Shown here: one piece after another, positions 1-64,000 of the stretch
Position numbering within the stretch: the first letter of the stretch is position 1
How the letters are laid out: each line of letters opens with the position of its first letter
Assembly (NCBI GenBank): GCA_964540825.1
Contig: CAZINT010000004.1
Location: 24,835-88,834 of the forward strand
Source: an uncultured Gammaproteobacteria bacterium
Lineage (GTDB): Bacteria; Patescibacteriota; Patescibacteriia; Magasanikbacterales; GWA2-37-8
Direction: 5' to 3'
DNA: 64,000 bases
Translations under genes and position numbers: made by a program
The notes under the pieces: model-generated
Told to the model about the DNA's origin: nothing
The model's input: the letters and a program-made list of their open reading frames with translations, nothing else
Databases searched by the model: none

Positions 1-660
1 ATTGCCGCCAAAGTAGACAAAAACAAAGTCTACTCCTGGGACGACGCCATAAAGCTTGTCAAAGAAACCAGTGGCGTTAAATTTGACGCCAGCGTGGAAG
101 TACACGCTCACCTAGGTATTGATCCTAAAAAGGGTGAACAACAGGTTCGCGCCAGTGCCACACTTCCTCACGGCACCGGTAAAACCAAAAAGGTAGCTGC
201 TTTTGTCAGCGCTGAAAAAGAAAAAGAAGCCAAAGACGCCGGCGCAGACTTTGTCTACGGGGAAGAAGACATTAAACGCATTAAAGATACCGGTAAAATT
301 GAATTTGATGTAGCGATCACTACCCCTGATATGATGGCCAAACTTGCCGTAGTTGCCAAAGTCCTTGGTCCAAAAGGTCTCATGCCTAATCCAAAAACTG
401 AAACCGTTAGTCCGAACGTCAAGAAAATGGTCGAAGAGCTCAAGAAAGGTAAAATCACTTTCAAGAACGATGACACCAGCAACATCCACCAATCTATTGG
501 TAAGGTCAGCTTTTCAGAAGCTCAGCTTAAAGAAAACCTTGCTGCCTTCCTCGATGTCTTGAAACGCGCCAAACCGGCAACTGCCAAAGGCACCTACCTT
601 CAAACTTTGGTTATTTGCACCACCATGGGCCCAGCGATTCGTATCGCCAGTGAAGCTTAA
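1..660 (+). CDS. rplA: 50S ribosomal protein L1, 5'-truncated by the window edge
   Basis: In-frame ORF from position 1. The translation matches the L1 family throughout and ends at TAA 658-660. Confidence 0.9.
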   Translation: MAAKVDKNKVYSWDDAIKLVKETSGVKFDASVEVHAHLGIDPKKGEQQVRASATLPHGTGKTKKVAAFVSAEKEKEAKDAGADFVYGEEDIKRIKDTGKIEFDVAITTPDMMAKLAVVAKVLGPKGLMPNPKTETVSPNVKKMVEELKKGKITFKNDDTSNIHQSIGKVSFSEAQLKENLAAFLDVLKRAKPATAKGTYLQTLVICTTMGPAIRIASEA

Positions 661-680
661 AAATTTTCTTCTAACAAACG

Positions 681-710
681 AAAAATCCCGATTGTGATCG
701 GGATTTTTTA
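681..710 (+). terminator. Rho-independent terminator after rplA
   Basis: Hairpin aaatcccgat-tgtg-atcgggattt followed by a T-run. Confidence 0.8.
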
Positions 711-786
711 TTTATCACAAAAAAGTCTTTTTTCTATTGCCAAACCCATATCGCTCTGCTATCATCCCATTGATTAATTTTACCCT

Positions 787-1350
787 ATGATTCTCTCTGA
801 CACCGACATTAGAAAGGCCTTAGCCGACGGCTCTATCACGGTTGACCCCTTCGATGAAAAATATATAAAAGCCGCTTCAATCGACCTGCACCTTGATAAA
901 CATTTTTTAGTATTTGATACCAAAAATAATTACGTGATTGACCCCAAGAAACCCATGGACGATATCATGGTACCCGTCGATATTGGCGAAGACCGCCCAT
1001 TTATCTTACACCCCGGCGAATTCGCGCTCGGCATGATTTATGAAAAAACAGGGGTTAACGACCGTATGGTAGCACGCCTCGAAGGCAAAAGTTCGGTTGG
1101 GCGTATGGGCCTCCTCATTCACGTCACCGCTGGTTTTCTTGACCCCGGCAACTGCCTCAAGATGACCCTCGAACTCCACAATGTCGCTAACATGCCCATC
1201 ATGCTCTACTACAAAATGCCGATCGCCCAGATGGCTTTTGAACATTTATCGAGCCCGTGTGCCAAACCGTACTCGGCCGATAGCGGCAGTAAATACATTG
1301 GCGACAACAGACCGGTGGCCAGCCAGATGTGGAAGAATTTTTTACCATAA
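787..1350 (+). CDS. dcd: dCTP deaminase
   Basis: 187 aa with Dcd/dUTPase-superfamily motifs in the translation. Promoter TTGCCA-17-TATCAT at 737-765; no Shine-Dalgarno. Confidence 0.85.
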   Translation: MILSDTDIRKALADGSITVDPFDEKYIKAASIDLHLDKHFLVFDTKNNYVIDPKKPMDDIMVPVDIGEDRPFILHPGEFALGMIYEKTGVNDRMVARLEGKSSVGRMGLLIHVTAGFLDPGNCLKMTLELHNVANMPIMLYYKMPIAQMAFEHLSSPCAKPYSADSGSKYIGDNRPVASQMWKNFLP

Positions 1351-1353
1351 ACT

Positions 1354-1911
1354 ATGTCTCAAAAAGTTATTTTTGGTTTTGTCGGACAAATGGGTTCAGG
1401 TAAAGGAACGGCAGCGAAATATCTCGAAGAAAAACATGGCGCCAAAACTTACAAATTTTCAACCATCCTGCGCGACATTCTTGGTCGCCTGTACTTACCC
1501 ACGAGCCGCGACAACATGGTCAAAACATCCGAAATGGTTCGGTCTACGTTTGGCGAAGAAACCTTAGCACGCGTCATTGCCGAAGATGTGGGCACAAATG
1601 ACGCCCCGCTTATTATGATCGACGGCATTCGCCGCACCGCTGATTGTGCCTACCTTTTTAAGCTTCCTGAATTTGTTCTCGTTGAAGTAACTGCAGCCAT
1701 GGATGTGCGCCTCAAGCGCATCCAACAACGCGGCGAAAACCCCGACGACGCGACACTGACCATGGAACAATTCAAGTCGAATCACGAACGCTCGACCGAA
1801 GTAAGTATTGCTGAAATTGCCGCGAAAGCCACCGAACGAATTGATAATAACGGCGATACTGCAGCGCTCGAAGCTCAGATTGACGCGCTTGTTGCCAAAT
1901 ATCAAAAATAA
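1354..1911 (+). CDS. P-loop nucleotide kinase (adenylate/cytidylate-kinase-like), precise substrate unknown
   Basis: Walker A GQMGSGKGT near the N-terminus, 185 aa, embedded in the dcd-dut-thyA-folA-tmk cluster. Confidence 0.5.
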   Translation: MSQKVIFGFVGQMGSGKGTAAKYLEEKHGAKTYKFSTILRDILGRLYLPTSRDNMVKTSEMVRSTFGEETLARVIAEDVGTNDAPLIMIDGIRRTADCAYLFKLPEFVLVEVTAAMDVRLKRIQQRGENPDDATLTMEQFKSNHERSTEVSIAEIAAKATERIDNNGDTAALEAQIDALVAKYQK

Positions 1912-1924
1912 ATCTTCTTCAGCT

Positions 1925-2356
1925 ATGCAGGTAACCATTAAACGCATTGATCAAAGCCTTCCCCTGCCCGAGTATCACACGAGTGGCGCCGCTGGTTTTG
2001 ATTTTTACGCCCGCGAAGCTGCCACGATTGCCCCGCACAGCCTCGCTAAAATACCTTCAAATCTTATTATCGCAACTCCCCCTGGCTACGCTCTTATTAT
2101 GGCCGCTCGTTCTAGCCTCTCCCTTAAAAAGGGCCTAAAGCAGGCCAATGGCATTGGCGTTATTGATAGCGATTATTGCGGACCCGAAGATGAAATTTCT
2201 ATTGCTGTCCATAACTTTACTGATCAACCCGTCACTGTTGAACGTGGCGAACGAATTGCCCAAGGACTGTTTATTAAAGTCGAACAAGCTGCATGGAACG
2301 AAGTTGCGGAGATGTCGGGTGCAAGTCGCGGCGGCTTTGGCAGCACCGGAAAATAA
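1925..2356 (+). CDS. dut: dUTP diphosphatase
   Basis: dUTPase motifs in the translation (AGFDFYA, GVIDSDYCG, RGGFGSTG). Start chosen at ATG 1925; the upstream part of the ORF overlaps the kinase gene. Confidence 0.9.
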   Translation: MQVTIKRIDQSLPLPEYHTSGAAGFDFYAREAATIAPHSLAKIPSNLIIATPPGYALIMAARSSLSLKKGLKQANGIGVIDSDYCGPEDEISIAVHNFTDQPVTVERGERIAQGLFIKVEQAAWNEVAEMSGASRGGFGSTGK

Positions 2357-2380
2357 TTTTTTCATATTTAAAAAACACCT

Positions 2381-3253
2381 ATGCGACAATACCTCGACAT
2401 TGTTCAGAATGTTTTAGATAACGGACTCGAGAAGGACGATCGCACCGGCGTCGGCACCATCGCTATCCCGGGCGCTTTTTTTCAGCATGATCTTAAAAAC
2501 GGTTTTCCACTTCTTACTACCAAAAAAATTCCGTTTCGCCTCATCGCCACTGAACTCGAATTTTTTATTAAAGGCATCACCGATAAACAGTGGCTCATTG
2601 ATCACAATAATCATATCTGGGATGAATGGGCTCACCCCAAAAAAGCCCCCTACGGCCACGACGAAGCAAGTAAAAAACGCATGCGCGACGAACGCGACCT
2701 CGGGCCGATTTATGGTTTTCAGTGGCGGCACTTTGGCGCCAAGTACGTTTCGTACGATACCGATTATACCGGCCAGGGCGTAGATCAGCTTCAAAACCTG
2801 GTGAACACACTCAAAAAAAATCCATCCGACCGCCGCATGATTGTTAATTCCTGGAACCCGGTCAGCTTGCCAGAAATGGGTTTGCCGCCCTGCCACTATT
2901 GTTACCAAGTAACCGTTATCAAAGGACGCCTCAATTTATTTTGGAACCAACGTTCCGTCGACACCATGCTGGGCCTGCCGTTTAACATTGCCAGCTATGC
3001 GCTTCTCCTCCACCTGCTCGCTAAAGAAGCCGGGCTTGAAGAAGGTGCGCTCACCGGCTTTTTAGCTGATGTACATATTTATAAAAATCACCAAGCCGGA
3101 GCACGCGAACAATTGACGCGCGACCCGAACATGTACCCATTACCAAAACTTGTCACCAACAACTTTACGTCTATTTTCGACTGGAAAGCAGAAGATACCG
3201 AAGTGGTTGGGTACGAAAGCTATCCACGCATCGCTTTTGAAATCGCAGTCTAG
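2381..3253 (+). CDS. thyA: Thymidylate synthase
   Basis: 290 aa; ThyA active-site region with PPCHYCYQ, and DRRMIVNSWNP. Confidence 0.95.
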   Translation: MRQYLDIVQNVLDNGLEKDDRTGVGTIAIPGAFFQHDLKNGFPLLTTKKIPFRLIATELEFFIKGITDKQWLIDHNNHIWDEWAHPKKAPYGHDEASKKRMRDERDLGPIYGFQWRHFGAKYVSYDTDYTGQGVDQLQNLVNTLKKNPSDRRMIVNSWNPVSLPEMGLPPCHYCYQVTVIKGRLNLFWNQRSVDTMLGLPFNIASYALLLHLLAKEAGLEEGALTGFLADVHIYKNHQAGAREQLTRDPNMYPLPKLVTNNFTSIFDWKAEDTEVVGYESYPRIAFEIAV

Positions 3254-3256
3254 TCT

Positions 3257-3730
3257 ATGATCACGCTTATTGCCGCTATTGCTGAAAATAATTGTATTGG
3301 CTCTCACAATACACTTCCTTGGAATATACCCGAGGATCTTAAACATTTTCGAGATCTTACCCGCGGCAAAACCGTTCTTATGGGCCGCAAAACATTCGAT
3401 TCGATTATTGCCCTCAACGGTAAACCGCTCCCCAACCGTCTCAATATCGTTGTTACCAAACAAGACAATTTTACTGCCCCGGAAGGTGTTGAAATTTTTC
3501 ATACCATCGACCAAGCTCTCAGCGCTCACAGCGACGAAGATCTCTGGATTATTGGCGGCTCACAAATCTATCAGGAAACAATTGCTCGCGCCAACCGCCT
3601 TGAAATTACCCATATTCACCAAACCGTTGAGGGCGACGCATTTTTCCCAGCCATTGATCCACTGCTTTGGCAAGAAGTAGCGCGAGCTGATTACGATGGA
3701 TTTAGTTTTGTCACCTACGACAAAAAATAA
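3257..3730 (+). CDS. folA: Dihydrofolate reductase
   Basis: 157 aa; MITLIAAIAENNCIGSHNTLPW and GRKTFDSI motifs. Confidence 0.85.
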   Translation: MITLIAAIAENNCIGSHNTLPWNIPEDLKHFRDLTRGKTVLMGRKTFDSIIALNGKPLPNRLNIVVTKQDNFTAPEGVEIFHTIDQALSAHSDEDLWIIGGSQIYQETIARANRLEITHIHQTVEGDAFFPAIDPLLWQEVARADYDGFSFVTYDKK

Positions 3731-3739
3731 TGTATACTT

Positions 3740-4462
3740 ATGCAGTACAGCGGCAAATTCATCGTGCTCGACGGTACCGAAGGATCGGGCAAAAGCACCG
3801 TCGTTGATTTTTGGAAAAAAAATCTGGAAGACCAGGGCAAAAAAATCTTTGATCTCAAAGCGTACTGGAAAAAACACGATGCACAGCCAACAGTCGAAGA
3901 GGTCTTGGCAGCCGACATTATTTTTAGTGCCGAGATGAGCTACACCGGCATCGGCAAAGTGCTGCGCGAAGAATTAATTTGTAAAGGCACTGACTATCCA
4001 GCACTTGCCATTGCCGAAGCCTATGCGCTCGACCGCATGATTTTGTACAAAAAGTTTTTTATTCCTGCACTCGCTGCCGGCAAAACTATCATCTCCGACC
4101 GATCAGTCAGTACTTCACTGGTGTACCAAACCATTTCCGACCCGAGCATTACCTACGAAACGATTAGGAAGCTCCCCGGTAATGCTGTTGCTTTATCGTA
4201 CCCACCAACCGACCTCATCCTCTTTCAACTTGACCCTGAAGTCGGCTTGGCTCGCCTCGCTTCGCGTTTTGATAAAAACGATAACGCCATATTTGAAGAA
4301 GCAAATTTCCAAAAAAAGGCCTACGCCAAATTCATGGAGCCGGAATTCCAGAATATTTTTAAAGACCTGGGAACAACAATTCATTATTTGGCAGCAGACG
4401 CTGAACCTGCTATACTGCAAGCAAATTCACTCGTGCTTCTGAACCAGATACTTGCACGTTAA
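3740..4462 (+). CDS. tmk: Thymidylate kinase-like
   Basis: P-loop LDGTEGSGKST and an overall Tmk-like layout, next to thyA and folA. Confidence 0.75.
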   Translation: MQYSGKFIVLDGTEGSGKSTVVDFWKKNLEDQGKKIFDLKAYWKKHDAQPTVEEVLAADIIFSAEMSYTGIGKVLREELICKGTDYPALAIAEAYALDRMILYKKFFIPALAAGKTIISDRSVSTSLVYQTISDPSITYETIRKLPGNAVALSYPPTDLILFQLDPEVGLARLASRFDKNDNAIFEEANFQKKAYAKFMEPEFQNIFKDLGTTIHYLAADAEPAILQANSLVLLNQILAR

Positions 4463-4488
4463 ACATTTAACTCATTTAATTTTTCGTT

Positions 4489-5313
4489 ATGCTTCTTTCC
4501 GTATCGGAAATTCTGAAAGACACCTTTCGCCTCTATGGCAAAAATTGGCGCATTATTCTGCCTTACTGCGCGCTGGTATTTGTTCCGGCGGCCATTTTGG
4601 CATTGCTCGGCGTTGGCAGTGTCTACCTTACAACGATTCTTCCCACCTCTGACCTTATTAATAATATTGTCATAGCCCTTCTCAGTGTCGGAAGTTGGTT
4701 TATTGGCTACTGGGCAATGCTCGGACTTGCGCTTGCGACCAAAGACATGCTCGAAGGTCTCCCGCTTCCCACCTGGAAACAAGGGCTGGCTGCGACCGGC
4801 AATGTGGTGCTTCCGATTCTTTGGGTCTCATTTTTAACCAGTCTTTTTGTCGGCCTCTGGACCCTCCTTTTTATTATCCCGGGTATTATCTTTAGTCTTT
4901 ACTACGTATTTAGCGGTTACAGCGTGCTTTTCGACAACCAGCGCGGCTTTGGCGCTCTGCGCTTCAGCAAAGCCCTCGTCAAAGGACGTTGGTGGTCAGT
5001 TGCCTGGCGCGTTGGAGCGACCGGACTTCTCTTTGGCATCCTGGTAAGTATCCTTGTTTTTATCCTAACAGTTCCTTTCACCGTTATTTTATCCATGAAT
5101 TCCATTGACGCTTCGGCCATCCAGGAAGCAGGCCGTACCCTCAGCACCACCGAAGTACTGGCCACCATGATGGCGGGCATCATGAGCAGCCTCGGCAAAG
5201 CGCTTGCCGGGCCGCTCGCGACCATTGCGCTCGTTATTATCTATCACGATATTCGCAAAAACCCACTTCCAGCAGTTGTGCCCGGGACGCTGACACCGCC
5301 CACCAACGCCTAA
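4489..5313 (+). CDS. Polytopic membrane protein, function unknown
   Basis: Six or more hydrophobic helices; no recognisable motif. Confidence 0.5.
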   Translation: MLLSVSEILKDTFRLYGKNWRIILPYCALVFVPAAILALLGVGSVYLTTILPTSDLINNIVIALLSVGSWFIGYWAMLGLALATKDMLEGLPLPTWKQGLAATGNVVLPILWVSFLTSLFVGLWTLLFIIPGIIFSLYYVFSGYSVLFDNQRGFGALRFSKALVKGRWWSVAWRVGATGLLFGILVSILVFILTVPFTVILSMNSIDASAIQEAGRTLSTTEVLATMMAGIMSSLGKALAGPLATIALVIIYHDIRKNPLPAVVPGTLTPPTNA

Positions 5314-5321
5314 TATCTACT

Positions 5322-5353
5322 AAAAAACAGCCCTTCCTCAAGGCTGTTTTTTA
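5322..5353 (+). terminator. Rho-independent terminator
   Basis: aaacagcc-cttcctcaa-ggctgttt followed by a T-run. Confidence 0.8.
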
Positions 5354-5407
5354 TTTGCCAAAAGATACCTAAAATGGTACGCTCAGAGTACTTTTCTCTT
5401 GTTTTTT

Positions 5408-6955
5408 ATGCCAAAACTCATTCCTATTATCGGTCTTGAAATTCATGTCGAGCTCAAAACTAAATCTAAGATGTTTTGCTCGTGCGTGAATGACCCTTTT
5501 ATTGATACGCCAAACACCAATATTTGCGAAGTCTGCCTGGCGCACCCCGGCACCCTTCCGGTACCAAACAAAATCGGTATTGTCGGCGCGATTGGAATCG
5601 CCAAAGCCCTTAACTGCACCATCGCAAAAACAAGCAAATTTGATCGCAAACATTATTTTTACCCCGATCTTCCCAAGGGTTACCAAATTTCTCAGTATGA
5701 CCAACCTATTGGTGAACACGGTTTTATTGAACTTGAAATAGCAGGCGCAAACCATCGTCCTACTGCTCGTATTGGCGTGACGCGCGTCCATATGGAAGAG
5801 GATACGGCCAAACTTGACCATGCTGCTAGTGGCACTGCTTTGGTTGATTTTAACCGTGCCGGGGTACCACTCGTCGAAATTGTTTCCGACCCCGATGTTG
5901 AAAGCGCTGCCGAGGCCAAGGCCTACTGTCAGGAACTCCAGCTCATTTTCCGCACCCTTGGCGTCAGTAATGCTGATATGGAAAAAGGCCAGATGCGCTG
6001 CGAAGCAAACATCTCTCTTCAAGCGGAAGGCAGTTATACAAATGTGAACGGTGTGATTACCCCCAATGAAGGTGTCAGACTTAACTCCAAAGTTGAAGTA
6101 AAAAATATCAACTCCTTCCGCGCTGTTGAGAAGGCGATTGAGTTTGAAATTAAACGACAGACCGAACTGATTGAAAAAGGCGAAACGTGGATCCCCGAAA
6201 CACGCGGCTGGGATGAAAAAAAACAAGCTACCATCCATCAGCGCAGCAAAGAATCGAGCGCTGATTATCGTTATTTCCCTGAACCGGATATTCCACCGTT
6301 TAACCCGTTGCTGCTTAGTGAAGCAGTTATTTTGCCTGAACTCCCCCAAGCCAAACGCTTACGTTTTGTAACTGAATATGGCTTTTCTAAGGCTGACGCC
6401 CAAATCCTCACCAGCGATCCGGAATGGGCAATTTTCACTGAAAACGTCATGAGCGAACTCACCGAATGGCTGCACTGTCTCCCTGAGAGCAAGGATGACA
6501 GCCCGGAAGTACATCAGAATAAAAAGCAGCAACTGGCGAAGCTTGCCGGCGGCTGGCTCACCACCAAACTCATGGGTGCCATGGCCGAGCGCAAAACTGA
6601 CATCCGCATCCTCCGCATTAAAGAAGAGAACTTTGCCGAACTGATGGCGCTTATTTACACCAACCGCGTCAACTCCACCAACGCGCAAAAAATCCTTATC
6701 GAAATGCTTGATTCTGGTGTCGATATGGACCCAACGCATATCATGGAAGACAAAGGGTATGGACAGATTAGCGACGAAGGCAAACTTGGCACCGTAGCGG
6801 ACGATATTATCAAAAACCATCCAGAACAGGTCGCTCAATTTAAAGCTGGCAAGGAACCGATTATCAAATTCCTCGTCGGCATGCTCATGAAAGCGACCGA
6901 AGGAAGTGCAGACCCGCAGATAGCCGAAAAATTGCTCCGGGAAAAGATGCGGTAA
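5408..6955 (+). CDS. gatB: Asp-tRNA(Asn)/Glu-tRNA(Gln) amidotransferase subunit B
   Basis: GatB motifs (IGLEIHVEL, FDRKHYFYPDLPKGYQISQ) and a C-terminal GatB_Yqey-like domain. Start taken at MPKLIP. Confidence 0.9.
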   Translation: MPKLIPIIGLEIHVELKTKSKMFCSCVNDPFIDTPNTNICEVCLAHPGTLPVPNKIGIVGAIGIAKALNCTIAKTSKFDRKHYFYPDLPKGYQISQYDQPIGEHGFIELEIAGANHRPTARIGVTRVHMEEDTAKLDHAASGTALVDFNRAGVPLVEIVSDPDVESAAEAKAYCQELQLIFRTLGVSNADMEKGQMRCEANISLQAEGSYTNVNGVITPNEGVRLNSKVEVKNINSFRAVEKAIEFEIKRQTELIEKGETWIPETRGWDEKKQATIHQRSKESSADYRYFPEPDIPPFNPLLLSEAVILPELPQAKRLRFVTEYGFSKADAQILTSDPEWAIFTENVMSELTEWLHCLPESKDDSPEVHQNKKQQLAKLAGGWLTTKLMGAMAERKTDIRILRIKEENFAELMALIYTNRVNSTNAQKILIEMLDSGVDMDPTHIMEDKGYGQISDEGKLGTVADDIIKNHPEQVAQFKAGKEPIIKFLVGMLMKATEGSADPQIAEKLLREKMR

Positions 6956-6967
6956 AATTATTTAAAT

Positions 6968-6992
6968 AGCCCGTAAACACGGGCTATTTTTT
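6968..6992 (+). terminator. Rho-independent terminator after gatB
   Basis: agcccg-taaaca-cgggct followed by T6. Confidence 0.8.
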
Positions 6993-7029
6993 ATAAAGTG
7001 CACACTTTAAGTATGTGGACAACACACCT

Positions 7030-7137
7030 TTGACGCACCTGCAATACCCTGCTACACTTAAACGTATGAAACCTATCCTCCCTCACAACCCCTTCCTTTC
7101 CTAGTTGTCGGCCACCCGTATATGGGTGGTTTTTTTA
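7030..7137 (+). promoter_or_regulatory. Pyrimidine (pyrBI-type) transcription attenuator: promoter, leaderless 12-codon leader peptide and intrinsic terminator
   Basis: TTGACG 7030-7035, 17-nt spacer, TACACT 7053-7058. The ORF MKPILPHNPFLS* at 7066-7104 starts about 1-7 nt after the predicted transcription start, and its RNA is C/U-rich. The terminator ccaccc-gtatat-gggtgg plus U7 at 7113-7137 lies 20 nt before the pyrB ATG. Confidence 0.6.
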
Positions 7138-7156
7138 TAAACAAACTTCGCTCTCT

Positions 7157-8080
7157 ATGAAGATACCTTTTACAGGCCGCGATATTATTTCCATCGGCGA
7201 GCTGACCACGCAAGATATTCTTACAGTTCTAGCGACAGCCAAAAAACTTAAGGCAAAACCTCAACCTACCCTGCTCAAAGGTTTAACTATGGCCAGCTGT
7301 TTTTTTGAGCCCTCCACACGAACGAGGCTCTCGTTTGAAACTGCTATGCAAAAACTGGGTGGTCAGGTAATTGGTTTTGCGGACCCAAGTGCTACATCAA
7401 CCAAAAAGGGTGAAACACTCCATGACACGATCAAAATGGTCGAAGGGTATGCGGATATTATTATTCTACGGCATTACCTGGAAGGCGCTGCGAGGCGAGC
7501 CGCCGAAGTAAGCAGCAAGCCGGTCATTAATTGTGGTGACGGCGCCAATCAACACCCTACCCAAACATTGATCGATCTGTATACTATTCAGGAGTGCCAG
7601 AAAAAATTAACCGGCCTTAAAGTTGCGCTTGTCGGCGATCTCAAATACGGCCGCACCGTACATTCCTTGGCCGAGGCACTCACCCATTTTGGAGCACGCC
7701 TCTATTTTGTTGCCCCCGAAGCACTCGCTATGCCAAGCCAGGTAACCAGCCACCTTAAAAAACAAGAGGTTGTTTTTTCTGAACATCAAACAATTGAAAC
7801 TGTTATTGAAGATGTCGATATTGTCTACATGACTCGCATCCAAGCCGAACGCTTTGCCGATCCTTATGAATACGAACGAGTCAAAAATATTTTTGTTCTG
7901 GCTCCTAAAACCTTAGAAAAAAGTAAAAAAAATTTACGCATTTTGCACCCGCTTCCCCGTGTAAACGAAATTATGCCGGAAGTCGACGTATTGCCTCAAG
8001 CCTATTATTTTGAACAAGCGGCCAACGGCGTCTTCGTGCGTCAAGCGCTTTTAGGGCTCATCTCGGGTAAACTAAAATAA
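7157..8080 (+). CDS. pyrB: Aspartate carbamoyltransferase catalytic subunit
   Basis: STRTR and HPxQ motifs; 307 aa. Confidence 0.95.
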   Translation: MKIPFTGRDIISIGELTTQDILTVLATAKKLKAKPQPTLLKGLTMASCFFEPSTRTRLSFETAMQKLGGQVIGFADPSATSTKKGETLHDTIKMVEGYADIIILRHYLEGAARRAAEVSSKPVINCGDGANQHPTQTLIDLYTIQECQKKLTGLKVALVGDLKYGRTVHSLAEALTHFGARLYFVAPEALAMPSQVTSHLKKQEVVFSEHQTIETVIEDVDIVYMTRIQAERFADPYEYERVKNIFVLAPKTLEKSKKNLRILHPLPRVNEIMPEVDVLPQAYYFEQAANGVFVRQALLGLISGKLK

Positions 8081-8085
8081 TTCTT

Positions 8086-8559
8086 ATGATTACTACAGCA
8101 AATCCCCACCTCCAGGTTGCGGCCATTAAACACGGCACGGTGATCGACCACATCAGCGATAAACACGCCCTTAAAATTATTCAACTGCTTCACCTGGCGA
8201 GTGGCGGAACGACGGTCACCGTCGGACTCAATTTGCCGAGTAAAAAAATGGGCTCTAAAGACCTGATTAAAATTGCTGACAGAGAAATTAGTCTCGAAGA
8301 GGCAAATCGCATCGCCCTATTTTCTCCTGAAGCAAGCATTAACATCATCCGCAATTTTAAAATAGTTAAAAAATTTGCAGTTACGTTGCCTAAAAAAATT
8401 TCGGGCCTGCTGGTTTGCCCAAACCCAAAATGTATTACCAACCACGAACTGATGACAACACTGTTTACTGTCGAGAAAAACAAAAAAACCATTGATCTTG
8501 TATGCACCTATTGTGAAAAATTATTTGAGCGAGACGAAATCCAAATCTACCCAACATAG
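8086..8559 (+). CDS. pyrI: Aspartate carbamoyltransferase regulatory subunit
   Basis: 157 aa; C-terminal zinc domain CPNPKC...CTYCE. Confidence 0.9.
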   Translation: MITTANPHLQVAAIKHGTVIDHISDKHALKIIQLLHLASGGTTVTVGLNLPSKKMGSKDLIKIADREISLEEANRIALFSPEASINIIRNFKIVKKFAVTLPKKISGLLVCPNPKCITNHELMTTLFTVEKNKKTIDLVCTYCEKLFERDEIQIYPT

Positions 8560-8571
8560 AAACGCTCGTAT

Positions 8572-9750
8572 ATGCGTATTCCAACATACCACGGACAATG
8601 GATTGAAGCGCCCCAAGTGTTTTCCGGCCAGCGTTTACTGGCGCTGCCGGCCGTGATTGATTGTCACGTTCATTTCCGCACACCGGGACAAGAATACAAA
8701 GAAGATTGGATTACCGGTGCGGCAGCTGCTCTGGCTGGCGGCGTCACGACTGTTGGTGACATGCCGAATAATGTACCAAGCATTACCACTGCAAAACTTC
8801 TTGCGACTAAGAAAGAATTAATTACGGGTATACTTACTAAACATAATCTAAAAATACACCCTTATTTTTATTTTGGCGCAACTAATACCAATTTTGAAGA
8901 AATTAAAAAAGTTGCGGATGAAATTATTGGCATCAAAGTGTTCCTCGGATCAAGTACCGGGGACTTATTAGTAGACGATCCCGCCGCTCAAGAAAAAATC
9001 TTTGCGCTCGCGCACGAACTTGATCTACCGGTAGCAGTTCATGCAGAGGATGAAGCCTTGATCCTACACAACAAAAAAGAATACCCGCATCCAGAGCTTC
9101 GTGATCACTCAGTGATCCGATCACCTGAAGTCGCCGCCCACGGGGTGGCACGGGCCATTGAATTGTGCGAACGTTTTGGTGCAAAAATATATATTCTGCA
9201 TGTCAGTACGCCCGGCGAGCTCAACTTGATCAGAAAAGCTAAGCGTGAAGGGCTGCCGGTTTTCGCTGAAGCAACACCACATCATCTTTTTTTAACTACC
9301 GACGATTACGAACGCCTTGGCAGCAAGGCTCAGATAAACCCGCCACTTCGGATCGCAGCTGACCAAGCCGCGCTCTGGCAGGCTGTTATTGACAGAACAA
9401 TCGACACCGTCGCTTCAGATCACGCACCGCACACACTTACAGAAAAATATATAGCATATCCAGAATCCCCCTCTGGTATGCCGGGTGTTGAAACACTACT
9501 ACCCCTTCTCTTAGATACACATGCACAAGGCAAACTAAGCCTGGAGCGGATCGTCGAGCTTACTCACACCAACCCACAAAAAATATTTGGTTTACCCGAA
9601 ACTCATGACTGGGTAATTGTTGACCTGGACGGAACATGGACCATTGACGACGCTGCACTTAAAACTAAATGTGGCTGGTCAACTTTTGCCGGCAAAAAAC
9701 TACAAGGGAAAATCCTTGGCATTGTTTCAAATACCTTACCTCTAGCTTAA
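8572..9750 (+). CDS. pyrC: Dihydroorotase
   Basis: Amidohydrolase metal-ligand motifs DCHVHFR and DHAPH; 392 aa. Confidence 0.85.
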   Translation: MRIPTYHGQWIEAPQVFSGQRLLALPAVIDCHVHFRTPGQEYKEDWITGAAAALAGGVTTVGDMPNNVPSITTAKLLATKKELITGILTKHNLKIHPYFYFGATNTNFEEIKKVADEIIGIKVFLGSSTGDLLVDDPAAQEKIFALAHELDLPVAVHAEDEALILHNKKEYPHPELRDHSVIRSPEVAAHGVARAIELCERFGAKIYILHVSTPGELNLIRKAKREGLPVFAEATPHHLFLTTDDYERLGSKAQINPPLRIAADQAALWQAVIDRTIDTVASDHAPHTLTEKYIAYPESPSGMPGVETLLPLLLDTHAQGKLSLERIVELTHTNPQKIFGLPETHDWVIVDLDGTWTIDDAALKTKCGWSTFAGKKLQGKILGIVSNTLPLA

Positions 9751-9756
9751 TTGTAT

Positions 9757-10848
9757 ATGATTATCAACTGGTTCCCGGAGCATCCACCCCTCTATGATAT
9801 AACTAAAAGCTACCACGACAATGCCGAGCATGGACCATTCTTTGCCGGCGTCATTCCCGAACGCATCTGGCCAACCACCTCGACCTGGAACGATTTTTTG
9901 GGTTTCAAAGTTGCTTCAAAAATCGGTGTTCCCGCCGGACCACTTCTCAATTCCAAGTGGACAACGCTCGCCGGAAAACTAGGCTATGATATTGTTACCT
10001 ACAAAACCATTCGGAGCCAAGCAATGGCAGGCCACCCCCTCCCCAACATGCTCTATATTGATGTACCAGGCGGCAGCGATATCCGCACTACCGGGGACAC
10101 CGTAACAGTTAGGAGCAGCCTTCCCGGTAGCATGGACGAGCTGGCCGTTACCAACTCATTCGGTATGCCCTCTTACTCGCGCAATTTTCTTCTTGAAGAT
10201 ATTGATCGGGCGAAAAAAGCTTTGCATGCCGGGCAAATACTGATCGTATCGATCGTCGGCACGCCGCGGCCAGGCGAAGACTTTATAGAAGATTTTGTTC
10301 AGGCTGCCCTCATTGCCAAAGAAGCCGGGGCACCGATTATCGAAGCCAATTTTTCTTGCCCCAATGTTTGCCGTGGTGAAGGCAGTATTTTTACCAATCC
10401 TGAAACAGTCTCTACTATCAGTAAGCGCATCGTTGCCGCACTTGGCGCAGGCATTCCGCTCATTATTAAGGTGGGCACCTACGCTGATACCACACTCATG
10501 AAAAAAGTTTTCCTGGCTGCCGCCGACGCCGGTGTACGGGCGATTGAAGGCATCAATACCGTTGGACGCAAAGTTGTCACCCCTACCGGTGAACCGGCGC
10601 TTGGCGCCGAGCGACTCACAAGCGGGATTTGCGGTGGTCCGATCCGCCAGGCAGCAGTGGATTTTGTAAGGCAAGGGCGAGAAATTATTACCCGCGAAAA
10701 ATTAGACCTTACCCTCATCGGCGTTGGCGGGGTTACAAACCCGGAACATTTTAATGCATTTTTTGAAGCGGGCGCCGACGCCGCACTGGTCGCAACAGGC
10801 ATGATGTGGAACCCTTACCTTGCAGCCCAATTTCATACTCATACTTAA
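9757..10848 (+). CDS. pyrD: Dihydroorotate dehydrogenase (class 1-like)
   Basis: TIM-barrel DHOD motifs (NxSCPN, GGV...). The ORF opens with TTG at 9751; ATG 9757 was chosen as the start. Confidence 0.85.
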   Translation: MIINWFPEHPPLYDITKSYHDNAEHGPFFAGVIPERIWPTTSTWNDFLGFKVASKIGVPAGPLLNSKWTTLAGKLGYDIVTYKTIRSQAMAGHPLPNMLYIDVPGGSDIRTTGDTVTVRSSLPGSMDELAVTNSFGMPSYSRNFLLEDIDRAKKALHAGQILIVSIVGTPRPGEDFIEDFVQAALIAKEAGAPIIEANFSCPNVCRGEGSIFTNPETVSTISKRIVAALGAGIPLIIKVGTYADTTLMKKVFLAAADAGVRAIEGINTVGRKVVTPTGEPALGAERLTSGICGGPIRQAAVDFVRQGREIITREKLDLTLIGVGGVTNPEHFNAFFEAGADAALVATGMMWNPYLAAQFHTHT

Positions 10849-10858
10849 TCTGTATTCT

Positions 10859-11503
10859 ATGGATACGAGTGAATCAATTGCCACCATGCTTCTTGACCTC
10901 AAAGCAGTCACACTCAGCGTCGACCCTCCCTTTACTTGGTCGTCAGGAATTAAGTCCCCTATTTATTGCGACAATCGCCTGCTCATTTCTTTTCCGGAAG
11001 CACGAAAAAAAGTAATCGAAGGTTTTAAGCAAATTATTGCTGAAAAAAATATTGTCTTTGATGTGGTTGGAGGCACTGCAACCGCCGCTATCCCTTGGGG
11101 AGCATTCCTGGCGTATGAGCTCGATAAACCCATGGTGTATATTCGCCCCGAGCCAAAAGGTCACGGTACCGGCAAACAAGTGGAAGGAACGATGCAGCAG
11201 GGTGCGCGCGTACTCATTATTGAAGATCTGGTTTCGACCGGTGGGAGTTCACTTACATCTGCAGCCGCTTGCGCCCGAGAATATAATGCGGTTATTACTG
11301 ACGTGCTTGCAATTTTTAGTTATGAAATGCAGGAAGCAGAAAATGCTTTTACTGAAAAAAATATTCGTCTCACGACATTGAGTTCGTTTTCGAAGTTGCT
11401 CTGCACAGCTGAAACAAAAGGATACATAAACGAAAAGGAAAAATCCACCGCTCTTTCCTGGAGTAAAGACCCGCGCGGCTGGTTTGAAACTATTTCTAAG
11501 TAA
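10859..11503 (+). CDS. pyrE: Orotate phosphoribosyltransferase
   Basis: PRPP-binding motif VLIIEDLVSTGGS. Confidence 0.9.
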   Translation: MDTSESIATMLLDLKAVTLSVDPPFTWSSGIKSPIYCDNRLLISFPEARKKVIEGFKQIIAEKNIVFDVVGGTATAAIPWGAFLAYELDKPMVYIRPEPKGHGTGKQVEGTMQQGARVLIIEDLVSTGGSSLTSAAACAREYNAVITDVLAIFSYEMQEAENAFTEKNIRLTTLSSFSKLLCTAETKGYINEKEKSTALSWSKDPRGWFETISK

Positions 11504-11510
11504 ACTCACT

Positions 11511-12329
11511 ATGAACGCTCTTGAAAAACTGGAACGAAGTATTAAAAAAAATAATTCACTCGTGTGCGTCGGCCTTGATCCTGAAATAGCAAAGCTTCCT
11601 GAACAATTTAAAAATTCCAATACTCCACAGTTTGATTTTAATCGAGCGATCATCGATGCCACGCACGACCTCGTCTGTGCCTATAAACCAAACCCCGCAT
11701 TTTATGAAGCACGCGGTGCGGATGGCATCCGTGAATTAAAAATGACTTGCGACTATATTCGTGAAACGTATCCGGATATTTTTCTCATTTTGGATTTAAA
11801 ACGCGCCGATATTGGCAATACCAGCTGCGGTTCGGCTGAGTTTGGCTTTGATTATCTTGGTGCAGACGCAGTAACCCTGAATCCGTACCTTGGTAGCGAC
11901 GCGCTTGCTCCCTACCTCGAGCGGGCCGACAAAGCATCGTTCATCCTCTGCCGCACGTCCAATGCCGGTAGCGGCGAAATTCAAGACTTATTGGTTGATG
12001 GTGTACCGCTCTACCAAAAAATTGCTTTAAAAATTGCCACCGAGTGGAACAAAAATAAAAACTGTGGCTTGGTTGCTGGCGCCACGTATCCTACTGAACT
12101 TGCGACTGTCCGCCACCTTGCAGGCGATCTGCCTATTCTAACACCCGGTATTGGTGGCCAAGGCGGCAGCGTTGAAGCCATACTTAAGGCCGGGTTAACA
12201 CCGCAAAAAACCGGTCTCATCATCAATTCTTCGCGAAGTATTATTTTTGCCGGTAGCGGCAAAGATTTTGCCGAAAAGGCCAGATCTGCCGCTTTGGAAC
12301 TCCGCAAAGAAATACATAATTTTTGCTAA
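11511..12329 (+). CDS. pyrF: Orotidine 5'-phosphate decarboxylase (long/type-2 form)
   Basis: VCVGLDP, DLKRADIGNT and the rest of the OMPdecase fold; 272 aa. Confidence 0.85.
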   Translation: MNALEKLERSIKKNNSLVCVGLDPEIAKLPEQFKNSNTPQFDFNRAIIDATHDLVCAYKPNPAFYEARGADGIRELKMTCDYIRETYPDIFLILDLKRADIGNTSCGSAEFGFDYLGADAVTLNPYLGSDALAPYLERADKASFILCRTSNAGSGEIQDLLVDGVPLYQKIALKIATEWNKNKNCGLVAGATYPTELATVRHLAGDLPILTPGIGGQGGSVEAILKAGLTPQKTGLIINSSRSIIFAGSGKDFAEKARSAALELRKEIHNFC

Positions 12330-12354
12330 TTTTAGCCAAAATAGTTTGTACACC

Positions 12355-12413
12355 TCTTGACAAAAGGGGTGTTTTTTGATAGGATGGAGCGTTGCTCAAA
12401 TACGGAGGTTTCC
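12355..12413 (+). promoter_or_regulatory. Sigma-70-like promoter plus a strong Shine-Dalgarno in front of the high-GC gene
   Basis: TTGACA-17-TAGGAT, then GGAGG 7 nt before ATG 12414. This contrasts with the Shine-Dalgarno-poor neighbouring genes. Confidence 0.5.
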
Positions 12414-12752
12414 ATGTCCCAGCCTTTTCATGAGGTTCCTATCGGCTTTTTGATCGCCGTGCTTTACCACCACGAGATCGTCGAGGCGGTTGACCATGAC
12501 CAGGTGCCTGGAACAGTCGGCGAGGTCCTCGACTGGTCGAAGGCCATCCTCGGCATCGAGTTCGAGCCGGCCCAGTTCGTCGAGGCGCTCAAGCAGCTGG
12601 CGGAGTACTTCCGTCGCCGGCTCCACGACGACACGATCCTCAGACGGCTGAACGATGTGGTTCCGAACCGCCTCGACAAGGGTCAGAGCATCGACGCCAT
12701 TGAGCAGGCCATGCTCAAGGAGTTCGGCAATCACATCTTTTTCCGGAAGTAA
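12414..12752 (+). CDS. Hypothetical 112-aa protein encoded in a ~62% GC island
   Basis: Clean ORF with very high third-position GC. ORFs overlap on both strands, as expected for high-GC DNA. The product was not recognised. Confidence 0.55.
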   Translation: MSQPFHEVPIGFLIAVLYHHEIVEAVDHDQVPGTVGEVLDWSKAILGIEFEPAQFVEALKQLAEYFRRRLHDDTILRRLNDVVPNRLDKGQSIDAIEQAMLKEFGNHIFFRK

Positions 12753-12786
12753 CCCTGGTCAAGCGGCACACTCGACCACCCTCGTC

Positions 12787-12845
12787 CCGCCGCTACCCAC
12801 CAAGTTCATTCGTGGACTTTCGTAGGTAGCGGGACGAGCAATCGA
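12787..12845 (+). repeat. GC-rich stem-loop (14-bp stem, 27-nt loop) 3' of the high-GC gene
   Basis: ctcgtcccgc(cg)ctacc ... ggtagcgggacgag. No U-tract, as in terminators of high-GC organisms. Confidence 0.5.
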
Positions 12846-12865
12846 TCCGCTTGTTCCTTACAAAA

Positions 12866-12897
12866 AATAAAAACCACCTAAAAGGTGGTTTTTATTT
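12866..12897. terminator. Bidirectional rho-independent terminator
   Basis: An A-run, then aaaccacc-taaaa-ggtggttt, then a T-run. Confidence 0.75.
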
Positions 12898-14043
12898 TTA
12901 TACTCCGTTTGCCGCAACGAGTCGGTGCCTAATCGCATCACGCAAATTCACGAGTTCCGGGTAGTCATAAAAAAATAATACTTTCTGATCAGCGATCGAC
13001 GTGCCGGTTGGCCTGTCTTTAAGGACAAACGCGCTCCAACTTTCGGCCATATCTTCTTCAGGATTTACTGCGGCATAGTCGGTAATAAACCAGTCCTGAT
13101 GTTGGCTATACCAGTCGTTCATTTGTTCTTGTATGGCCGCATCATAGCCATCTTGAGAAAGCGCTTTATATTCACTCCAGGTCGATTTCCAAAAGCGATT
13201 GTAAAAAGTATTCAGATACGAATCGCTGCGCATACAGCCAAACAAAGAAGTGTAGGCTCTGCAGTCACTGCCGTCATCTATGCTACTGCTTTCGCCATCT
13301 TCGTTATCAGAAGGCGCCACGCTTTCATCATAACCCGCTTGTTCGTTTTGATTCAGGGTAAGTGCGTGACCAAACTCATGAATTAAAAAATAGGTGAGGC
13401 TTCCCGGGTCAAAATTGTTATTCGGAAACGCATCAGCAATATCGACGTAAAGGGTGTAGGTTCCGCTTCCGGCGTCGCCTGGCACCAAAGACGCTGCTGA
13501 TTTCGAGTTACCGTCGGTATACACGACGTAACCGTCGACAATGTCATACATCCCTTTTGGAAATAGGGTGGTGAACAATTTCCACGGACGCTGCAGCTTA
13601 TTTTTATCCTTTTGCCATTTTTTCAATGCCGCCGGAACCGCTGGACGGTCAGTAAGTTTGAGTTTGCCGTCATCTGCGCTGTACTCCATAATCGACGTTT
13701 CTTCATCCACGTCAAACGAATCCTGTTCGCGATCAGCGTTAATATACTTGTTCCAAATCGCCAATCCCTTAGCCGCTGCAGCCGACTCCTTCGCCGTGCA
13801 ATCGCCGCTTGAGCTGCACACGAGTTTGCAGGCCTTAGCACTCACGTCATAGCGCTCGCTTTTCAAACAATCTTCAGGCTTCAATTCCGGAAAACTATGT
13901 ACCGGAGCTTCGTTTGAAAAAGAAAATAGTCGGGCCTCGCTGATTTTGGCACTGACTGTTTGCAAAGCGTCCCCCGGCTGGCAGCCAGCACCCATTGTGA
14001 GGACGGCGATTAACCCTGCGGTTATAAAATATTTTTTAGACAT
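12898..14043 (-). CDS. Secreted zinc-metallopeptidase-like lipoprotein
   Basis: Signal peptide with a lipobox (LTMGAGC), HEFGH zincin motif and a downstream Glu (EDMAE); 381 aa. Confidence 0.65.
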   Translation of the reverse strand: MSKKYFITAGLIAVLTMGAGCQPGDALQTVSAKISEARLFSFSNEAPVHSFPELKPEDCLKSERYDVSAKACKLVCSSSGDCTAKESAAAAKGLAIWNKYINADREQDSFDVDEETSIMEYSADDGKLKLTDRPAVPAALKKWQKDKNKLQRPWKLFTTLFPKGMYDIVDGYVVYTDGNSKSAASLVPGDAGSGTYTLYVDIADAFPNNNFDPGSLTYFLIHEFGHALTLNQNEQAGYDESVAPSDNEDGESSSIDDGSDCRAYTSLFGCMRSDSYLNTFYNRFWKSTWSEYKALSQDGYDAAIQEQMNDWYSQHQDWFITDYAAVNPEEDMAESWSAFVLKDRPTGTSIADQKVLFFYDYPELVNLRDAIRHRLVAANGV

Positions 14044-14117
14044 ATATAACTGTACAAAAAAGTATATTCCTTTGTGACCATTCTACACTTTTTAGAGTGT
14101 TTAGGCTAGTTTAGGTT

Positions 14118-14150
14118 AAAAAAATACCGCCTTTGAAAGGCGGTATTTTC
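14118..14150 (-). terminator. Rho-independent terminator of the SPFH gene
   Basis: ataccgcc-tttgaaa-ggcggtat flanked by A and T runs. Confidence 0.75.
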
Positions 14151-14156
14151 AAGGCT

Positions 14157-14906
14157 TTATTTATGTTCCTGCTGCATAAACTGTTTGATCTCCGAAATCG
14201 TACTCATGAATTGAGCAGGGAAAATAATGGTGGAATTCTTTTCAACACTGATCTCCGCCATGGTCTGGAGGTTACGAAGCTGGAGAGCAATCGGATGAGC
14301 AGCCATAATATCAGCGGTGTCGGCGAGTTTTTGACTTGAGAGAAATTCACCTTCAGCAGCAATAATTTTAGCGCGTTTTTCGCGTTCCGCTTCAGCTTGT
14401 TTAGCCATCGCGCGCTGCATGCCTTCGGGGAGTTCAATATCTTTAATTTCAACGACCGACACAACCACACCCCAGCTTTCAGTGTGCTGATCAAGTACGG
14501 CGGTAATTTCTTTGTTGATCGATTCGCGTTCGCTCAAGATTTCATCGAGCTGAAATTTACCAACGATGTTACGCACCGATGTCTGAGCGATTTGATTAAT
14601 TGCACTCATGACATTTTCAATGCCAACAATGCTTTTGACCGCATCCACAATTTTGTAATACGCAACTGCGGAAACATCCACAGATACATTGTCTTTGGTA
14701 ATAATCTTTTGCGGCGGGATCGGCAAGGTAATGGTGCGGAAGTCAACTTTGCGCAACTGATCGATAAACGGGATAACGACGTTTAAACCCGGTTCTTTGA
14801 TACCAACGATCTTGCCAAAACGAAACACCACGCCTTTTTGGTACTGCTGGACAACCCGAAGTCCGAGGGCGATGAGGATGATCGGGATGATAATGAGAAA
14901 TCCCAT
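14157..14906 (-). CDS. SPFH/band-7 (stomatin/HflK-like) membrane protein
   Basis: N-terminal transmembrane helix, SPFH core, and a coiled-coil segment rich in A, E and R. Confidence 0.9.
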   Translation of the reverse strand: MGFLIIIPIILIALGLRVVQQYQKGVVFRFGKIVGIKEPGLNVVIPFIDQLRKVDFRTITLPIPPQKIITKDNVSVDVSAVAYYKIVDAVKSIVGIENVMSAINQIAQTSVRNIVGKFQLDEILSERESINKEITAVLDQHTESWGVVVSVVEIKDIELPEGMQRAMAKQAEAEREKRAKIIAAEGEFLSSQKLADTADIMAAHPIALQLRNLQTMAEISVEKNSTIIFPAQFMSTISEIKQFMQQEHK

Positions 14907-14931
14907 ATTCGTAGAGTTAAAAATAAAAAAG

Positions 14932-15513
14932 TTATTTGATTCGTTGCAGAGCCTCTTTCAGCAGTTGTTCGCTGGTTTTGGCCTTACTATCAAGGTTTTT
15001 GACCGCGTCTCTGGCTTCACTCGCAGAATAGCCCAAAGCGATCAGTCCGTCAATGACATCACCGACATTGTCCGACACATTCTCAAGGCCCGCTTCGGCC
15101 AAAGATTCAACGCCCGTGAGTTTAGTCTTAAGGTCAACCACGATGCGTTCAGCCGTCTTTTTGCCAATACCGCTTACTTTGGTGAGGTACGCGACGTCGC
15201 CACGGCCAACCGCACGCGTAATTTCTTCGACTGATCCGAGCGCGAGCAAATGCAAGGCAGTTTTAGGCCCAACACCGCTGACTGACAAAAAATGTTTAAA
15301 AAGCTCTCGTTCACGAGCATTTTCAAAGCCAAAAAGTTCAAGCGCGTCTTCGCGAACTACCAGGTACGTCTCAAGCTGAACTTCGGAGCCAGAAGTACAG
15401 CGCTCGGCCGCACGCGGACTTACTAAAATTTTGTAGCCAACACCGCCAGCAGTTAAAAGGACTACTTCAATTTGATTGTTGGTAATAATTTTTCCTTGGA
15501 GGAGTGAGATCAT
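14932..15513 (-). CDS. ruvA: Holliday junction DNA helicase RuvA
   Basis: OB domain, HhH motifs (GVGPKTA, GIGKKTAERI) and a C-terminal domain. Confidence 0.9.
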   Translation of the reverse strand: MISLLQGKIITNNQIEVVLLTAGGVGYKILVSPRAAERCTSGSEVQLETYLVVREDALELFGFENARERELFKHFLSVSGVGPKTALHLLALGSVEEITRAVGRGDVAYLTKVSGIGKKTAERIVVDLKTKLTGVESLAEAGLENVSDNVGDVIDGLIALGYSASEARDAVKNLDSKAKTSEQLLKEALQRIK

Positions 15514-15518
15514 AGATG

Positions 15519-15590
15519 CGCACAGCAGAGTAGGCAGAGTAAGTATTGTACTTACCTTGCTTAATCTGCCTACTCTGCTTAGTACTAAAA
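15519..15590. repeat. Palindromic interspersed repeat, copy A
   Basis: 13-bp perfect inverted repeat gcagagtaggcag / ctgcctactctgc around a 28-nt loop. It shares modules (gtactaagcaga, agtaagta, cttaatctgcct) with copy B at 48418-48491. Confidence 0.7.
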
Positions 15591-15591
15591 T

Positions 15592-16557
15592 TTATTTCTT
15601 CTTATTACGGCTCACACGAATCAGCCCGCCGCACGGAATAATCTCGACGCCTTTCTTTTCAAGTTCATCAAGAAACAAATTCATTCCCAGTGAATCGGAC
15701 GACATATGGCCGGCAATAATAACGTTCATATGCTGTTCGTTTACCCGCTTTAGAGCGTCCTCACGCATGTGCATACTAATAATTGTGCTGTATCCTACGC
15801 GAGAAAACTCTTCGTATACCTGCGCAGAGGGCTCGGTGCCACCGGTCATCTCAACGAGATATTTACCTACTTTTTTATGACGACCGCCCGCAATTATTTT
15901 TGGTCCCGCTCCGCGCCGTTTCGCCTCTTGATATTCGGGCTGTTCCATCAGCAGGTCAAGCATTTCACCAACTGTTTCTGGTTTTTCTTTCTTAAAAAGA
16001 TTTTCTAAAAATTGATTAACCAGGTTATCGGTAATCGTATGCGTGCTCATGAAGTTAATGCCGAGGATGCGAGCAATGTCGACCGCTCGGTGATGATTGG
16101 CTGCGTGTACGCTTCGCCCGACTTCTTGAATACGGTCACCCATTACTTTTTCAGCCACATGAATGGGCAGTCCAAAACTTTCAAAAACACCAGTCGACAT
16201 CTCCATCACTTCGTGAAGGCTCGCTAGCGCATTGCCTGTTGGATGGTGCGAAATTGCTAAATCGATCTTTTTACCGCGCTCATTCAACTGAGTGGCCATA
16301 AGTATTTCCCCGGCATCAATATCGATACCTGCAATAATCCGCTTCACCTCTTTGCGACCGTCGTCAACATGAATATAGCTATCCGGGTACGGATTCGTAA
16401 GGCGGGTAGTATCAAAATATTTTTTATCCTTTTCTTTAAGCTCGCTATATTCCTTTTTTTCCCGAGCTAAATACTTGGCCACTTCTTTCGCCCCCCGCGG
16501 ATCGGCTGCAATACCCATTTTAACTCCCAGTTCAAAGACATTTTTTACATTCAACAT
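15592..16557 (-). CDS. NIF3 (YqfO/YbgI) family dinuclear-metal protein
   Basis: ISHHP motif and the overall NIF3 fold in the translation; 321 aa. Confidence 0.8.
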   Translation of the reverse strand: MLNVKNVFELGVKMGIAADPRGAKEVAKYLAREKKEYSELKEKDKKYFDTTRLTNPYPDSYIHVDDGRKEVKRIIAGIDIDAGEILMATQLNERGKKIDLAISHHPTGNALASLHEVMEMSTGVFESFGLPIHVAEKVMGDRIQEVGRSVHAANHHRAVDIARILGINFMSTHTITDNLVNQFLENLFKKEKPETVGEMLDLLMEQPEYQEAKRRGAGPKIIAGGRHKKVGKYLVEMTGGTEPSAQVYEEFSRVGYSTIISMHMREDALKRVNEQHMNVIIAGHMSSDSLGMNLFLDELEKKGVEIIPCGGLIRVSRNKKK

Positions 16558-16668
16558 AGCAAAAATTTTAAGAATACGGCAGGTTTATAGTACCTTGCAG
16601 CATCCAGTCTGTCAAATGGGTAATTGGTGTTATTTTGGCTTTGTTGAGCTTTTTTTTCATTAAAAAGC

Positions 16669-16813
16669 TTGACAAAACACTGAACTTGGCATAAAATACG
16701 TTTCTAAATATGAACAAACTTCGTCACAAGTTACCCGTCATCCCAAACAAAATTTTTAAACTCTTTTTTACCTGCTAAAAAGCCTCTTTTACTAAAGGCT
16801 TTTTTTAATTTTT
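16669..16813 (+). promoter_or_regulatory. Promoter, leaderless 22-codon leader peptide and terminator-like hairpin in front of the ATP-grasp operon
   Basis: TTGACA 16669-74, 17-nt spacer, TAAAAT 16692-97. ORF MNKLRHKLPVIPNKIFKLFFTC* at 16710-16778, whose stop overlaps the hairpin aaaagcct-cttttactaa-aggctttt; then U7..U5 directly before ATG 16814. Confidence 0.5.
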
Positions 16814-19219
16814 ATGGAAAAAAACGAACTAAAAGGCAAGACAATTTTAGTAGTCCATGCTGGCAGCATTAAAAAACGTTTTGTTTTTCAGCGCCTCAAG
16901 AAGCTCGGCATGACTGTGGTTTGTCTTAATAAAGACAAAAACCCGCTTATGCTGCCGTACGTCGATCATTGGATTTTGGCCGATCTTAACAATTACAAAG
17001 AATGCATTCAAAGCGTTAAATCGTTCCTTGCTTCACACCCTAAAACAGGCATTGACGGCGTGTTTACGTTTTGGGAAGAAAGCGTCCTTTTAACCGCAAA
17101 AATTGTCGATGCTTTTGGTTTTATCGGAACCTCCTTTAGAGTCGCCAATACTGCACGCAACAAATACTTATTCCGTGAATTTTGCCAACAAAACGGGCTC
17201 CCCGCCCCACGACACCAAATTATTCGTACTCGTGAGGATACTAAAAAACTACACAAAGAACTTCGTTTTCCGCTCGTTATCAAGCCGCAATATGGCTCCA
17301 GCAGCGCTTTCGTGGTACGCGTCGAGAATAGTAAAGAGCTGGAGGAAGCCTACGACTTCGTTAAAAATAATATAAAATCGCACGAATATGCGCCCGATTG
17401 GGATACCCTTGAAGTATTCGTCGAAGAATATATTGATGGCGACGAGGTCGATGTTGATATTCTCCTTCAAAACGGTAAAATCAAATTTTATTGTATTTCA
17501 GATAATTATAATAAAACGCGTGATCGCTTTTTCGTTGATAACGGGCAAGCGATCCCTTCAAGCCTGCCTGAGAAAGAACAGAATGACCTGATTGCCATGG
17601 CCGAAGAAATTTTGGAAAAACTCAATATTCAAGACGGCTGCATTCACTTTGAAGCCAAATCAACGAAAAAAGGACCTGTGCCGCTTGAAATTAATATGCG
17701 CCTCGGCGGCGACTATATCCCGTCATACATTAAAGGCGCGTGGGGAATTGATTTGGTTGATTATATTGCTAAAATCGCTCTTGGCATTCATTTTAAAATC
17801 GAGAAACCCGCAACACCGCTTAAGTATATTATTGGGTGGGACATTTACCCCGAGCACTCCGGTATTTTGGTAGAGCTTAATATCGATGAACAGCTCCGCA
17901 AAAAAACATATATCGAAGACATGTATCTGGCCAAAGAAACGGGTGACGCAGTACTTTTGCCGCCTGAAGGCAACGATGGCCTGGGGTGGTTAACGGTATC
18001 GGGCGATAACCTGCTCGACGCTCAGGATAACTTAAAAGAAGCCCGAAAATATATTACTTATAAGGTGGTTGGTTTTGACACCGAATCAACGCTCGGTAAA
18101 ACTGCTCGGCAGAACAGACTGTCTGCTGCGGTTATGAATAAGCAGCTCCTCCTCAAGGCGTCAAAAATCGAAAAAGTGCGCCACTCATCACTGGAAAATC
18201 AACGTAATTTGCGTATCGGCATTATCGGCAACTTGCCCGAACTAGGCAGCAAACAAAGAGCGATCCCTACCGCCAGTATTGATATCGCCAAAGAACTTAA
18301 CCACATCGGCTACGCCACGACTGTTTTTGACTTCAACAATCTTAACCGCGCTATTAGTGAATTAAAACGCACTTCGGTCGACCTCATTATCAATGCTTCC
18401 GAAGGTATTAATAACGACCCTAAACTCAGGCCGCAGGCAGCCGCTATTCTTGAGGCCATGCAATTGCCTTTTACCGGATCGAGCTCGTTTAACACCTCTC
18501 TTTCGCGCGATAAAATTCGCACCAAAAAACTATTGACCTATCACAATATCCCCACACCGGCCTGGGATTATGCTTACACGCTGGAAGACACGATTGACGA
18601 AAACCTCCGCTATCCATTAATCGTCAAACCCGGCACAACAGATAACTCAAGCGGCATTACCAATAATTCGGTTGTTAAAAACAAACAAGAGCTTGAACGT
18701 GAACTCAGACGAATTATTGTTGAAATGGGTCAGCCGGCCTTGGTTGAAGAATATATTGAAGGAGACGAGTATTATGTTTCGATCCTCGGCAGCAGCAAAG
18801 AAGACTTTAAGGTACTGCCGCTTTCCCGCTCTATCTTTAAAAAGTTACCGTCAAAATACTGGCACATCTACTCAGAAGAAGCCAAGGAACAAACCAATCC
18901 TGTTTACAAAAAAATTATCGTTGAGCGCCCAGTAAAAAATATCAGCGCCAAGCTTGAGTCGCTCTTGACCGAGATCGCTCTTGATACCTACCAAATTTTA
19001 CACTGTCGTGATTATGGCAGCGTTGAAATTCGCGTCGATAAAGATGATAATCCGTACGTGCTTGAACTTAATCCGAACCCGACCCTCCATACACAATCGG
19101 CGATTGTAAAATCGGCCAAGTTAGTCAACCTTAATTACAGTCAGTTACTGGAAGAAATTATCAGACTTTCAATCAAACGATTCAAGAAAAAAACTATGTA
19201 TCCTACATTTCTTGAGTAA
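16814..19219 (+). CDS. Fusion of two ATP-grasp domains in one 801-aa protein: N-terminal L-amino-acid-ligase-like module, C-terminal D-Ala-D-Ala-ligase-like module
   Basis: N-terminal half: VIKPQYGSSS...VFVEEYIDGDE...EINMRLGG. C-terminal half: IVKPGTTDNSSGIT...LVEEYIEGDEYYVSILG...LELNPNP. Confidence 0.75.
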   Translation: MEKNELKGKTILVVHAGSIKKRFVFQRLKKLGMTVVCLNKDKNPLMLPYVDHWILADLNNYKECIQSVKSFLASHPKTGIDGVFTFWEESVLLTAKIVDAFGFIGTSFRVANTARNKYLFREFCQQNGLPAPRHQIIRTREDTKKLHKELRFPLVIKPQYGSSSAFVVRVENSKELEEAYDFVKNNIKSHEYAPDWDTLEVFVEEYIDGDEVDVDILLQNGKIKFYCISDNYNKTRDRFFVDNGQAIPSSLPEKEQNDLIAMAEEILEKLNIQDGCIHFEAKSTKKGPVPLEINMRLGGDYIPSYIKGAWGIDLVDYIAKIALGIHFKIEKPATPLKYIIGWDIYPEHSGILVELNIDEQLRKKTYIEDMYLAKETGDAVLLPPEGNDGLGWLTVSGDNLLDAQDNLKEARKYITYKVVGFDTESTLGKTARQNRLSAAVMNKQLLLKASKIEKVRHSSLENQRNLRIGIIGNLPELGSKQRAIPTASIDIAKELNHIGYATTVFDFNNLNRAISELKRTSVDLIINASEGINNDPKLRPQAAAILEAMQLPFTGSSSFNTSLSRDKIRTKKLLTYHNIPTPAWDYAYTLEDTIDENLRYPLIVKPGTTDNSSGITNNSVVKNKQELERELRRIIVEMGQPALVEEYIEGDEYYVSILGSSKEDFKVLPLSRSIFKKLPSKYWHIYSEEAKEQTNPVYKKIIVERPVKNISAKLESLLTEIALDTYQILHCRDYGSVEIRVDKDDNPYVLELNPNPTLHTQSAIVKSAKLVNLNYSQLLEEIIRLSIKRFKKKTMYPTFLE

Positions 19220-19228
19220 GGATATTCT

Positions 19229-20143
19229 ATGGAAATGCGCCCGCCAACAATTGACCTTATCTCCGACAAGTCTATTGCCGAAAAGCTCTGGAAACAGTTT
19301 AGCCCGGGAGAAACTATTTATGACGACTGGGATTTTCGAGAAACGTTTCACCGCTATTATCATAACGAATTATTTTTTTATACTGCGAATGTTGATGAAA
19401 AAATAGTCGCGCTCCTGCCGCTCCAGATGGGTGAAAATGGTACTACGCTCGAATTTTTTGGAGGCGACTACATGGAAGATAACCGCGTTTTTACCCTCCC
19501 CGGGTATGAATACTGCATTCCCCAGCTCTACAAACACCTCGACAAACCAAATGATTTAGAATTCATTCGCGGCACCGACCCGTACACGCAAACTTTTCCG
19601 ATCGTGGATTACAAATACGTACTCCCCCTCGATACGTTTAAGAGTAGCGACGACTATATCGAAGCCCAGTACCACGGCGAAACCAAAAAGAAATTCAAAA
19701 AACGTTTACGCAAAATAGACGAAACGAACCCGCAAATTTTAGTTAATAACTGGGAGGATTTGGAACTTCTTTTTAAACTCAATATCGACCAATTTAAAGA
19801 CGGGCCCCGGCACTCCATGTTTGCCCGCGAGCATCGCCAAGATATTTTTCGCGACTTGTGCAAACCACACAACACCTTCACCCCTCGCCTCCTTACTTTT
19901 GTAGTTAATGGAGAAAAGCAGGCTGTTTCACTCGCCTTACTTTATAACAAAAATTACGCTTCCATTAACACCGGCATCGTTGCTGAACCGCTGCCAAACC
20001 TCAAAGAATACATCCACATCAAAAAATTTGATGATGCGATTACACAAGGCTGTACGCTTTTTGATGCATTTGTGAGAGACTACGGATGGAAAGAAAAATG
20101 GGGTTTCAAAAAAATTCCTCAATACCAATTCAAAGCTTCCTAA
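19229..20143 (+). CDS. Paralogue 1 of a pair: putative FemABX/BioF2-like (GNAT-fold) aminoacyl/acyl-transferase
   Basis: 304 aa. About 35-40% identical by eye to the next ORF, with the same motif order (LEFFGG..MEDN, FPIxDYxY, HGETKKK..KR.RK, LLTF..NG.KQAV, DxGWK). The lysine/arginine-rich motif resembles the Fem-family RK motif. Family call is tentative. Confidence 0.4.
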   Translation: MEMRPPTIDLISDKSIAEKLWKQFSPGETIYDDWDFRETFHRYYHNELFFYTANVDEKIVALLPLQMGENGTTLEFFGGDYMEDNRVFTLPGYEYCIPQLYKHLDKPNDLEFIRGTDPYTQTFPIVDYKYVLPLDTFKSSDDYIEAQYHGETKKKFKKRLRKIDETNPQILVNNWEDLELLFKLNIDQFKDGPRHSMFAREHRQDIFRDLCKPHNTFTPRLLTFVVNGEKQAVSLALLYNKNYASINTGIVAEPLPNLKEYIHIKKFDDAITQGCTLFDAFVRDYGWKEKWGFKKIPQYQFKAS

Positions 20144-20178
20144 ATCACATTTTTAATATACCGCCCGCACGACCGTTT

Positions 20179-21087
20179 ATGTCTTTTACGATACAAAAAA
20201 TTACGGATCTTGAGGAAGCAAAAAAATATTGGAGCCTTTTGACTCCTGGCCAAACAATCTATGATGTTTGGGATTTTCGGTATTGCGCCTATGCATTCAC
20301 CAACCATGAATTGGCATTTTACGTTGGTTTTGAAGCCGAAGAGCCTGTCGGACTCCTCCCCCTCGAATACCATGGCTCTGCCAAATACTTGGAATTCTTT
20401 GGTGGTCGCTTTATGGAAGATAACAAAATCTTTTTAAAAAAAGGATACGAAGACAAAGCCCCTTACTTTTGGCAAGCGATCAATCTCCCCGCTCGACTTT
20501 CGTATATTACCGCAAGCGATTCTTTTGCCAGCACCTTCCCGATCTTAGATTATCGATATTCGCTTCCCTTAGCCGAATTGGGCAGTGTGGAAAATTATAT
20601 TCAAACCCGCTTTCATGGCGAAACTAAAAAAAAGCTTCTTAAACGCATCAGAAAGTTTGAATTTGAAAATGAAATTACGATACTCGAAAATCAATGGGAT
20701 GACTTAGATCTATTATTTTATTTTAACAAAGAAAAATTTAAAGCAGATTCTATTTTTCATTTTCCCTTCCGCGAAGCGCTTTTTAAAGAACTCGCGCATT
20801 CTCCATTTAGCCCTAAACTGCTTACCTTCATAATAAACGGTAAGAAACAAGCGGTCACTATGTCACTTGCCCACAAAAAAACCTATGTGTCCCTCAATTC
20901 AGGTGTGAGCGCTGAAGCGTCCAAAGATTTAAGCAGTTTTATGAGACTTAAAAAAATAGAGCACGCTTTCAAACACGGAATGACCTTGTACGATGCCTTG
21001 GCCAACGACTGTGGATGGAAGGACGCTTGGCACTTTGATAAATCTCCGCAATACGAGTGGAGGCGTGACTTGCCGCCAGAAAATTAA
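20179..21087 (+). CDS. Paralogue 2 of the Fem/BioF2-like putative transferase
   Basis: 303 aa; tandem duplicate of the 19229-20143 gene. Start chosen at ATG 20179, after the upstream stop. Confidence 0.4.
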   Translation: MSFTIQKITDLEEAKKYWSLLTPGQTIYDVWDFRYCAYAFTNHELAFYVGFEAEEPVGLLPLEYHGSAKYLEFFGGRFMEDNKIFLKKGYEDKAPYFWQAINLPARLSYITASDSFASTFPILDYRYSLPLAELGSVENYIQTRFHGETKKKLLKRIRKFEFENEITILENQWDDLDLLFYFNKEKFKADSIFHFPFREALFKELAHSPFSPKLLTFIINGKKQAVTMSLAHKKTYVSLNSGVSAEASKDLSSFMRLKKIEHAFKHGMTLYDALANDCGWKDAWHFDKSPQYEWRRDLPPEN

Positions 21088-22983
21088 TTACCCTTTAAGT
21101 TTCGTTAAGAAGGCCGCAACTGCAGGGTCTTCTTTTTTTGCACGCACGGTATCAATATAACTTTTAAGTTTTTCCGGTGTTCCTTCGGTGTAGAACGAAA
21201 CAACTTCGTCCGATAATTCAGCCAGCGCCCTAACACCGGCTTCAGCATCGCTTACCCGGTATTTATCACCTTCCAAAACCAATACTCCTTTTTCAATAAG
21301 GCGCGAAATCATTGCGAGACCGGCGGCGAAGTAAAACTCACCTGAAACACCCACTTGGCTCGGTTTATTTTTCAGGTAGTCACAAATATCCCCAAGTTTC
21401 GCCATAAACTGATTGCGGATATTGATATTGTGCGGATTGCCTTCAGCCATTGTTAGTGTTAGCAGTTTCATGTTGCCCGTATCAGCCTTCATTTCTTCAA
21501 TCGCTCTCGTGTGTGAACCGCTTCCCAGACGACCCTTAACTTTGGTGTCATAACGTGCCTTTGGGGTAAACTGGTGGCCTAGTTCATGCAAGGCATTGTC
21601 CAAAATTGAAGCCCGGTCAAATTCAGCTTCAGTAATTTCATCATGAAGAACACTCCGAAGCGCAGGGAGCGCCATAGTCGTCGTGACATCAAGCACGGCA
21701 TTGTTATGGGCCAAAATTCTTTCCCGCCCATCTTCGCCGCGCGTCATCCACGACAAATTCGGTGCATAGGCGACCGTTTGATAATTGGTAATCAATTTTG
21801 GAACGTGAGTTTCCTTATCAAAGAAGGCTTGATTTGATTGTAGTTTTTTATCAGCGAGGGCGCGGAAATAATCAATTATTGGTTCAATCTCTCTATTTTC
21901 TTTAGAAATAAAGCCCAAGCGTAGTTCCACGTCTACTTTTTCGGCATCACCCGCTACCCCGGGGTTGTCTTGTGGCACTATCATAAGCGGGCAGCCTGCT
22001 TCAGCAAGCGCGACCATCATTTTTTGTAGATTAATCCATTCCACACTCAAAGGTTTAGGGTCAGTCTTGCGCGAACCAAACTGTTCCCCTACCGCACGTA
22101 GATACGCGGCAAATTTGTCATATACTGCACCAAGTTTACCAGCCTTAACTTCAGCTTCAACACGATTTGCGAGCGTCTGCATTTTCTTTTCCAGCGCACC
22201 AAATTCATAAGGAAATACTTCGATATAGGGCAGGTGCGTAACTTCATCACTCTTCGGATCACGCTGAACATCATAGATATACTTAGCGCCATCTTGGGTG
22301 CCAAGCGTTGATTCGGCCGAGCCTCCCGGCGCATCGGCCATTTCGGTTTGTTTTATAAAAGCATGATCAACAAATTTACCGAGCTCGGCCGCCATATCAA
22401 CCAAGAGGTCGATCTCATTCACACTGTCAAAACCCCATTTCTTAATTATTTCTGAAGCATTAGCATCTTTTTTAAGACTGCGGAGCCAGTTTCTTTGAAC
22501 CGTTACTTCGGCCATTTGACGCTCGGCAGACATGAGCAATAACTCGCGCCATTCTTCTGGAAGGAACGTACGCATTGGTTCAAGCGCACCGAATTGACGA
22601 ATACGAAATTTTTCTCCGAGCACCGCTTCATTCTCGAGAATCACAACGAGCTTGGCTGCTTCCGGATCTTCATTTTCTCGCAAAATCTTAGCCCATGCCG
22701 CCGCCTTTTCAGCCAGCAGGGGCTGAACTTTTTTATTCCAATTTTCAGTAACGAGCCCTCGAGCCAAAGTAAAAAAATCTTCTAATCTTTCAATAGTAGG
22801 CGGCATCTCTTTCCAATCAGCCCCTTCTTTTCCGCCTTCTACAAGCAAACGCCGGACTTCTAAACCGGCATCAATATACTTTTGTACATCCGGGCTAACT
22901 GCTTTGTTTTTATGCAGCGGATCAAGCCGGCTCGCGCTGTCAATTTTCATTCCTTCTCCAAAACGAGGTTTTGCTTCTGACAT
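21088..22983 (-). CDS. Cytoplasmic 631-aa protein with a HExxH...E zinc-metallopeptidase-like motif
   Basis: HELGH followed about 30 aa later by IEEMKAD; no signal peptide; mostly helical. Convergent with the ATP-grasp operon, with zero intergenic distance. Confidence 0.45.
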   Translation of the reverse strand: MSEAKPRFGEGMKIDSASRLDPLHKNKAVSPDVQKYIDAGLEVRRLLVEGGKEGADWKEMPPTIERLEDFFTLARGLVTENWNKKVQPLLAEKAAAWAKILRENEDPEAAKLVVILENEAVLGEKFRIRQFGALEPMRTFLPEEWRELLLMSAERQMAEVTVQRNWLRSLKKDANASEIIKKWGFDSVNEIDLLVDMAAELGKFVDHAFIKQTEMADAPGGSAESTLGTQDGAKYIYDVQRDPKSDEVTHLPYIEVFPYEFGALEKKMQTLANRVEAEVKAGKLGAVYDKFAAYLRAVGEQFGSRKTDPKPLSVEWINLQKMMVALAEAGCPLMIVPQDNPGVAGDAEKVDVELRLGFISKENREIEPIIDYFRALADKKLQSNQAFFDKETHVPKLITNYQTVAYAPNLSWMTRGEDGRERILAHNNAVLDVTTTMALPALRSVLHDEITEAEFDRASILDNALHELGHQFTPKARYDTKVKGRLGSGSHTRAIEEMKADTGNMKLLTLTMAEGNPHNINIRNQFMAKLGDICDYLKNKPSQVGVSGEFYFAAGLAMISRLIEKGVLVLEGDKYRVSDAEAGVRALAELSDEVVSFYTEGTPEKLKSYIDTVRAKKEDPAVAAFLTKLKG

Positions 22984-23009
22984 ACAGGTAACCCTAGAAG
23001 TAAATAACT

Positions 23010-25985
23010 TTAAATCTTTTTGAGTGCCAAAAATAAATCCGGTACAGTTGATTTCTCATCTGCGCTCCCCGCTTCTAAAGTATCCGCAAGGACAGCGTCT
23101 TTAATCTGTTCACCGCAATCAACTACCACCTTGGCAAGCTCGTCGTTTGACGTAGTGTACCTGACCGCGATCCTATCTTCAATAGTAAATCCTTTTTCTT
23201 TACGTAGCTGATTGATCGCGCGGATAATATCGCGGGCTACACCTTCTTTTTTGAGCGCCTCGTCGATCGCTGTGTCGAGCCAGACTTTTACATCACCGTC
23301 TTCACGCAGCTTCCAGTTGTCACCGGTTACAACTTCACAGACATCGATTGTTTTAACATTCAATTCTTCGGCGATCATGATGTGTAACTCTTTGCTTAAG
23401 TGCTCGTTATTAATCGCGAGCGTATTCAGCGGTTGGCGAACTTTGAGTCCGGTCTCAGCGCGGAGCGCCAGCCCCAGTTCGACAATCTTACGTGCCACCA
23501 ACATTTCCTGAAGCACACCCTGATCATGATGTTCGTCGTGGAGTGCCGGCCAGTGTTCCAGGTGCACACTTTCTTTGGCCCAACCCTTGCCGCCGACTTC
23601 GTCAAAGCGCAATTCCTGATAGATCTTTTCAGCTATGAATGGCGTAAAGGGCGCAATTAATTTGGAGACCACAATTAATACTTCGCGCAAGGTATAGAGC
23701 GCATGATGTTTATCGAGTTCATCAGTGCCTTTGACGCGTTCGCGCGAACGGCGAACGTACCATTGTGAAAGTTCCGTAACGAAAGCAAGAAGCGGCCGGG
23801 CTGCTTCGGCCAAGCGGTAGGCTTCCATATTTTCGGTTACTTCACGAACAGTTTCGTGGAGCATGGCCATAATCCAACGGTCGAGTACATGCGCGGATTT
23901 ATACGGTTTTTGCGTTGGCAGGTCTTTGGCAAACAATTGGTAAAATTCAAAAACATTCCAAAGTGTATTTACCAGTTTGCCATACAATTCTTTAACCCCT
24001 TCTTCAGAAAAATTAAGGCTTTCCGCCGAAACAACCGGCGAACTGACTAAATAAAAGCGCATCGCATCCGCCCCGTATTTTTCGAGGACCATATTTGGGT
24101 CCGGGTAATTTTGGAGTTTCTTACTCATCTTTTTTCCGTCTTCGGCGAGCACGATACCGTTCACGATAACATTTTTATACGCCGGCTTCTCGAAAAGTGC
24201 GGTTGCGAGTACATGTAAGTAATAAAACCACGCCCGAGTTTGATCCTGGCCTTCGGCGATAAACTGAGCCGGGAAATTACTTTCAAACACTGCTTTATTT
24301 TCAAACGGATAATGCGCTTGGGCGTACGGCATACTCCCTGAATCAAACCAGGTGTCGAGCACATCGGGAATACGTTTCATCGTGCCACCACATTTTTCAC
24401 ACGGGAATGTAATAAGGTCAATAATATGTTTATGAAGGTCATCGACTTTCTGACCGCTTACTTTTTCTAATTCTGCAGCTGAACCAAACACAACCACATT
24501 GTCACATTTTTTTTCCTTCTGGTCACACATCCAAATCGGCATCACGCTCGCCCAAAAACGCTGACGGCTCACTGACCAATCGCGAGCGCCTTCGAGCCAC
24601 TTACCAAAACGTCCTTCTTTAATATGTTCAGGTGACCAGTTAATTTCTTTGGCCAGTTCAAGCGCCTTTTCTTTGACAGCAATGACTTTTACAAACCAGG
24701 ATGAAGTCGCATAGTTAATCAGCGGCGTATCGCATCTCCAGCAGTGCGGATAGCTGTGTACAATATTTTTTTTCGCCAAAAACGAACCCTTTTCTTGAAG
24801 ATATTTGGTAATGGCAATGTCCGAAGCAAGCCGGACTTTGTCGTCGTCGCTGCGCGGTTTCACTTCTTGTCCTGCAAAATCAGTGACTTCTGGTTTGAAA
24901 CGACCATCCATACCAACGTGTTGCACGAGCGGCAAACCTTCACGTTTCCCAACTTTAAAGTCATCGTCACCAAAGGCTGGAGCAATATGTACCACACCGC
25001 TACCGTCCTCGGCGGTAACAAAATCGGCCGTGACGACACGGAAAGCATTCGGAGTATCTTTGTAATACGGGAACAAGGGAGCATACGAAGCACCTGCCAG
25101 GAGCGCGCCCGTGACTTCAGCCAGAACAGAATATTTTTTACCTTCGAGCACCTCGGTGATACGATCTTTACCAATAATATACACACCGTTTTCATTCTCA
25201 ATCATACAAACCGCGTAGACCATTTCCGGGTTCACAGCAAGCAAAACATTGCCCGGAAGTGTCCATGGCGTTGTAGTCCAGGCAACCAGATAGACTTTCT
25301 GTTCACTAATAAACTTGCGATCCAGTTCGTTTGGAACATGTTGAAAAAGCTCGGGCGAATAGCTCGTAAGTTCAAATTTTACATAGAGCGAAATATCCTT
25401 CACATCCTTATACCCTTCGCTAACTTCTTGCTGCGACAACGTCGTTTCACAGCGCGGGCAGATATACATGGAACGATAATCTTCGTACACCAGCCCCCTG
25501 TCCCAGAGCTGCTTGAACACCCACCAGACCGACTCCATATAGTCCTTATCCATTGTGCGATAGGCATGATCAAAATCTACCCACCGACCGAGGCGGGTAA
25601 TCGTTTTTTTCCAGTCTTCCACATACCCCAGCACTTTGCTGCGGCAGAGTTCGTTAAATTTGGCGATGCCGAGTGCTTCAATTTCTTTCTTAGTTTTAGT
25701 TCCAAGTTCTTTTTCGACAATATTTTCAATCGGGAGCCCGTGACAATCCCAGCCCCAGCGGCGTTCCACGCGGTACCCCTTCATAGCCCAAAAACGCGGC
25801 ACCACATCTTTCATGAGCGACGAAACAAAATGACCATAGTGCGGCGTGCCGGTGGCAAACGGCGGACCATCATAAAAAACATACGGCTTGTCAGCCGGTT
25901 TTTCGGAAACGGATTTCTCAAAAATATGGTTTTCGGCCCAGAATTTGAGCACTTCATTTTCTTCGTTATTGGCGTTGTAGAGCAT
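23010..25985 (-). CDS. ileS: Isoleucyl-tRNA synthetase (type 2, eukaryote-like)
   Basis: PPFATGTPHYGH (HIGH class I) and KMSKKL; 991 aa. Start placed at MLYNANN: the upstream MRVFYFY codons are the U-tract of the T-box terminator. Confidence 0.95.
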   Translation of the reverse strand: MLYNANNEENEVLKFWAENHIFEKSVSEKPADKPYVFYDGPPFATGTPHYGHFVSSLMKDVVPRFWAMKGYRVERRWGWDCHGLPIENIVEKELGTKTKKEIEALGIAKFNELCRSKVLGYVEDWKKTITRLGRWVDFDHAYRTMDKDYMESVWWVFKQLWDRGLVYEDYRSMYICPRCETTLSQQEVSEGYKDVKDISLYVKFELTSYSPELFQHVPNELDRKFISEQKVYLVAWTTTPWTLPGNVLLAVNPEMVYAVCMIENENGVYIIGKDRITEVLEGKKYSVLAEVTGALLAGASYAPLFPYYKDTPNAFRVVTADFVTAEDGSGVVHIAPAFGDDDFKVGKREGLPLVQHVGMDGRFKPEVTDFAGQEVKPRSDDDKVRLASDIAITKYLQEKGSFLAKKNIVHSYPHCWRCDTPLINYATSSWFVKVIAVKEKALELAKEINWSPEHIKEGRFGKWLEGARDWSVSRQRFWASVMPIWMCDQKEKKCDNVVVFGSAAELEKVSGQKVDDLHKHIIDLITFPCEKCGGTMKRIPDVLDTWFDSGSMPYAQAHYPFENKAVFESNFPAQFIAEGQDQTRAWFYYLHVLATALFEKPAYKNVIVNGIVLAEDGKKMSKKLQNYPDPNMVLEKYGADAMRFYLVSSPVVSAESLNFSEEGVKELYGKLVNTLWNVFEFYQLFAKDLPTQKPYKSAHVLDRWIMAMLHETVREVTENMEAYRLAEAARPLLAFVTELSQWYVRRSRERVKGTDELDKHHALYTLREVLIVVSKLIAPFTPFIAEKIYQELRFDEVGGKGWAKESVHLEHWPALHDEHHDQGVLQEMLVARKIVELGLALRAETGLKVRQPLNTLAINNEHLSKELHIMIAEELNVKTIDVCEVVTGDNWKLREDGDVKVWLDTAIDEALKKEGVARDIIRAINQLRKEKGFTIEDRIAVRYTTSNDELAKVVVDCGEQIKDAVLADTLEAGSADEKSTVPDLFLALKKI

Positions 25986-26217
25986 ATAAAAATAAAAAAC
26001 ACGCACAAATTTGGCGTGTCGAGAGCCCCTTAGGGCGGTACCATCTCGGCATTATTACTTAATTTGCAGCTGTAACGGGCTTGCCCGGAATAGTCTACTT
26101 TTGGCTTCATAGAGCCAATTTCTTTACTCAGCAGCCCACCAAAAGTAGTGAGTTCCGGGTGATAGCCCGGAAATCTGCCTCTAGGCTTAGTATAGATAAA
26201 AAAACATCAAACGTCAA
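25986..26217 (-). ncRNA. T-box riboswitch leader of ileS (transcription-termination type)
   Basis: All on the minus strand. Promoter TTGACG-17-TATACT (plus 26212-26217 and 26189-26194). A small hairpin CCGGG-CUAUCA-CCCGG displays AUC-A, an Ile codon plus the following purine. The T-box consensus AAUGCCGAGAUGGUACCGCCC forms an antiterminator with the 7-nt bulge UGGUACC (helix CGAGA/UCUCG, GCCC/GGGC). It is followed by terminator ACACGC...GCGUGU and a U9 tract ending at the ileS ATG. Confidence 0.65.
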
Positions 26218-26285
26218 TAATTAATTTAGTTGCTATGCCGCGACTAAATTGATATACTAAATTTTATATTCTAAGGGAAAACTGT

Positions 26286-26729
26286 ATGATTTACATTGGC
26301 GCAGATCACCGCGGCCACGCCCTCAAAAAATACCTTATTCGCTACCTCGAAAAACAGCTTAAACGCGAAGTAATTGATTTTGGTGCGCTCAGTTACGATG
26401 AAAATGATGATTTCGTTGATTTTGCTGTTCCGGTTGCCAAAAAAGTTGCTGCCGAACCAGGTAGCCTTGGCATACTCCTCTGTGGTAATGGCCAGGGTAT
26501 GTGTATCGCTGCCAACAAAGTACCGGGCGTCAGGGCCATGCTTGGTCATAGCATCGAAAGCGCCGAATTTACACGTCGCGAAGACGATGCCAATATTATT
26601 TGTCTGCCGGCCCGTACCATGAGCGACGAACACGCTACCGCAATTGTCAAAACTTTTTTAGAAACTGAATTTAGCGGTGAAGAAAAAAGAGTTCGCCGTC
26701 TTAACAAAATTGCAGCACTGGAAAAATAA
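26286..26729 (+). CDS. rpiB: Ribose-5-phosphate isomerase B
   Basis: RpiB/LacAB motifs (GADHRG, CGNGQGM); 147 aa. Promoter TTGCTA-17-TATACT upstream. Confidence 0.9.
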   Translation: MIYIGADHRGHALKKYLIRYLEKQLKREVIDFGALSYDENDDFVDFAVPVAKKVAAEPGSLGILLCGNGQGMCIAANKVPGVRAMLGHSIESAEFTRREDDANIICLPARTMSDEHATAIVKTFLETEFSGEEKRVRRLNKIAALEK

Positions 26730-26730
26730 T

Positions 26731-27369
26731 ATGATTATTACTCCCGCGCTTCTCAACACTACCTTTGAAGACTTTGCCCGTGATGTCAAAAAAGTTGAAG
26801 GACTTTTTTCGTACGCTCAAATCGATGTCATGGACGGCGCGTTTGTACCAAATACGTCTTTTACCGAGATTGATAAAATTAATACTCTCGAATCATCGCT
26901 CAAATGGGAATTACACCTCATGGTAGCGCATCCACTCGCTGAACTTTCCAAATGGCCTAACGTTACAAATGTTTTCCGTATTATTTTTCACGCAGAATCA
27001 AGTGACGACCCCGCATCGGTGGTTGCTTGGGCACGAGAAAGACGGCTCGAAATTGGTGTAGCGCTTAACCCGGAAACACCGCTTGAAAAAATAAATAACT
27101 ACAAAGAACAATTGAATGTTGTGCAATTCATGACCGTGCACCCGGGTCACCAAGGTAATCCATTTTTACCCGAAGTACTCGAAAAAATAAAAGCATTTAC
27201 GAATGTAGCTGATCGCGCGTTTTGTTCAGTCGACGGTGGTGTGAGCAGTGCAAATATCGCCTTGCTCCAAAAAGCCGGAGTAGATATTGCGAATGTTGGT
27301 AGCACGCTCCTAAAGAGTACTGACATACAGAGCACTTATACAACACTAGAAAGTCTTATTAAGAAATGA
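26731..27369 (+). CDS. rpe: Ribulose-phosphate 3-epimerase-like
   Basis: IDVMDGAFVPN motif and the TIM-barrel pattern. Confidence 0.75.
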   Translation: MIITPALLNTTFEDFARDVKKVEGLFSYAQIDVMDGAFVPNTSFTEIDKINTLESSLKWELHLMVAHPLAELSKWPNVTNVFRIIFHAESSDDPASVVAWARERRLEIGVALNPETPLEKINNYKEQLNVVQFMTVHPGHQGNPFLPEVLEKIKAFTNVADRAFCSVDGGVSSANIALLQKAGVDIANVGSTLLKSTDIQSTYTTLESLIKK

Positions 27370-27382
27370 TTATAAATCCAGT

Positions 27383-28333
27383 ATGCTTGATCTCGTTATC
27401 ATCGGAGGAGCCGCTGTTGGCTGCAGCGCTGCTGTCTACGCCGCCCGCCGCAAACTCAACTTTGTCATGATCACCGAAAATATCGGCGGTGAAGTCGCGC
27501 TCTCGGGAGCCGTGGGTAATTGGCCGGGTATTATTGATATTCAGGGCTTTGAGCTCGCTAATAAATTTGCCGAACATGCCCGCAGTTACGGCGTAAACAT
27601 CGAAGAAGGCTGGACTGTGACGTCGATTGTACCTACTAAAAATTACCACGTTATTACTGCCACCAAGGCTAACGGCGAAACTCGCACGATCGAAACTAAA
27701 TCAGTTATCATCGGCACCGGGATTCATCCTCGTCGCCTGGGCGTCCCTGGTGAAGACATCTTTGATCATAAAGGTGTTACCTACTGCACCGTTTGTGATG
27801 GCCCTATTTTTAAAAATAAAATTACAGCTACCCTCGGTGGCGGCAATAGCGGCCTCGAATCCGCGCTCATGATGGCGGGTATTGCTAAACAAGTCTATCT
27901 TTTAACTAAATACCCAAACACCCCCGAACATGCCGGCGGCTTTCCAAAAGGCGAAGCCATCTTGGTTGACAAGCTGAAAGCACTGCCAAATGTTGAAATA
28001 CTGTACGAAGCAATTACGACTGAAATTACCGGCGAACAAAAAGTAAACGGTCTTGTCTATAAAACCCCGACAGGCGAAACAAAATCACTTGCGCTCGATG
28101 CCGTCATGGTGCATATCGGCATGATCCCTAATTCTAAATTTGTTAAAGACGTTGTTGCGCTCGACAAGCAGGGCCAGATCATCGCCGACACTAAATGCCG
28201 CACCAACGTACCTGGTATCTTTGCAGCCGGCGATGTGACCGATATTCCGTACAAACAAATCGGCATCGCTGCCGGACAAGGTATTGTCGCCGCGCTGGCC
28301 GCGATTGAATATGTTAATCTTTGGAAAGAATAG
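27383..28333 (+). CDS. trxB: Thioredoxin reductase-like FAD/NAD(P)H disulfide oxidoreductase
   Basis: GGxAxGCSAA FAD motif, redox CTVCDG motif, and GGGNSG. Confidence 0.8.
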   Translation: MLDLVIIGGAAVGCSAAVYAARRKLNFVMITENIGGEVALSGAVGNWPGIIDIQGFELANKFAEHARSYGVNIEEGWTVTSIVPTKNYHVITATKANGETRTIETKSVIIGTGIHPRRLGVPGEDIFDHKGVTYCTVCDGPIFKNKITATLGGGNSGLESALMMAGIAKQVYLLTKYPNTPEHAGGFPKGEAILVDKLKALPNVEILYEAITTEITGEQKVNGLVYKTPTGETKSLALDAVMVHIGMIPNSKFVKDVVALDKQGQIIADTKCRTNVPGIFAAGDVTDIPYKQIGIAAGQGIVAALAAIEYVNLWKE

Positions 28334-28560
28334 GTATGCTCTTGGTCTGTAGAATTTTTGCCAGCATGGGACTTATCTTTATATCCTATGCTGTACTGGT
28401 CAAAAGGGCACGCCTCCGCAATGAATTGTTTGTCCTCGGTGGCATTTTTCTCCTTATCTACAGCATCCACTTGCGCGACCCGATCTTTATTCCACTCCAA
28501 ATTATTTTTATTCTTTCCAGCCTCTACGAAATATACATTTTACGTAGAGTTAAAAAATAA
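28321..28560 (+). CDS. Small membrane protein (paralogue a)
   Basis: Two or three transmembrane helices. It shares a pattern with the next ORF (SY.V......G......Y.I...........S..E). Confidence 0.35.
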   Translation: MERIGMLLVCRIFASMGLIFISYAVLVKRARLRNELFVLGGIFLLIYSIHLRDPIFIPLQIIFILSSLYEIYILRRVKK

Positions 28561-28569
28561 CTTTTTTGT

Positions 28570-28914
28570 ATGAACTATCTTCTCTCAATCGTTCCAGACT
28601 TTTCGGCCTGGACACTTCCGCAGATCCTTGTCTACGTTGTCGGTTTTGTTGGAACAATCCTCCTCAGTTATTCCGTTTTTCTTGAAGAAGAGCGCCGTCA
28701 AGATTTAATCTGCATGGTTGGGGCTGTCGCCATGATCCCCTACTGTATCTGGATTGGTAATTTGTTATTTCTCATTACTATGGCCGGCATTGCGATAACG
28801 AGTGCGATTGAGTTTGTTGAAATTGTAACCGGCAAACATCCTAATCTCGGAGCGGAAATGAGTGAAAAAGTTAAAGATCCCAAAGGGAAAATCTACGAAA
28901 TACATACTAAATAA
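28570..28914 (+). CDS. Small membrane protein (paralogue b)
   Basis: 114 aa, three transmembrane helices, similar to the preceding ORF. Confidence 0.4.
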   Translation: MNYLLSIVPDFSAWTLPQILVYVVGFVGTILLSYSVFLEEERRQDLICMVGAVAMIPYCIWIGNLLFLITMAGIAITSAIEFVEIVTGKHPNLGAEMSEKVKDPKGKIYEIHTK

Positions 28915-28916
28915 GT

Positions 28917-29903
28917 ATGTTTAATCTTATCGCCATCGGCGACCCCTTGGTTGACACTCACGTACAGATCGACGCTTTGTGCGAATCATGTCAGGTAGTG
29001 TCGGGGCACCGTGATCAACTCTGTTTTAACTACGGGGAAAAAATTCCTATTGTTGATAGTTTTCAGTCGCTTGGAGGAAATGCGCCTAACGTTGCAGCCG
29101 GGGCAGTGAAACTTGGCCTTACGAGCACGCTTCTAACCACTATTGGCGCTGACGCGTATGGACGCCTCGTCATCCAGGAGCTTAAAAAACAACATGTTGA
29201 TACCAGTTTTGTTAGTAAAGACAAAAATCACAAAACACGCTACTCAATTGTTTTAAATTACAAAAAGGAACGCACGATTCTTTCATATTCAGAAGAAAAA
29301 AAGTATCGCTGGCCAACCAGCGCACCCGAAGCTGACTGGATATATTACACCGGGCTTTCCAAGGGTTTTGAACCAATTCAAGAAAAACTTTTAAAACATC
29401 TCAAAAAGCATCCCACTACTCGCTTAGCCGTAAACCCGGGCTCCTATATTTTAAAATACGCCACTGCCAAACTCCGAGAAGTGCTTCCGTTTACCGATGT
29501 TTTAATCGTGAACTTAGAAGAAGCAGAAAAGATCGTACTCACAACTCTTGAAAAAGAAAAAACCATAGCGCAACAACTTAAAAAACTCCTTGCAACCGGC
29601 GCCAAAGAAGTAATTATCACCGATGGCGCCAACGGCGCGTTTGCCGGCACGCAGGAAAAACTCTGGAGCATGCCAGCCTATCCTGTCGAAGTACTTTCTA
29701 AAACCGGGGCAGGCGATGCTTTCTCATCCGGTTATCTGGCCGCCCGCTTTTACAGCCACACCATTCCCGAAGCTTTAACGTGGGCTACTGCCAACAGTAC
29801 CAGCGTTATTCAAGCCCATGGGCCGCACGAAGGACTCCTCGACAAAGAACACCTGCTTGAAGTTGTGCGAAAATTTGCGGCTATTATTCCACAGGAACTC
29901 TAA
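28917..29903 (+). CDS. PfkB-family carbohydrate/nucleoside kinase
   Basis: N-terminal GG motif and C-terminal GAGDAF anion-hole motif. Confidence 0.8.
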   Translation: MFNLIAIGDPLVDTHVQIDALCESCQVVSGHRDQLCFNYGEKIPIVDSFQSLGGNAPNVAAGAVKLGLTSTLLTTIGADAYGRLVIQELKKQHVDTSFVSKDKNHKTRYSIVLNYKKERTILSYSEEKKYRWPTSAPEADWIYYTGLSKGFEPIQEKLLKHLKKHPTTRLAVNPGSYILKYATAKLREVLPFTDVLIVNLEEAEKIVLTTLEKEKTIAQQLKKLLATGAKEVIITDGANGAFAGTQEKLWSMPAYPVEVLSKTGAGDAFSSGYLAARFYSHTIPEALTWATANSTSVIQAHGPHEGLLDKEHLLEVVRKFAAIIPQEL

Positions 29904-29927
29904 GCCAATTCTTCACTAAAAACACGT

Positions 29928-30515
29928 ATGTCTCCGGCCGAACAATCGGACCTCGTTCTCGCTTGTCACCAGGGTAACACCGAAGCCTTTGGCAAACTCT
30001 ATGAACAATTCATAGAGCCAATTTATAATTTCATTTATTATAAAACGCATCACAAAGAAACCGCCGAAGATCTTACAAGCCAAACTTTTTTTAAAGCCTA
30101 TGATTCAATTAAAAAATGTGACCCCGCGCAGGGGACGTTTTCAAGCTGGATCTACCGCATCGCCCGTAACTCCATAATCGATCACTATCGCACCCAAAAA
30201 CAACACAGCGATATTGAAGATGCATTTGACCTCTCTGACGGTAAAAATGGTGAAAGTGATGTTCACAACCGTATTGAACTCACTAAAGTCACCACCTATT
30301 TACAGGGCCTTTCCAGCGAACAACGTGATATCATTATCCTCCGGCTCTGGCAAGAGCTCAGTTTTGCGGAAATTGCCGCCATTATGAACAAAAGCGAAGC
30401 AAGCTGCAAAATGAGCCTCAAGCGCACACTTGAAAAACTTCGCAGCGACCTCGGAAATGAAGCACTGTTACTTTTAGCCGGGCTATTCGTAGTACATAGT
30501 ATATGGACCATATAA
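29928..30515 (+). CDS. ECF-type sigma-70 family sigma factor
   Basis: Region 2 (FIYYKTHHKETAEDLTSQTFFKAY) and region 4 HTH (LSFAEIAAIMNKSEASCKMSLKR). Confidence 0.85.
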   Translation: MSPAEQSDLVLACHQGNTEAFGKLYEQFIEPIYNFIYYKTHHKETAEDLTSQTFFKAYDSIKKCDPAQGTFSSWIYRIARNSIIDHYRTQKQHSDIEDAFDLSDGKNGESDVHNRIELTKVTTYLQGLSSEQRDIIILRLWQELSFAEIAAIMNKSEASCKMSLKRTLEKLRSDLGNEALLLLAGLFVVHSIWTI

Positions 30516-32095
30516 ATAAAACACTTGAAGAACTCTATCGCCTGGACCCGGAGCTCAAGAAGCATGAAACCATGCTTAAAAGCACCCTTGGCAAGATACT
30601 GGAAAGTAAACCGGCCACTGGTTTTGATCCAGCTTTTGCCCGGCGTCTTAAAGCCGAGCTTGCCGAGCGAGCGACCAATTCTTCACGTCCTGGATTTATT
30701 ACTAACCTTACTACTATGCTCCGCCTCAACAAAATGGCGCTTATGGGTGGTGTGGCCGGCGTTTTGGCCCTTGCCCTCGTGATAACCAACATTCCCTTTC
30801 ACCGCAACCCGTCTCTGGCGTTTGCCTATGAAATTACTCCTGTCGGCAAAATGGCCTTTGGCTCGCTGGCCGGAACGCAAAACGGTGCCCGAGAAGTGGC
30901 TGCTCCTACGGACGCCGCAGCCTCACCTGCCCCGATGATGACTGCCAGCGGCATGGGTGGCGGCACGACTGCTGCGGTAGCACCGACACTTGATAAGCGC
31001 GTCGCCAACTCCAGCATGATAGTCGCACCAGATATGTACCGACCAATCACGTACCGCTATGCCGGTAACGAACTGCCAGCACTTTCCAGCGACCAACTCG
31101 AAGTTTTCAAACGCCTCAAACCAAGCGCCGGAATAAGCATTAACGATCTCGGCGGACTTTCCAACGACCTCGTCAATCTCGGCAGCTTCTCAAACGCCTC
31201 CGCTCGTAACATCGAAATTGTTGAAGATAAAGACAAAGGTTATATTATTAATTTTAGCCTTACCGAAGGAGTGGTTTCCATTTCCCAAAATTGGGAAAAA
31301 TGGAATACCTGCCCGAACGGTATCTGCCCGGAACTTGCCCCACTCACCCAGGCTGATGTACCAAACGACGAAAGTCTCATTGCTATTGCGAATAACTTCC
31401 TTACACGTCATGGCATTTCAACCGAAGGCTACGCTGCTCCACAAGTAGAAGCGCAGCCTCGCTACTACCTCATGGACGCTCGCCCAGCCGCTGAATCTGC
31501 AACATATGTTCCTGAAACCATGAACGTTGTCTACCCGCTTACCTTAAAAGGTCAGACGGTATACGAAATGGGCAGTAGCCCCATCGGCATCCGTGTTTCA
31601 ATTAATATTCGCGATAAGCAGGTAACCGGCGCCTGGGATATTCGCAGCAACCAATACCAGAGCTCGCTCTACGATGTTGAAACCGACACCGCTCGCCTCA
31701 TTCGCATCGCCGAACAAGGTGGTAATTTATACGGATCATCCCCTACCCCTGAAAACGCTATCACCCTTGACCTTGGCACACCAACGATTGGCCTCGCCCG
31801 CACCTGGCACCCAATTAACAACGGTATGAACCAGGAAGAGCTTTTCGTTCCGGTCTACATCTTCCCTGTTAAACCACTGAGTGACGAAACCGCCAAACTC
31901 TTACCTTCATATTACTACCAATCAACCAGCATCATGGTTCCGCTCGTCAAAGAACTTTTGGTTGATGCCGATAAACCACTGCCAACACCACAGCCAATTC
32001 CAATGGACGCTATGATCAAAACTAATAGCGCAAGTCCGGTTTCAAACCCTCCAGCAGCTATGACCGAACCAGCTATTGCCCCAGTAAAGAGATAA
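30503..32095 (+). CDS. Putative anti-sigma factor: single-pass membrane protein with a large extracytoplasmic domain
   Basis: Overlaps the sigma gene by 13 nt. About 95 cytoplasmic residues, one transmembrane helix, then a domain of about 410 aa. Confidence 0.5.
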   Translation: MDHINKTLEELYRLDPELKKHETMLKSTLGKILESKPATGFDPAFARRLKAELAERATNSSRPGFITNLTTMLRLNKMALMGGVAGVLALALVITNIPFHRNPSLAFAYEITPVGKMAFGSLAGTQNGAREVAAPTDAAASPAPMMTASGMGGGTTAAVAPTLDKRVANSSMIVAPDMYRPITYRYAGNELPALSSDQLEVFKRLKPSAGISINDLGGLSNDLVNLGSFSNASARNIEIVEDKDKGYIINFSLTEGVVSISQNWEKWNTCPNGICPELAPLTQADVPNDESLIAIANNFLTRHGISTEGYAAPQVEAQPRYYLMDARPAAESATYVPETMNVVYPLTLKGQTVYEMGSSPIGIRVSINIRDKQVTGAWDIRSNQYQSSLYDVETDTARLIRIAEQGGNLYGSSPTPENAITLDLGTPTIGLARTWHPINNGMNQEELFVPVYIFPVKPLSDETAKLLPSYYYQSTSIMVPLVKELLVDADKPLPTPQPIPMDAMIKTNSASPVSNPPAAMTEPAIAPVKR

Positions 32096-32097
32096 GC

Positions 32098-32131
32098 TAA
32101 AAAAATCCTACCCAACAGGTAGGATTTTTTA
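32098..32131. terminator. Bidirectional rho-independent terminator
   Basis: A-run, atcctac-ccaaca-ggtaggat, T-run. Confidence 0.8.
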
Positions 32132-32143
32132 GTACTCCTAAAG

Positions 32144-32866
32144 CTACTCACTGAAAAAATCAAATTCACCGGGTATATTTATACCGCGCAAGCGATTCAA
32201 GTCTTGCTTACGCCCCTCAAAAAAATCAATCGACTGAAACACCGCTTCATAATCAAGCTCTGGCCCAAGTAAACAGAGGCCATATTCAAACCCCTTTACT
32301 TTCGAACGAATTTCATTCGCGAGTGTCGGGTGGTCTTGTTCTTTATCAGCCAGTTCTCGGAGTGTATCTAAATTTTTTTCAATTTTTTCAAGGAGGTCGG
32401 TAAATTCTTGTACGCGCCTTAGGTATTTATTTTTGTGCAGTCCTTGGACTTCTTGCGAAGCGTATTTGTCCAGGTCCTGCTGCAAGTCAACAAGGCGAAC
32501 GCTTAATTCTTGACGCTCTTCGGTTGTAAAATAATCCGCTGGCCGGCCCGAATGCAGGTCGCGGAGTGTTCCGCCGTAGTGTTTAAAATCCAAGTACTTT
32601 TTGTGCAGCTCGGGTGACAGACGGGGAAGTAAAAAATGCTCGCCCACCGCATTCTCGGCTGATACTAGAAACTCTTTATACGCCTGGTTCCAGGGCCACA
32701 GCTCATACCCAAACTCAATCATTGTATCTTCCACCTCATCAAGCGTCATTGTTTGGTCATTTTTGAGATGATCAAGTGCATGGGCCATTTTTTGTTTTTT
32801 TTCAGCCGGAAAGAGCGGTGGAATATTTTTATAAAGGTGTTGAAAAAGTTCAACGGTTGATTGCAT
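32144..32866 (-). CDS. Hypothetical cytoplasmic protein
   Basis: 240-aa ORF with no recognised motif. Confidence 0.45.
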   Translation of the reverse strand: MQSTVELFQHLYKNIPPLFPAEKKQKMAHALDHLKNDQTMTLDEVEDTMIEFGYELWPWNQAYKEFLVSAENAVGEHFLLPRLSPELHKKYLDFKHYGGTLRDLHSGRPADYFTTEERQELSVRLVDLQQDLDKYASQEVQGLHKNKYLRRVQEFTDLLEKIEKNLDTLRELADKEQDHPTLANEIRSKVKGFEYGLCLLGPELDYEAVFQSIDFFEGRKQDLNRLRGINIPGEFDFFSE

Positions 32867-32875
32867 ACTTTATAA

Positions 32876-32912
32876 CTCAAAAGTCAAATATAAAAAGTCA
32901 AAACTGAAACTG
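32876..32912. repeat. Left inverted-repeat module flanking the four-helix-bundle gene
   Basis: caaaagtcaaat / aaaaagtcaaaact units. Their reverse complement (aaagtcaaaact, caaatgtcaaat) occurs at 33271-33320. Confidence 0.55.
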
Positions 32913-32918
32913 CACAAC

Positions 32919-33302
32919 TTAAAACTTTTTATTTTTTAAGGTGATAATGCTTGCACCGAGCATCCTTGAGATTTCCTCAGCCTCTAGCAAAAGAGCCCTT
33001 GCGGCTGGTTTATCCGCATCGGTTGCATCACGTAATAGACCTAGCCAATACTTAGTCTCATTGGCAGATTTTAGTGCAATCTCATAGAATTTAATAAAAT
33101 CTTTTCGTGAGGAAGCAGACTTACCTTCAATAATATTAGCTCCAACCGAAGTTGCTGAACGCATTAATTGATCGGAAATTGTCCAATACACTTTTTTCTC
33201 CGGAAGCGTTGTTAAAAATCTAATAACCTTAATTGAAAAATAATAGCAGCGTACTTTTAAATCAGTTTTCGGGTTTTGAGTTATTGTTTTGAGATTTGAC
33301 AT
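32919..33302 (-). CDS. Four-helix-bundle protein (23S rRNA intervening-sequence protein family)
   Basis: 128 aa; family hallmarks (...RSATSVGANIIEG...KFYEIALKSANETKYWL...). Start at ATG 33302, so it overlaps the last 41 nt of the SpoU gene. Confidence 0.65.
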   Translation of the reverse strand: MSNLKTITQNPKTDLKVRCYYFSIKVIRFLTTLPEKKVYWTISDQLMRSATSVGANIIEGKSASSRKDFIKFYEIALKSANETKYWLGLLRDATDADKPAARALLLEAEEISRMLGASIITLKNKKF

Positions 33303-33765
33303 TTGAGTTTTGACTTTCGGCAATACGATACATCGCGACTCCGGCCGCAACACTGACATTCAAACTATTCTTCTTGCCTCGCATCGGAATCTCAAGTGTC
33401 GCATCACAATACTTGAGTAAATTTGCAGTTAAACCGGTTTTTTCGTTTCCTACCACTAGAACAAGTGGAAACTTCGGTTCGTATGAGTATATACTAACAC
33501 TCTTTTTCGTTTGCTCCAAACCAACGATTGTATAGCCTTGGTTTTTGAGTTTTTTGAGCAGCGTTCCAGTTTGCTTAGCATATTCCCACGGCACAAACTT
33601 TTCGGCGCCGAGTGATACTTTGTCGACCTGGGGATGCGGCGGGCACGGAGAATAGCCGGTTAGATAAATTTTACCTACACCAGCGCCGTCGGCCGTGCGA
33701 AACATCGCGCCAACGTTGTGGCCGCTACGGATATTGGGAATGACAAGAATAAATTGAGGAAGCAC
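33262..33765 (-). CDS. SpoU/TrmH-family RNA 2'-O-methyltransferase
   Basis: SPOUT motifs (NVGAMFRTADGAGV, LVVGNEKTGL, LNVSVAAGVAMY). The low-complexity C-terminal tail is encoded by repeat DNA. Confidence 0.8.
   Translation of the reverse strand: MLPQFILVIPNIRSGHNVGAMFRTADGAGVGKIYLTGYSPCPPHPQVDKVSLGAEKFVPWEYAKQTGTLLKKLKNQGYTIVGLEQTKKSVSIYSYEPKFPLVLVVGNEKTGLTANLLKYCDATLEIPMRGKKNSLNVSVAAGVAMYRIAESQNSNVKSQNNNSKPEN
33271..33320. repeat. Right inverted-repeat module flanking the four-helix-bundle gene
   Basis: gagttttgactttcgg and ttgagatttgacatttgag, inverted relative to 32876-32912. This sequence also encodes the QNSNVKSQNNNSKPEN tail of the SpoU protein. Confidence 0.55.
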
Positions 33766-33771
33766 AAATAT

Positions 33772-33830
33772 AGTACTAAGTTTGTAAGTAGTAAGTTCGT
33801 AAGTTTTACGTACCTACTTACTACTTAGGA
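33772..33830. repeat. Palindromic element, copy C (divergent relative of copies A and B)
   Basis: 11-bp perfect inverted repeat aagtagtaagt / acttactactt around a 19-nt loop. It shares agtactaag, agtaagt and tacttact with copies A and B. Confidence 0.6.
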
Positions 33831-33846
33831 ACCTATAGTCTTGCCG

Positions 33847-34341
33847 CTATTTTAACCGCTGCATCCAAAGTGTCTGCCCGGCGCATAGCGCAATAGCGAG
33901 CGCGTCTGCCGCATCATCAGACTTAATCGGGTTTTTCATACCTAAAATTGTCTGCACCATGCGCTGCATCTGGCCTTTTTCCGCCCGACCATAGCCGGTC
34001 ATGGCCTGCTTTACTTCAAGCGGCGTAAATTCATCCACCGGCAGACCGTTTTCAATCGCGGTTAAAAGTATCACCCCGCGTGCTTGGGCTACCTGCATGG
34101 CAGTCGTCACATTTTTGAAGAAAAATAATTCTTCTACGGCCATACGGGATGGCCTGAACTCTTTGATCATCTTTTGAAGTTCACGATGGATTTCGGCAAG
34201 CCGATCCAAAAAGGCTGTCTTAGCATCCGTTTCAATACAGCCATACTCAAGACAGCGCCATTCACTGCCGTGCTGTTCGACGATTCCATATCCCATCCGA
34301 CCAAAACCGGGATCTATTCCCAAAATACGTCCTGCTTGCAT
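33847..34341 (-). CDS. ruvC: Holliday junction resolvase RuvC
   Basis: ILGIDPG start, catalytic acidic residues, and the C-terminal DDAADALAIAL. Confidence 0.9.
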   Translation of the reverse strand: MQAGRILGIDPGFGRMGYGIVEQHGSEWRCLEYGCIETDAKTAFLDRLAEIHRELQKMIKEFRPSRMAVEELFFFKNVTTAMQVAQARGVILLTAIENGLPVDEFTPLEVKQAMTGYGRAEKGQMQRMVQTILGMKNPIKSDDAADALAIALCAGQTLWMQRLK

Positions 34342-34367
34342 ACAAAAATATTACTACTCAACCACTC

Positions 34368-34961
34368 CTAAGCAACGATCTTTTTCATATCGGCATATAT
34401 CGCTTCAATCGCTGCCGACACTTGATCGGCCGCTGAAGCCAAAAAGGTAGCTTTTTCATCAACCAGCGTGCGATGGCTGTTTGAGAGACTATTTGCCAGC
34501 TGCCGCGCATCAAGCAGCCTGCTTAGCACCACAAGCCCAGTTTCATCTTCTAATTTTGCTTGAATGTAGCGAATCATTTCTTGTTCAACAGCTATTTTTT
34601 TAAGCATGCTGCTGCAGACTGCAATATCACGCCGCACACCGCTCACCTGAGTGGTTTCTTCATAGGTAAGACGGGGTGTACCGCTCTCACTAAGTTCTTT
34701 ACCGGCAAGGAGTTCCTGTTCTTGGCGTCGTTTTTCGTCAATTGCTGCCCGAACCTTGGTTTCGAATTCACTTAAAAGCACTCCTACTTTTTGGATAAAG
34801 GGCACTAATTCTTTTTTAACTATCTTTTCCTTCAGTATCGATTCTTCGCGAATCTCATGATCTTGTTTCCAAAAATCTTCCTTGCTTTGCGGCTTAGGAA
34901 TTGCAGACATAGGGGCTGTTGGAGACGCTTCGATACGGCGACGGTCTTCTTGATTATACAT
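34368..34961 (-). CDS. Hypothetical coiled-coil protein
   Basis: 197-aa ORF rich in charged, helical-looking sequence. Confidence 0.45.
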   Translation of the reverse strand: MYNQEDRRRIEASPTAPMSAIPKPQSKEDFWKQDHEIREESILKEKIVKKELVPFIQKVGVLLSEFETKVRAAIDEKRRQEQELLAGKELSESGTPRLTYEETTQVSGVRRDIAVCSSMLKKIAVEQEMIRYIQAKLEDETGLVVLSRLLDARQLANSLSNSHRTLVDEKATFLASAADQVSAAIEAIYADMKKIVA

Positions 34962-34964
34962 ACA

Positions 34965-35684
34965 CTACTCTGCATTAGTGAAATAATTTTCAACGTCATC
35001 GTGTTCTTCAAGCTCACCAAAAAGTCCTTGCAATTTTCCACCGGTTTCTTCATCAACGGCAACTGTATCTTTAGCAATCCATTCAATGCCTGAACGCAAG
35101 GGTTCAATACTTAATTCTTTAAGCTTATTCAACACTTTCTGTAAATTTTCTACTTTGGTTTTTACTAAAATTCCTTCGTCATCGTCTTGAATATCTTCGG
35201 CTCCCGCTTCGATGAGTGCAAGCTCTAATTCAAGGCGTCCATTTTCTAAATACTGTTTTCCAATCACAATCGTGCCCCATTCGCCGAACATCCACTGCAC
35301 ACTCCCCGCTCCACCCATGTTCCCGCCATATTTAGAAAAAATATGTTTCATGTCCGGCGCGGTTCGATTTTTATTATCAGTCACCGCTTTTACCATAATA
35401 GCCACTCCGCCCGGACCAAAGCCTTCATACAAAAGTTCCTCCATACGCCCACCTTCAAGCTCTCCTGTACCGCGCTTGATAGCGCGATCAATATTGTCTT
35501 TGGGCATACTTACTTCTTTGGCTTTTTCAATTGCCAGGCGTAGCGAAAAGTTTGTTTGCGGGTCACCACCTTTTTGCGCTGCAATAGTGATACCTTTGGC
35601 AAGTTTCGTAAACATGTTACTACGCACTGCGTCTTGCTTGCCTTTGCGACCCTGGATATTGTGCCATTTGGAATGTCCGGACAT
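34965..35684 (-). CDS. yebC: YebC/PmpR-family DNA-binding regulator
   Basis: MSGHSKWHNIQ...; the family is typically linked to ruvC. Confidence 0.9.
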   Translation of the reverse strand: MSGHSKWHNIQGRKGKQDAVRSNMFTKLAKGITIAAQKGGDPQTNFSLRLAIEKAKEVSMPKDNIDRAIKRGTGELEGGRMEELLYEGFGPGGVAIMVKAVTDNKNRTAPDMKHIFSKYGGNMGGAGSVQWMFGEWGTIVIGKQYLENGRLELELALIEAGAEDIQDDDEGILVKTKVENLQKVLNKLKELSIEPLRSGIEWIAKDTVAVDEETGGKLQGLFGELEEHDDVENYFTNAE

Positions 35685-35685
35685 A

Positions 35686-37533
35686 TTAGTAAAGATTAAG
35701 TCTTCCCTCCTCAAATTTTTTAGTATCTAAGCGGCTGTTTTCATTTAACCAATTTAAGAAGTTGTCACGTCTTGCACCATTCATCAGCTGCACCTGTGAC
35801 TTAACTCCAAACATCGGGAACGCATATGCTTTTTTAACCACCCCGTCTTGCAGCACCAAGCCCACGCTCAATCCTTCTTGCGTTTCCTCGGAAAAATACT
35901 GATCAAAAATAAAGTTGCCGAGCGAATAGAAAATCGGTTTACCTTTATAGATCTCGCTTTCTTCAATCACATGCGGATGGGCCCCAATAACTGCGCTGAC
36001 GCCCTGATCGATGAAACTATGCGCCAGATCACGTTCTTGCTGACGCGAAATGCGCTGATATTCGACGCCCCAGTGCATCATCACAATAATATAGCGTGCT
36101 TTTGCCTTGGCATCTTTAATCGCGGCCGAAATTTTTGCCGTATCCATAGGGTGATCGGTCGTATTAATCCCGATAAAAGCAATTTGTTCGTCGCTGCTTG
36201 GCAGCTTGGAAAACCAGGTATACTCCGGCCCTTCACGTAGTTCGTCGCCAAAATATCCGATACCAGCCTTATTGAGTGTCTCGTGGGTAAAATCCACATT
36301 TGCCCAGCCCATATCGAGCGTGTGGTTGTTGGCCAGGCTGACTGCGGTAAAACCGTAATCCTTAATTTGATCAGCCAATTTTGGATCGAAACGAAAAGCA
36401 ATTGTTTTAGTCGTGGGCACACGTGTTGGTGCAAACGGGCCTTCGAGGTTGGCAATCAAAAAATCCATACCCTTGAAAAACCGATTTTCTTGCCCTTTAA
36501 GCTTGGCAAAAAGATAATCCAATCCTTCGCTCCCAAAGGCTTTGGCAACATTACGGTCAAGCATTATGTCGCCAAAAAACTGTATTGTGGTAATCGGCGT
36601 CTCTGTCGATTTTCCAGCGGTGTAATAGCCAATTATATGACTCGTCGTTTCAGTCGTGGTTGGATTTTGACTTATTGTTCCGCTGTTGGTTGATGAAAGT
36701 AGCGTAAACTTTTGAGCCTGTAGTATCTGGTTATAATAGAGCAAAAAATATAAACTTTTTGGACTGTCTACTTCCAGCTTACTAACACGATCCAGATCGC
36801 CGACTGCCAAAACATTGCGTGATAATTCATCATGAAAACTCGCGACCGCTTCAGGCAGGTAATGCGAAAAATCTACGCTCGCGAGCACCAAACTATTTTT
36901 TGGTAAAATCTCAGTCAAAGTTTTGGCAAGCTGTTCAAGCGTCGAAGTGGGTGTATTCTCTTTTACAATCAGCGGTACGATTTGAGCATTTTTCCACGTA
37001 CGCTTAATAAACGGCACGTCAGCCCCAATCGTGTGCTCCGGATCAATCACTGTTTCATCAACTGCCGCAATTTTTTGATCCACCAGTTTTTGGACGATAT
37101 CCTGATCAACATTTAAGGTGCCATAGGGTGTTTTCCATGCACCAAGACTCGTAATAACGGGGCTACGTCCGGCTTGGGCATGGTTGGGACCCACAAGGAC
37201 CACGATCGGCGGATTTTGCTCGGCAAGTGCATTAAAAAAACGAGCTTCGTAGACCCCGGCTACCAAGTGATGAGGAATAACACCCGAGACAACTTTTTCT
37301 TTGGCAGCTACGGCCTTATTAGTTTCTGCCGCAATAAAATAGCGGTCATACACTGCAGGGTCAAGAAAGCTGGCCTTGTGTTCGACACGGGGCAATTCGG
37401 ATGAAGCGTGAAACCACGAAATTGATCGAGTGTCGGGGGTGCTCGGAGTATTTTTTTTGAAGAACCACAGCCCTCCAATTACTGCCCCAAGTATCAATAA
37501 AACCCCGGTTATTCTGGTGATTTTGAGTATCAT
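35686..37533 (-). CDS. Membrane-anchored fusion: MEMO1/AmmeMemoRadiSam-B-like domain plus CapA (PgsA-type poly-gamma-glutamate synthesis, metallophosphatase-like) domain
   Basis: N-terminal transmembrane helix. Residues ~90-300 show a Memo-like pattern (VIPHHLVAG...GPNH). Residues ~320-600 show CapA motifs (FFGDIMLDR, LANNHTLD, MHWGVEY, GAHPHV, SLGNFIFDQ). Confidence 0.65.
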   Translation of the reverse strand: MILKITRITGVLLILGAVIGGLWFFKKNTPSTPDTRSISWFHASSELPRVEHKASFLDPAVYDRYFIAAETNKAVAAKEKVVSGVIPHHLVAGVYEARFFNALAEQNPPIVVLVGPNHAQAGRSPVITSLGAWKTPYGTLNVDQDIVQKLVDQKIAAVDETVIDPEHTIGADVPFIKRTWKNAQIVPLIVKENTPTSTLEQLAKTLTEILPKNSLVLASVDFSHYLPEAVASFHDELSRNVLAVGDLDRVSKLEVDSPKSLYFLLYYNQILQAQKFTLLSSTNSGTISQNPTTTETTSHIIGYYTAGKSTETPITTIQFFGDIMLDRNVAKAFGSEGLDYLFAKLKGQENRFFKGMDFLIANLEGPFAPTRVPTTKTIAFRFDPKLADQIKDYGFTAVSLANNHTLDMGWANVDFTHETLNKAGIGYFGDELREGPEYTWFSKLPSSDEQIAFIGINTTDHPMDTAKISAAIKDAKAKARYIIVMMHWGVEYQRISRQQERDLAHSFIDQGVSAVIGAHPHVIEESEIYKGKPIFYSLGNFIFDQYFSEETQEGLSVGLVLQDGVVKKAYAFPMFGVKSQVQLMNGARRDNFLNWLNENSRLDTKKFEEGRLNLY

Positions 37534-37611
37534 AGCAGAGCTATACTAACGCAAATATACATAAAAAACAAGAAGGGCAGCAAACCGCCCTTCTTGAGTA
37601 AATACAGGTTT

Positions 37612-39339
37612 TTAACGCACTACCCCACCCCATTCAATAACTGTAAATCCACTGCGCTTTGGCGTTGTCCCCAAATTTTCCGGCTCTACGGAAATTGGCC
37701 GATCAAGGGGTGTGTAGTCCATAAGGATGCGAACAATGGTATCTGGTTTTGGATTAATCGTCAGCGGAGCGAGCACATCCATTTGCCGAGTTCCAAGGAA
37801 CGTTACAAAGTAATACGGTTTCGCTTGCATACGGGGCAGCCAGAACTCCAGAAAATCAGCCGTTTCTTTGGCATTCATACCAAGATACGCCAATTTTTCT
37901 TTAAGGAAACTTTCTACTTCTGTCTTTTTAACAACGAAACCTGTTTTTGGTGTTTGGTATAACCCACCGCGGCCTTCCCAGAACAAATACGGATAGGTTT
38001 TACCTGTTTTCATTTCAGTAAGTGCGCCATTTGGTTCGGCGACCACATTCCACCCTTGATTATATTCAGGGTCGCTATAACTAAGACCGCCCTTTGGCTC
38101 AACTTTAACACTTACTGCCGTAGTTTTTTCGGGATAGAGATAAATAACCGGTTTACCGCATTCAGCCATAGAACCAAGCTCTGATTTACTGAGTTTAACT
38201 AAGCGACCAAAGGGATCAACCCAGAATACCAGGGGGTGCATACTTACAAACTCCGCGTAGCTAATCTTGTCGCCATCACGCCCAGGAGAATAGCTATTGT
38301 CATAGTAATCTTTGAGCATCTTATTATTGGCATCTTTGAGTTCATACACGGTATCGCCTTTACTTGTTTTGCCAGCCGCCTTAAGATCACGCGCAATAGT
38401 AATGTCGGTCGGCGGGACAACGGAAAGAAAATCACTGCTGCCGCACCCACCGCGGGTTGTGTATCCATACTCACTCGTATTTACAGTACCGTCATTCCAC
38501 GTAATAGCTGGAACCGACACATTTTCTTTATGAGTAAAGAAATCTGGCTGCAAAGTATAAATAATCGTAAAACCGTCAGGACTTACAAAATAAAAAGCGC
38601 CGGTACTTGTCGAAGTATACAGCGGTCCATGTGCCGCATCAGTAAGGAGCACAGGGGCAGTCTTGTCAGCTGTAATAGTTGGACTAAAAAAGATATAACT
38701 TTGCTTAGTAAGTACCTGCCGATCATTTTTTACCGTGATTGTTTCTGGAAAATCAAACAACGGGAGTGTAAAGTCAGTATCAACTACTAATTTTGAACCG
38801 AGTGAGGGGTTCCAAATAGATGTACTGCCACCATAATCTGAATAATATGTTTCGGAATATTTGCTAAGAAGTATTATCTGACCGCCGTATTCAACAAGGC
38901 GCATATTGGTGGAAGGACCCATGCCATCCGGTGGAACTGTCAATAATATAACGCGCCCTGGTTGTCCGTTGTACGTGAATGCTCCAATCTGAGCATAGTC
39001 TGACTGCTCTTCGTAATTAAACTCGTTTTTTGAAGTCAAATAACCCAATCGCGCAATTGGGCGCGGTGTATACCAGTTTATTTGACCAGCCAAGTCTGCG
39101 GGAAGTTTGGTTGTCTGAAGTGAAGTTGTTGCAGTACCTACGCCCGGGTCAGTAGTGGTTGGAACATCAATTACCTGATTATCCGGTGTATCGTCAGGCA
39201 AAGTATTTGCAGGCGCCGAGTTTGAATTCGGAACACCAGGCATACTTGGGCGATACAGCCAATACCAAACAGAAAAAGCTAGGAGCAGAACAACAATTCC
39301 TGCCGCGGCTATCGCCAGGTTGCGACGCGTAGTATTCAT
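37612..39339 (-). CDS. Membrane-anchored extracytoplasmic protein, function unknown
   Basis: N-terminal transmembrane helix, a proline/threonine-rich linker, and 575 aa with no recognised motif. Confidence 0.5.
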   Translation of the reverse strand: MNTTRRNLAIAAAGIVVLLLAFSVWYWLYRPSMPGVPNSNSAPANTLPDDTPDNQVIDVPTTTDPGVGTATTSLQTTKLPADLAGQINWYTPRPIARLGYLTSKNEFNYEEQSDYAQIGAFTYNGQPGRVILLTVPPDGMGPSTNMRLVEYGGQIILLSKYSETYYSDYGGSTSIWNPSLGSKLVVDTDFTLPLFDFPETITVKNDRQVLTKQSYIFFSPTITADKTAPVLLTDAAHGPLYTSTSTGAFYFVSPDGFTIIYTLQPDFFTHKENVSVPAITWNDGTVNTSEYGYTTRGGCGSSDFLSVVPPTDITIARDLKAAGKTSKGDTVYELKDANNKMLKDYYDNSYSPGRDGDKISYAEFVSMHPLVFWVDPFGRLVKLSKSELGSMAECGKPVIYLYPEKTTAVSVKVEPKGGLSYSDPEYNQGWNVVAEPNGALTEMKTGKTYPYLFWEGRGGLYQTPKTGFVVKKTEVESFLKEKLAYLGMNAKETADFLEFWLPRMQAKPYYFVTFLGTRQMDVLAPLTINPKPDTIVRILMDYTPLDRPISVEPENLGTTPKRSGFTVIEWGGVVR

Positions 39340-39449
39340 AGGAATTTTTTAAAACTAAATCTATTATGAGTGTAGCACCGCACCGAGCTTTCGGCAATAT
39401 AGCAAAAGCCTCTGGTTAAAGAGGCTTTAGCATCTATACTACTGTCCTG

Positions 39450-39512
39450 CCGTCACCTCCCAAAACTTTCATTAACTGAAAATCTCAGGAGGGTCGGGCG
39501 GCAGGGTGAGGG
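39450..39512. repeat. GC-rich stem-loop 3' of the high-GC secreted-protein gene
   Basis: cctgccg..cctcc, a 27-nt loop, then ggagg..cggcagg. The architecture matches the stem-loop at 12787-12845. Confidence 0.45.
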
Positions 39513-39542
39513 GCCGCAGGAAAAAAGTACCGCGCCGAACGG

Positions 39543-40085
39543 CTATTTGTGATCGTCCGGATCTGTCGGAGCACGTGGCGGCTGGTCGGCGCCCTTCAGC
39601 GCTTCACATTGATCGTAACCAAGCTTGTAGAGAGCGTCAGCATTCGCGTTAGCAAACGCTACGCATGCCTCCGACGTTTCCATCCCAGCTTTTCGAACCG
39701 GGTGGACCGGCAGTCCCAACCACAGCATATCGTACTTTTTTTCGTTCATGCAGTCGATGAATCCGCGCCAAACGATCCGGCGCGAATCGAGACAGTTGGC
39801 CGGCTCTCCTTGGAAAGGCAGGAGTTCAACCGGGGCGGACCGGGGAGGCGCTGCGGGGTGCGGCGCGGGTGCCTGCAGGGTAGCGCCGCCATCGAGCGAA
39901 GCAAGGGCGGCTGGCGCTGCGGGCAGAGCGGAAGGCTGCTTGGCCAGCTGCTCAAGGCACTTTGCCCGAGCTTTTTTGTTTTTCTTGGCTCGGCACTTTT
40001 CTTCCGTCAGTGGCTTTTTAACCGCGAACTTCGGCGCTGCGATCAAGGTGGCCCCGAGGAGCAGGATAAAAAACACGTTATGCAT
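39543..40085 (-). CDS. Secreted hypothetical protein encoded in a ~60% GC island
   Basis: Signal peptide MHNVFFILLLGATLIAAP, Ala/Pro-rich sequence and six Cys. ORFs overlap on both strands, as in high-GC DNA. Confidence 0.5.
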   Translation of the reverse strand: MHNVFFILLLGATLIAAPKFAVKKPLTEEKCRAKKNKKARAKCLEQLAKQPSALPAAPAALASLDGGATLQAPAPHPAAPPRSAPVELLPFQGEPANCLDSRRIVWRGFIDCMNEKKYDMLWLGLPVHPVRKAGMETSEACVAFANANADALYKLGYDQCEALKGADQPPRAPTDPDDHK

Positions 40086-40152
40086 TCTCACACCTCACTC
40101 AAAACTTTCTAAGATACTAGCATAAAACCCTATTAAAATCAAGGGTTTAGGA

Positions 40153-40195
40153 ATAAAAAAACAGCCCCGACACTTATCGAGGCTGTTTTTGTTTT
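40153..40195 (-). terminator. Rho-independent terminator of rpoC
   Basis: aaacagcc ... ggctgttt with a U-run on the minus strand. Confidence 0.8.
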
Positions 40196-40196
40196 C

Positions 40197-43100
40197 TTAC
40201 TTTGTTCCTTCAATCTGGTGATACCCCGTACCAACCGGAATAAGGCGACCGATGATAACGTTTTCTTTAAGACCGTCGAGATAGTCAATCTTACCGGTTG
40301 TCGCCGTGTTGATAAGCACACGTGCCGTTTCCTGGAACGATGCAGCCGAGAGGAAGCTCTGCGTCGAGAGCGCAACGCGCGATACACCAAGGAGTAATTC
40401 GCGACCAACAGCGAGTTTGCCGCCGGTTTTTTTGGTTTGACGGTTACCAAGTTCAAGCTGTGCCTTTTCGACAATTTCACCAGGCAAGAGTTCGGTGTCA
40501 CCGGCGTCTTCGACGTACACACGGCTGAACATCTGACGGATGATAAGTTCAACGTGTTTGTCGTTAACTTTCTGACCCTGCGAAGAGTAAATGTTCTGTA
40601 CTTCTTCAAGGATATAGCGCTGTACTGCCGGGCGACCCTTCAGTTCAAAGAGTTCCTGAAGGTGGATAGAGCCATCGGTGAGGCGGTCGCCTTTTTGTAC
40701 GACGTCACCATTCTTTGGGTAAATCTTATAACCCATCGGAATGACATGTTCGTGCACGCGAGGGCCTTCGTAGCTGAGGGTAATAGTATTTTTAGCTACT
40801 TTTACCTGACCAGCATATTTTGCTTTTACTTCTTCACCGGACGATCCGCTTACGACGAGCGTAGCGTCGGCAGCAACGTGGTCGCCATCTTTGACCATAA
40901 CTTCGTCACCGGATTTGGTTTTAATTTTCATTTCTTCCATGCCTTCAAAGTGGACCTTAACGATCTTTTGACCGGTGCGGCCTTCAAAAATTTTCTTGCC
41001 CGTAGGACCGATCACAATCTTACCGTCAGCATCTTCGATTTCTACTTTACCCGTAACAGCAGCAAGGAAAGCCTGGTGTTTTGGACTGCGTACTTCAAAC
41101 AATTCTTCTACACGCGGCAAACCTTGGGTAATATCAGCTCCGGCGACACCACCCGAGTGGAAGGTACGAAGCGTCAGCTGCGTACCCGGTTCACCGATAG
41201 ACTGCGCAGCGATAACACCGACCGCCGAACCGAATTCAACCGGTTTATTCTGAGAAAGGTCAAAACCATAACATTTGCGGCAGACACCTTTTGGCAGGCG
41301 GCACTGGAGGAGACTGCGAACATGAACAGACGGAATTTGTAATTTTTCAACCATGCGGGTCGCCTCGTCATCAATAGCGTCGCCGGCTTTAACGATCACT
41401 TTGCCCTCATGCGTTAAGTCGCTGAGAACATAGCGACCCCAAACGCGAGCAGAGAGTTTTTCACCCATTTCTTTAGACTGTTCGATCGTAAATACTTCAC
41501 CGTTCTTATCACCACAGTCCTCTTCGACAATGACCACGTCTTGTGATACATCAACCAAACGACGAGTTAAGTAACCAGCGTTTGCAGTACGAAGCGCCGA
41601 GTCAGATAAGCCTTTTCTAGTACCATGACTTGAAATAAAGAATTCAAGCACATCGAAACCTTCTTTAAAGTTTCCTTTAATCGGGAGTTCGATAATGTCA
41701 CCCGATGGCGACACCACGAGACCTTTCATACCCATAACCTGACCGAGCTGGCCATAGGTACCACGAGCACCCGAATCAATCATAGCGAATACCGGGCCAT
41801 TTTTGTCGAGAATTTGCTGGTTGTTGGCAACGATCTTATCTTTTGCATCAGTCCAGATTTCAATAATCGTCGTATGACGTTCTGCTTGCGTCAGTAAACC
41901 GTCTTGGTATTGCTGCTCCATATCTCTCATACGAACATCAGCTGCCGCAACAAGCGCCGGTTTTTCGGCGATCTTTGGGAAGTCGTCCATACCAAGCGAA
42001 TACCCGGACTTGGTAACATAGCGGTACCCGAGATTCTTCACTTCATCAAGAAAGCGAGCGGTGCGTTCCTGACCGTAGGTTTCAAGACACAGGCGAATGA
42101 TACCGGCGAGTTTCTTGACGTTAATCGCTTCGTTATAATATGGCATTTTTTCCGGCACGACTTCGTTGAAAAGAAGACGTCCGATTGAAGTTTCCACAAT
42201 GGAACTCGTTCCTTCCGGGAATTTATCAGTATCAGTGAAACGGATTTTAACGCGCTGGTGGAGGGTAATGATGCGGCTCTTATAGGCAAGTTTTGCTTCG
42301 CGTTCGTTGGAGAAAAATTTCGTAACCGGTGCTGTATCGGTGCTGACGTAATGCGTGAGGTAGAAACAACCAAGTACGATATCTTGTTTTGGCGTAATAA
42401 CCGGGTCACCAGTTGCAGGTTTCAAGATATTTTTTTCCGAAGCCATCAAATTTTCTGCTTCAAAGCGAGCACCGGCAGTAAGCGGCAAGTGAACGGCCAT
42501 CTGGTCACCGTCGAAGTCGGCGTTGAACGCGGTACAGGTGAGCGGGTGAAGCTGGATCGCTTTACCTTCAACCAAGCGGGGGTGGAAAGCCTGGATACCG
42601 AGGCGGTGCAGTGTTGGAGCGCGGTTCAAAAGTACGCGGGTAGTCTTCGTTAATTCTTCAAGAATATCCCACACTTCGTCGTGCTCGGCTTCGATGAAGC
42701 GGCTGGCACTGCGAACATTGTGAGCAAGTTCACGCTTAATAATTTCACTAATGATAAATGGTTTAAAAAGCTCTAAGGCCATGCGCTTTGGCAAACCACA
42801 CTCGTCCATATTGAGCTGCGGACCAACGACGATAACCGAGCGACCGGAGTAGTCGACACGTTTACCAAGCAGGTTCTGGCGGAAACGACCTTGCTTACCC
42901 TTGAGGATATCGGCGAGCGAGCGGAGCTGGCGTTTCTGACCGGTAGAAGCGGTAACGGTTTTAGCATGGCGAGCGTTGTTGTCGATAAGGGCGTCCACGG
43001 CTTCCTGGAGCATGCGTTTTTCGTTGCGGCAAATAACTTCCGGAGCATCAAGCTCGGTAAGGCGGCGCAAACGGTTGTTGCGGTTGATCACGCGGCGATA

Positions 43101-44090
43101 GAGATCGTTAAGGTCAGATGTAGCAAAGCGTCCACCATCGAGAGCAACCATTGGGCGCAAGTCTGGAGGAATAACCGGAATGACTTTGAGGATCATCCAT
43201 TCCGGACGAATTTTCGTAGCCATCAAACTCTTGAGTAATTTGCGGCGGCGAATGAGGCGTTCTAATTTGGCACCCTTGGTAGTTTCCTGTTCATCCGTTA
43301 ATTTTTTAACGGTTTCTTCTAGATTGATGCGGGAGAGTAAATTGTGTACTGCCTCAGCACCAATCGAAGCCTCAAAGAGGTGCCCATAGCGAAGCGACAA
43401 TTCTTGATATTTATTTTCCGAAACAATGCGCAAAACCTGAAGTTCTTTAAGATCTTTCTCAGCTTGCTGGAAATCTGCCTCAAGAGCCTTCTCTTTGCGT
43501 TCAGCTTCTTGACCAATAGCATCCAGCGCTTCTGCGCTCGCGCCCTTATCTTTATCTTGAGCGGCTTTAATTTCTTGTTCGCGTTCGCGTTCGATTTGTT
43601 TTTTCTTTTGCTTATATTCCTGACGAAGTAAATCCCCGGTTTGTTTTTTACCTTCCTCGTCAACATGCGTAATAACAAACGAAGCAAAGTAAATAACTTT
43701 TTCAAGTGATTGTGCAGAGAGGTCAAGCACCAAACCAACCTTACTTGGTACGGAACGCAGGAACCAGATATGAGCGGCAGGAGCAACCAGCTCGATGTGA
43801 CCCATGCGTTCACGGCGAACAAGCGAGTGGGTAACTTCTACACCACATTTGTCACAAACAATACCCTTGTAGCGGATTTTTTTATATTTACCACAGTAGC
43901 ATTCCCAATCTTTGACCGGTCCGAAAATTTCTTCGGCGAAAAGACCCCCTTTTTCCGGTTTCTGGGTACGGTAGTTAATGGTTTCTGGTTTGTCGACTTC
44001 GCCATATGACCACCCGCGAATTACTTCGGGAGAAGCCAGTTTGAGGCGAATAGCGTCGAAGTCCATGGAATGAAGTGCGTCTCGAGCCAT
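40197..44090 (-). CDS. rpoC: DNA-directed RNA polymerase subunit beta'
   Basis: 1297 aa; zinc-finger CxxC motifs and the NADFDGD catalytic motif. Confidence 0.98.
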   Translation of the reverse strand: MARDALHSMDFDAIRLKLASPEVIRGWSYGEVDKPETINYRTQKPEKGGLFAEEIFGPVKDWECYCGKYKKIRYKGIVCDKCGVEVTHSLVRRERMGHIELVAPAAHIWFLRSVPSKVGLVLDLSAQSLEKVIYFASFVITHVDEEGKKQTGDLLRQEYKQKKKQIEREREQEIKAAQDKDKGASAEALDAIGQEAERKEKALEADFQQAEKDLKELQVLRIVSENKYQELSLRYGHLFEASIGAEAVHNLLSRINLEETVKKLTDEQETTKGAKLERLIRRRKLLKSLMATKIRPEWMILKVIPVIPPDLRPMVALDGGRFATSDLNDLYRRVINRNNRLRRLTELDAPEVICRNEKRMLQEAVDALIDNNARHAKTVTASTGQKRQLRSLADILKGKQGRFRQNLLGKRVDYSGRSVIVVGPQLNMDECGLPKRMALELFKPFIISEIIKRELAHNVRSASRFIEAEHDEVWDILEELTKTTRVLLNRAPTLHRLGIQAFHPRLVEGKAIQLHPLTCTAFNADFDGDQMAVHLPLTAGARFEAENLMASEKNILKPATGDPVITPKQDIVLGCFYLTHYVSTDTAPVTKFFSNEREAKLAYKSRIITLHQRVKIRFTDTDKFPEGTSSIVETSIGRLLFNEVVPEKMPYYNEAINVKKLAGIIRLCLETYGQERTARFLDEVKNLGYRYVTKSGYSLGMDDFPKIAEKPALVAAADVRMRDMEQQYQDGLLTQAERHTTIIEIWTDAKDKIVANNQQILDKNGPVFAMIDSGARGTYGQLGQVMGMKGLVVSPSGDIIELPIKGNFKEGFDVLEFFISSHGTRKGLSDSALRTANAGYLTRRLVDVSQDVVIVEEDCGDKNGEVFTIEQSKEMGEKLSARVWGRYVLSDLTHEGKVIVKAGDAIDDEATRMVEKLQIPSVHVRSLLQCRLPKGVCRKCYGFDLSQNKPVEFGSAVGVIAAQSIGEPGTQLTLRTFHSGGVAGADITQGLPRVEELFEVRSPKHQAFLAAVTGKVEIEDADGKIVIGPTGKKIFEGRTGQKIVKVHFEGMEEMKIKTKSGDEVMVKDGDHVAADATLVVSGSSGEEVKAKYAGQVKVAKNTITLSYEGPRVHEHVIPMGYKIYPKNGDVVQKGDRLTDGSIHLQELFELKGRPAVQRYILEEVQNIYSSQGQKVNDKHVELIIRQMFSRVYVEDAGDTELLPGEIVEKAQLELGNRQTKKTGGKLAVGRELLLGVSRVALSTQSFLSAASFQETARVLINTATTGKIDYLDGLKENVIIGRLIPVGTGYHQIEGTK

Positions 44091-44127
44091 AAAAGTAGAA
44101 GATTAATTGGTAGAAAGATGAAATAAA

Positions 44128-47100
44128 TTATGGTTGATATTCGACAACATCATTCGCATCAGCTGGCTTGTTTTTTTCAAGTTCGGCGCGGACTTCTTCG
44201 GCTGGCAGATATTCGCCGGACTCTGTTTTCTTAAGAAGACCAACATCAAGACACAAACCTTTCAATTCACGTACAAGCACATTGAAAGATTCGGGAATAT
44301 TAACGCGGCTGACTTCTTCACCTTTAATAATCGCTTCATAGGCTTTCGAGCGACCCGGTACATCGTCAGATTTAATGGTAAGCATTTCCTGCAACGTGTG
44401 TGCGGCGCCATATGCTTGAAGCGCCCACACTTCCATTTCACCAAAGCGCTGTCCACCGAACTGAGCTTTACCACCAAGCGGCTGCTGGGTAATAAGCGAG
44501 TATGGACCAATTGAACGCTGGTGAATTTTATCTTCGACCATGTGGTTCAATTTCAGCATGTAGTTGTAACCAATGGTAGTTTTGTGATCGAAGGCTTCAC
44601 CTGTGCGACCATCGTAGAGCTGCACCTGGCCGCTTTCCGGGAAACCGGCTTTTTTGAGTTCATTTTTAATCTGTTCTTCAGTAAGACCATTCAACACGGG
44701 AGTAGCGATCTTGTAACCAAGCGCATTGGCAGCAAGGCCAAGGTGTGTCTCAAGCAGCTGACCCAAGTTCATACGGGACACGACACCGAGCGGCGAAAGG
44801 ATGATGTCAACCGGAGTACCATCTTCAAGGAACGGAAGGTCGGCAACCGGAACGATGCGCGACACGACACCTTTGTTACCGTGGCGTCCGGCCATCTTAT
44901 CACCAACCTGGAGCTTGCGAAGGTCGGCAACGGTGACCTGCACTTTCTTGATCACACCCGGTTCAAGTTTGTCACCATTTTCGGCCGAGAAAATCTGCAC
45001 ACCAATAACTTTTCCGTGTTCACCATGTTCGAGGTAGAGGGAAGAATCGCGAACATCGCGTGCCTTTTCACCAAAGATAGCGCGGAGCAGGCGTTCTTCT
45101 GGGCTGAGTTCGGTTTCACCCTTAGGTGTAATCTTACCAACCAAAATATCACCGGATTTAATTTCGGCACCAATGCGGATAATACCTTCGCTATCAAGAT
45201 TCTTGAGTTTTTCTTCACTGACGTTTGGAATATCGGCCGTCACGAGCTCAGGTCCAAGCTTGGTTTCACAGACATCCACAGTATAGTCTTCAATGTGGAT
45301 AGAAGTATAGCAATCCTGCTGCACGAGGCGCTCGGAAATAATTACGGCGTCTTCGTAGTTAAAACCTTCCCAGCACATGTAAGCAACCAGCATGTTTTGA
45401 CCAAGAGCAAGTTCGCCTTCGCGAATCGAAGGACCGTCAGACAATGGCTGACCTTTTTTGACTTTTTCACCGACGTTCACGACCGGGTGCTGGTCGATAC
45501 AGGTGGAAGCGTTGGAGCGAATAAATTTATTTAAATTGTAGGTATAGTTTTGACCCTTTGGTGTGGTAAGCACAATGTGACCACCATCAACTTCGGTAAT
45601 TTCACCATCAGCTTCAGCCAAAACCATATGACCCGAGTACATTGCCGCTTCACGTTCAATACCTGTTCCAACAAGCGGAGGTTCCGGTTTGATACATGGT
45701 ACACTCTGGCGCTGCATGTTCGTTCCCATCAGAGCGCGGGTCGCGTCGTCATGTTCAAGAAAAGGGATGCAGGATGTTGCGATACTTACGATCTGGTTTG
45801 ACGCCACATCGACATAGTCAAGATCAACTGAGGCCGAAACACCAGCAGCACCGTTAACGCGCGCTGGCACGGTTTCCTGAGTAAAGTAGCCGTCATCATC
45901 AGTTTTAACACTCGCCGCAGCAGTAATAACTTTTTCTTCTTTGAAAGAATTGAGGTAGACAATTTCATTGGTTAGACGAGGTTTAACCGGAATCTTTTCA
46001 ATTTTTTCGCTCTTAAGTTTAGCGGCAATTTCTTTGGTAATTTTAGTGCCGTCTTTAACGCTGCCAATGTCACCGCGGAGAATTTCGCCTTCAGCAAGTT
46101 TGCCGTCGTTCGCAACTTCGCGGAGCACTTTGCGGTACGGAGTTTCAATAAAACCAAAATCATTGACGCGAGCATAGCTCGAGAGGTGGTTAACGAGACC
46201 AATGTTCGGTCCTTCTGGAGTAGCAATCGGACAAATACGGCCATAGTGCGTGGTATGCACGTCACGTACTTCAAAGCCGGCGCGGTCGCGCGACAAACCG
46301 CCGGGACCCAAAGCAGACAAACGGCGTTTGTGCTCAAGTTCAGCCAGTGGGTTGGTCTGGTCCATGAACTGGGAGAGCTGCGAACTCATGAAGAACTCGC
46401 GAATAGCACTTGTTACCGGGCGCGCATTGATAAGCTTGTTTGGAGTGAGCTGTTCAAGCTCATAAGTGCTCATGCGATCTTTAATGATACGCTCCATACG
46501 AGCGAGACCAACACGAAAACGATTCTGAGCAAGTTCACCTACCGCGCGAATACGGCGGTTGCCAAGATGATCCACATCATCTGGTTCTTCCTGGGTAACG
46601 TTCAGGCGAACAACTTCTTTTAAAACTTGGAGTAATTTTTCTGGCGACAACACGCGATTTTCTTTCTTGTCGTAATCAGCTTCGGTGTAGCCAAGATCAA
46701 ATTTGGTATTGAATTTATACACACCAACGCGGCCCAAATCGTAGCGATCAAAGTTGAAGAACATGGCGTAGATAAGACTCTTGGCATTGTCAGCGGTCGC
46801 AAGATCACCCGGGCGAATACGTTTGTAGACTTCGATAAGACCTTCTTCCTGAGTCTTGGCAATATCTTTTTTGAACATTGCTTCGACGTAGTCAATTGTT
46901 GGATGGTTATTAACGTCTTTGAAAGCTTCAATCAATTTTTCATCCTCATGCATACCAAATGCACGCAGCAGTGACGTTGCCGACACTTTGCGTTTGCGGT
47001 CTACCTTGATCCACATCACGTTGCTGAGGTCGGTTTCTACTTCGATCCAAGCACCGCGGTTCGGGATAATTTTAGCGCCATAATAGCGGCGTCCACGAAC

Positions 47101-47565
47101 GTTTTCAGCGGTAAAGAAGGCACCGGCAGAGCGGATAAATTGGGAAACAACCACACGTTCGATACCGTTGATGATAAACGTACCGCGTTCGGTCATGATT
47201 GGAATATCACCCAAATAAATTTCTTGAGACTTGGATTGGTTGTCGCGTTTGTTAACCAGGCGGGTCACAGCGCGAAGCGGTGCTTCGAAAGTAATATTAC
47301 GTTGGCGGCAGGTAACTTCGTCAAAACGCGGTTCGTCAAGGTAATAGCTTTCTAAGTAGAGTTCAAGGTCGCGACCGGTAAAATCGGTAATTGGCGACAC
47401 TTCTTCAAACAATTCTTTGATGCCGGATTTTAAAAACCAGTCATAAGAGTTCTTTTGGAGCTCGATAAGGTCAGGAAGCGGCTGGTGCTCCATGTGCTCC
47501 GTAAAAAATTTACGATCCAAATTTTTACTGGTCTGATGCTTGAAGCGAGAAGGCATAGAGTGCAT
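44128..47565 (-). CDS. rpoB: DNA-directed RNA polymerase subunit beta
   Basis: 1145 aa with conserved beta-subunit regions throughout. Confidence 0.98.
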   Translation of the reverse strand: MHSMPSRFKHQTSKNLDRKFFTEHMEHQPLPDLIELQKNSYDWFLKSGIKELFEEVSPITDFTGRDLELYLESYYLDEPRFDEVTCRQRNITFEAPLRAVTRLVNKRDNQSKSQEIYLGDIPIMTERGTFIINGIERVVVSQFIRSAGAFFTAENVRGRRYYGAKIIPNRGAWIEVETDLSNVMWIKVDRKRKVSATSLLRAFGMHEDEKLIEAFKDVNNHPTIDYVEAMFKKDIAKTQEEGLIEVYKRIRPGDLATADNAKSLIYAMFFNFDRYDLGRVGVYKFNTKFDLGYTEADYDKKENRVLSPEKLLQVLKEVVRLNVTQEEPDDVDHLGNRRIRAVGELAQNRFRVGLARMERIIKDRMSTYELEQLTPNKLINARPVTSAIREFFMSSQLSQFMDQTNPLAELEHKRRLSALGPGGLSRDRAGFEVRDVHTTHYGRICPIATPEGPNIGLVNHLSSYARVNDFGFIETPYRKVLREVANDGKLAEGEILRGDIGSVKDGTKITKEIAAKLKSEKIEKIPVKPRLTNEIVYLNSFKEEKVITAAASVKTDDDGYFTQETVPARVNGAAGVSASVDLDYVDVASNQIVSIATSCIPFLEHDDATRALMGTNMQRQSVPCIKPEPPLVGTGIEREAAMYSGHMVLAEADGEITEVDGGHIVLTTPKGQNYTYNLNKFIRSNASTCIDQHPVVNVGEKVKKGQPLSDGPSIREGELALGQNMLVAYMCWEGFNYEDAVIISERLVQQDCYTSIHIEDYTVDVCETKLGPELVTADIPNVSEEKLKNLDSEGIIRIGAEIKSGDILVGKITPKGETELSPEERLLRAIFGEKARDVRDSSLYLEHGEHGKVIGVQIFSAENGDKLEPGVIKKVQVTVADLRKLQVGDKMAGRHGNKGVVSRIVPVADLPFLEDGTPVDIILSPLGVVSRMNLGQLLETHLGLAANALGYKIATPVLNGLTEEQIKNELKKAGFPESGQVQLYDGRTGEAFDHKTTIGYNYMLKLNHMVEDKIHQRSIGPYSLITQQPLGGKAQFGGQRFGEMEVWALQAYGAAHTLQEMLTIKSDDVPGRSKAYEAIIKGEEVSRVNIPESFNVLVRELKGLCLDVGLLKKTESGEYLPAEEVRAELEKNKPADANDVVEYQP

Positions 47566-48144
47566 TTATTTTAGCGCTTTTTTAGAAGCTTTGAAATAAA
47601 GGAAAATAAACAAAAAATGAGCAAAACCTAGCTAGATTTTACTTTTTTACAAAACAATGACTGCTGGTGGGGGCAAGGTTTGCATTAAATTGACAAACAG
47701 TTAATACCTTGCGCGCAGCTTTTCCGGATGGACATTTGGCGGACCGGAGGCCACACTTTTTTGGCTTATTTGAGCTATTTTTCTGCAAATTACAGAACAA
47801 GCTCTCAGCAGACTGATTATATGAAAAAAACGAAGTGTTGTCAAGGGATGATACAAACAGTTATTTTGTCAATAATTTGTTATTTTTTTGCTAAAATAAA
47901 GGTTTTACAAGCTTTTACTATCAATGAACCACAAAAATTATCCACAGCTTCAGAACGGTCGCGCACCCACCTGTGTGCTTTGCACTGGGTCCGGCAACAC
48001 TGGATGCACTTTTTTAATTTTACCCTATGTCGAAATAAGACGCAGCCGCGGCAGCACGCTTACTCGTTTTTACAGGTCCTTTGGCTCCTAAATTTTAAAA
48101 AAATCGTCTTATTATATAAAATTGAATTAGTTTTTCTTATCCAC

Positions 48145-48398
48145 TTGACACTTAAGTTGCACAAAACTACAATTGCAGCTGTTTCACTTTTTTTCCTGAC
48201 TACGCTGCGATAGAGTTGATGTCTCAACCGGGTCGGATTTATAAAGCATCTCTCTCCTCCAAATAAACATATTCTGTTTTTTTGGTTACGCTTTTAAAAT
48301 TAGATTCGTTAGCTAATACATGCAGCTCTTCTCGCAGCGTAGTTAGGGAAAAACACCCGTGAAAATAAAATTCGTCTCGATATGCGAGACGTTTTTTT
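48145..48398 (+). ncRNA. Candidate small RNA (~220 nt) with its own promoter and terminator
   Basis: TTGACA 48145-50, 17-nt spacer, TACAAT 48168-73. Terminator cgtctcg-atatg-cgagacg plus U7 at 48373-48398. An 11-bp long-range stem ctacgctgcga / tcgcagcgtag closes a domain of about 120 nt. No plausible ORF. Confidence 0.35.
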
Positions 48399-48417
48399 GT
48401 AGTCATTTATGAGCGAA

Positions 48418-48491
48418 GTACTAAGCAGATTAAGCAGAGTAGGCGAAGTAAGTAGTGTTACTTGCTTAATCTGCCTAGCACTTACTCTGCC
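48418..48491. repeat. Palindromic interspersed repeat, copy B
   Basis: gtactaagcagattaagcagagtaggcgaagtaagtagtgttacttgcttaatctgcctagcacttactctgcc; same module set as copy A, in rearranged order. Confidence 0.65.
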
Positions 48492-48545
48492 GCACTCCGA
48501 GCAGTATTCTTCTCTTCGCAAAACTATGCTATAATCAAGTGTACT

Positions 48546-50846
48546 ATGCCTCGACGCCGCGCTTATAAGCCAAGCCTGACTGAACGAATTAATTTAAACC
48601 CCCAATTGAGCCATGGTTTGCTCGCTATTCTCCTCCTCATGGTAGGCGGTCTTTCGGCGCTCAGTTTTTTTTCGATGGCCGGAGTCGCTGGTCAATTTAT
48701 TGACGGACTTCTGGCTATCACCTTTGGGCAGGTGCGGTATGTTTTTCCAATTATTGTTACCGTCGTTGCCGTTCTTCTTATCAAAGACATCGATTACGAC
48801 TATCAGCCGACGCATTTTATCGGCAGTGTTCTTTTTTTCTTAAGCTTTAATGGTCTTGTACACCTTGGCAACCCTACCTATGAACGCGCCATGCTTGGCG
48901 AAGGCGGCGGACTCGTTGGCCTAGCTTTATCATACCCGCTTAATACATACATCGGCTATTTTGGCACACTCCTCATTCTCGTTTGCTTACTACTTGTTTC
49001 AATTATTTTCTTGTTTAATACCTCGCTTGCTCAAATTATCGCGCTTCACAAAAAAGTTTTTCTGGCCTTTGGTTGGATCGGTCAACAAATTATCGCTTTC
49101 TTTGCTGCTTTTAAAAAACCTGTTAGCGAGGTACGCGTGGTTGGCGAACACGACGAGACTACTACCCGAACCTTTACCGCTCACCCGGTAGCCGCAAGTG
49201 AAGAGGGTGAAGAGGAAGCAGAAGAGGTTGACAGTGAAGCCGAAGAAAGAGAGGAAGCACGAGCCGCCGAAAAACGACTCGCCGCCAAACGTGAAGAAGA
49301 ACACGAAGAAAAAGATATCAGCCCAACAATACCGATTTACCGACCACCGACACACTATAAGAGCCTGCCTTCGTTCGATTTATTATTTACTTCCAAAAGC
49401 AAACCAACGTCCGGTGATATCAAACACAATGCCGCGACGATTGCCGACACTTTTAAAAATTTTGGTATTGATGTTGAAATGGGCGAGGTGCGCGTCGGCC
49501 CAACGGTTACACAATTTTCACTCAAACCTGCCAAAGGTGTTAAATTGACCCGCATTACCGCGCTCAGTAACGACCTGTCGCTCGCCCTAGCTGCCCACCC
49601 CTTGCGTATCGAAGCACCTATCCCAGGGCAATCACTGGTTGGCATTGAAGTGCCAAACCAAAAAGTTGCCATGGTTAGTTTGCGTGAATTATTTGAAAGT
49701 CCAGAATTTCAAAAACGCGAACACAACATGTTTGCCGCACTTGGCAAAGATGTTTCAGGCAAAGTGCTCTTAGCGGACTTGCCGCGCATGCCTCACCTCC
49801 TTATTGCCGGTACGACCGGTTCTGGTAAAACGGTTGGTATCAATACGATTATTCTCAGTTTATTATTTCAAAATACTCCGGCCACGCTCCGTTTTATTAT
49901 GGTCGATCCGAAACGTGTGGAACTCACGCTGTATAATGGCATACCCCACTTATTAACTCCGGTTATTACTGATGCTGCTAAAACAGTTAATGCGCTTAAG
50001 TGGACTATTGGTGAAATGGAACGACGCTTTGACGTACTCTCAAAAGCTGGTAAACGCGACATCATGTCGTACAATAAGAGTACTGCTGAACCTATGCCTT
50101 ACCTAGTATTCGTTATTGACGAATTGGCTGACCTTATGGCGATGGCCGCGAGCGAAGTAGAGTCGGGCATTATCCGCATCGCGCAGATGGCTCGTGCTGT
50201 CGGCATCCATCTCGTCGTTGCAACGCAGCGTCCAAGTGTCGAAGTTATTACGGGTCTCATGAAAGCTAATATTCCAGGACGCATGGCCTTTTCGGTTGCT
50301 TCGCTTATTGACTCACGCACCATTCTTGATATGTCAGGCGCTGAAAAGTTACTTGGGCGCGGTGACATGCTGCTTTTGACTGCCGACCTCTCGACCCCAA
50401 AACGCGTTCAAGGAGCCTATGTTTCTGAAGAGGAAATGAAGCGCGTGGTTGATTATCTTAAAGGCGACGAACCGCCGGAATACGACGAATCAATTGTTTC
50501 CAAAGGCAATCATACGGCTGGAGGCGGCACTATGAGCCTCTTCGGCGGGCCAAGCGACGATCAAGACCCGCTTTTTGATGAAGCAAAAAAGATTATTTTA
50601 GAATCAGGTAAGGCCAGTGCTTCCTTGTTGCAGCGACGCATGAAAGTTGGTTACGCACGCGCCGCAAGACTTCTTGACGAACTAGAGGAGGCTGGTATAG
50701 TAGGACCAGCTGACGGAGCAAAACCACGCGAAGTATTTACTGAACATTTACGTCAGGAAGAAGAATTACCGGTAGAAGAACAGACCATGGATGCTGGCGG
50801 AACGGTGTTTGATCCACCCGCTCCTTCGGACAATGAATCATTATAA
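48546..50846 (+). CDS. ftsK: DNA translocase FtsK/SpoIIIE
   Basis: N-terminal transmembrane helices, an acidic linker, Walker A GTTGSGKT, and a C-terminal gamma (winged-helix) domain. Confidence 0.9.
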   Translation: MPRRRAYKPSLTERINLNPQLSHGLLAILLLMVGGLSALSFFSMAGVAGQFIDGLLAITFGQVRYVFPIIVTVVAVLLIKDIDYDYQPTHFIGSVLFFLSFNGLVHLGNPTYERAMLGEGGGLVGLALSYPLNTYIGYFGTLLILVCLLLVSIIFLFNTSLAQIIALHKKVFLAFGWIGQQIIAFFAAFKKPVSEVRVVGEHDETTTRTFTAHPVAASEEGEEEAEEVDSEAEEREEARAAEKRLAAKREEEHEEKDISPTIPIYRPPTHYKSLPSFDLLFTSKSKPTSGDIKHNAATIADTFKNFGIDVEMGEVRVGPTVTQFSLKPAKGVKLTRITALSNDLSLALAAHPLRIEAPIPGQSLVGIEVPNQKVAMVSLRELFESPEFQKREHNMFAALGKDVSGKVLLADLPRMPHLLIAGTTGSGKTVGINTIILSLLFQNTPATLRFIMVDPKRVELTLYNGIPHLLTPVITDAAKTVNALKWTIGEMERRFDVLSKAGKRDIMSYNKSTAEPMPYLVFVIDELADLMAMAASEVESGIIRIAQMARAVGIHLVVATQRPSVEVITGLMKANIPGRMAFSVASLIDSRTILDMSGAEKLLGRGDMLLLTADLSTPKRVQGAYVSEEEMKRVVDYLKGDEPPEYDESIVSKGNHTAGGGTMSLFGGPSDDQDPLFDEAKKIILESGKASASLLQRRMKVGYARAARLLDELEEAGIVGPADGAKPREVFTEHLRQEEELPVEEQTMDAGGTVFDPPAPSDNESL

Positions 50847-50855
50847 TTCCTGCCT

Positions 50856-51581
50856 ATGGCCGTCTTCTGTTTTAAAAAAATTACTTCTTCTGCCTTGCGT
50901 CTTGGCGAGCTGTTTAAAGTTACAAGGGAAAATAAAAGCCTTACCTTGGCAGACGTAAGTTACGAAACGCGTATCCCGGAAAAATATGTAATGCTTCTTG
51001 AAAAAGGATCATTTGCCGCGCTGCCGCGTGCTCGATCACACCGCCTGGCATATGTTCGTGCTTATGCCACACTTCTTGAGCTGCCTGTTGAGGAGACAAT
51101 CACTCAATTCACAAGAGAAGAAGGGTTGGCGAATGCGGCCATGGTTCACCCGCTCAAAAAAATGAAGTATTTTCCGTTCAGCTCAGTAGGTATTTTTCTT
51201 CGCAACAGTGTCGGAACATGTCTCATTCTTATTTTTGCCGGGTATCTAACTTGGCAAATTAAAGGCATTCTTGAGCCGCCTACGCTTACCGTTTTCAGTC
51301 CGGCGGAAGGCACGATTGTTACGGGCGCAGCTACCGTTGTCGAAGGAGCAACTGAGGCCGAGTCAAAGCTCGCAGTGAACGGTCAGGAAGTTATCATGAA
51401 CAGTGACGGGAAATTTCAGGCCGAACTTAACCTCATGCCCGGACTGAACACAATCACTATTTCGTCTACTAAAAAGAAACACGGAAAAACCACCACTATT
51501 ACCCGCCACGTTATTATGCGGCAAGGCACGGTAAGCATGAACGGAACAAAAATGGTTTCTAAACAAACATTACCTTATTAA
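50856..51581 (+). CDS. RodZ-like membrane protein: XRE-type HTH, transmembrane helix, extracytoplasmic domain
   Basis: N-terminal HTH (LTLADVSYETRIPEKYVMLLEKG), one transmembrane helix, and a threonine-rich C-terminal domain. Confidence 0.5.
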   Translation: MAVFCFKKITSSALRLGELFKVTRENKSLTLADVSYETRIPEKYVMLLEKGSFAALPRARSHRLAYVRAYATLLELPVEETITQFTREEGLANAAMVHPLKKMKYFPFSSVGIFLRNSVGTCLILIFAGYLTWQIKGILEPPTLTVFSPAEGTIVTGAATVVEGATEAESKLAVNGQEVIMNSDGKFQAELNLMPGLNTITISSTKKKHGKTTTITRHVIMRQGTVSMNGTKMVSKQTLPY

Positions 51582-51611
51582 TTCTACCTCGGAGGGACTA
51601 ATTTTTACTGT

Positions 51612-52694
51612 ATGGCTAAACAGACAACGAGCGATGAAGTTAAAGAAAAACTAAAAGCTGCTGAAAGCGCAATTGAACAGATCAAAAGCCGCTTTGGCGA
51701 TGGAGCAATTATGAAATTTGGCGAAGCCCGTGCCATGCAGGTTGATGCTGTGCCGACCGGTGCGCTTTCACTTGATATTGCGCTTGGTGTCAAAGGTGTT
51801 CCGCGTGGACGCGTTATTGAAATCTACGGACCGGAGGCAAGCGGTAAAACCACGCTTGCTCAGCACATCGTTTCCGAAGTTCAAAAGATGGGCGGTATTG
51901 CCGCGTACGTCGATGCTGAACACGCGCTTGACCCTGATTATGCTAAAAAAATCGGTGTTAAAGTTGACGAACTCCTCATTTCTCAGCCCGACACTGGTGA
52001 ACAGGCCCTGGAGATCGTTGAAACACTGGTCAGGTCTAATGCTGTTGACGTGATCGTTATCGATTCGGTCGCTGCGCTCGTTCCTAAAGCCGAAATTGAA
52101 GGCGAGATGGGTGACCAGCACATGGGTCTGCAGGCACGCCTCATGAGTCAAGCCCTTCGTAAGCTCACCGGTATTATCAGTAAATCAAAAACTGTCGTTA
52201 TCTTTATTAACCAGACTCGTCTCAAAATCGGTATTGTATTCGGCAACCCGGAAACCACTACTGGGGGTGTTGCGCTCAAATTTTATTCTTCAGTGCGTAT
52301 CGAAATCCGCCGCGCCGCTCAAATTAAGCAAGGCGACAAAATTATCGGTAACCGCGTTAAAGTTAAAATTGTCAAAAACAAAGTGGCCGCACCATTTCGT
52401 ACCACTGAATTTGATATCATGTATAACGAAGGTATCTCAGTTTCAGGTGATGTACTCGATACAGCTGTTACCTATAAAGTAATTGAAAAACGCGGTAATT
52501 CTTACACCTACAAAGAAGAGAAATTAGGCGTTGGTCGCGAAACTGCTAAAAAATATTTGCGTGACAACCCAAAAATTCTCAAAGAAATTCGTAACCAAGT
52601 TATCGAAGCGGCCGATCGCGGAGACGCACCGGACGAAGAGGTGGGCAACCCTGACGAAGGATCTTCAAACGAAGAAGTACCGCCGCAAGAATAA
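51612..52694 (+). CDS. recA: Recombinase RecA
   Basis: GPEASGKTT Walker A and the full set of RecA motifs; 360 aa. Confidence 0.97.
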
Positions 52695-52702
52695 AGCCAC
52701 TC

Positions 52703-52744
52703 TAAAAAACCGGTTCACTCAAACAGTGTTAACCGGTTTTTTAA
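52703..52744 (+). terminator. Rho-independent terminator after recA
   Basis: aaccggtt ... aaccggtt palindrome followed by a T-run. Confidence 0.8.
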
Positions 52745-52828
52745 ATCCAAGCAGCGCTGCTTGTTATTTTAAAAAAAATATTGTACAGTTACTTCCGTAG
52801 TGGAACTTATTCGTTATCGTAACTCTTT

Positions 52829-53494
52829 ATGACAAGCTCAAATAATCAAAATACTGGCGCGCTCAAAAGTGTTGGCCTTGGCCTTGGCATCTTAGCTGTG
52901 TTGGCCTTGTGCGTATATGGCCTAATGCGGCTTGGCGCAGCAAGTAACCCTGCCGGCGTTACGGGCGGTGAAATCGCTTCTGTTTCGGCAGCGGATTGGC
53001 AGCGGGGCAATCAATACGCTAAAAATGTGCTTATTGAATATAGCGACTTCCAATGCCCCGCTTGCGCCGCATACGAACCCCTCGTTCGCCAACTCATGAA
53101 AGATTTTGATAATCAAATTCTACTTATTTATCGCCATTTTCCGTTATCCCAACATGTTCATGCGGAGCTTGCTGCCCAAGCTTCCGAGGCAGCGGGCAAG
53201 CAAGGCAAGTTCTGGGATATGCACGACCTACTTTTTGATCGCCAAGGTTCCTGGGAAAATACTGGCGACGCTGAAGCAACCTTCAAAGGATATGCCAAAG
53301 AACTCGGACTTGACGAAGCCAGGTTTGCCGCTGACCTTAATTCTGATGAAATCAAAAAATTGGTTGCCGAAGATGCTGACGGAGGTCTTCATGCCGGCAT
53401 TAATTCTACGCCAAGTTTTTACTTAAATGGCAAAAAAATCGACAATCCGAAAACTTACGAAGAATTTAAAAAATTACTTACTACCGGTTCATAA
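52829..53494 (+). CDS. DsbA-family thiol:disulfide oxidoreductase, membrane-anchored
   Basis: N-terminal transmembrane helix and the CPAC thioredoxin motif. Confidence 0.75.
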   Translation: MTSSNNQNTGALKSVGLGLGILAVLALCVYGLMRLGAASNPAGVTGGEIASVSAADWQRGNQYAKNVLIEYSDFQCPACAAYEPLVRQLMKDFDNQILLIYRHFPLSQHVHAELAAQASEAAGKQGKFWDMHDLLFDRQGSWENTGDAEATFKGYAKELGLDEARFAADLNSDEIKKLVAEDADGGLHAGINSTPSFYLNGKKIDNPKTYEEFKKLLTTGS

Positions 53495-53508
53495 AAAACA
53501 AACTTCAA

Positions 53509-53540
53509 TTAAAAAAACTTCCAGGCCTGGAAGTTTTTTT
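53509..53540. terminator. Bidirectional rho-independent terminator
   Basis: A7, aacttccagg-c-cctggaagtt, T7. Confidence 0.8.
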
Positions 53541-53608
53541 AATTGCCGCGACCAAGAAGTCGTGGCCTGCTCGAGACTCAACGTCTTCGAGTAAAATGTA
53601 CAGAGCGT

Positions 53609-54814
53609 CTACGGGGTATAGCGGAGCAGTCGCCCGACGAGTGTAGCCCCCGGCTTTCCGTCTTGCCCGGCCGGCCGTGTTATGACTATCACCTGATCCC
53701 TCCCAAAGGCAGCGAGGCTCGCTCCGGTGATTTTGGGATCAAGATCAAGATGGTGCGACGGATAACCCGTACTATCAACAGCTACAAAACGAGCGTACGT
53801 GTTGCCGACCTGCGGCACGACTGCCACCAGCTGTTTGACGCCGGGGAGCGTCAAAAAGGTGGTACCCGGCAGATACGGTACCGGCTCCTCCGCCGGCAGC
53901 TCGATTTTTTGGTCACTGTAGCCGATGATAGAGAGTAGCGACCCGGCATCGTTTCTCCAAGCCGCTGCCAGACCGGCCCCGTGCGTGTGGAGGCTTTGGC
54001 CCTGGATAGCAGTGTTCTTATACAGATCACTGCACGAAGTCGTACCATCAACCAGGTTGGTTCGCCGGTCGAGCAGGATGTCAGCGACCGTATCGACACC
54101 ACTGTAGCGCACGCCCGCATACACAACCACTGCCAGACGAAGCTCGAGAGCAATCCCCGTATCACCATTTTTCAGGAAGCGGCGATAGAGAATACCCACT
54201 CGACGTTCGACAGTGTTGTTTCCAAAGGTGAGCGGCGCCAGGCTATCAGCGACCGGTGCACACAATTGTTGCTGCCCGCCGTTTGGCAACACGGCGTTTC
54301 CCTCATTAAAGGGCTCGCCACTAGAATCGAAAGCGAACAGACGCAAGCCAGCGGTTGTCAGCTCCGGCCTCGGGGTCATAGCGACACAGAAGCCGCTATG
54401 GCAGGCAGCAACGCTTGCATGTGCATCGTTTCCCACCCGTTGGAGCCCACCCTTGTAGTCCCGCAGGGTGAAGCCGAGCGCACTACCCATCAAGACTGCG
54501 TCGTTACTATTCGCAAAACTCGTTGGCATGCCGACCGACGCCCCTGTGCTGGGCGGGCTGGCTACATGCCAATCCCCGGATGCCGGCAGAAAGGGCTGGT
54601 AGGAGCTGTCACTTGCAACCAGCCAGCACCAGGCAGTGCCCAAGCACAGCGGCGTCGGGACCCCAGGACTTGTTGCCGGCCACGAGGCCTCGTAAACTCG
54701 CGAAAAGCTGGCGGCAGGCCCGTCGGCCCCGCCGCGGTCAGAGGTGACGGACGGAGCAGCATCAGCCCCGCAACCCACAGCAGCGACCAGAGCGATCAAC
54801 CATAAACGAACCAT
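53609..54814 (-). CDS. Secreted lipoprotein, function unknown, in a ~62% GC island
   Basis: Signal peptide with a lipobox (LVAAVGC); Gly/Ser/Ala/Thr-rich 401 aa. Perfect Shine-Dalgarno AAGGAGGTG 5 nt upstream of the ATG. Confidence 0.5.
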   Translation of the reverse strand: MVRLWLIALVAAVGCGADAAPSVTSDRGGADGPAASFSRVYEASWPATSPGVPTPLCLGTAWCWLVASDSSYQPFLPASGDWHVASPPSTGASVGMPTSFANSNDAVLMGSALGFTLRDYKGGLQRVGNDAHASVAACHSGFCVAMTPRPELTTAGLRLFAFDSSGEPFNEGNAVLPNGGQQQLCAPVADSLAPLTFGNNTVERRVGILYRRFLKNGDTGIALELRLAVVVYAGVRYSGVDTVADILLDRRTNLVDGTTSCSDLYKNTAIQGQSLHTHGAGLAAAWRNDAGSLLSIIGYSDQKIELPAEEPVPYLPGTTFLTLPGVKQLVAVVPQVGNTYARFVAVDSTGYPSHHLDLDPKITGASLAAFGRDQVIVITRPAGQDGKPGATLVGRLLRYTP

Positions 54815-54949
54815 GATACACCTCCTTGGTGTAAACCGTTACGTGATTCTTACCATATTTTTAGCAAAAGTAAAGGCTTTACCCAAAAATGGGACCGGCC
54901 CAGTCAAATTTTTTTAGATTGACGCACCGTCTTTCTGTTGTTACTATGA

Positions 54950-55810
54950 GTGCATATGATCGACCCCCGTTTTCTAACCATCCAAAAAAACGAACATACT
55001 GAGTATTGTATTTATAAAAAAATTCTCAAAATCGTTAAAAACCCTAATGATCGTAAAATTATTGAACGAATGATCGCCCAAGAAAAAAATCATTATGAAA
55101 TGTGGCGAGAAATTACTGGTCAAAGCATTCGCCCCTCGCAAGCAAAGATACAATTCTACTATTGGATCACCCGTCTTTTTGGCCTAAGCTTCGGACTTAA
55201 ACTCATGGAAAAAGGAGAGAAGCTGGTTATCAGCCTCTACAGCGAACTCAAGGACGTGCACCCCAAAATGGCCAAAGTTATTCAAGAAGAACAGGAACAC
55301 GAAGAGGAATTACTCAAACTTATTAACAATAATGTCCTTACGTACGTAAGCGCAATTGTACTGGGGCTCAACGACGCCCTTATCGAGCTAACCGGCGCTC
55401 TAACCGGCTTCACCTTGGCCCTGTCAAACACACGTCTTATTGCGGTAACCGGCCTTATTACGGGTATTGCCGCGGCAATGTCTATGGCCGCATCATCATA
55501 TCTTTCCACCAAAGAAGATGGCGAAAAAAACCCGTTCGCCGCAGCGGTCGCAACCGGCAGTGCTTATGCACTAGCTGTTGCAATACTCATTGCTCCTTAT
55601 TTTTTAATCACCAACGCTTTTGTTGCGCTCGGGGTAACACTCCTCAGCGCCCTGATTATTATTTTGGTATTTAACTTTTATACTGCAATCTCCAAAGGAA
55701 TATCTTTTCGGCGCAGATTTGCTGAAATGGCGTTAATTAGTCTTGGTCTTGCGCTGATTAATTTTGGAATCGGCTATGTACTTAAAAAGTATCTCCACCT
55801 ATCAATCTAA
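54950..55810 (+). CDS. VIT1/CCC1-family iron/manganese transporter with an N-terminal ferritin-like domain
   Basis: N-terminal rubrerythrin/ferritin-like helices (E..H motifs) followed by five transmembrane helices of the VIT family. Confidence 0.7.
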   Translation: MHMIDPRFLTIQKNEHTEYCIYKKILKIVKNPNDRKIIERMIAQEKNHYEMWREITGQSIRPSQAKIQFYYWITRLFGLSFGLKLMEKGEKLVISLYSELKDVHPKMAKVIQEEQEHEEELLKLINNNVLTYVSAIVLGLNDALIELTGALTGFTLALSNTRLIAVTGLITGIAAAMSMAASSYLSTKEDGEKNPFAAAVATGSAYALAVAILIAPYFLITNAFVALGVTLLSALIIILVFNFYTAISKGISFRRRFAEMALISLGLALINFGIGYVLKKYLHLSI

Positions 55811-55871
55811 GCAAGGCAATACTTAAAAAATACGGCAAAAACACATTATACATACGTAATTTAATTATCAT

Positions 55872-56459
55872 ATGGAAACACATCTCATCAACAAACTACC
55901 TGTTATCGGCAACCCTGTTCCTGACCTCAATTTTCAAATCTACCACAATGAGGAATTCAAAAAAACAAGTCTTGATAATTATCGCGGCAAATGGCTGATT
56001 CTTTTTTTCTACCCTGCCGACTTTACGTTTGTCTGCCCCACCGAACTTGAAGACATGGCCGACCATTACGCCGAGTTTCAAGCAATGAATACGGAAATTA
56101 TTAGCGTCAGTACCGACACCCATTTCGTTCACAAAGCCTGGCATGACAACTCACCTGCCATCAAAAAAATTACGTTCCCAATGGCCGCAGATCCAACCGG
56201 TGTACTTTGTCATGAATTCGGCACGTATATCGAGTCTGAAGGCTTATCGCTGCGCGGCACATTTATTATTGACCCGGACGGTGTACTCAAAGCATTCGAA
56301 GTCAACGACAACAGCATCGGACGCAATGCCGAAGAACTGCTGCGCAAAATGCAAGCCGCACAGTACGTCCGCGAACATGGCGGCGAAGTTTGCCCGGCCA
56401 AATGGAAACCAGGCGACGCAACGCTGACACCAGGTCTTGATCTGGTAGGAAAAATTTAA
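55872..56459 (+). CDS. 2-Cys peroxiredoxin (AhpC/Prx1 type)
   Basis: FTFVCPTEL peroxidatic-Cys motif and a C-terminal resolving Cys (EVCPAKW). Confidence 0.9.
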   Translation: METHLINKLPVIGNPVPDLNFQIYHNEEFKKTSLDNYRGKWLILFFYPADFTFVCPTELEDMADHYAEFQAMNTEIISVSTDTHFVHKAWHDNSPAIKKITFPMAADPTGVLCHEFGTYIESEGLSLRGTFIIDPDGVLKAFEVNDNSIGRNAEELLRKMQAAQYVREHGGEVCPAKWKPGDATLTPGLDLVGKI

Positions 56460-56476
56460 CTTTAACTTTCACCCCT

Positions 56477-57079
56477 ATGTACGCTGCTAAAAATTATGAT
56501 GCACTTATTGGCACTGAGGGCTTCAGCGAAAAATTACTCACGACCCACTTCACCCTCTACCAAGGTTATGTTGCAAACACCAACAAACTCTCCGACCAAC
56601 TTCGCACACTCCTTGATAGTGATATGGCAGCTAGCCCTGAATACGCCGAGTTGACCCGTCGTTTCGGCTGGGAATTTAACGGCATGCGGCTCCACGAATA
56701 CTATTTCGAGAATATGAAAAAAGGTGGAGCTCAACTTGCAACAGGATCGCCTTTGCAAACCGCCCTCGCTCAACAATTCGGTACGATTGAAAACTGGCAA
56801 AAAGATTTTATTGCGACTGGTGCGCTGCGCGGTATCGGCTGGGCCATTCTCTACTATGATCAGCTCGCCGATCGCTATTTCAATTGCTGGGTCAACGAAC
56901 ACGACACTGGACACTTGGCCGGTTGCGTACCGCTCCTCATCATGGACGTATTCGAACACGCCTTCATCATTGACTATGGCACTAAACGTGCTGATTATAT
57001 TCAAAGTTTCATTAAAGCGATTGATTGGACTAAAGTCGACGAACGTCGAATGATGCTTACCAAATCAAGCACGCTCTAA
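56477..57079 (+). CDS. Fe/Mn superoxide dismutase (divergent N-terminus)
   Basis: C-terminal DVFEHAFIIDYGTKRADYI matches the SOD D..H metal-ligand region. The N-terminal helix hairpin retains its His residues. Confidence 0.75.
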   Translation: MYAAKNYDALIGTEGFSEKLLTTHFTLYQGYVANTNKLSDQLRTLLDSDMAASPEYAELTRRFGWEFNGMRLHEYYFENMKKGGAQLATGSPLQTALAQQFGTIENWQKDFIATGALRGIGWAILYYDQLADRYFNCWVNEHDTGHLAGCVPLLIMDVFEHAFIIDYGTKRADYIQSFIKAIDWTKVDERRMMLTKSSTL

Positions 57080-57120
57080 AAATAAAAAAGACTGGAGAAA
57101 TTCAGTCTTTTTTATTTTTA
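57080..57120. terminator. Bidirectional rho-independent terminator
   Basis: aagactg-gagaaattc-cagtctt flanked by A and T runs. Confidence 0.8.
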
Positions 57121-57215
57121 AAATTTTTTGATAAGGTTCGCTGGGCGCACCTCTAGGGCGCGCACCAGCCTATTCAACAAAGAAGTGGGTGCTCTTGAGG
57201 TTGCTTGAAAAGCGT

Positions 57216-57731
57216 CTACAATAAACCCATGTCTTTGATGACCGAAATAAAAGAAGACGGCCTCCCCAGCCTTCGCGCCTCCGCGAGTTCAAAAGCCCGG
57301 TGGCCTTCGAGCAGGAGTTCACCAACCGGCATTTTTCCTTGACAGAGCACTTCATGCCCGCCGTCAAAGTACCAGAGTTCCACGAACGCAGGCAGCAGAT
57401 TTAGCTCCGAGTGCTCCGCAGTTAACTGCCATAGTTCACGGAAAATACGGTCAATAGTCTCCGGCGGGAAATAGGCAGAAAGCGCGTACACCACATGACC
57501 GGCGCCAGCGAGGGTCTCTACCCACGCCAGGAAACTATCGCTCCCACTTTTTTCGATAATAACCAGCTCGCGTGGATAGAGCTTTGGCTCTAGAACAAGC
57601 GGCCACACTTCGGGCTGCGTGGACACATCGGGCACGTCCTGTCCACGATACACAGCCAAACGACCTGGTGTAACCGATGAGGCAGCAGGCAAGCGTAAGA
57701 CGGGCAGCCCCCAGCGGATAGTATCACTCAT
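57216..57731 (-). CDS. Hypothetical protein, moderately GC-elevated (~55%)
   Basis: 171-aa ORF with no recognised motif. Confidence 0.4.
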   Translation of the reverse strand: MSDTIRWGLPVLRLPAASSVTPGRLAVYRGQDVPDVSTQPEVWPLVLEPKLYPRELVIIEKSGSDSFLAWVETLAGAGHVVYALSAYFPPETIDRIFRELWQLTAEHSELNLLPAFVELWYFDGGHEVLCQGKMPVGELLLEGHRAFELAEARRLGRPSSFISVIKDMGLL

Positions 57732-57884
57732 ACAAGTCTCCTGGGTGAACTACATTTCAGCCAATTTGTTTCGATACTACAGACTATAGCACACCTTCAT
57801 ACAAATAATAAAACCTCGTGTATGAATTCTTTTTCTTTACGCGCGATGCGTTTCGTGAGAAAATAGCGTAGATAGTATACCTGT

Positions 57885-58418
57885 ATGTTTTCGACACTTG
57901 AACATTTCTACACCGAGGCCGAGGAGCGGCTAGCGCCATTTAACGAATTTATTATCGGCAATGATTTAGAAGACAAAATTGCCTCCGATCACTTCGGCTA
58001 TCGGTGCTCGACCAATGAAGAATTTATAACTATGCGCGCTTTTTTTGAATATGAAGCGTCTTTTTTGTATCAATCAATTATTGCTAGTCGGCGTATTGCG
58101 CTCATTAAGTTAAAAACTCCCGTTTCTACAGCTGCGGGCCAGCTTACGTACCTTGAACTTTCCGATCAAAAACCAGACGGCTCGCAAAAAAGCGGTTTTG
58201 ATCATGTTGAGTTTACTCCTACCATCCATACATCTGAAACGCTTGCCCAATTTTTTCACAATAAAAATATTGTTTTTACCAAAACCGAGCGTCCACATCA
58301 CACCACCTTTGATCATAAACTAGCCAGCGGCCTCACTCTTCGTATTGAAGCGATCCCGCTTATTACCAAAATAATTAACCAAGAAATACTCTCAACAGAA
58401 CAAATGATCACGCATTAA
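57885..58418 (+). CDS. Hypothetical protein
   Basis: 177-aa ORF. Confidence 0.4.
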   Translation: MFSTLEHFYTEAEERLAPFNEFIIGNDLEDKIASDHFGYRCSTNEEFITMRAFFEYEASFLYQSIIASRRIALIKLKTPVSTAAGQLTYLELSDQKPDGSQKSGFDHVEFTPTIHTSETLAQFFHNKNIVFTKTERPHHTTFDHKLASGLTLRIEAIPLITKIINQEILSTEQMITH

Positions 58419-58493
58419 AAATTCTTTGCCTATTTTTGCACCCTATTCTTGTGCTATACTAAACAAGTAGTACGCTATTTATTCTATTTTGCT

Positions 58494-60410
58494 ATGAAAT
58501 TAAAAGTTATTCTTGCAGGTCTCGCCGCGACCATCTTTGTGTGTTCATCCACGCACGCAGCGACGACTCCAACACTCAATTTATCTGCCAAGACAGGTGA
58601 CGCAATCCAAGTAACTGCCACCGCTGACCCAAACACGACATTGCAACTGTCATTCTTGCCCCCAGGCGCTTCGCAAGTGACTACGCTTACATTTGGCACA
58701 ACCGATCCAAGCGGACGCCTGGTTAGCACCATAAGCAGCGGCGGCTACGGTATTCCTGCTGGCTCTCCTGTATACCTAAGCAGTAACGGCCTTCAGAGCA
58801 TGACCACGATCTGGCCAAGCTATACCAGCGCACTCTCGCTTTCGCCGAGCAATGTTCAAATCGGTACCGGGCAGAGCACCACAGTAACCGGCTCGAGCGC
58901 ACTTACACTGGCGGGCAATACTAATCCGAATAGTATTAACGCAAGTGTTCAGAGCGGCCAACTGCGGATCAACGGACTAAATAACGGATCAGGAACTTTG
59001 TATGTTTGCAGTGCGAATGTTGGCTGCTCCTCGCTTCTGGTAACCGTCGGCAGCCAAAATCAAACCACTGTTTCTTTGAGCCAAACTACGGTCACACTCA
59101 CCAAGCGTCAAACTGAAGAAATTAGTATTTTTGGGCCATCTGGTGGATTCTTTGTTTCCTCGAATTCAAACCCGAGCGCAGTTACACCGAGTATTAGCGG
59201 CGGCAGCGCGAGCCTCATTCTCTACGGTACAGATACGCTTGGCAGCGCAACCATTACCGTGTGTTCACGCTCAAACACTTCTAGTTGCGCCAGTCTGACT
59301 GCAACTGTGGGCGGTATGACTTCGGGAACTCTCACCTTTAATTCAAACAACTTAATTTTTACTCCAGGTCAAAATCAGACGATCACTATAAGCGGTGGAC
59401 CAGATAATAATTACTATATTTCCGGCAATTCTAATTCAGCTACTGTTCAAGCATCTGTTTCGGGGAATACACTCACTCTTATTGGGGGTACCACAGCCGG
59501 GACTGCCGTCATTACAGTTTGCTCAGCAACGGTAAACGCAACCTGCAGCAACCTCTATACCACAACCAATCTAACGGGTACTACTACCACCGCCTCACTG
59601 CTCAGCTTTAGCAAAAACGTTATTTCTGTTGCTCAAGGTGAAACCGCCACGATCACCGTAAGTGGCGGCACGGGGCTAGGGTATGTTATTTCTTCAAATT
59701 CTAATTCAGCAGTTATTTCTGCCAACAGCAGCTCCAGCAGTAACACTGTTACGCTGTATGCGAACGCAGCCAGCGGATCATCGGTAGTTACTATTTGCGC
59801 TACTGCCCCAACGACTGCGTGCGGCAGCATCTATGTAAACGCCACTCCTGTACAAACACCAATTTCATTCAGCCAAAATAATATTGTTCTTTCGCCCGGC
59901 CAGGCACTCAACCTGATCGTTACCGGCGGATCCGCCAGCACTACCTATCGTATTTCCTCTAACAGCAGCCCAAGTGTTGTATCGGCGCTTCTTGGCAGCG
60001 GCAACGCCGTCATTGCCCTTAAAGGCGGTGCCTCACAAGGTTCAGCAGTAATCACTGTTTGCTCTTCAATTGACGACACACTGTGTGGATCGCTGTATGT
60101 TTCTAACACCAGCCTGGCTGCAACCGTGCCAAGCACACCTGTAACACCGCCCGCCACCCCAACCCCCACACCAATAACGCTTCCAGCCTTTAAATTTACA
60201 AACCTTCTTAAAGTTGGCTCAAATGGGAACGAAGTTCGGGAGTTACAAAAATTACTGGTTAAACTCGGATTATTAAAAGCTACTCCAAACGGTACCTATG
60301 GGCCACAAACCCAGGCAGCTGTGCGGGCTTTTCAAAAGAAATATAAAATTCAAGCTGTTGGATATGTAGGACCGGCGACACGAGCACAGCTGAATCTTCT
60401 TACGCAGTAA
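58494..60410 (+). CDS. Secreted surface protein: about seven tandem Ig-like (BIG2-like) repeats of ~85 aa, plus a C-terminal peptidoglycan-binding domain
   Basis: Signal peptide. Each repeat carries a Cys pair (VITVCS...CxxLY). C-terminal PG_binding_1-like LQKLLVKLGLL...GPQTQAAVRAFQ. Confidence 0.7.
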   Translation: MKLKVILAGLAATIFVCSSTHAATTPTLNLSAKTGDAIQVTATADPNTTLQLSFLPPGASQVTTLTFGTTDPSGRLVSTISSGGYGIPAGSPVYLSSNGLQSMTTIWPSYTSALSLSPSNVQIGTGQSTTVTGSSALTLAGNTNPNSINASVQSGQLRINGLNNGSGTLYVCSANVGCSSLLVTVGSQNQTTVSLSQTTVTLTKRQTEEISIFGPSGGFFVSSNSNPSAVTPSISGGSASLILYGTDTLGSATITVCSRSNTSSCASLTATVGGMTSGTLTFNSNNLIFTPGQNQTITISGGPDNNYYISGNSNSATVQASVSGNTLTLIGGTTAGTAVITVCSATVNATCSNLYTTTNLTGTTTTASLLSFSKNVISVAQGETATITVSGGTGLGYVISSNSNSAVISANSSSSSNTVTLYANAASGSSVVTICATAPTTACGSIYVNATPVQTPISFSQNNIVLSPGQALNLIVTGGSASTTYRISSNSSPSVVSALLGSGNAVIALKGGASQGSAVITVCSSIDDTLCGSLYVSNTSLAATVPSTPVTPPATPTPTPITLPAFKFTNLLKVGSNGNEVRELQKLLVKLGLLKATPNGTYGPQTQAAVRAFQKKYKIQAVGYVGPATRAQLNLLTQ

Positions 60411-60420
60411 ACTAACAATA

Positions 60421-60451
60421 AAAACACTTCAATTTTGAAGTGTTTTTTTAG
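60421..60451 (+). terminator. Rho-independent terminator
   Basis: aacacttcaa-tt-ttgaagtgtt followed by T7. Confidence 0.8.
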
Positions 60452-60461
60452 TTGAGCGGGT

Positions 60462-60480
60462 GACGGGAGACTCACGCGCT
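60462..60480. repeat. Direct repeat of the tRNA-Gly 3' end (att-like remnant)
   Basis: tgagcgggtgacgggag is identical to 60626-60642, the 3' acceptor/T-arm portion of the tRNA. The 140 bp between the two copies is GC-rich. Confidence 0.6.
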
Positions 60481-60587
60481 ACGCTTCACGAAAAGGGCTT
60501 CCGCCCTCTCGTGGACTCTCCCCAGCAGTCGTGGAAACCTCCCGGTTCCCAAACCCTCCTCGTTCGACCCCCTTCCCTTCAGATAAA

Positions 60588-60624
60588 CAAAAATAGTTAG
60601 ATCTTAAAAATCTAACTATTTTAT
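60588..60624 (-). terminator. Terminator downstream of tRNA-Gly
   Basis: atagttagat-cttaaaa-atctaactat flanked by A and T runs. Confidence 0.7.
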
Positions 60625-60627
60625 TTG

Positions 60628-60699
60628 AGCGGGTGACGGGAGTCGAACCCGTGTCACCAGTTTGGAAAACTGGGATAATAGCCGTTATATGACACCCGC
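60628..60699 (-). tRNA. tRNA-Gly (anticodon UCC)
   Basis: Manual fold: acceptor stem GCGGGTG/CACCCGC, anticodon stem CCAGT/ACTGG with loop TTTCCAA, T-arm ACGGG-TTCGACT-CCCGT, discriminator U. CCA is not encoded. Confidence 0.85.
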
Positions 60700-60758
60700 A
60701 GTGAGCGAAAAGAAAACGCTTTTTCTTTTCCGAGCGCAGGGGGCATATACCTTAGTAT

Positions 60759-61178
60759 ATGACGCCTGCAGTTGTATTCGCACATTTAAGACATATACAG
60801 TATAATAAATCTGTTAAAAATGTCAATTCCTCTGTGTTTGAAATCCCCGTCCTGACACTACCCCAAACGATTCTCGTCGGATACCTGTTAGGCATCAACG
60901 CGGTCTCATTTTTCGTCTACGGACTTGATAAGCTCTATGCCAGGGGCCGGGCGTGGCGTATTACCGAGCGAACACTGCTTATGCTAGCCCTCCTCGGCGG
61001 TACGCTTGGGGCCTTGGCTGGCATCAAACTCTTTCGTCACAAGACGCGTAAGTCAACTTTTCTGGTGTGGGTAGGGTTAATTATGATTATTCAGGTTGGG
61101 GCTATCTTAACCTATTTTTCATATTTTCATCCACCTACGTTAACGCTTGACCAAAATATTAACCCTTTGTTATACTAG
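60759..61178 (+). CDS. DUF1294-family small membrane protein
   Basis: GYLLGINAVSFFVYGLDKLYA...RITERTL..LALLGGTLGA matches the DUF1294 signature. Confidence 0.6.
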   Translation: MTPAVVFAHLRHIQYNKSVKNVNSSVFEIPVLTLPQTILVGYLLGINAVSFFVYGLDKLYARGRAWRITERTLLMLALLGGTLGALAGIKLFRHKTRKSTFLVWVGLIMIIQVGAILTYFSYFHPPTLTLDQNINPLLY

Positions 61179-61228
61179 TTTTTACTTTTACGGGCTTCCC
61201 GGCCTGACTTTATATTAAGTATACGACT

Positions 61229-61369
61229 ATGTTGTTTACTAGTTTCCAGGACGATGACGATCCAATGACACTCGAAGACGAAGATGAAGAAGAGGAAACA
61301 GATGACAAAATCGACGAAATGGACAAACCCGATCCAATGGATGACGACAGCGACGAAGCTACAATGTAA
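61229..61369 (+). CDS. Possible 46-aa highly acidic peptide
   Basis: MLFTSFQDDDDPMTLEDEDEEEETDDKIDEMDKPDPMDDDSDEATM*, with 26 of 46 residues D or E. Directly followed by a strong terminator. Could instead be a coincidental ORF in the efp 3' region. Confidence 0.25.
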   Translation: MLFTSFQDDDDPMTLEDEDEEEETDDKIDEMDKPDPMDDDSDEATM

Positions 61370-61370
61370 A

Positions 61371-61405
61371 ACAAAAAACTCCGGACAGATCCGGAGTTTT
61401 TTTAT
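61371..61405. terminator. Bidirectional rho-independent terminator (efp 3' end)
   Basis: actccgg-acagat-ccggagt followed by T7. Confidence 0.85.
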
Positions 61406-61416
61406 TACCAAGTTAC

Positions 61417-61980
61417 TTAGGCGCGCATGGAGTATTCACCAGTTTCGGTATTAACCAAAACTTCTTCGCCTTCTTTAATGAAAATCGGAGCCTGGATCGT
61501 GAGGCCATTATCCAGTTTAATTTCTTTGGTCACATTTCCCGAAGCACTATCCCCTTTTACGGCTGGCGGCGCTTCTACAACCTTGTATTTAATCTTTTTT
61601 GGTAATTCCATATTGACCGGGCGATCTTCATAAATACCGATCACGACGTCAATTCCTTCTTTCAAATATTTACCATCGTCACCAACAAGGTCGCCATTCA
61701 TTTCAAACTGTTCGTAGTTATTCATGTTCATGAAAGCGTAATTTTCACCAGTCTTGTAGAGATATTGCATGGTCTGGAACTGGACACTAACAATATCAAC
61801 GGCTTCGCCGCTCTTATACGTAATTTCAATGACTTTTCCATTGGAAAGGCTTTTCATGCGCGTGCGAGTAAAAGCGGCTCCTTTACCAGGGTTCACATGT
61901 TGAAATTCAACCACCACAAACAAATCGTTCTGATGACGAATCACAGCTCCTTTTCTGATATCTGATGTAGTTACGGCCAT
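61417..61980 (-). CDS. efp: Elongation factor P
   Basis: 187 aa of EF-P family sequence, including the conserved Lys-loop region (GKGAAF). Confidence 0.95.
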   Translation of the reverse strand: MAVTTSDIRKGAVIRHQNDLFVVVEFQHVNPGKGAAFTRTRMKSLSNGKVIEITYKSGEAVDIVSVQFQTMQYLYKTGENYAFMNMNNYEQFEMNGDLVGDDGKYLKEGIDVVIGIYEDRPVNMELPKKIKYKVVEAPPAVKGDSASGNVTKEIKLDNGLTIQAPIFIKEGEEVLVNTETGEYSMRA

Positions 61981-61999
61981 AGGTTGGGATTAAAAGTGA

Positions 62000-63037
62000 T
62001 TATTGGTTTATTTGGTCTTTTACAGACTGGAACAGGACTTCATTGATGCTTCTGGCTCCAGTAAATAATACTATCATACGGTCTACGCCAAGGGCAATAC
62101 CCCCCGCTTCGGGGATGCCCGACTCAAGCGCCGCGATAAAATCCGGGTCTACCGGCCAGGTTGGTTTGCCCAAGCGTTCGCGCAGCTGCCGATCGGCCTC
62201 AAGACGTTTATACTGCTCCGCCGCATCAAGCAGCTCACCGAACCCGTTAGCAATTTCCAGGCCGGCAATATAGAGTTCGGCTCGCTCCGCATAGCGACTG
62301 TCCGCCGGGCACACCCGAGACAACGAACACATCTGACGTGGGTAATCATAGACAAAAACCGGCTTCTCCTGGCCTAATTTTGGCTCAATTTCGTTTAAAA
62401 AAATCTTGAAAAACAGATCTTCATATTCATCGGACGCCTCAACGGCATAGCCCTTCTCTTTGGCCAAACCAGCCACGGCGTCACGATCAAGATATTGGTC
62501 TAAATCTACCCCAACATATTCTTGCCACACTTCTTTCATGGTTTTTCGATCCCATTTTTCTTGGATCCGGCATTTTTTGCCCTCCCACTCAACCGAGTGT
62601 TTGCCCATTGCCCGGCCAATATGTTGAAACAGCTTCTCGGTATCATCCATAAAGTCGTGGTATCCGCCGGGTGCCCGGTACCATTCAAGCATCGTAAACT
62701 CGGTATTATGAGTCCCGTCACCAAACGCTTCATGGTTACGAAAACATTTCACGATAGAAAAATTTTTGGTATATCCAGCGGCCAAAAGCTTTTTGAGCCC
62801 AAATTCTGGCGACGTATGCAAATAAAATTGCTCGGCTTTCCCTCCGGGATCAGAAAATGTAACCGGTACCGGGTAGAGGTATGGCTCTTGCCCGGGCAAG
62901 CGGAGCGCAATTGGTGTATCGGTTTCAACAAACCCTTGCTCCCAAAAGAATTCGCGAGTTAAGCGAATTATGTGGCATCGTTCGTCGTATATTTTTTTAA
63001 GCCGCGGATTACCCGCCAGCTCTTGCCAGGTAGACAT
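62000..63037 (-). CDS. epmA: EF-P (R)-beta-lysine ligase (truncated class II LysRS paralogue)
   Basis: Class II aaRS core motifs without an anticodon-binding domain; 345 aa; adjacent to efp. Confidence 0.8.
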   Translation of the reverse strand: MSTWQELAGNPRLKKIYDERCHIIRLTREFFWEQGFVETDTPIALRLPGQEPYLYPVPVTFSDPGGKAEQFYLHTSPEFGLKKLLAAGYTKNFSIVKCFRNHEAFGDGTHNTEFTMLEWYRAPGGYHDFMDDTEKLFQHIGRAMGKHSVEWEGKKCRIQEKWDRKTMKEVWQEYVGVDLDQYLDRDAVAGLAKEKGYAVEASDEYEDLFFKIFLNEIEPKLGQEKPVFVYDYPRQMCSLSRVCPADSRYAERAELYIAGLEIANGFGELLDAAEQYKRLEADRQLRERLGKPTWPVDPDFIAALESGIPEAGGIALGVDRMIVLFTGARSINEVLFQSVKDQINQ

Positions 63038-63098
63038 ATTTTTAAATTAAAAAGGCGTACCGGATAAACAGTGCGCCATTTTAAGGAAGCATTCGTTC

Positions 63099-63347
63099 TT
63101 AGCGAGCCATGAATGGCATAAGAGCGGCCTGACGAGCGCGTTTAATCGCTCCAGCTACTTGGCGCTGATGTTTGGCGCAGAGACCTGAGCGGCGCTGAGG
63201 AGCAATTTTCATGTACGAAGACACAAAACGGCGCAAGGTGCCAATATCTTTGTAGTCAACAATGGCTTTGTTATTAACGCAGTAGTAACAAGCCTTTTTA
63301 GTGTTCGTGGTAGTATTTTTTTGATCTCGTGGAGCTGTTGGAGCCAT
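63099..63347 (-). CDS. rpsR: 30S ribosomal protein S18
   Basis: CYYC...RRSGLCAKHQR motif. Confidence 0.9.
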   Translation of the reverse strand: MAPTAPRDQKNTTTNTKKACYYCVNNKAIVDYKDIGTLRRFVSSYMKIAPQRRSGLCAKHQRQVAGAIKRARQAALMPFMAR

Positions 63348-63376
63348 AAATACGTTAGATAGTAGGGGTAGTTAGA

Positions 63377-63829
63377 TTAAAAAGGAATATCTTCAACTTT
63401 AATTTCTTCTTCAATAACTTCTTGAGGACCTTCGTCGTAGGATGGGGCGTTGCCCATAGTTGATGGGCCACTACTGAATCCACCACCACTGTTTTCCATA
63501 CCTTTTGCGTCGAGCATGATCATGTTTTCAGCAATAATTTCAGTGCGGTAGCGCTTTACGCCATCTTGTCCGGCCCAGTCGCGGGTCTGGAGACGTCCTT
63601 CGACGTAAACTTTTGAACCTTTATGCAAATATTGACCAGCAATTTCACCGAGCTTACCCCACATCACAATATTATGGAACTCAGTTTGTTTTTGCTTTTG
63701 ACCTTGAGCATCGCTCCAGGCGCGGCCTGTTGCCACGCTAAAGGAGGCAACGGACTTTCCGCTCGGAATAGTGCGGAGTTCCGGGTCGCGTGTCAGGCGG
63801 CCAATAATGGTTACGCGATTAAGGTCCAT
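63377..63829 (-). CDS. ssb: Single-stranded DNA-binding protein
   Basis: OB fold and the C-terminal DIPF tail. Confidence 0.9.
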   Translation of the reverse strand: MDLNRVTIIGRLTRDPELRTIPSGKSVASFSVATGRAWSDAQGQKQKQTEFHNIVMWGKLGEIAGQYLHKGSKVYVEGRLQTRDWAGQDGVKRYRTEIIAENMIMLDAKGMENSGGGFSSGPSTMGNAPSYDEGPQEVIEEEIKVEDIPF

Positions 63830-63861
63830 AGGATTGAGGAATTAGGAATAATGAACTGTTC

Positions 63862-64000
63862 ACTATACTCCTGGGATAATATTATCTCCACTCAAAATAT
63901 CATCAAGTTTTTTCGTAATTTCAGCCATATCAAGCTTCTTTTCTTCCTTAGCGGCCGGGGCTTCAGGCGCAGCAGGAGCAGCAACCGGGGCGGCAGCTTT
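63862..64000 (-). CDS. rpsF: 3' end of a gene, probably 30S ribosomal protein S6 with an Ala/Pro-rich tail (window-truncated)
   Basis: In-frame ORF ending at TAG 63862-63864, in the conserved rpsF-ssb-rpsR position. Only the C-terminal ~45 aa are visible. Confidence 0.3.

Follow-up and report, generated by a model that had tools for sequence, protein, structure and literature searches.

A putative ribosome-dependent attenuator in front of the pyrBICDEF operon of Candidatus Magasanikbacteria

The attenuators in front of pyrBI and pyrE in Escherichia coli sense UTP. In enterobacterial pyrBI the leader peptide, PyrL, is 35-48 codons long and either reads through the terminator hairpin or stops inside it; K-12-type pyrL has 44-48 codons, a Shine-Dalgarno (SD) sequence and a frame that runs through the hairpin. 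The rph-pyrE attenuator of E. coli and Salmonella follows a full-length gene and controls pyrE alone, with the ribosome itself acting as anti-terminator. The E. coli rph-1 frameshift moves the stop codon upstream and lowers pyrE expression (PMC2784333). A stop codon placed 5 bp before a terminator in E. coli cuts termination from ~90% to <10%, an effect that is gone beyond 27 nt, and amino-acid attenuators keep >20 bp between stop and terminator (PMC4824070).

Other leaders work differently. PyrR attenuation in Bacillus uses anti-antiterminator, antiterminator and terminator structures, and amino-acid attenuators of the trp/his type combine regulatory codon runs with mutually exclusive hairpins. 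In Actinobacteria, a short ORF at the 5' end of the mRNA can serve as the leader of a biosynthetic operon and sense an amino acid through codon runs. The leader peptides of Corynebacterium are leaderless short-ORF attenuators of this kind, as are the mycobacterial Cys-responsive uORFs (bioRxiv 10.1101/834739).

Gene regulation in the Patescibacteria (CPR) is almost unexplored; the genomes are small, with few transcription factors, and the host considered here has almost no SD sequences. Our literature search found no link between CPR and attenuators or leader peptides. Here we describe a 64-kb stretch of DNA (the window) from Candidatus Magasanikbacteria (Patescibacteria, CPR), in which a short ORF and a terminator hairpin precede pyrB.

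Layout of the pyr locus and its leader

The pyrB-I-C-D-E-F genes (7157-12329) are close-packed, with zero terminators in between, and pyrB is the first gene downstream of the putative attenuator (Table 1). No pyrR gene was found in the pyrBICDEF operon, where the one phosphoribosyltransferase is pyrE. Upstream, gatB is followed by an intrinsic terminator which, as predicted, is positioned such that it shields the pyr promoter from upstream transcription. Because gatB has its own terminator, the hairpin at 7110-7131 is not the one that belongs to this gene.

Table 1. Coordinates of the annotated and predicted features around the pyrB leader
Feature	Position	Strand	Remarks
gatB	5399-6955 (stop codon 6953-6955)	+	gene 5' of the pyr promoter
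gatB intrinsic terminator	6964-6995	+	AAATAGCCCG-TAAACA-CGGGCTATTT and a T run, 3' of the gatB stop
DnaA-box-like 9-mer TTGTCCACA	7014-7022	-	7 nt upstream of the -35 box
sigma-70-type promoter (predicted)	7030-7058	+	-35 TTGACG (7030-7035), 17-nt spacer, extended -10
leader ORF MKPILPHNPFLS	7066-7104	+	12 codons and TAG
spacer, stop codon to terminator stem	7105-7109	+	5 nt to the extended stem, 7 nt to CCACCC
intrinsic terminator (putative attenuator)	7110-7136	+	stem GGCCACCC/GGGTGGTT (7110-7131), then U7
pyrB, aspartate carbamoyltransferase catalytic chain	7157-8080	+	TIGR00670, 380 bits
pyrI	8086-8559	+	
pyrC	8572-9750	+	
pyrD-like gene	9751-10848	+	
pyrE	10820-11503	+	phosphoribosyltransferase
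pyrF	11484-12329	+	
operon-end terminator	12350-12377 (stem 12350-12372)	+	ACACCTCTT-GACAA-AAGGGGTGT and a T run

The original prediction placed a TTGACG-17-TACACT promoter between gatB and pyrB, and it is present at that position. Its -10 box, TACACT (7053-7058), is preceded by TGc, giving the extended -10 TGcTACACT (7050-7058). The promoter pattern by itself is not significant (5 matches vs 4.5 expected in 3 kb); in an alignment of 8 related loci, T7050 (T-15), A7054 (A-11) and T7058 (T-7) are invariant, and we infer that the promoter is used. The ATG at 7066-7068 begins 8 nt past the final -10 base (7 nt in between), and a transcription start at A7066 is plausible. The gap between -10 box and ATG is 7 nt in the window and in locus L091, and 9-12 nt in the other relatives, where it implies a predicted UTR of ~2-5 nt. 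The proposal of a leaderless mRNA thus fits the spacing of the window/L091 lineage but not that of the other relatives. The initially transcribed sequence, (T)ATGAAACC, has no T run for reiterative transcription, and the AATTTG that follows the -10 box at enterobacterial loci and is associated with that process is absent from the window.

The leader ORF reads ATG AAA CCT ATC CTC CCT CAC AAC CCC TTC CTT TCC TAG. Its interior holds zero G, and no SD sequence precedes the ATG at 7066. Enterobacterial leaders, in contrast, carry GGAGG or GGAG; the CPR leader ORFs are without SD and begin 7-12 nt after the -10 box. The genome had been described as SD-poor, which was borne out by an SD-like motif at only ~3 of 53 gene starts in the window. 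Many ATGs in the window also have -10-like boxes 6-9 nt upstream, and for both reasons initiation at the 5' end would be normal for this host. The leader ORF is presumably translated. The stop codon, previously put at 8 nt before the terminator, in fact lies 7 nt from CCACCC and 5 nt from the extended stem; the wild-type E. coli rph gene ends in the same manner (TGA, 5 nt, stem; here TAG).

The core stem consists of CCACCC (7112-7117), a GTATAT loop and GGGTGG (7124-7129), and is followed by T7 (7130-7136), with the pyrB ATG at 7157, 20 nt past the T tract. A strong terminator with U7 at this distance from pyrB was therefore correctly anticipated. Folding of the leader gave a minimum free energy of -15 kcal/mol with the terminator as the sole stable structure, and no antiterminator or alternative structure appeared when the leader was folded alone or with the start of pyrB. 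Riboswitch and PyrR-type models, the latter requiring several alternative structures, were rejected on the ground that the fold yields the terminator hairpin alone. An Rfam search of the whole window at the gathering threshold returned a tRNA alone and no PyrR family; across 6900-7250 at E <= 10 it gave no PyrR, riboswitch or credible family, with weak matches on the gatB terminator. The expected absence of Bacillus-type PyrR sites holds in both searches.

Ordinary genes elsewhere in this genome end in intrinsic terminators of this kind. Only that at 7110-7131 both comes after a mini-ORF and stands immediately in front of a gene, barring one (stem 12350-12372) in contact with the TTG start of a mechanically called ORF at 12357. 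A search for the hairpin pattern gave a single match in the 64-kb window and none in 100 shuffles; the pattern is present 5' of pyrB in 9 related loci. A dispersed repeat or REP-like element was rejected, given the single occurrence within the window.

When compared with the known systems, the locus shares with enterobacterial pyrBI a promoter, a leader ORF and a terminator ~20-25 nt before the pyrB gene of a PyrB/PyrI-type ATCase (the distance from T tract to pyrB is ~20 nt in Pseudescherichia, locus L014, and 20 nt in the window). Neither has an antiterminator, and both have a pyrimidine-rich, G-poor stretch of 40 nt leading up to the hairpin (78% pyrimidine in the window vs 55-80% in Enterobacterales). 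However, the window ORF stops before the hairpin after 12 codons, and the hairpin sequences are unrelated (GGCCACCC vs AGCCCCTC). A search with the PyrL family of Pfam (PF08052) detected the leader of L014 at E = 6e-16 and gave no match to that of the related CPR locus L099, and BLASTP gave no alignment between the 12-aa window peptide and PyrL.

The likeness to rph-pyrE is in the ORF that ends a few nt before the terminator of a pyrimidine gene, and in the want of any antiterminator structure. The window differs in having a dedicated mini-ORF of 11-12 codons with its own promoter and SD-less initiation at the 5' end, gatB being terminated separately; it heads pyrB-I-C-D-E-F rather than pyrE, lies in a CPR host and has no sequence homology to rph-pyrE. 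Vibrio pyrL (L065) also resembles the window layout, with a stop 3 nt before the hairpin, then a T tract and pyrB; it differs by its 30 codons and proteobacterial host, and may be seen as a functional analogue outside Pfam PyrBI_leader. On present evidence, the predicted stop-to-hairpin geometry matches rph-pyrE, with its 5 nt, and Vibrio pyrL, with 3 nt, and departs from K-12-type pyrL. An E. coli pyrBI-type attenuator was thus rightly foreseen as regards the anatomy of a ribosome-dependent attenuator before pyrB, but the geometry is not that of K-12 pyrL. Similarly, the CPR case is new, but its description as an attenuator outside Enterobacteria needs qualifying, since the pyrB loci of Aeromonas, Vibrio, Oceanisphaera and Aquitalea have attenuators too.

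Conservation among related loci

The region upstream of pyrB was compared in 12 Magasanikbacteria/Patescibacteria loci. Eight of these, from six sequence-diverged lineages whose PyrB proteins are 66-89% identical, bear the leader (L101 is a duplicate of L100). In all eight the promoter is preserved and is followed, 7-12 nt past its -10 box, by the ATG of a short ORF that reaches the hairpin; hairpin and T tract precede pyrB by ~20 nt. The peptide ORF and terminator are therefore both retained 5' of pyrB, as had been proposed for a survey of relatives, and the peptide sequence is free to vary: ORF interiors have a mere 30-50% identity between lineages, and the predicted peptides are unrelated (MKPILPHNPFLS, MKNLTLQLISL, MINFFTKIYFH and MKKYTHKRKLF). 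In four lineages the ORF has 11-12 codons, the sole length difference being an in-frame 3-nt change, and its stop, as TAG, TGA or TAA, lies exactly 7 nt before CCACCC; this distance equals that of the window in L093, L096, L098, L100 and L101. Two loci vary. The L095 stop codon directly adjoins the hairpin, and the L099 ORF traverses the hairpin and stops just past the T tract, like E. coli pyrL. Because L099 uses a frame different from that of the conserved TAA, the stop position is not strictly invariant; both variant ORFs would still bring a ribosome to the hairpin.

The leader was not found at L002, L097, L003 and the P0004 locus. At P0004 carB abuts pyrB, and L094 and L097 have differing intergenic regions. 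A metagenome scan found distant relatives only (56-61% identity), none with a leader. Among the matches listed in a PyrB profile search of genome contigs, most were from Bacteroidales and Proteobacteria and two from Patescibacteria; the Proteobacteria served as the comparison set for pyrBI leaders.

At L002 a homologous hairpin directly follows gatB, with neither promoter nor leader ORF, and pyrB begins 19 nt downstream. This would suit a constitutive leaky terminator or insulator, either a relic of the gatB terminator or a backup damping the pyr operon, beside which the short ORF is incidental. So would L093, L096, L098 and L100, which are without a separate gatB terminator and in which gatB transcripts, too, would end at the hairpin. 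Moreover, G-poor DNA that is pyrimidine- or A/T-rich has few stop codons, making open frames easy to come by; under the loosest ORF definition P is 0.04-0.10 per locus. All six lineages are positive by this definition, but the resulting product of 1.6e-7 overstates the significance, the loci being homologous and not independent. Stricter definitions, likewise from composition-preserving shuffles and ATG-initiated ORFs only, gave P = 0.009-0.025 per locus for a random ORF that starts within 15 nt of the -10 box and ends 0-9 nt before the hairpin, and P = 0.001-0.003 for one ending at exactly +7. Against an incidental ORF, gatB in the window is terminated separately and a conserved promoter follows, and a second terminator 70 nt into the new transcript is intelligible only as a control point. 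The ATG, frame, length of 11-12 codons and stop position also survive near-saturating divergence, during which TAG, TGA and TAA have been swapped. Furthermore, the full-length gatB of L002 ends 5-6 nt before the hairpin, an arrangement met in L002 only that matches the layout of rph-pyrE, which is regulatory in E. coli. We therefore think a simple leaky terminator unlikely.

The stem CGGCCACCC...GGGTGG is far better conserved than the ORF, and the single-stranded leader has an unusual, G-free composition. Single strands rich in C and U are a typical target for binding proteins. Termination could accordingly be controlled in trans, by a small RNA or by an RNA-binding protein (PyrR- or TRAP-like, of unknown family) acting through the G-free leader or the stem. 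However, the lineages share no leader sequence motif beyond the ATG and stop, and the searches above offered neither a PyrR site or Rfam family nor an alternative structure that such a factor might stabilise. Enterobacterial pyrBI attenuator stems are equally conserved in sequence without a protein factor, and control in trans leaves the conserved start, frame and stop unexplained. This alternative seems to us rather improbable.

Conservation also speaks to whether promoter, ORF and terminator might form a separate small gene, for a ~70-nt sRNA or a 12-aa peptide, with pyrB transcribed from its own promoter past the T tract. Trans-acting sRNAs and leader peptides derived from attenuators are known, such as rnTrpL and peTrpL (PMC6614838, PMC7298713), and -10-like hexamers, e.g. 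TATAAA (7135-7140), follow the T tract in the window and its relatives. The A/T-rich 20 nt past the T tract may hold a weak pyrB promoter, but no -35 box, TG extension or invariant -10 positions were found there, all of which the upstream promoter has. Since the peptide sequence is not conserved and the element always lies ~20 nt in front of pyrB, a separate small gene is highly improbable.

Proposed mechanism and the signal sensed

Taken together with the analogies above, these observations suggest that the element is probably, though far from certainly, a ribosome-dependent (translation-coupled) transcription attenuator controlling the pyrBICDEF operon. Transcription would begin right at the AUG of a G-free, unstructured ORF of 11-12 codons or a few nt upstream of it, and the 5' arm of the terminator, which lies 20 nt before pyrB, begins 46 nt after the A of the AUG. 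As there is no antiterminator structure, termination would be the default. Read-through would need a ribosome loaded at the 5' end without an SD sequence, as for most genes here, that gets to the stop codon before RNA polymerase quits the U tract. Standing at the stop, separated from the stem base by 5 nt, it would mask the 5'-most stem nucleotides, whose pairs are those closing next to the U tract and presumably required for termination. The effect of the ribosome on termination at 7110-7136 is inferred from the E. coli precedents.

In such a race, a slower RNA polymerase relative to the ribosome over the ~70-nt leader should give more read-through. Low UTP or CTP would slow RNA polymerase in the leader of the window, which is 66-78% pyrimidine, and at U7; attenuation at pyrBI and rph-pyrE in E. 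coli follows this logic. Some pausing would be needed, because the ~70 nt from start to release leave the ribosome little time for initiation and 12 codons.

Pyrimidine richness was to be the basis of UTP/CTP-sensitive pausing. In the window itself pyrimidines make up 66% between -10 box and hairpin, and the 78% over the last 40 nt falls within the 50-80% of proteobacterial pyrBI leaders. The trait is lineage-specific, however, with only 37% in L100 and 33% in L095, and the L100/L101 and L095 leaders are A-rich. ORF interiors are G-free in four lineages, and every lineage has a U-rich stretch directly 5' of the stop codon, along with a U6-U8 tract. Judged by sequence, the conserved trait of composition is the G-free ORF interior and not C/U-richness. 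As pyrimidine richness is not conserved, NTP sensing may rest on the U tracts only, or on some other signal, and that the leader senses pyrimidine NTPs is itself a proposal.

There is no bias towards Asp, Gln, Asn or other codons common to the leader peptides of the lineages, and no repeated or shared codons, in contrast to amino-acid attenuators of the trp/his type, which also differ in their exclusive hairpins and in the distance of the stop, here 5-7 nt from the stem. The leaderless attenuators of Actinobacteria are alike in having a short ORF at the mRNA 5' end, but they depend on codon runs that the window ORF is without, and here the peptide differs per lineage.

Such an ORF, without regulatory codon runs and kept G-free, unstructured and translatable where pyrimidine richness is not, could also be expected if the same attenuator sensed translation capacity or growth state, a fast ribosome turning the operon on and a slow one off. 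Candidate signals would be the rate of initiation or elongation, the supply of GTP or charged tRNA, or release-factor activity, and in so short a leader the outcome should hinge mainly on how fast a ribosome loads at the 5' end. However, the controlled genes all belong to de novo pyrimidine synthesis, and the U-rich stretch before the stop and the U6-U8 tract are kept in every lineage. In addition, the experimentally studied attenuators of like geometry, pyrBI and pyrE, sense UTP (PMC4824070, PMC2784333). We regard a signal other than pyrimidine NTPs as quite unlikely.

The proposed ribosome-dependent element is, by analogy, a miniature, SD-free counterpart of the E. coli pyrBI and pyrE attenuators. 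If this is correct, CPR use transcription-translation coupling for metabolic control, and the "repression without repressors" logic of enterobacterial pyrBI and pyrE arose independently in a far smaller form (11-12 codons, ~70 nt, initiated at the 5' end). The element would also provide a compact model for the distance between ribosome and RNA polymerase needed to defeat a terminator.

A DnaA-box-like site beside the promoter

Close to the -35 box of the window lies a 9-mer resembling a DnaA box. A 9-mer with at most one mismatch to TTATCCACA (TTWTNCACA) occurs at -140 to -154 from pyrB in 8 of 8 leader loci, in varying orientation, and is missing there in loci without the leader. This pattern marks it as a candidate transcription-factor site, for DnaA or a protein of similar specificity, through which transcription initiation is probably controlled as well. 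In E. coli, the DnaA-regulated nrdAB and guaBA are similar, being nucleotide-synthesis operons with a DnaA-box-like 9-mer just 5' of the -35 box; the window differs in having a single candidate box. Pyr operons are not among the DnaA targets in a review (PMC8203912). If real, the candidate DnaA-box link joins replication initiation and pyrimidine synthesis.

A more far-reaching version of the attenuator model can be drawn from this. Transcription of the leader needs no GTP and the ribosome runs on GTP, so the device could read the balance of purine and pyrimidine NTPs. A CPR subclade would then have independently evolved a ~70-nt attenuator in which a G-free, SD-less ORF of 11-12 codons races RNA polymerase to the terminator, and would combine this with DnaA at the adjacent box, tying pyrBICDEF to NTP pools and replication initiation without a dedicated regulator. 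We offer this combination as speculation that is unlikely to hold in full.

Two other explanations of the 9-mer were rejected. A nearby oriC does not agree with the loosely clustered 1-mismatch boxes at 45-50 kb, which lie within rpoB, rpoC and ftsK, or with the GC skew, which runs without a switch. A general promoter element is at odds with its rarity in the window and its absence from other promoters; the motif TTRTCCACA has 2 matches only in the 64 kb.

Anatomy of the pyrB leader and its genomic setting

PyrB homologues place the organism in Candidatus Magasanikbacteria (Patescibacteria/CPR). A reading of the sequence from 6700 to 7400 bore out each element predicted upstream of pyrB, i.e. 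promoter, short ORF, hairpin, T tract and the pyrB start itself; the sole numerical correction concerns the gap between stop codon and hairpin, given as 8 nt in the original prediction, which is 7 nt from TAG to CCACCC. The genes under putative attenuation make up a complete UMP operon, and thyA, folA, tmk, the gene for a 274-aa protein and gatB (2381-6955) lie directly upstream of it, such that thyA to pyrF forms a 10-kb block mostly of pyrimidine and dTMP metabolism. The pyrD-like product (365 aa, from a mechanically called TTG start) matches DHO_dh over residues ~130-355 only and misses all NCBIfam cut-offs; its N-terminal ~130 aa have no assignment.

Features of the pyrB leader and neighbouring genes in the window
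Feature	Position	Remarks
thyA	2381-3253	
folA	3257-3730	
tmk	3740-4462	
274-aa protein gene	4489-5313	no family match
gatB end	6955	
gatB's own intrinsic terminator	~6964-6995	
DnaA-like 9-mer	7014-7022	minus strand
-35 box TTGACG	7030-7035	
-10 box TACACT	7053-7058	17-nt spacer; preceded by TGc (extended -10)
Leader ORF MKPILPHNPFLS	ATG 7066, TAG 7102-7104	ATG begins 8 nt after -10 box
Stop-to-stem sequence TTGTCGG		between TAG and CCACCC
Extended stem GGCCACCC/GGGTGGTT	7110-7131	
Hairpin core CCACCC-GTATAT-GGGTGG	7112-7129	
T7 tract	7130-7136	
pyrB ATG	7157	20 nt past T7
pyrB	7157-8080	
pyrI	8086-8559	
pyrC	8572-9750	
pyrD-like gene	9751-10848	
pyrE	10820-11503	
pyrF	11484-12329	
Operon-closing terminator	12350-12372	

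The promoter match is not significant by itself (5 found vs 4.5 expected), whereas the hairpin pattern occurs once in the window and never in any shuffle. Ordinary genes in this genome end at canonical intrinsic terminators. The hairpin upstream of pyrB is the only one that stands behind a mini-ORF and directly before a gene, the operon-closing stem, which touches the mechanically called TTG start of ORF 12357, being set aside. The leader RNA folds into the terminator alone (minimum free energy -15 kcal/mol), and folds extended to the pyrB start contained no antiterminator. As predicted, the leader holds no Bacillus-type PyrR site, nor does it match any Rfam family.

The leader among related pyrB loci

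The original prediction had proposed a survey of relatives. In a comparison with the pyrB loci of 12 of them, the mini-ORF and terminator proved to be kept upstream of pyrB, with the same architecture, in 8 related loci from six lineages. We regard this comparative evidence as decisive for the element being more than chance. When the upstream regions of these 8 loci are aligned, the columns that show no change include the TG extension's T, positions A-11 and T-7 within the -10 box, the T that immediately precedes the start codon, the greater part of the hairpin stem, and the T tract. A TATG at the start codon is common to all except the misaligned L099 and L095.

Leader ORFs and DnaA-like 9-mers at leader-bearing pyrB loci
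Locus	PyrB identity	Leader ORF	Codons	Stop	Stop to CCACCC	DnaA-like 9-mer
Window		MKPILPHNPFLS	12	TAG	7 nt	TTGTCCACA, minus
L091/L092	89%	MKPILPHNPFLS (L091)	12	TAG	8 nt	TTGTCCACA, minus (L091)
L093	75%	MKNLTLQLISL	11	TGA	7 nt	TTGTCCACA, minus
L096	66%	MINFFTKIYFH	11	TAA	7 nt	TTATGCACA, plus
L098	66%	MINIFTKIYLH	11	TAA	7 nt	TTATGCACA, plus
L100/L101	67-68%	MKKYTHKRKLF	11	TAA	7 nt	TTATCCACA, minus (L100)
L099	69%		23			TTATTCACA
L095	68%		17			TTATCCACA

What is conserved is the ORF as an ORF, with the peptide free to change. Identity within the ORF interior is only 30-50% between lineages, and those with tabulated peptides differ in ORF length only once, by 3 nt, which keeps the frame. In L095 the stop codon directly adjoins the hairpin; in L099 the ORF, frame-shifted with respect to the conserved TAA, passes through the stem and T tract and ends at a TAA just behind, much as the E. 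coli pyrL ORF runs through its hairpin. In composition-preserving shuffles, an ORF ending exactly at +7 arose with P = 0.001-0.003 per locus, and an ORF whose end lies 0-9 nt ahead of the hairpin with P = 0.009-0.025. Under the loosest criterion (an ATG no more than 15 nt from the -10 box and an ORF reaching the hairpin) P was 0.04-0.10 per locus and 6/6 lineages were positive, the product being 1.6e-7; since the loci are homologous, these values reflect conservation through near-saturating divergence and not independent origins.

The predicted C/U-richness of the leader holds for the window's lineage but fails as a general trait: pyrimidines between the -10 box and the hairpin make up 66% in the window, 57% in L093, 53% in L096, 37% in L100 and 33% in L095. 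The conserved compositional trait is the lack of G in the ORF interior, which is complete in four diverged lineages, with 0/33 in the window (7069-7101) and 0/30 in each of L093, L096 and L098; L100 has 1/30; a G-free interior would arise by chance at roughly 1e-3 per lineage (G ~0.21). We infer that such a leader would not pair with the C-rich 5' terminator arm and would stay open for Shine-Dalgarno (SD)-independent initiation.

The genome is indeed SD-poor, with an SD-like motif at ~3/53 gene starts in the window, and many ATGs lie 6-9 nt past a -10-like hexamer (e.g. 50856, 57885 and, on the minus strand, 35686-37533). Together these features argue that 5'-end or SD-independent initiation is probably the norm here, and suggest that leaderless or short-UTR mRNAs are widespread in this CPR genome. 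For the leader ORF itself, predicted to be leaderless, the spacing fits in the window's lineage only. Only the window and L091 have 7 nt between -10 box and ATG; the other loci have 9-12 nt there, which predicts UTRs of 2-5 nt, so that strict leaderlessness would be lineage-specific.

Within Magasanikbacteria the leader is missing from L002, L097 and the locus of the PyrB protein P0004, where carB abuts pyrB; it is also absent from the more distant patescibacterial L003 and the metagenome relatives L082-L088. L002 (64% identical) lacks promoter and mini-ORF but retains a homologous hairpin (GCCACCC..TGGTGGC) with T8; at 2440-2500 in this locus gatB ends (TAA TAA) 5-6 nt before the hairpin and pyrB follows 19 nt downstream. 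The over-called N-termini of two further PyrB proteins, P0081 and P0063, translate across hairpin-like sequence (GHPKRVAVFL and RPRGGIF respectively), which indicates that the hairpin is probably present there too and has no bearing on the ORF. In L094, the 520 nt upstream of pyrB (2000-2500) carry repeated G/C palindromes, CCCCTCCCC-TATG-AGGGGAGGG and CCTCCCCC-TCAT-AGGGGGAGG, devoid of T tracts; a REP- or MITE-like insertion seems to have taken the attenuator's place.

A translation-coupled model and its relation to known pyr attenuators

With no alternative structure, PyrR site or Rfam match, a ribosome translating the mini-ORF is the only conserved candidate antagonist of the terminator. 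A ribosome whose A site is occupied by a stop codon covers some 6-9 nt past it. At the leader stop it would cover the first nucleotides of the GGCCACCC arm, i.e. the base-of-stem pairs whose closure beside the U tract would be required for termination. When a stop codon in E. coli was shifted from a position 28 bp ahead of a terminator to one 5 bp ahead, termination fell from ~90% to <10%; it returned once translation was uncoupled, and ribosomes had no effect beyond 27 nt (PMC4824070). Given a leader of only ~70 nt, the ribosome would win the race only if RNA polymerase were slow, and read-through would therefore be sensitive to the NTPs that the leader needs. These would be A, C and U only, in the window mainly C and U, plus the U7 tract. 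An NTP-sensitive race of this kind underlies the pyrBI and pyrE attenuators, and we extend it to the CPR leader by inference. The leader may plausibly sense pyrimidine NTPs; the compositional argument for this does not generalise beyond the window's lineage. Conceivably, pyrB is instead served by a weak promoter within the 20 nt of A/T-rich sequence behind the T tract, although nothing in this stretch is conserved in the alignment. The original interpretation is supported in part: we favour a translation-coupled attenuator as the best explanation, and a moderately probable one.

The original prediction assigned the element to the E. coli pyrBI type. It would work like pyrBI or pyrE, but it does not belong to the PyrL family, and BLASTP of the window's 12-aa peptide against PyrL returned nothing. 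For comparison we took the pyrB loci among the matches listed in a PyrB profile search of genome contigs. Among these matches, an intrinsic terminator precedes pyrB in Enterobacterales, Aeromonas, Oceanisphaera, Vibrio and Aquitalea, and is absent from nearly all Bacteroidales and archaeal loci; pyrL ORFs span 30-48 codons, and the 40 nt before the hairpin are 50-80% pyrimidine in proteobacterial loci vs 78% in the window. Enterobacterial pyrL has an SD and an AATTTG start region. Its ORF reads through the hairpin in Pseudescherichia and stops inside it in Erwinia, Serratia and Photorhabdus, whereas in three Vibrio pyrBI leaders (L065 at ~2390-2480, L066 and L068) the ORF is 30 codons long and ends 3 nt short of the terminator. 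The Pfam PyrBI_leader family recognises the Pseudescherichia peptide but matches neither the Vibrio nor the L099 leader; since Vibrio pyrBI leaders go unrecognised, it covers only part of the functional class.

A closer parallel is found in E. coli rph-pyrE. Wild-type rph, its junction read directly, ends ...GCA AAC TGA, followed by TTTTT, the stem AAGGCGACT/AGTCGCCTT and T8, so that 5 nt separate stop and stem there as in the CPR leader. In K-12, expression of pyrE is lowered by the rph-1 frameshift, through which the stop comes to lie further upstream (PMC2784333). The intercistronic layout of L002, with gatB ending at the hairpin and pyrB behind, likewise resembles rph-pyrE. Compared with the pyrBI and pyrE attenuators, the element has a different hairpin sequence, ORF, start region and mode of initiation, so that an independent origin is more likely than transfer. 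Leaderless regulatory short ORFs exist in Actinobacteria (bioRxiv 10.1101/834739), but these respond to amino acids by way of regulatory codon runs, unlike the CPR leader. In the literature searched, no paper linked CPR to attenuators or leader peptides. We view the element as a probable variant on a known theme: miniature, SD-less and G-free, with an rph-pyrE-like stop geometry, in CPR.

DnaA-box-like 9-mers upstream of the promoter

All 8 leader-bearing loci carry a 9-mer within 1 mismatch of the DnaA box TTATCCACA, on either strand, at -140 to -154 from pyrB. The distance from the 9-mer to the -35 box downstream of it is 7-8 nt in the window, L091, L093, L096, L098 and L100/L101, and 10-33 nt in L095 and L099; the leader-less L002, L094 and L097 lack it at the matching place. 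Such 9-mers have a background density of 0.34 per kb; the 64-kb window contains two matches to TTRTCCACA. DnaA is known to regulate the gua operon as well as nrdAB; a pyr operon is not among the targets reviewed (PMC8203912). The positional conservation suggests a second, initiation-level input on the pyr promoter, for which DnaA, a factor resembling it or some other protein would be a candidate.

The window also has a short palindrome, AAAGTG-CA-CACTTT (6995-7009), situated between the terminator of gatB and the DnaA-like 9-mer; the palindrome is not conserved in L091. Elsewhere, eight 9-mers within 1 mismatch of the DnaA box fall within 5 kb (45174-50170), in or near rpoB, a 161-aa ORF and ftsK, with a perfect TTATCCACA at 47938. 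We considered a replication origin here; the region shows no GC-skew switch, and the cluster is probably due to chance.

Follow-up and report, generated by a model that had tools for sequence, protein, structure and literature searches.

A probable moron-like slot for swappable GC-rich genes in a Magasanikbacteria-like CPR chromosome

How did a single GC-rich gene come to lie among housekeeping genes of a quite different composition, and did its expression signals arrive with it? The genomes of CPR/Patescibacteria are tiny, and these ultra-small bacteria rely on other cells. A sequence-only reading of the 64-kb stretch of DNA analyzed here (64,000 nucleotides, referred to as the window) had proposed that a 112-aa gene was acquired recently from a high-GC donor, and that the GC-rich stem behind it is an actinobacterial-style terminator. 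Phage morons, first defined in HK97/HK022, are autonomous promoter-gene-terminator insertions. They are recognized by their own promoter and terminator, deviant GC content, and being present, absent, or different in close relatives (PMC3594210). We consider it probable that the locus is a moron-like accessory-gene slot in a Magasanikbacteria-like CPR chromosome, with payloads from a high-GC pool shuffled by recombination. Its features are as follows.

12318-12356, plus strand: conserved 5' module end, TTTTTGCTAATTTTAGCCAAAATA...ACACCTC, overlapping the pyrF stop codon (12327-12329)
12350-12378, plus strand: predicted terminator-like hairpin (12350-12372) and T-run for pyrF, with the -35 hexamer in its loop
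12357-12385, plus strand: predicted sigma-70-type promoter, TTGACA (12357)-17-TAGGAT (12385), with TG at 12377-12378 as extended -10
12386-12413, plus strand: short leader with the module-wide GTTGCTCAA motif, then the Shine-Dalgarno sequence GGAGG (12404-12408)
12414-12752, plus strand: payload ORF encoding a 112-aa orphan protein; GC 58.7%, third-position GC (GC3) 0.81
12757-12857, plus strand: long, conserved, bulged 3' hairpin with core 12781-12838 and an apical mini-hairpin
12850-12862, plus strand: conserved junction CTTGTTCCTTACA, coinciding with a recombination breakpoint in relatives
12863-12899, no strand assigned: predicted bidirectional intrinsic terminator, AAAAACCACCT-AAA-AGGTGGTTTTT plus T-run

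The payload ORF runs from an ATG at 12414 to a TAA at 12750-12752. Its GC content by codon position was 0.66/0.28/0.81 (0.587 overall), in a window with 46.3% GC (340-bp windows: mean, 0.463; sd, 0.046). The very high third-position GC noted earlier was borne out. Across the 62 non-overlapping ORFs of the window, GC3 averaged 0.468 (sd, 0.072), and only three exceeded this mean by more than 2 sd: the ORF at 12414 and those at 39.5 kb and 53.6-54.8 kb. Its composition is unlike that of its neighbors (GC3 of 0.81 versus 0.47 ± 0.07), as is typical of a moron. The GC island itself is real, but the approximately 62% GC first assigned to it is a local peak (0.62 in 340-bp windows, up to 0.66 in 100-bp windows), the ORF mean being 58.7%. 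GC was also said to jump exactly at the ATG; instead, GC3 climbs across the first ~17 codons (0.65) and lies at 0.8 to 1.0 thereafter. The 3' untranslated region (UTR) is still at ~60% GC, and the drop described behind the gene and hairpin was seen, with ~40% GC from ~12850 onward.

An artefact is scarcely credible, be it an assembly chimera, contamination by a cluster of reads, or a GC-rich non-coding element that happens to hold an open frame. High-GC DNA can be open on several strands, and a 112-aa antisense ORF is indeed listed at 12396-12734, opposite the payload ORF. However, an independent Logan assembly (L003) was identical over the pyrF-ORF-hairpin junction, and an 88%-identical ortholog occupied the same locus in assemblies L001 and L002, which together exclude an assembly chimera and settle that earlier worry. 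Relative to L001, substitutions fell 5/5/21 at codon positions 1/2/3, both indels (12 nt and 3 nt) were in frame, and dN/dS was 0.16 (Fisher P = 1.5e-6), all of which fits the plus frame. The ORF region had no Rfam matches, and its RNA structure was ordinary (z = -0.93), ruling out a structured RNA. Judged by this substitution pattern, the ORF is a genuine, selectively maintained accessory coding gene. The database version of the protein (P0001) has 131 aa and begins at a TTG; this start is probably a miscall, because the TTG would fall inside the -35 hexamer.

Only two homologs, an ortholog (P0002) and a divergent allele (P0004), emerged from a word-indexed search of 5.8e9 proteins and an exhaustive HMMER search of 1.84e9 proteins; both come from the payload locus of sister CPR genomes. 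Two further HMMER matches, P0003 (a low-complexity repeat protein) and P0005 (LysM repeats), were spurious on reading. Neither protein search returned a donor-lineage homolog closer than those of the sister genomes, and the payload had no match in plasmids or phages by tBLASTn or in a scan of viral contigs. The anticipated affinity to a high-GC donor was therefore not seen, as matches came only from the same locus in sister CPR genomes. What stands of the proposed acquisition is the foreign-like composition and the patchy presence among close relatives, as expected of transfer from a high-GC source; a donor was absent from the protein, plasmid, phage, and viral searches.

The protein (13 kDa, pI 5.4, six predicted helices, no signal peptide) is predicted to be small, acidic, all-helical, and cytoplasmic, in agreement with the single cytoplasmic gene first described. 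Nothing significant was found with it in Pfam, NCBIfam, PHROGs, and PADLOC (in some cases with other payloads as well) or among PDB sequence profiles. Foldseek with its AlphaFold model (pLDDT 57) gave no fold match (best E = 3.4). The protein did not match the PucR-type HTH domain (Pfam HTH_30); residues 79 to 105 of the divergent allele P0004, aligned to residues 32 to 58 of the 112-aa protein, scored 18.3 bits (E = 0.002), below the cutoff of 27. As a low-confidence guess, the product might be not an enzyme but a protein-binding neutralizer, such as an immunity protein or an anti-factor; the guess is weak because of the low pLDDT and the lack of a fold match.

In its original form, the transfer hypothesis holds that the gene came once and recently from a high-GC host, for example an actinobacterium, together with its own U-tract-less terminator, and that the native promoter was acquired later. 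A GC3 of 0.81 and the GC1 > GC2 << GC3 pattern are typical of genomes of ~60 to 65% GC, and the high GC of the 3' UTR agrees with them. The organism belongs to the CPR, a known epibiont group, and its sister genomes derive from wastewater, which is rich in high-GC bacteria. The comparison with Saccharibacteria-like epibionts stands as far as the CPR/Patescibacteria affiliation goes, but the closest named Band_7 homologs are labeled Candidatus Magasanikbacteria. Considering all of the evidence, we regard this hypothesis as distinctly improbable. No non-CPR homolog was present in either protein collection, and further objections arise from the alleles of the slot and from its hairpin.

The comparison of alleles rests on approximately seven distinct genomes, all of them metagenome assemblies from few wastewater-type projects. 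The source samples are SRR12901024, SRR12762304, SRR12404957, SRR237024xx, and JGI 3300045330-45396. The same slot holds an unrelated lipoprotein gene in L013 and L014 (125 and 132 aa, respectively) and an unrelated gene for a 153-aa protein in L008 to L011. L005 carries a 153-aa allele of the 112-aa gene with 41% amino acid identity; third-position identity was 36% over the C-terminal 39 codons, meaning that silent sites are saturated. In L012 the payload is deleted, and only a decayed 3' arm of the hairpin is left. Absence in L012 and other ORFs at the same position in L013, L008, and L005 correspond to the addition that defines a moron. A single acquisition event does not fit a slot with at least three unrelated payloads as well as saturated and deleted alleles. 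As different unrelated GC-rich orphans occupy it in sister genomes, the gene appears to be a swappable allele and does not look like an isolated import from a known host. The saturated allele in L005 implies that entry occurred at least twice or that the history is long.

Alignment of the window with L013 showed flanks that were mostly 63 to 86% identical, and less so over one intergenic stretch, whereas the payload DNA was 40 to 48% identical, which is the random level. At this level of identity, the payloads cannot be a single stretch of DNA translated in different frames. To the right of the 12850-12862 junction, L012 and L013 were ~99% identical, versus ~60% to the left, which in these alignments marks a recombination breakpoint at the slot. 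The more distant Band_7 neighborhoods (L040 to L051) have other synteny and are uninformative for the payload site.

Recency of the transfer could not be demonstrated either. Payload dS against the sister genome was 0.30, below all 13 neighboring core genes compared (at least 0.65), so a gene common to these two genomes predates their split or was exchanged across it. The dS of the island-3 gene at 53.6 kb was likewise low (0.68 versus 1.3 to 2.2). It should be noted that the low payload dS could in part reflect composition constraints instead of recent exchange.

The variation among alleles also bears on the idea that GC was raised in place without any donor, by GC-biased gene conversion (gBGC) at a recombination hotspot or by selection for GC-rich, stable mRNA. 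The breakpoint at the slot, the restriction of all homologs to the clade, and the wide range of GC3 across payload alleles (0.65 to 0.94) would suit it. Nevertheless, it is very unlikely: GC3 would have to shift by 35 to 47 points in single ORFs next to core genes at 0.40 to 0.50, far more than the gBGC effects reported for bacteria. Furthermore, the payload proteins bear no relation to one another, as diverged copies of a common gene would, and the ORF RNA is not unusually structured.

Which parts of the locus remain when the payload changes? The GC-rich stem at 12781-12838 comprises 8 + 6 = 14 bp, in the order CTCGTCCC / 3-nt bulge GCC / GCTACC ... GGTAGC / GGGACGAG, and is followed by CAATCGATCC, not by the U-tract of an intrinsic terminator. 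The hairpin RNA has a minimum free energy of -44.9 kcal/mol (z = -5.95), and its consensus fold is accompanied by compensatory changes at 7 pairs in five sequences and at 8 pairs in eight sequences. The eight hairpin copies share an identical fold (z = -3.8 to -7.2), in which the 3-nt bulge on the 5' side is constant and the apex variable, and this asymmetric architecture is kept at three loci. The covariance model scored 73 bits on the sense strand versus 32 bits on the antisense strand, and the G-U wobbles likewise favor the sense strand, which argues for a role of the hairpin in RNA.

In L013, where the ORF is unrelated, identity to the window was 83% over the 100 nt at 12784-12883 and 91% over the hairpin block. 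In sister genomes, the hairpin is conserved at 76 to 91% beside unrelated ORFs, and it has paralogs at other loci. Its sequence follows the site and not the payload; it thus behaves as a resident sequence and not as part of a traveling cassette, which also speaks against its import together with the gene. Of the actinobacterial-style terminator, the 14-bp stem without U-tract was confirmed, but it is native, kept by unrelated ORFs, and followed by a normal terminator. The latter (12863-12899) is common to the payload gene and to a convergent peptidase-like gene (12898-14043, minus strand). The CTTGTTCCTTACA motif in front of it is present in all alleles, including the deleted one. In Rfam searches of the whole window (gathering threshold) and of 12300-12920 (E-value), the terminator alone was matched, and weakly. 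The window contains two hairpin copies and no more, according to a structural scan and covariance model R1, neither of which detected the hairpin in more distant relatives. Scanning metagenome and viral collections for the hairpin pattern gave 24 + 1 matches, approximately the chance number, all in unrelated high-GC contexts.

The upstream elements behaved in the same manner. The TTGACA-17-TAGGAT promoter and the GGAGG Shine-Dalgarno sequence of the sequence-only reading were both located, as predicted elements, the latter with the ATG 5 nt further on. The promoter was the sole match in 12200-13000 (0.5 expected by chance), and it is conserved whether the payload is the same, as in L001, or unrelated, as in L013. 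The single payload gene is therefore flanked by its own predicted promoter and its own predicted terminator, and promoter, leader, Shine-Dalgarno sequence, and GC-rich stem all belong to a shared locus architecture, none of them having come with the gene. The 5' module end is homologous to the 5' ends of gatB/pyrB-site modules in L001 and L006 and is missing from the deleted allele of L012. As a general module marker, TTAGCCAAAA was only partly useful; in site C of L008, beside dcd, it lies inside the promoter spacer and may thus be a chance match.

This architecture recurs elsewhere in the chromosome, and the window holds the following related features and companion islands.

6955-7013, plus strand: empty allele of a paralogous slot (site A), gatB to pyrB leader, filled in L001 and L006
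39449-39506, minus strand: hairpin-family copy 2, 3' of the high-GC island-2 gene, with the same fold architecture
39543-40085, minus strand: island-2 payload, a secreted protein of ~180 aa with an N-terminal signal peptide
53609-54814, minus strand: island-3 payload, encoding an orphan lipoprotein of 401 aa; promoter, Shine-Dalgarno sequence, and terminator of its own, no bulged hairpin

Site A (gatB/pyrB) holds a two-ORF operon in L001, and its 5' end is homologous to that of the payload site (site B); another homologous slot lies beside rpoC. Both companion islands, at 39.5 and 53.6 kb, proved to be single orphan genes too. The island-2 gene is a real gene on the minus strand with a predicted promoter (TTGATT-17-TAGTAT) and Shine-Dalgarno site of its own, and its protein had no family match. 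Its hairpin scored 42.6 bits with covariance model R1, having been part of the training set. In protein searches, the 401-aa island-3 protein was equally orphan.

Such recurrence raises the question of a site-specific cassette system, loosely integron-like, in which a recombinase encoded elsewhere recognizes the folded single-stranded DNA hairpin and exchanges ORFs behind a resident promoter. Replacement is nearly ORF-precise: at site A, homology reaches the Shine-Dalgarno sequence (AACT(A)GCAAACRGGAG) and resumes within ~10 to 30 nt of the stop codon. As with integron cassettes and their attC sites, including the integrase-less attC clusters termed CALINs, a resident upstream promoter precedes a variable ORF, and a common kind of 3' element accompanies ORFs that are unrelated. 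This element is a bulged hairpin with a variable apex, which recalls the imperfect attC hairpin of ~60 to 100 nt with unpaired bases; it has a 3-nt bulge where attC has single extrahelical bases. The constant bulge at three loci and the L012 deletion or recombination breakpoint, inside or at the hairpin, point in the same direction. We still consider this system rather unlikely. The slot hairpin lacks RYYYAAC/GTTRRRY core sites: its stem base is AAGCGG/CCGCTT, and the downstream GTTCCTT does not fit GTTRRRY. It is conserved in sequence by site, whereas attC is conserved in structure only and moves with its cassette, and its strand asymmetry and G-U wobbles suit a sense-strand RNA. In the 64 kb, we found neither IntI, attI, nor a Phage_integrase domain, and no tyrosine recombinase, transposase, or phage gene among the ORFs. 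The units are single, one per slot with its own promoter (or a two-ORF operon, in site A of L001), and do not form arrays. An IS200/IS605 element or a MITE differs as well, given that the window has no transposase domain and only two hairpin copies.

Returning to the moron-like slot, the resemblance to phage morons lies in a lone gene equipped with a promoter and a terminator of its own, a GC content off that of its neighbors, and variability at one position. However, the slot sits among chromosomal housekeeping genes (pyr operon, ruvA, rpoBC, recA); the window had no phage-type Pfam domain, PHROG match, or phage/viral-contig match; the promoter and 3' hairpin are kept while the ORF is swapped, which has not been described for morons; and paralogs occur at several chromosomal sites. 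Strain-variable genomic islets, such as the variable loci of naturally transformable bacteria, are replaced by homologous recombination in flanking core genes; they are similar in that alleles of close relatives differ at a fixed position, with a mosaic breakpoint at the locus. The slot departs from them in that one ORF is the unit of exchange and all payloads are high-GC orphans. Its junctions lie between the -10 and the Shine-Dalgarno sequence or start and ~10 nt past the stop, and its promoter and hairpin architecture recurs elsewhere in the chromosome. Bacteroidales acquired interbacterial defense (orphan immunity) clusters contain small lateral genes of atypical composition that vary between strains within a conserved framework. 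Many immunity proteins resemble the 112-aa product in being small, acidic, and helical, but no recombinase, array, or cognate-toxin homology was found for the slot, and a functional link to such clusters is pure conjecture. Competence and pilus genes are common in CPR, and most of the transfers detected there are within the phylum (PMC12455944).

As the comparison with sister genomes shows, the slot supplies a predicted strong sigma-70-type promoter with an extended -10, a short leader, and a Shine-Dalgarno sequence, and at the 3' side the bulged hairpin of ~100 nt and, behind it, a predicted intrinsic terminator of the ordinary kind. Whatever the payload, the hairpin would act in RNA as a 3' stabilizer or processing element. 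The exchanged segment extends from just past the -10 to ~10 nt beyond the stop codon, with unrelated high-GC orphan ORFs, an anciently diverged allele, or a deletion as the replacements in sister genomes. Payloads would have evolved in a high-GC pool (~60 to 70% GC) outside public protein data and, we infer, would have entered laterally from it; alleles would then spread between strains by homologous recombination via the slot ends and flanking core genes. Plain illegitimate recombination does not account for the nearly ORF-precise junctions. A more far-reaching possibility, which we hold to be unlikely, is that a small CPR clade has an undescribed single-cassette gene-exchange system, in which promoter-leader and hairpin bracket an ORF at several loci and dedicated refilling draws on a high-GC, possibly host-derived or mobile pool. 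If so, reduced genomes would gain a compact way of sampling surface and immunity-type proteins.

The locus shows foreign-like single genes swapped within a fixed expression frame of promoter, ribosome-binding site, hairpin, and terminator, amid housekeeping operons and without visible mobile-element machinery. Compositional scans should be read with caution, as the GC-rich stem beside a GC-rich gene was native here and not imported. Several of the payloads are lipoproteins or secreted proteins, a class expected in host contact. If the pattern holds, gene flow into CPR genomes, and possibly the identity of their partners, would become concretely testable, and organisms that are not yet engineerable would have a natural expression cassette design.

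The window covers a housekeeping region (L1, dcd, thyA, folA, tmk, gatB, pyrB-I-C-D-E-F, a Band_7 protein, ruvA, FemAB-type enzymes, IleRS, ruvC, rpoB/C, ftsK, recA, EF-P, S18, and SSB), and its 64 kb yielded no hit to integrase, transposase, or phage domains. The closest named homologues of the Band_7 protein adjacent to the 112-aa ORF are labeled Candidatus Magasanikbacteria or Patescibacteria. The sequence-only reading was therefore right about a CPR organism, although it is not one of the Saccharibacteria. One sister MAG (L001/L004, CAZECR010000006.1) bears the public label "uncultured Gammaproteobacteria bacterium," at odds with its gene content. Of the 14 genes compared, 13 encode proteins 77 to 98% identical to those of the window; the other, a hypothetical gene, stands at 55%. 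Gene content and protein identities point to Patescibacteria, and the label is probably wrong. SRP286056, the source of a sister MAG whose record is so labeled, covers municipal wastewater and river samples from Poland (PMC9405806). The window also encodes thioredoxin-reductase-like, VIT/ferritin-like, peroxiredoxin, and Fe/Mn superoxide dismutase proteins (27383-28333 and 54950-57079), an oxidative-stress set that is notable in a CPR genome and agrees with the reported oxic adaptation of groundwater CPR.

The 112-aa ORF occupies a slot, site B, between the end of the upstream pyr operon and the convergent peptidase/Band_7 genes. The elements of this slot, and two related ones elsewhere in the window, are as follows.

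Elements of the slot and related features in the window
12357-12385, + strand: predicted promoter TTGACA-17-TAGGAT, with TG before the -10
12404-12408, + strand: Shine-Dalgarno sequence GGAGG
12414 (ATG) to 12750-12752 (TAA), + strand: 112-aa ORF, the orphan payload of site B
12757-12857, + strand: long imperfect hairpin (MFE -44.9 kcal/mol, z = -5.95)
12781-12838, + strand: GC-rich stem of 8 + 6 = 14 bp without a U-tract
12863-12899: predicted bidirectional intrinsic terminator of the ordinary type
6955-7013: site A (gatB|pyrB), a paralogous slot, empty in the window
39449-39506, - strand: hairpin copy 3' of the island-2 gene

The promoter and Shine-Dalgarno sequence are present as first described, as predicted signals, and a terminator-like hairpin of pyrF overlaps the -35. 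The 14-bp stem without a U-tract was likewise found, but the ordinary terminator behind it had been missed. GC content of the ORF is 58.7% (0.66, 0.28, and 0.81 by codon position) in a window of 46.3% (340-bp windows: mean, 0.463; sd, 0.046). The value of ~62% reported earlier holds for the peak (0.62 in a 340-bp window; up to 0.66 in 100-bp windows), not for the ORF mean. Its third-position GC is very high, as claimed, at 0.81 versus a mean of 0.468 (sd, 0.072) for the 62 nonoverlapping ORFs of the window. Only three of these exceed +2 sd in GC3, the other two being the proposed islands at 39.5 kb (island 2) and 53.6-54.8 kb (island 3). GC does not jump exactly at the ATG; instead, GC3 rises through the first ~17 codons, from 0.65 to 0.8-1.0.

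The ORF is real and coding. The concern of a chimeric join was addressed by comparison with an independent Logan assembly of the locus (L003), which shows no difference from pyrF through the ORF to the hairpin. A 115-aa orthologue with 88% identity (P0002) is encoded at the equivalent position in a second MAG and in another independent assembly (L001 and L002), where its gene is likewise an island (GC3, 0.78; contig GC, 45.6%). The two genes differ by 5, 5, and 21 substitutions at codon positions 1, 2, and 3 and by two indels of 12 and 3 nt; dN/dS is 0.16 (dN, 0.049; dS, 0.30; Fisher P = 1.5e-6). RNA folding of the ORF was no stronger than that of shuffled sequence (z = -0.93), and Rfam gave no match. 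The 131-aa database version of the protein (P0001) starts at a TTG within the -35 hexamer, probably a miscall.

Neighborhoods of close Band_7 orthologues, from about seven metagenome-derived genomes, were used to compare the slot and its occupant, here called the payload.

Payloads at sites A and B
Site B, window and L001: 112/115-aa protein; GC, 0.59-0.61; GC3, 0.78-0.81
Site B, L005: divergent 153-aa allele; GC, 0.70; GC3, 0.88
Site B, L013 and L014: unrelated 125/132-aa lipoprotein-like ORF; GC, 0.58; GC3, 0.66
Site B, L008-L011: unrelated 153-aa ORF; GC, 0.56; GC3, 0.67
Site B, L012: no payload
Site A, L001: promoter, 104-aa lipoprotein ORF, 71-aa membrane ORF, hairpin, terminator
Site A, L006: promoter, 127-aa ORF (GC, 0.67; GC3, 0.94), hairpin, terminator

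By BLASTP, the site B payloads are mutually unrelated, except for the family shared by the window, L001, and L005. Between the window and L013, flanking genes are mostly 63 to 86% identical, with less identity across one intergenic stretch, and payload identity is at the random level (40 to 48%). The promoter is kept from -35 to -10 despite the unrelated payload, and identity reaches 83% in a 100-nt interval over the 3' hairpin block. Among the compared genomes, the hairpin block alone shows 76 to 91% identity, at least that of Band_7 coding sequence (80 to 85%). Since the -10 and the hairpin block are both conserved, the replaced segment extends from just past the -10 to ~10 nt beyond the stop.

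From base to tip, the hairpin consists of AAGCGG/CCGCTT, TCGA/TCGA, CTCGTCCC/GGGACGAG, a 3-nt bulge on the 5' side, GCTACC/GGTAGC, and an apical mini-hairpin. The same architecture and bulge recur in eight copies (z = -3.8 to -7.2), five at site B, two at gatB|pyrB (L001 and L006), and one at island 2. RNAalifold found compensatory changes in 7 pairs with five sequences and 8 pairs with eight, chiefly at the apex and in the upper part of the stem. G-U wobbles lie on the sense strand, and a covariance model scored 73 bits in sense versus 32 in antisense. This asymmetry agrees with a role in the transcript, possibly as an RNA stabilizer or processing element. Because its sequence groups by site and not by payload, the hairpin is resident. 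What had been read as an actinobacterial-style terminator is thus native architecture, and its high GC reflects structure rather than foreign origin.

Modules at sites A and B have homologous 5' ends (TTTTGCYTTATTTTAGCCAAAA...CTCTTGACAAAA...TGTTTT.TG.TA...CGTT), and at site A the homology reaches the Shine-Dalgarno sequence, AACT(A)GCAAACRGGAG. L012 retains a decayed 3' arm of the hairpin (ATAGCAGAATGAGG). Its identity to L013 is ~99% on the right side of CGCTTGTTCC and only ~60% on the left; the decayed arm and identity switch mark it as a deletion allele on a recombination breakpoint. Downstream of site A, a conserved leader precedes pyrB (7013-7135). A promoter-like TTGACG-17-TACACT is followed by a 12-codon ORF (ATGAAACCTATCCTCCCTCACAACCCCTTCCTTTCCTAG = MKPILPHNPFLS) and then by a hairpin of terminator type (GGCCACCCGTATATGGGTGG with a T-run), an arrangement that resembles a transcription attenuator of the pyrBI type. 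The leader is kept in L001 and persists in L006 although the pyr operon is lost there. The window and L012/L013 contain pyrB-I-C-D-E-F, L001 (8724-10000) only pyrB-I-C, L006 (8800-9230, minus-strand view) the leader plus part of pyrB and nothing more, and L008 (8756-9675) no pyr genes; close CPR relatives are still in the process of losing de novo pyrimidine synthesis.

An actinobacterial or other high-GC donor, as originally suggested, was not borne out, as homologues were found only at the same locus in sister genomes. A word-indexed search of 5.8e9 proteins returned only the protein itself and P0002. Exhaustive HMMER against 1.84e9 representatives contributed a single further credible relative, P0004 (E = 2.5e-4), which is encoded at the same locus of a third sister genome (L005). 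By BLASTP, it is 35% identical over 81 aa, and both proteins end in ...IFF[RK][KR]. Two other HMMER matches were discarded as repeat artifacts. Plasmids, phages, and viral contigs gave no match. The 401-aa protein of island 3 is no less an orphan (search returned only itself and an 80% orthologue), and none of nine payload proteins had a significant match in Pfam, NCBIfam, PHROGs, or PADLOC.

The L005 allele shares 36% third-position and 41% amino acid identity with the 112-aa gene across the 39 C-terminal codons. Its silent sites are saturated, whereas the genomes are only ~15% apart in Band_7; the alleles are therefore either far older than the genome split or separate draws from a diverged pool. 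Between the 112-aa gene and its P0002 orthologue, payload dS is 0.30, and each of the 13 neighboring core genes compared has a higher value (0.65 to saturated). Island 3 shows a dS of 0.68 versus 1.3-2.2 for four further genes (omega, 0.17 versus 0.02-0.065). Low payload dS suggests exchange between lineages after core-genome divergence; compositional constraint at silent sites may be an alternative explanation.

A further module and other islets were observed. Beside dcd (site C), L008 (16150-16756) has a strong predicted promoter, a leader starting GCGTGTTCTTTAA, then AGGAGTTTTCCATG, and a high-GC lipoprotein ORF (MRLSILFFGAALFAGCISG...) that runs past the contig end; the window counterpart (~660-790) is without such a gene. 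For island 2 (39543-40091), the - strand gives the best reading, a secreted protein of ~180 aa (MHNVFFILLLGATLIAAPK...), and the 187-aa + strand ORF at 39549-40112 is a by-product of its high GC. Between DsbA and recA, a 135-nt spacer is all that the window has (52694-52829), but the sister MAG L052 (2518-2955) has an additional 145-aa ORF (GC, 0.55; GC3, 0.60), another strain-variable single-gene islet. A 171-aa ORF at 57216-57731 (- strand; GC, 0.55; GC3 moderately raised at 0.58; no Pfam match), next to superoxide dismutase and YecM-like genes, may be an older, partly ameliorated islet. In L045 (5350-5939), a more distant relative of 39.5% GC, a 59% GC island between ruvA and Band_7 has implausible ORFs and no Rfam match, and may be an undescribed structured RNA.

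The 112-aa protein (13 kDa; pI 5.4) lacks a signal peptide. Its model has six helices at low confidence (pLDDT 57), and a fold search with it gave no match. Residues 32-58 are acidic, and the P0004 segment aligned to them shows weak PucR-type HTH likeness (E = 0.002, under the cutoff). Very tentatively, the protein could bind another protein, in the manner of immunity proteins or anti-factors.

The locus is best read as a moron-like accessory slot for a single gene, in which a payload of foreign-like composition sits between resident expression signals and a resident RNA hairpin. The payload would be drawn laterally from a high-GC gene pool outside public data, and homologous recombination among strains would shuffle and spread the payload alleles. 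With the nearly ORF-precise junctions and the invariant asymmetric bulge, a dedicated mechanism of cassette exchange is also conceivable. The unit has the operational features of a moron (PMC3594210), except residence in a phage. It resembles an integron cassette in having a structured hairpin behind an ORF, yet tests for the hallmarks of integrons (core sites, IntI, and arrays) found none of them. A limited literature search turned up no report of CPR genomes with promoter-ORF-bulged-hairpin slots whose high-GC payloads are exchangeable. The slot fits the general picture for Patescibacteria, in which most detectable transfers originate within the group and the donors often go unrecovered (PMC12455944).

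Follow-up and report, generated by a model that had tools for sequence, protein, structure and literature searches.

We examined why the promoter of a Patescibacteria operon is separated from its first structural gene by a short open reading frame (ORF) that runs into a terminator-like hairpin. The operon encodes an ATP-grasp enzyme and two FemAB-like proteins, and hundreds of orthologues of the ATP-grasp gene occur in Patescibacteria; those with a named source come from Magasanikbacteria, Roizmanbacteria, Komeilibacteria, Parcubacteria or Patescibacteria. Members of the Patescibacteria (candidate phyla radiation) are uncultured, and the locus was analyzed here from its DNA, both in the window (the whole 64,000-nucleotide stretch of DNA under study) and in related loci. 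The features on which the argument depends are the following, with positions counted from the first nucleotide of the window.

15592-16557, minus strand: divergent upstream gene (321 aa), with its own promoter.
16587-16615, minus strand: divergent promoter TTGACA-17-TACTAT, whose boxes are conserved in the alignment of relatives.
16669-16674, plus strand: -35 box TTGACA of the promoter for the leader and ATP-grasp gene, invariant in the close comparators L080 and L081.
16692-16697, plus strand: -10 box TAAAAT, after a 17-nt spacer, together an 11/12 sigma-70-like match; the relatives have TAGAGT and TATACT, so that TAnAnT is kept.
16710-16778, plus strand, stop included: 22-codon leader ORF MNKLRHKLPVIPNKIFKLFFTC, from the ORF translation, with its frame kept in L080 and L081.
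16722-16745, plus strand: conserved core R-x-K-[LF]-P-V-I-P (codons 5-12), recognized by its substitution pattern and proposed as a ribosome pause site.
16734-16736 and 16743-16745, plus strand: the Pro codons of the core.
16753-16769, plus strand: U-rich distal part of the leader ORF, comprising UUUUU (16753-16757) and UUUUUU (16764-16769), conserved only in part in L081.
16776-16778, plus strand: UAA stop of the leader ORF, overlapping the 5' arm of the hairpin.
16777-16806, plus strand: candidate attenuator hairpin with its U-run, near-invariant in three species.
16777-16785, plus strand: 5' arm of the hairpin, AAAAAGCCU.
16786-16795, plus strand: hairpin loop of 10 nt.
16796-16804, plus strand: 3' arm of the hairpin, AGGCUUUUU; the stem stops 10 nt short of the ATG at 16814.
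16800-16806, plus strand: U-run of the hairpin, ending 7 nt before the same ATG.
16814-19219, plus strand: ATP-grasp gene, encoding an 801-aa fusion of L-amino-acid-ligase-like and Ddl-like (D-Ala-D-Ala-ligase-like) domains, by domain identification.
19229-20143 and 20086-21087, plus strand: two FemAB-like (Acetyltransf_6, GNAT) genes of the same operon, in an order kept in L080 and L081.

Because the upstream neighbour is divergent and has its own promoter, the hairpin is not at the end of any protein gene, and transcription of the ATP-grasp operon must pass through it. An internal promoter between the hairpin and the ATP-grasp ATG was looked for, but this gap of 7-10 nt is too short and contains no plausible boxes. 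The TTGACA-17-TAAAAT promoter reported in a first-pass annotation of this DNA is present as described, and is the top sigma-70-like match in the 6 kb scanned. Likewise present are the other elements that the annotation listed, namely the 22-codon ORF with its UAA in the 5' arm of a hairpin and the U-tract 7 nt before the structural-gene ATG. The annotation had also called the leader leaderless. Its ATG at 16710 lies 12 nt past the -10 box and is not preceded by a Shine-Dalgarno sequence, and transcription probably starts at about 16703-16706, as judged from the position of the boxes. The 5' UTR is thus short, as claimed, but at about 5-7 nt the predicted transcript would be near-leaderless and not strictly leaderless. 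In other lineages 13-26 nt separate the -10 box from the same ORF. An ORF preceded by a 5' UTR of some 6 nt could plausibly be translated in this organism, since Shine-Dalgarno sequences are nearly absent from the genome and in many genes a -10-like box lies 6-12 nt ahead of the ATG.

Taken by itself, the hairpin is weak (-8.2 kcal/mol, z -1.6 vs. shuffles), and the whole 128-nt leader is not unusually structured (z -0.66). The terminator-like hairpins found in other intergenic regions of the window are stronger, at -12 to -20 kcal/mol, and the 10-nt loop of the leader hairpin caused a simple terminator scan to miss it. Given the weak energy and unremarkable leader fold, support for the hairpin beyond chance is comparative and not thermodynamic. 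Since canonical hairpin-plus-U terminators lie between the genes of the window, a hairpin of this type is plausibly a working terminator signal in this genome. Rfam 15 at the gathering threshold matched only a tRNA in the whole window; at permissive thresholds nothing in 16400-16950 exceeded 21 bits, the top match being Phe_leader with 18 bits vs. a threshold of 55.

Comparison with close relatives showed which parts of the leader are maintained. The comparators represent two species, L080, with an ATP-grasp enzyme 83% identical to that of the window, and L081-L086, in which it is 81% identical. A search of metagenome contigs for further close relatives found none more than 58% identical, and an exact-sequence look-up of the window's own protein returned no record. 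Gene order is common to the window, L080 and L081. The leader peptides of the two relatives, MHTLRHKFPVIPTRIFKLLFTY (L080) and MTANRTKFPVIPKSLPTSFLTP (L081), retain the start codon, reading frame and UAA stop as well as the length of 22 codons. Across the three species the hairpin and U-tract differ by no more than a substitution in the loop and an inserted G, and the remainder diverges; L080 carries a 73-nt insertion between the stem and the ATP-grasp ATG. Conservation of the ORF and hairpin in relatives, which the annotation had proposed as a check on its interpretation, is therefore borne out in both species, and, as described below, the module recurs with unrelated hairpins across the phylum.

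Within the ORF, conservation is concentrated in the peptide. In codons 5-12, substitutions at codon positions 1/2/3 number 0/0/5, 1/1/5 and 1/1/5 when the three species are compared in pairs, and outside these codons the peptide changes freely. Because the substitutions in the core fall almost solely at third codon positions, the amino-acid sequence of the core is under selection, and the leader ORF is very probably translated, as judged from this codon pattern. The selected core had been missed in the first-pass annotation. Selection on a Pro-containing core favours a ribosome pause or arrest motif over codon counting or U-tract (UTP) sensing. The leader ORF contains no run of regulatory codons, Pro accounting for 2 of its 22 codons, and Pfam and NCBIfam scans of the short leader peptides matched no family. 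The three window-clade peptides lack Asp, Glu and Pro-Pro. In the absence of both an acidic residue and Pro-Pro, the motif of this clade may pause ribosomes weakly or not at all.

We then turned to more distant orthologous loci, of which 79 were gathered from genomes and 80 from metagenomes (46-59% identical). Dereplication gave a set of 121 loci, each with at least 220 nt of upstream sequence. An upstream ORF with an acidic/Pro motif was found on the sense strand of 29 of these 121 loci and on the antisense strand of none (0/121), and dinucleotide shuffles produced a motif-bearing ORF in 1.5 +/- 1.2 loci, with a maximum of 5. The regular expression for the motif was derived from the first set of loci and then fixed, a dependence mitigated by the antisense and shuffle controls and by a held-out second set, in which the motif ORF occurred in 8 of 46 loci on the sense strand vs. 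0 on the antisense strand. Among the motifs are Pro residues preceded by acidic or polar residues (EDPYP, EDPFP, EDPLP, EEPNP, ADPDP, TEPDP and EPDS), and further leaders have EEPPS, EEPPD, NEPPN, DQPPG, DRPPD, KPPN or EPPD. About 30 distant loci have [DE]-P-P, [DE]-P-x-P or [DE]-P-D, and the window clade has K-[LF]-P-V-I-P; the EEKFPR of one locus (L093) is intermediate between the K-F-P of the window clade and the distant acidic/Pro motifs. The Pro codons vary at their wobble positions, indicating that conservation of the motif acts on the peptide.

The motif is present in about one quarter of the orthologous loci overall; among the 63 whose upstream spacer exceeds 150 nt, 29 have it. Where the ATP-grasp gene closely follows another gene, a search of flanking DNA found no acidic/Pro leader ORF. 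Some related leaders have no Pro at all, for example MDYQIKSTQRVNLAFIYIIFLK of L089. A second apparent family of upstream short ORFs, in Falkowbacteria-like loci (...REVVIEIGVTYNIK), might have been taken for a small conserved partner protein but was discarded, because the reading frames showed it to be the C-terminal part of a longer gene upstream and an artefact of choosing the first ATG.

Terminators accompany the motif. With a slightly broader motif than that used for the count of 29, 33 of the 121 loci are motif-bearing, and a hairpin followed by a U-tract was detected automatically in 25 of these 33, vs. 15 of the 88 motif-less loci (Fisher p = 3e-9); terminators at 4 more motif loci are visible by eye. 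The stem sequences are unrelated between loci and form at least 10 classes, with compensatory changes within one class; this class count is a lower bound, as the shared A- and U-tracts blur the clustering of hairpins by identity. The full module of ORF, motif and terminator occurs 24 times within 230 nt before the ATP-grasp gene, compared with about 0.07 expected by chance. The other 2.66 Mb scanned contains 8 further instances, one of them before a second ATP-grasp paralogue. The two ATP-grasp paralogues each have their own, different leader.

Most terminator-bearing loci have the leader stop codon inside the 5' arm or the loop, or only a few nt away from the stem; measured from the first stem base, its position is mostly -3 to +16 nt. 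Wherever a terminator was detected, the first Pro codon precedes the stem by 26-63 nt, with 26 nt as the minimum, so a ribosome paused at the Pro motif would leave the stem free to form. A fixed distance between motif and stem is excluded by this range, in which the minimum alone is constrained. Four lineages have an ORF that extends across the terminator and closes with ATGA over the ATP-grasp start. Pairing that could act as an antiterminator was sought in 22 loci, but the spacer paired with the 5' arm at duplex energies equal to those of shuffled spacers. A trp-type attenuator model was therefore rejected, and a single-hairpin mechanism that depends on coupling is the simplest one compatible with the geometry of the stop and Pro codons and the lack of an antiterminator.

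On balance, we lean toward reading the leader as a ribosome-dependent, single-hairpin (pyrBI-type) transcription attenuator of the ATP-grasp/Fem operon, with Pro residues forming a pause site. From the conservation of promoter, ORF, core and terminator, and from their geometry, all established in silico, we infer termination, coupling, the pause, the signal and the sign of regulation as follows. Transcription would begin a few nt before the AUG of the 22-codon ORF, and a ribosome would load on the near-leaderless RNA. If this ribosome followed closely behind the polymerase, it would be on or near the UAA while the 3' arm was being made; because the stop sits inside the 5' arm, the weak terminator would be prevented from folding and the polymerase would read through. 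If the ribosome lagged, the hairpin and U-tract would form and transcription would stop about 7-10 nt before the ATP-grasp ATG. The conserved Pro core would serve as a programmed site of slowing or arrest, such that read-through reports passage of the ribosome. The net result would be termination after a pause and an operon switched on by smooth translation.

Passage of the Pro core could hinge on EF-P activity, on the supply of Pro-tRNA or possibly on a ligand sensed by the nascent chain. A gene for EF-P is present in the window. D/E/I/V-P(P)-X sequences are arrest contexts dependent on EF-P or EfpL (PMC11611912), and the contexts of the leader motifs match these. In an E. coli efp mutant, expression fell 26-fold when a polyproline run preceded the pyrL terminator (PMC5021804). 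A more specific proposal, that the acidic/Pro leader is a nascent-chain sensor, an arrest peptide whose stall responds to EF-P status or to a small molecule connected with the product of the double ATP-grasp/Fem pathway, seems unlikely, and in a bolder variant the leader peptide may double as a substrate or cofactor of the ligase. We also considered that the operon might modify EF-P itself. This idea was dropped, as a pause would turn a single-hairpin operon off, which is poor feedback logic, and no evidence for it was found.

The peptide-level selection on the core would also be expected if the short ORF encoded a functional peptide, whether a substrate, precursor or partner of the enzyme or a trans-acting product, with a leaky terminator providing more peptide mRNA than enzyme mRNA, as behind the precursor genes of clusters for RiPPs (ribosomally synthesised and post-translationally modified peptides). 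In agreement with this, the ORF adjoins the ATP-grasp ligase across the phylum, and many members have a Ser/Thr-rich and then an acidic stretch that could in principle contain ligation sites. However, the window-clade peptides have neither Asp nor Glu, yet the enzyme beside them is 58% identical to those beside acidic peptides. The C-terminal halves of the peptides are hypervariable and range from 15 to 52 aa, and part of their sequence is set by the hairpin and U-tract; in the lineages where the ORF crosses the terminator it runs into the ATP-grasp start. Furthermore, the peptide is not an obligatory companion of the enzyme, since roughly half of the loci have an upstream region shorter than 150 nt and lack such an ORF. 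The enzyme itself is of the LAL/Ddl type and not of the graspetide type, and the peptides are without a Pfam or NCBIfam match. With regard to RiPP or graspetide precursors, the three window-clade peptides share no conserved carboxylate, and the ORF is not always beside the ligase. A functional peptide therefore appears to be an unlikely explanation.

A second alternative is that the hairpin acts mainly on translation, by hiding the start of the ATP-grasp gene until ribosomes on the short ORF melt it and reinitiate. The stem and the U-run end close to an ATG that lacks a Shine-Dalgarno sequence, and the overlap of ATGA with the ATP-grasp start in four lineages is a classic arrangement for translational coupling. 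However, nearly all of the hairpins have an A-tract before and a U-tract after the stem, a signature of intrinsic terminators that would be needless for occlusion. The distance from stem to ATG varies from 8 to 94 nt, and the 73-nt insertion in L080 lies within this interval. As the principal function of the hairpin, translational coupling thus seems rather unlikely, but a translational role may exist alongside attenuation.

The first-pass annotation had compared the U-rich distal leader to the UTP-sensitive pause region of E. coli pyrBI. In this scheme the leader would still be a coupled attenuator, but would be set by UTP-sensitive pausing of the polymerase, and the sequence of the peptide would be irrelevant. 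The two U-runs are real and partly conserved, and an antiterminator is absent, as in pyrBI; no feature specific to UTP sensing was identified. Moreover, because the genome is A/U-rich throughout, the U-runs carry little information, and they are kept only in part in L081. Selection on the core and a Pro motif found across the phylum would be superfluous for a sensor of NTPs only, and the ATP-grasp/Fem operon has no evident link to UTP. UTP-sensitive pausing thus seems an unlikely basis for control of this operon. The architecture and conservation on which the annotation rested its attenuator interpretation are supported, and the analogy to UTP sensing is not.

The annotation had also noted that the same layout is found before pyrB in the window, and this was confirmed at 7030-7137. 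The second leader has the following parts.

7030-7137, plus strand: leader before pyrBI-pyrC, with a hairpin of -12.8 kcal/mol and 93% identity in L080.
7030-7035 and 7053-7058, plus strand: pyrB promoter boxes TTGACG and TACACT, separated by 17 nt.
7066-7104, plus strand: leaderless 12-codon ORF MKPILPHNPFLS, with its ATG at 7066.
7110-7131, plus strand: pyrB leader hairpin, then a U-run.

The genes pyrB, pyrI and pyrC were identified downstream. This leader shares the single-hairpin design, which had counted in favour of UTP-sensitive pausing at the ATP-grasp operon, but it is truly leaderless, its ORF is strikingly C/U-rich and its terminator is stronger than that of the ATP-grasp leader. 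Pyrimidine sensing would fit here, and UTP-sensitive pausing is a more attractive proposal for the pyrB leader than for the ATP-grasp leader.

Finally, the possibility that a nonfunctional ORF and a weak palindrome arose by chance in an A/U-rich intergenic region draws on the insignificance of the hairpin energy and leader fold when taken alone, but is effectively refuted by the conservation and codon pattern in relatives, the enrichment statistics and the presence of separate leaders before both paralogues.

If the ATP-grasp leader is an attenuator of the kind proposed, it would represent ribosome-coupled transcription attenuation in Patescibacteria, operating on near-leaderless mRNA in a genome nearly free of Shine-Dalgarno sequences. 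It would also mark a widely conserved and uncharacterized ATP-grasp/FemAB-like operon as being tightly tied to translational status. To our knowledge, EF-P-dependent coupling has so far been shown mainly with synthetic constructs, and the leaders described here would constitute a naturally occurring family of short Pro-motif leaders, in which more than 30 variants are combined with differing terminators. Attenuation of this kind would overturn no principle. Were the nascent-chain sensor to prove correct, Patescibacteria would have, throughout the phylum, a feedback switch encoded in a peptide and acting on a core peptide-ligase operon. Literature searches found no description of the ATP-grasp leader element, and together with Rfam they yielded no cis-regulatory leader for Patescibacteria.

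Among characterized systems, the trp, his, leu and phe leaders are alike in placing a leader peptide and a terminator upstream of an operon. They differ from the ATP-grasp leader, which has no codon run, antiterminator, anti-antiterminator or Rfam match, and the polarity is opposite, as a pause in the ATP-grasp leader should terminate transcription. The polycysteine leaders of mycobacteria (bioRxiv 10.1101/834739) resemble it in having a leaderless or near-leaderless ORF as first cistron and, as proposed here, an attenuator that depends on translation. However, those leaders sense Cys-tRNA through runs of Cys codons and precede cysteine-related genes, whereas the ATP-grasp leader combines a Pro core with a terminator and has no such run.

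The proline- and EF-P-responsive leaders mgtP and mgtL (PMC3641672, PMC6460261), which precede Salmonella mgtCBR and mgtA, respectively, are similar in that Pro codons in a short ORF couple transcription to EF-P or Pro-tRNA, as is proposed for the ATP-grasp leader. In mgtP and mgtL, however, alternative stem-loops are formed and stalling raises downstream transcription, whereas no alternative structure was found in the ATP-grasp leader. The host phylum, the sequences and the controlled genes are also unrelated, and the window clade has X-P-X rather than Pro-Pro. The polarity proposed here, with a pause leading to more termination, is instead that of the synthetic PPPPPP-pyrL reporter (Elgamal et al. 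2016, PMC5021804).

In design the ATP-grasp leader is like pyrL of the E. coli pyrBI operon, which also has a single intrinsic terminator, no antiterminator and, as proposed here, a leader ORF whose ribosome must trail the polymerase closely. The pyrL ORF runs through its terminator, as does the ATP-grasp leader ORF in some lineages. However, pyrL has 44 codons, a Shine-Dalgarno sequence and a peptide that is not conserved, whereas the ATP-grasp leader of the window has 22 codons, would be near-leaderless and contains a selected core. The signal at pyrBI is UTP-sensitive pausing of the polymerase, and the ATP-grasp operon is not a pyrimidine operon. The ATP-grasp leader has no sequence relationship to the pyrBI, mgtP/mgtL or mycobacterial attenuators, while the class of mechanism to which we assign it is a textbook one.

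Separate leaders precede duplicated ATP-grasp genes at locus L008 (Magasanikbacteria UBA11699, the same organism as L095). The two paralogues there (5977-8358 and 10899-13286) are spaced 2.5 kb apart, and each has its own hairpin and U-run as well as a separate, differing upstream short ORF with a Pro motif after acidic residues (MDLLRSLDEDPFPQKFK and MGVACLSASDNSEPDSLQVNYLFYL). Neither a leader ORF nor a terminator is present upstream of the ATP-grasp gene at 10 Falkowbacteria-like loci (L051, L053, L055, L060, L062, L064, L067, L069, L070 and L072), where that gene lies 2-67 nt directly 3' of a longer gene whose end reads ...GWYEN...ADYGKGGMGGGG...REVVIEIGVTYNIK. A second family of small ORFs considered upstream of ATP-grasp at these loci was rejected, as it is the C-terminus of the longer upstream gene.

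In the close relative L080, a 73-nt insertion (5895-5975) separates the leader terminator from the ATP-grasp ATG. It is not present in the window or in L081, another close relative, and it forms a strong additional hairpin, GACCGAGCAAAGAGAAAAACGCTTCTCTTGCGGGGTC; possible explanations are a small mobile insert and an extra regulatory structure. The FemAB-like part of the operon also varies, with only a single such gene in L081 compared to two ORFs in the window. These overlap by 58 nt in a mechanical ORF listing:

19229-20143, first FemAB-like ORF
20086-21087, second FemAB-like ORF

The second probably begins further 3' than listed; the called product of its L080 counterpart is 300 aa.

Elsewhere in the window, a hairpin resembles that of the ATP-grasp leader (16779-16802), with 3 mismatches; no match as close was obtained in 100 shuffles.

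39405-39428, minus strand, hairpin AAAGCCTCTTTAACCAGAGGCTTT

It is located 66 nt 5' of a 575-aa gene (37612-39339) and is not followed by a U-tract.

Across the whole window, nearly all genes lack a Shine-Dalgarno sequence, the few exceptions being those at 53609-54814 and 57216-57731. In many, a TAnAnT box resembling a -10 element precedes the start codon by only 6-12 nt, which suggests that leaderless or near-leaderless mRNAs are widespread in this organism. Examples of such starts, and the EF-P gene, whose loop carries Lys at its tip, are as follows:

12898-14043, gene
30503-32095, gene
32144-32866, gene
61417-61980, minus strand, EF-P gene, loop HVNPGKGAAF

Finally, the region before pyrBI-pyrC contains a comparable leader:

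7030-7137, pyrB leader, with promoter (TTGACG, 17 nt, TACACT) and C/U-rich 12-codon ORF MKPILPHNPFLS

The ORF is followed by a hairpin (-12.8 kcal/mol) with a U-run, approximately 20 nt 5' of pyrB. This region is 93% identical in L080 and is therefore without informative variation. Its ATG lies 7 nt past the -10 box and the transcript is predicted to be truly leaderless, in a design that is the same as that of the ATP-grasp leader.
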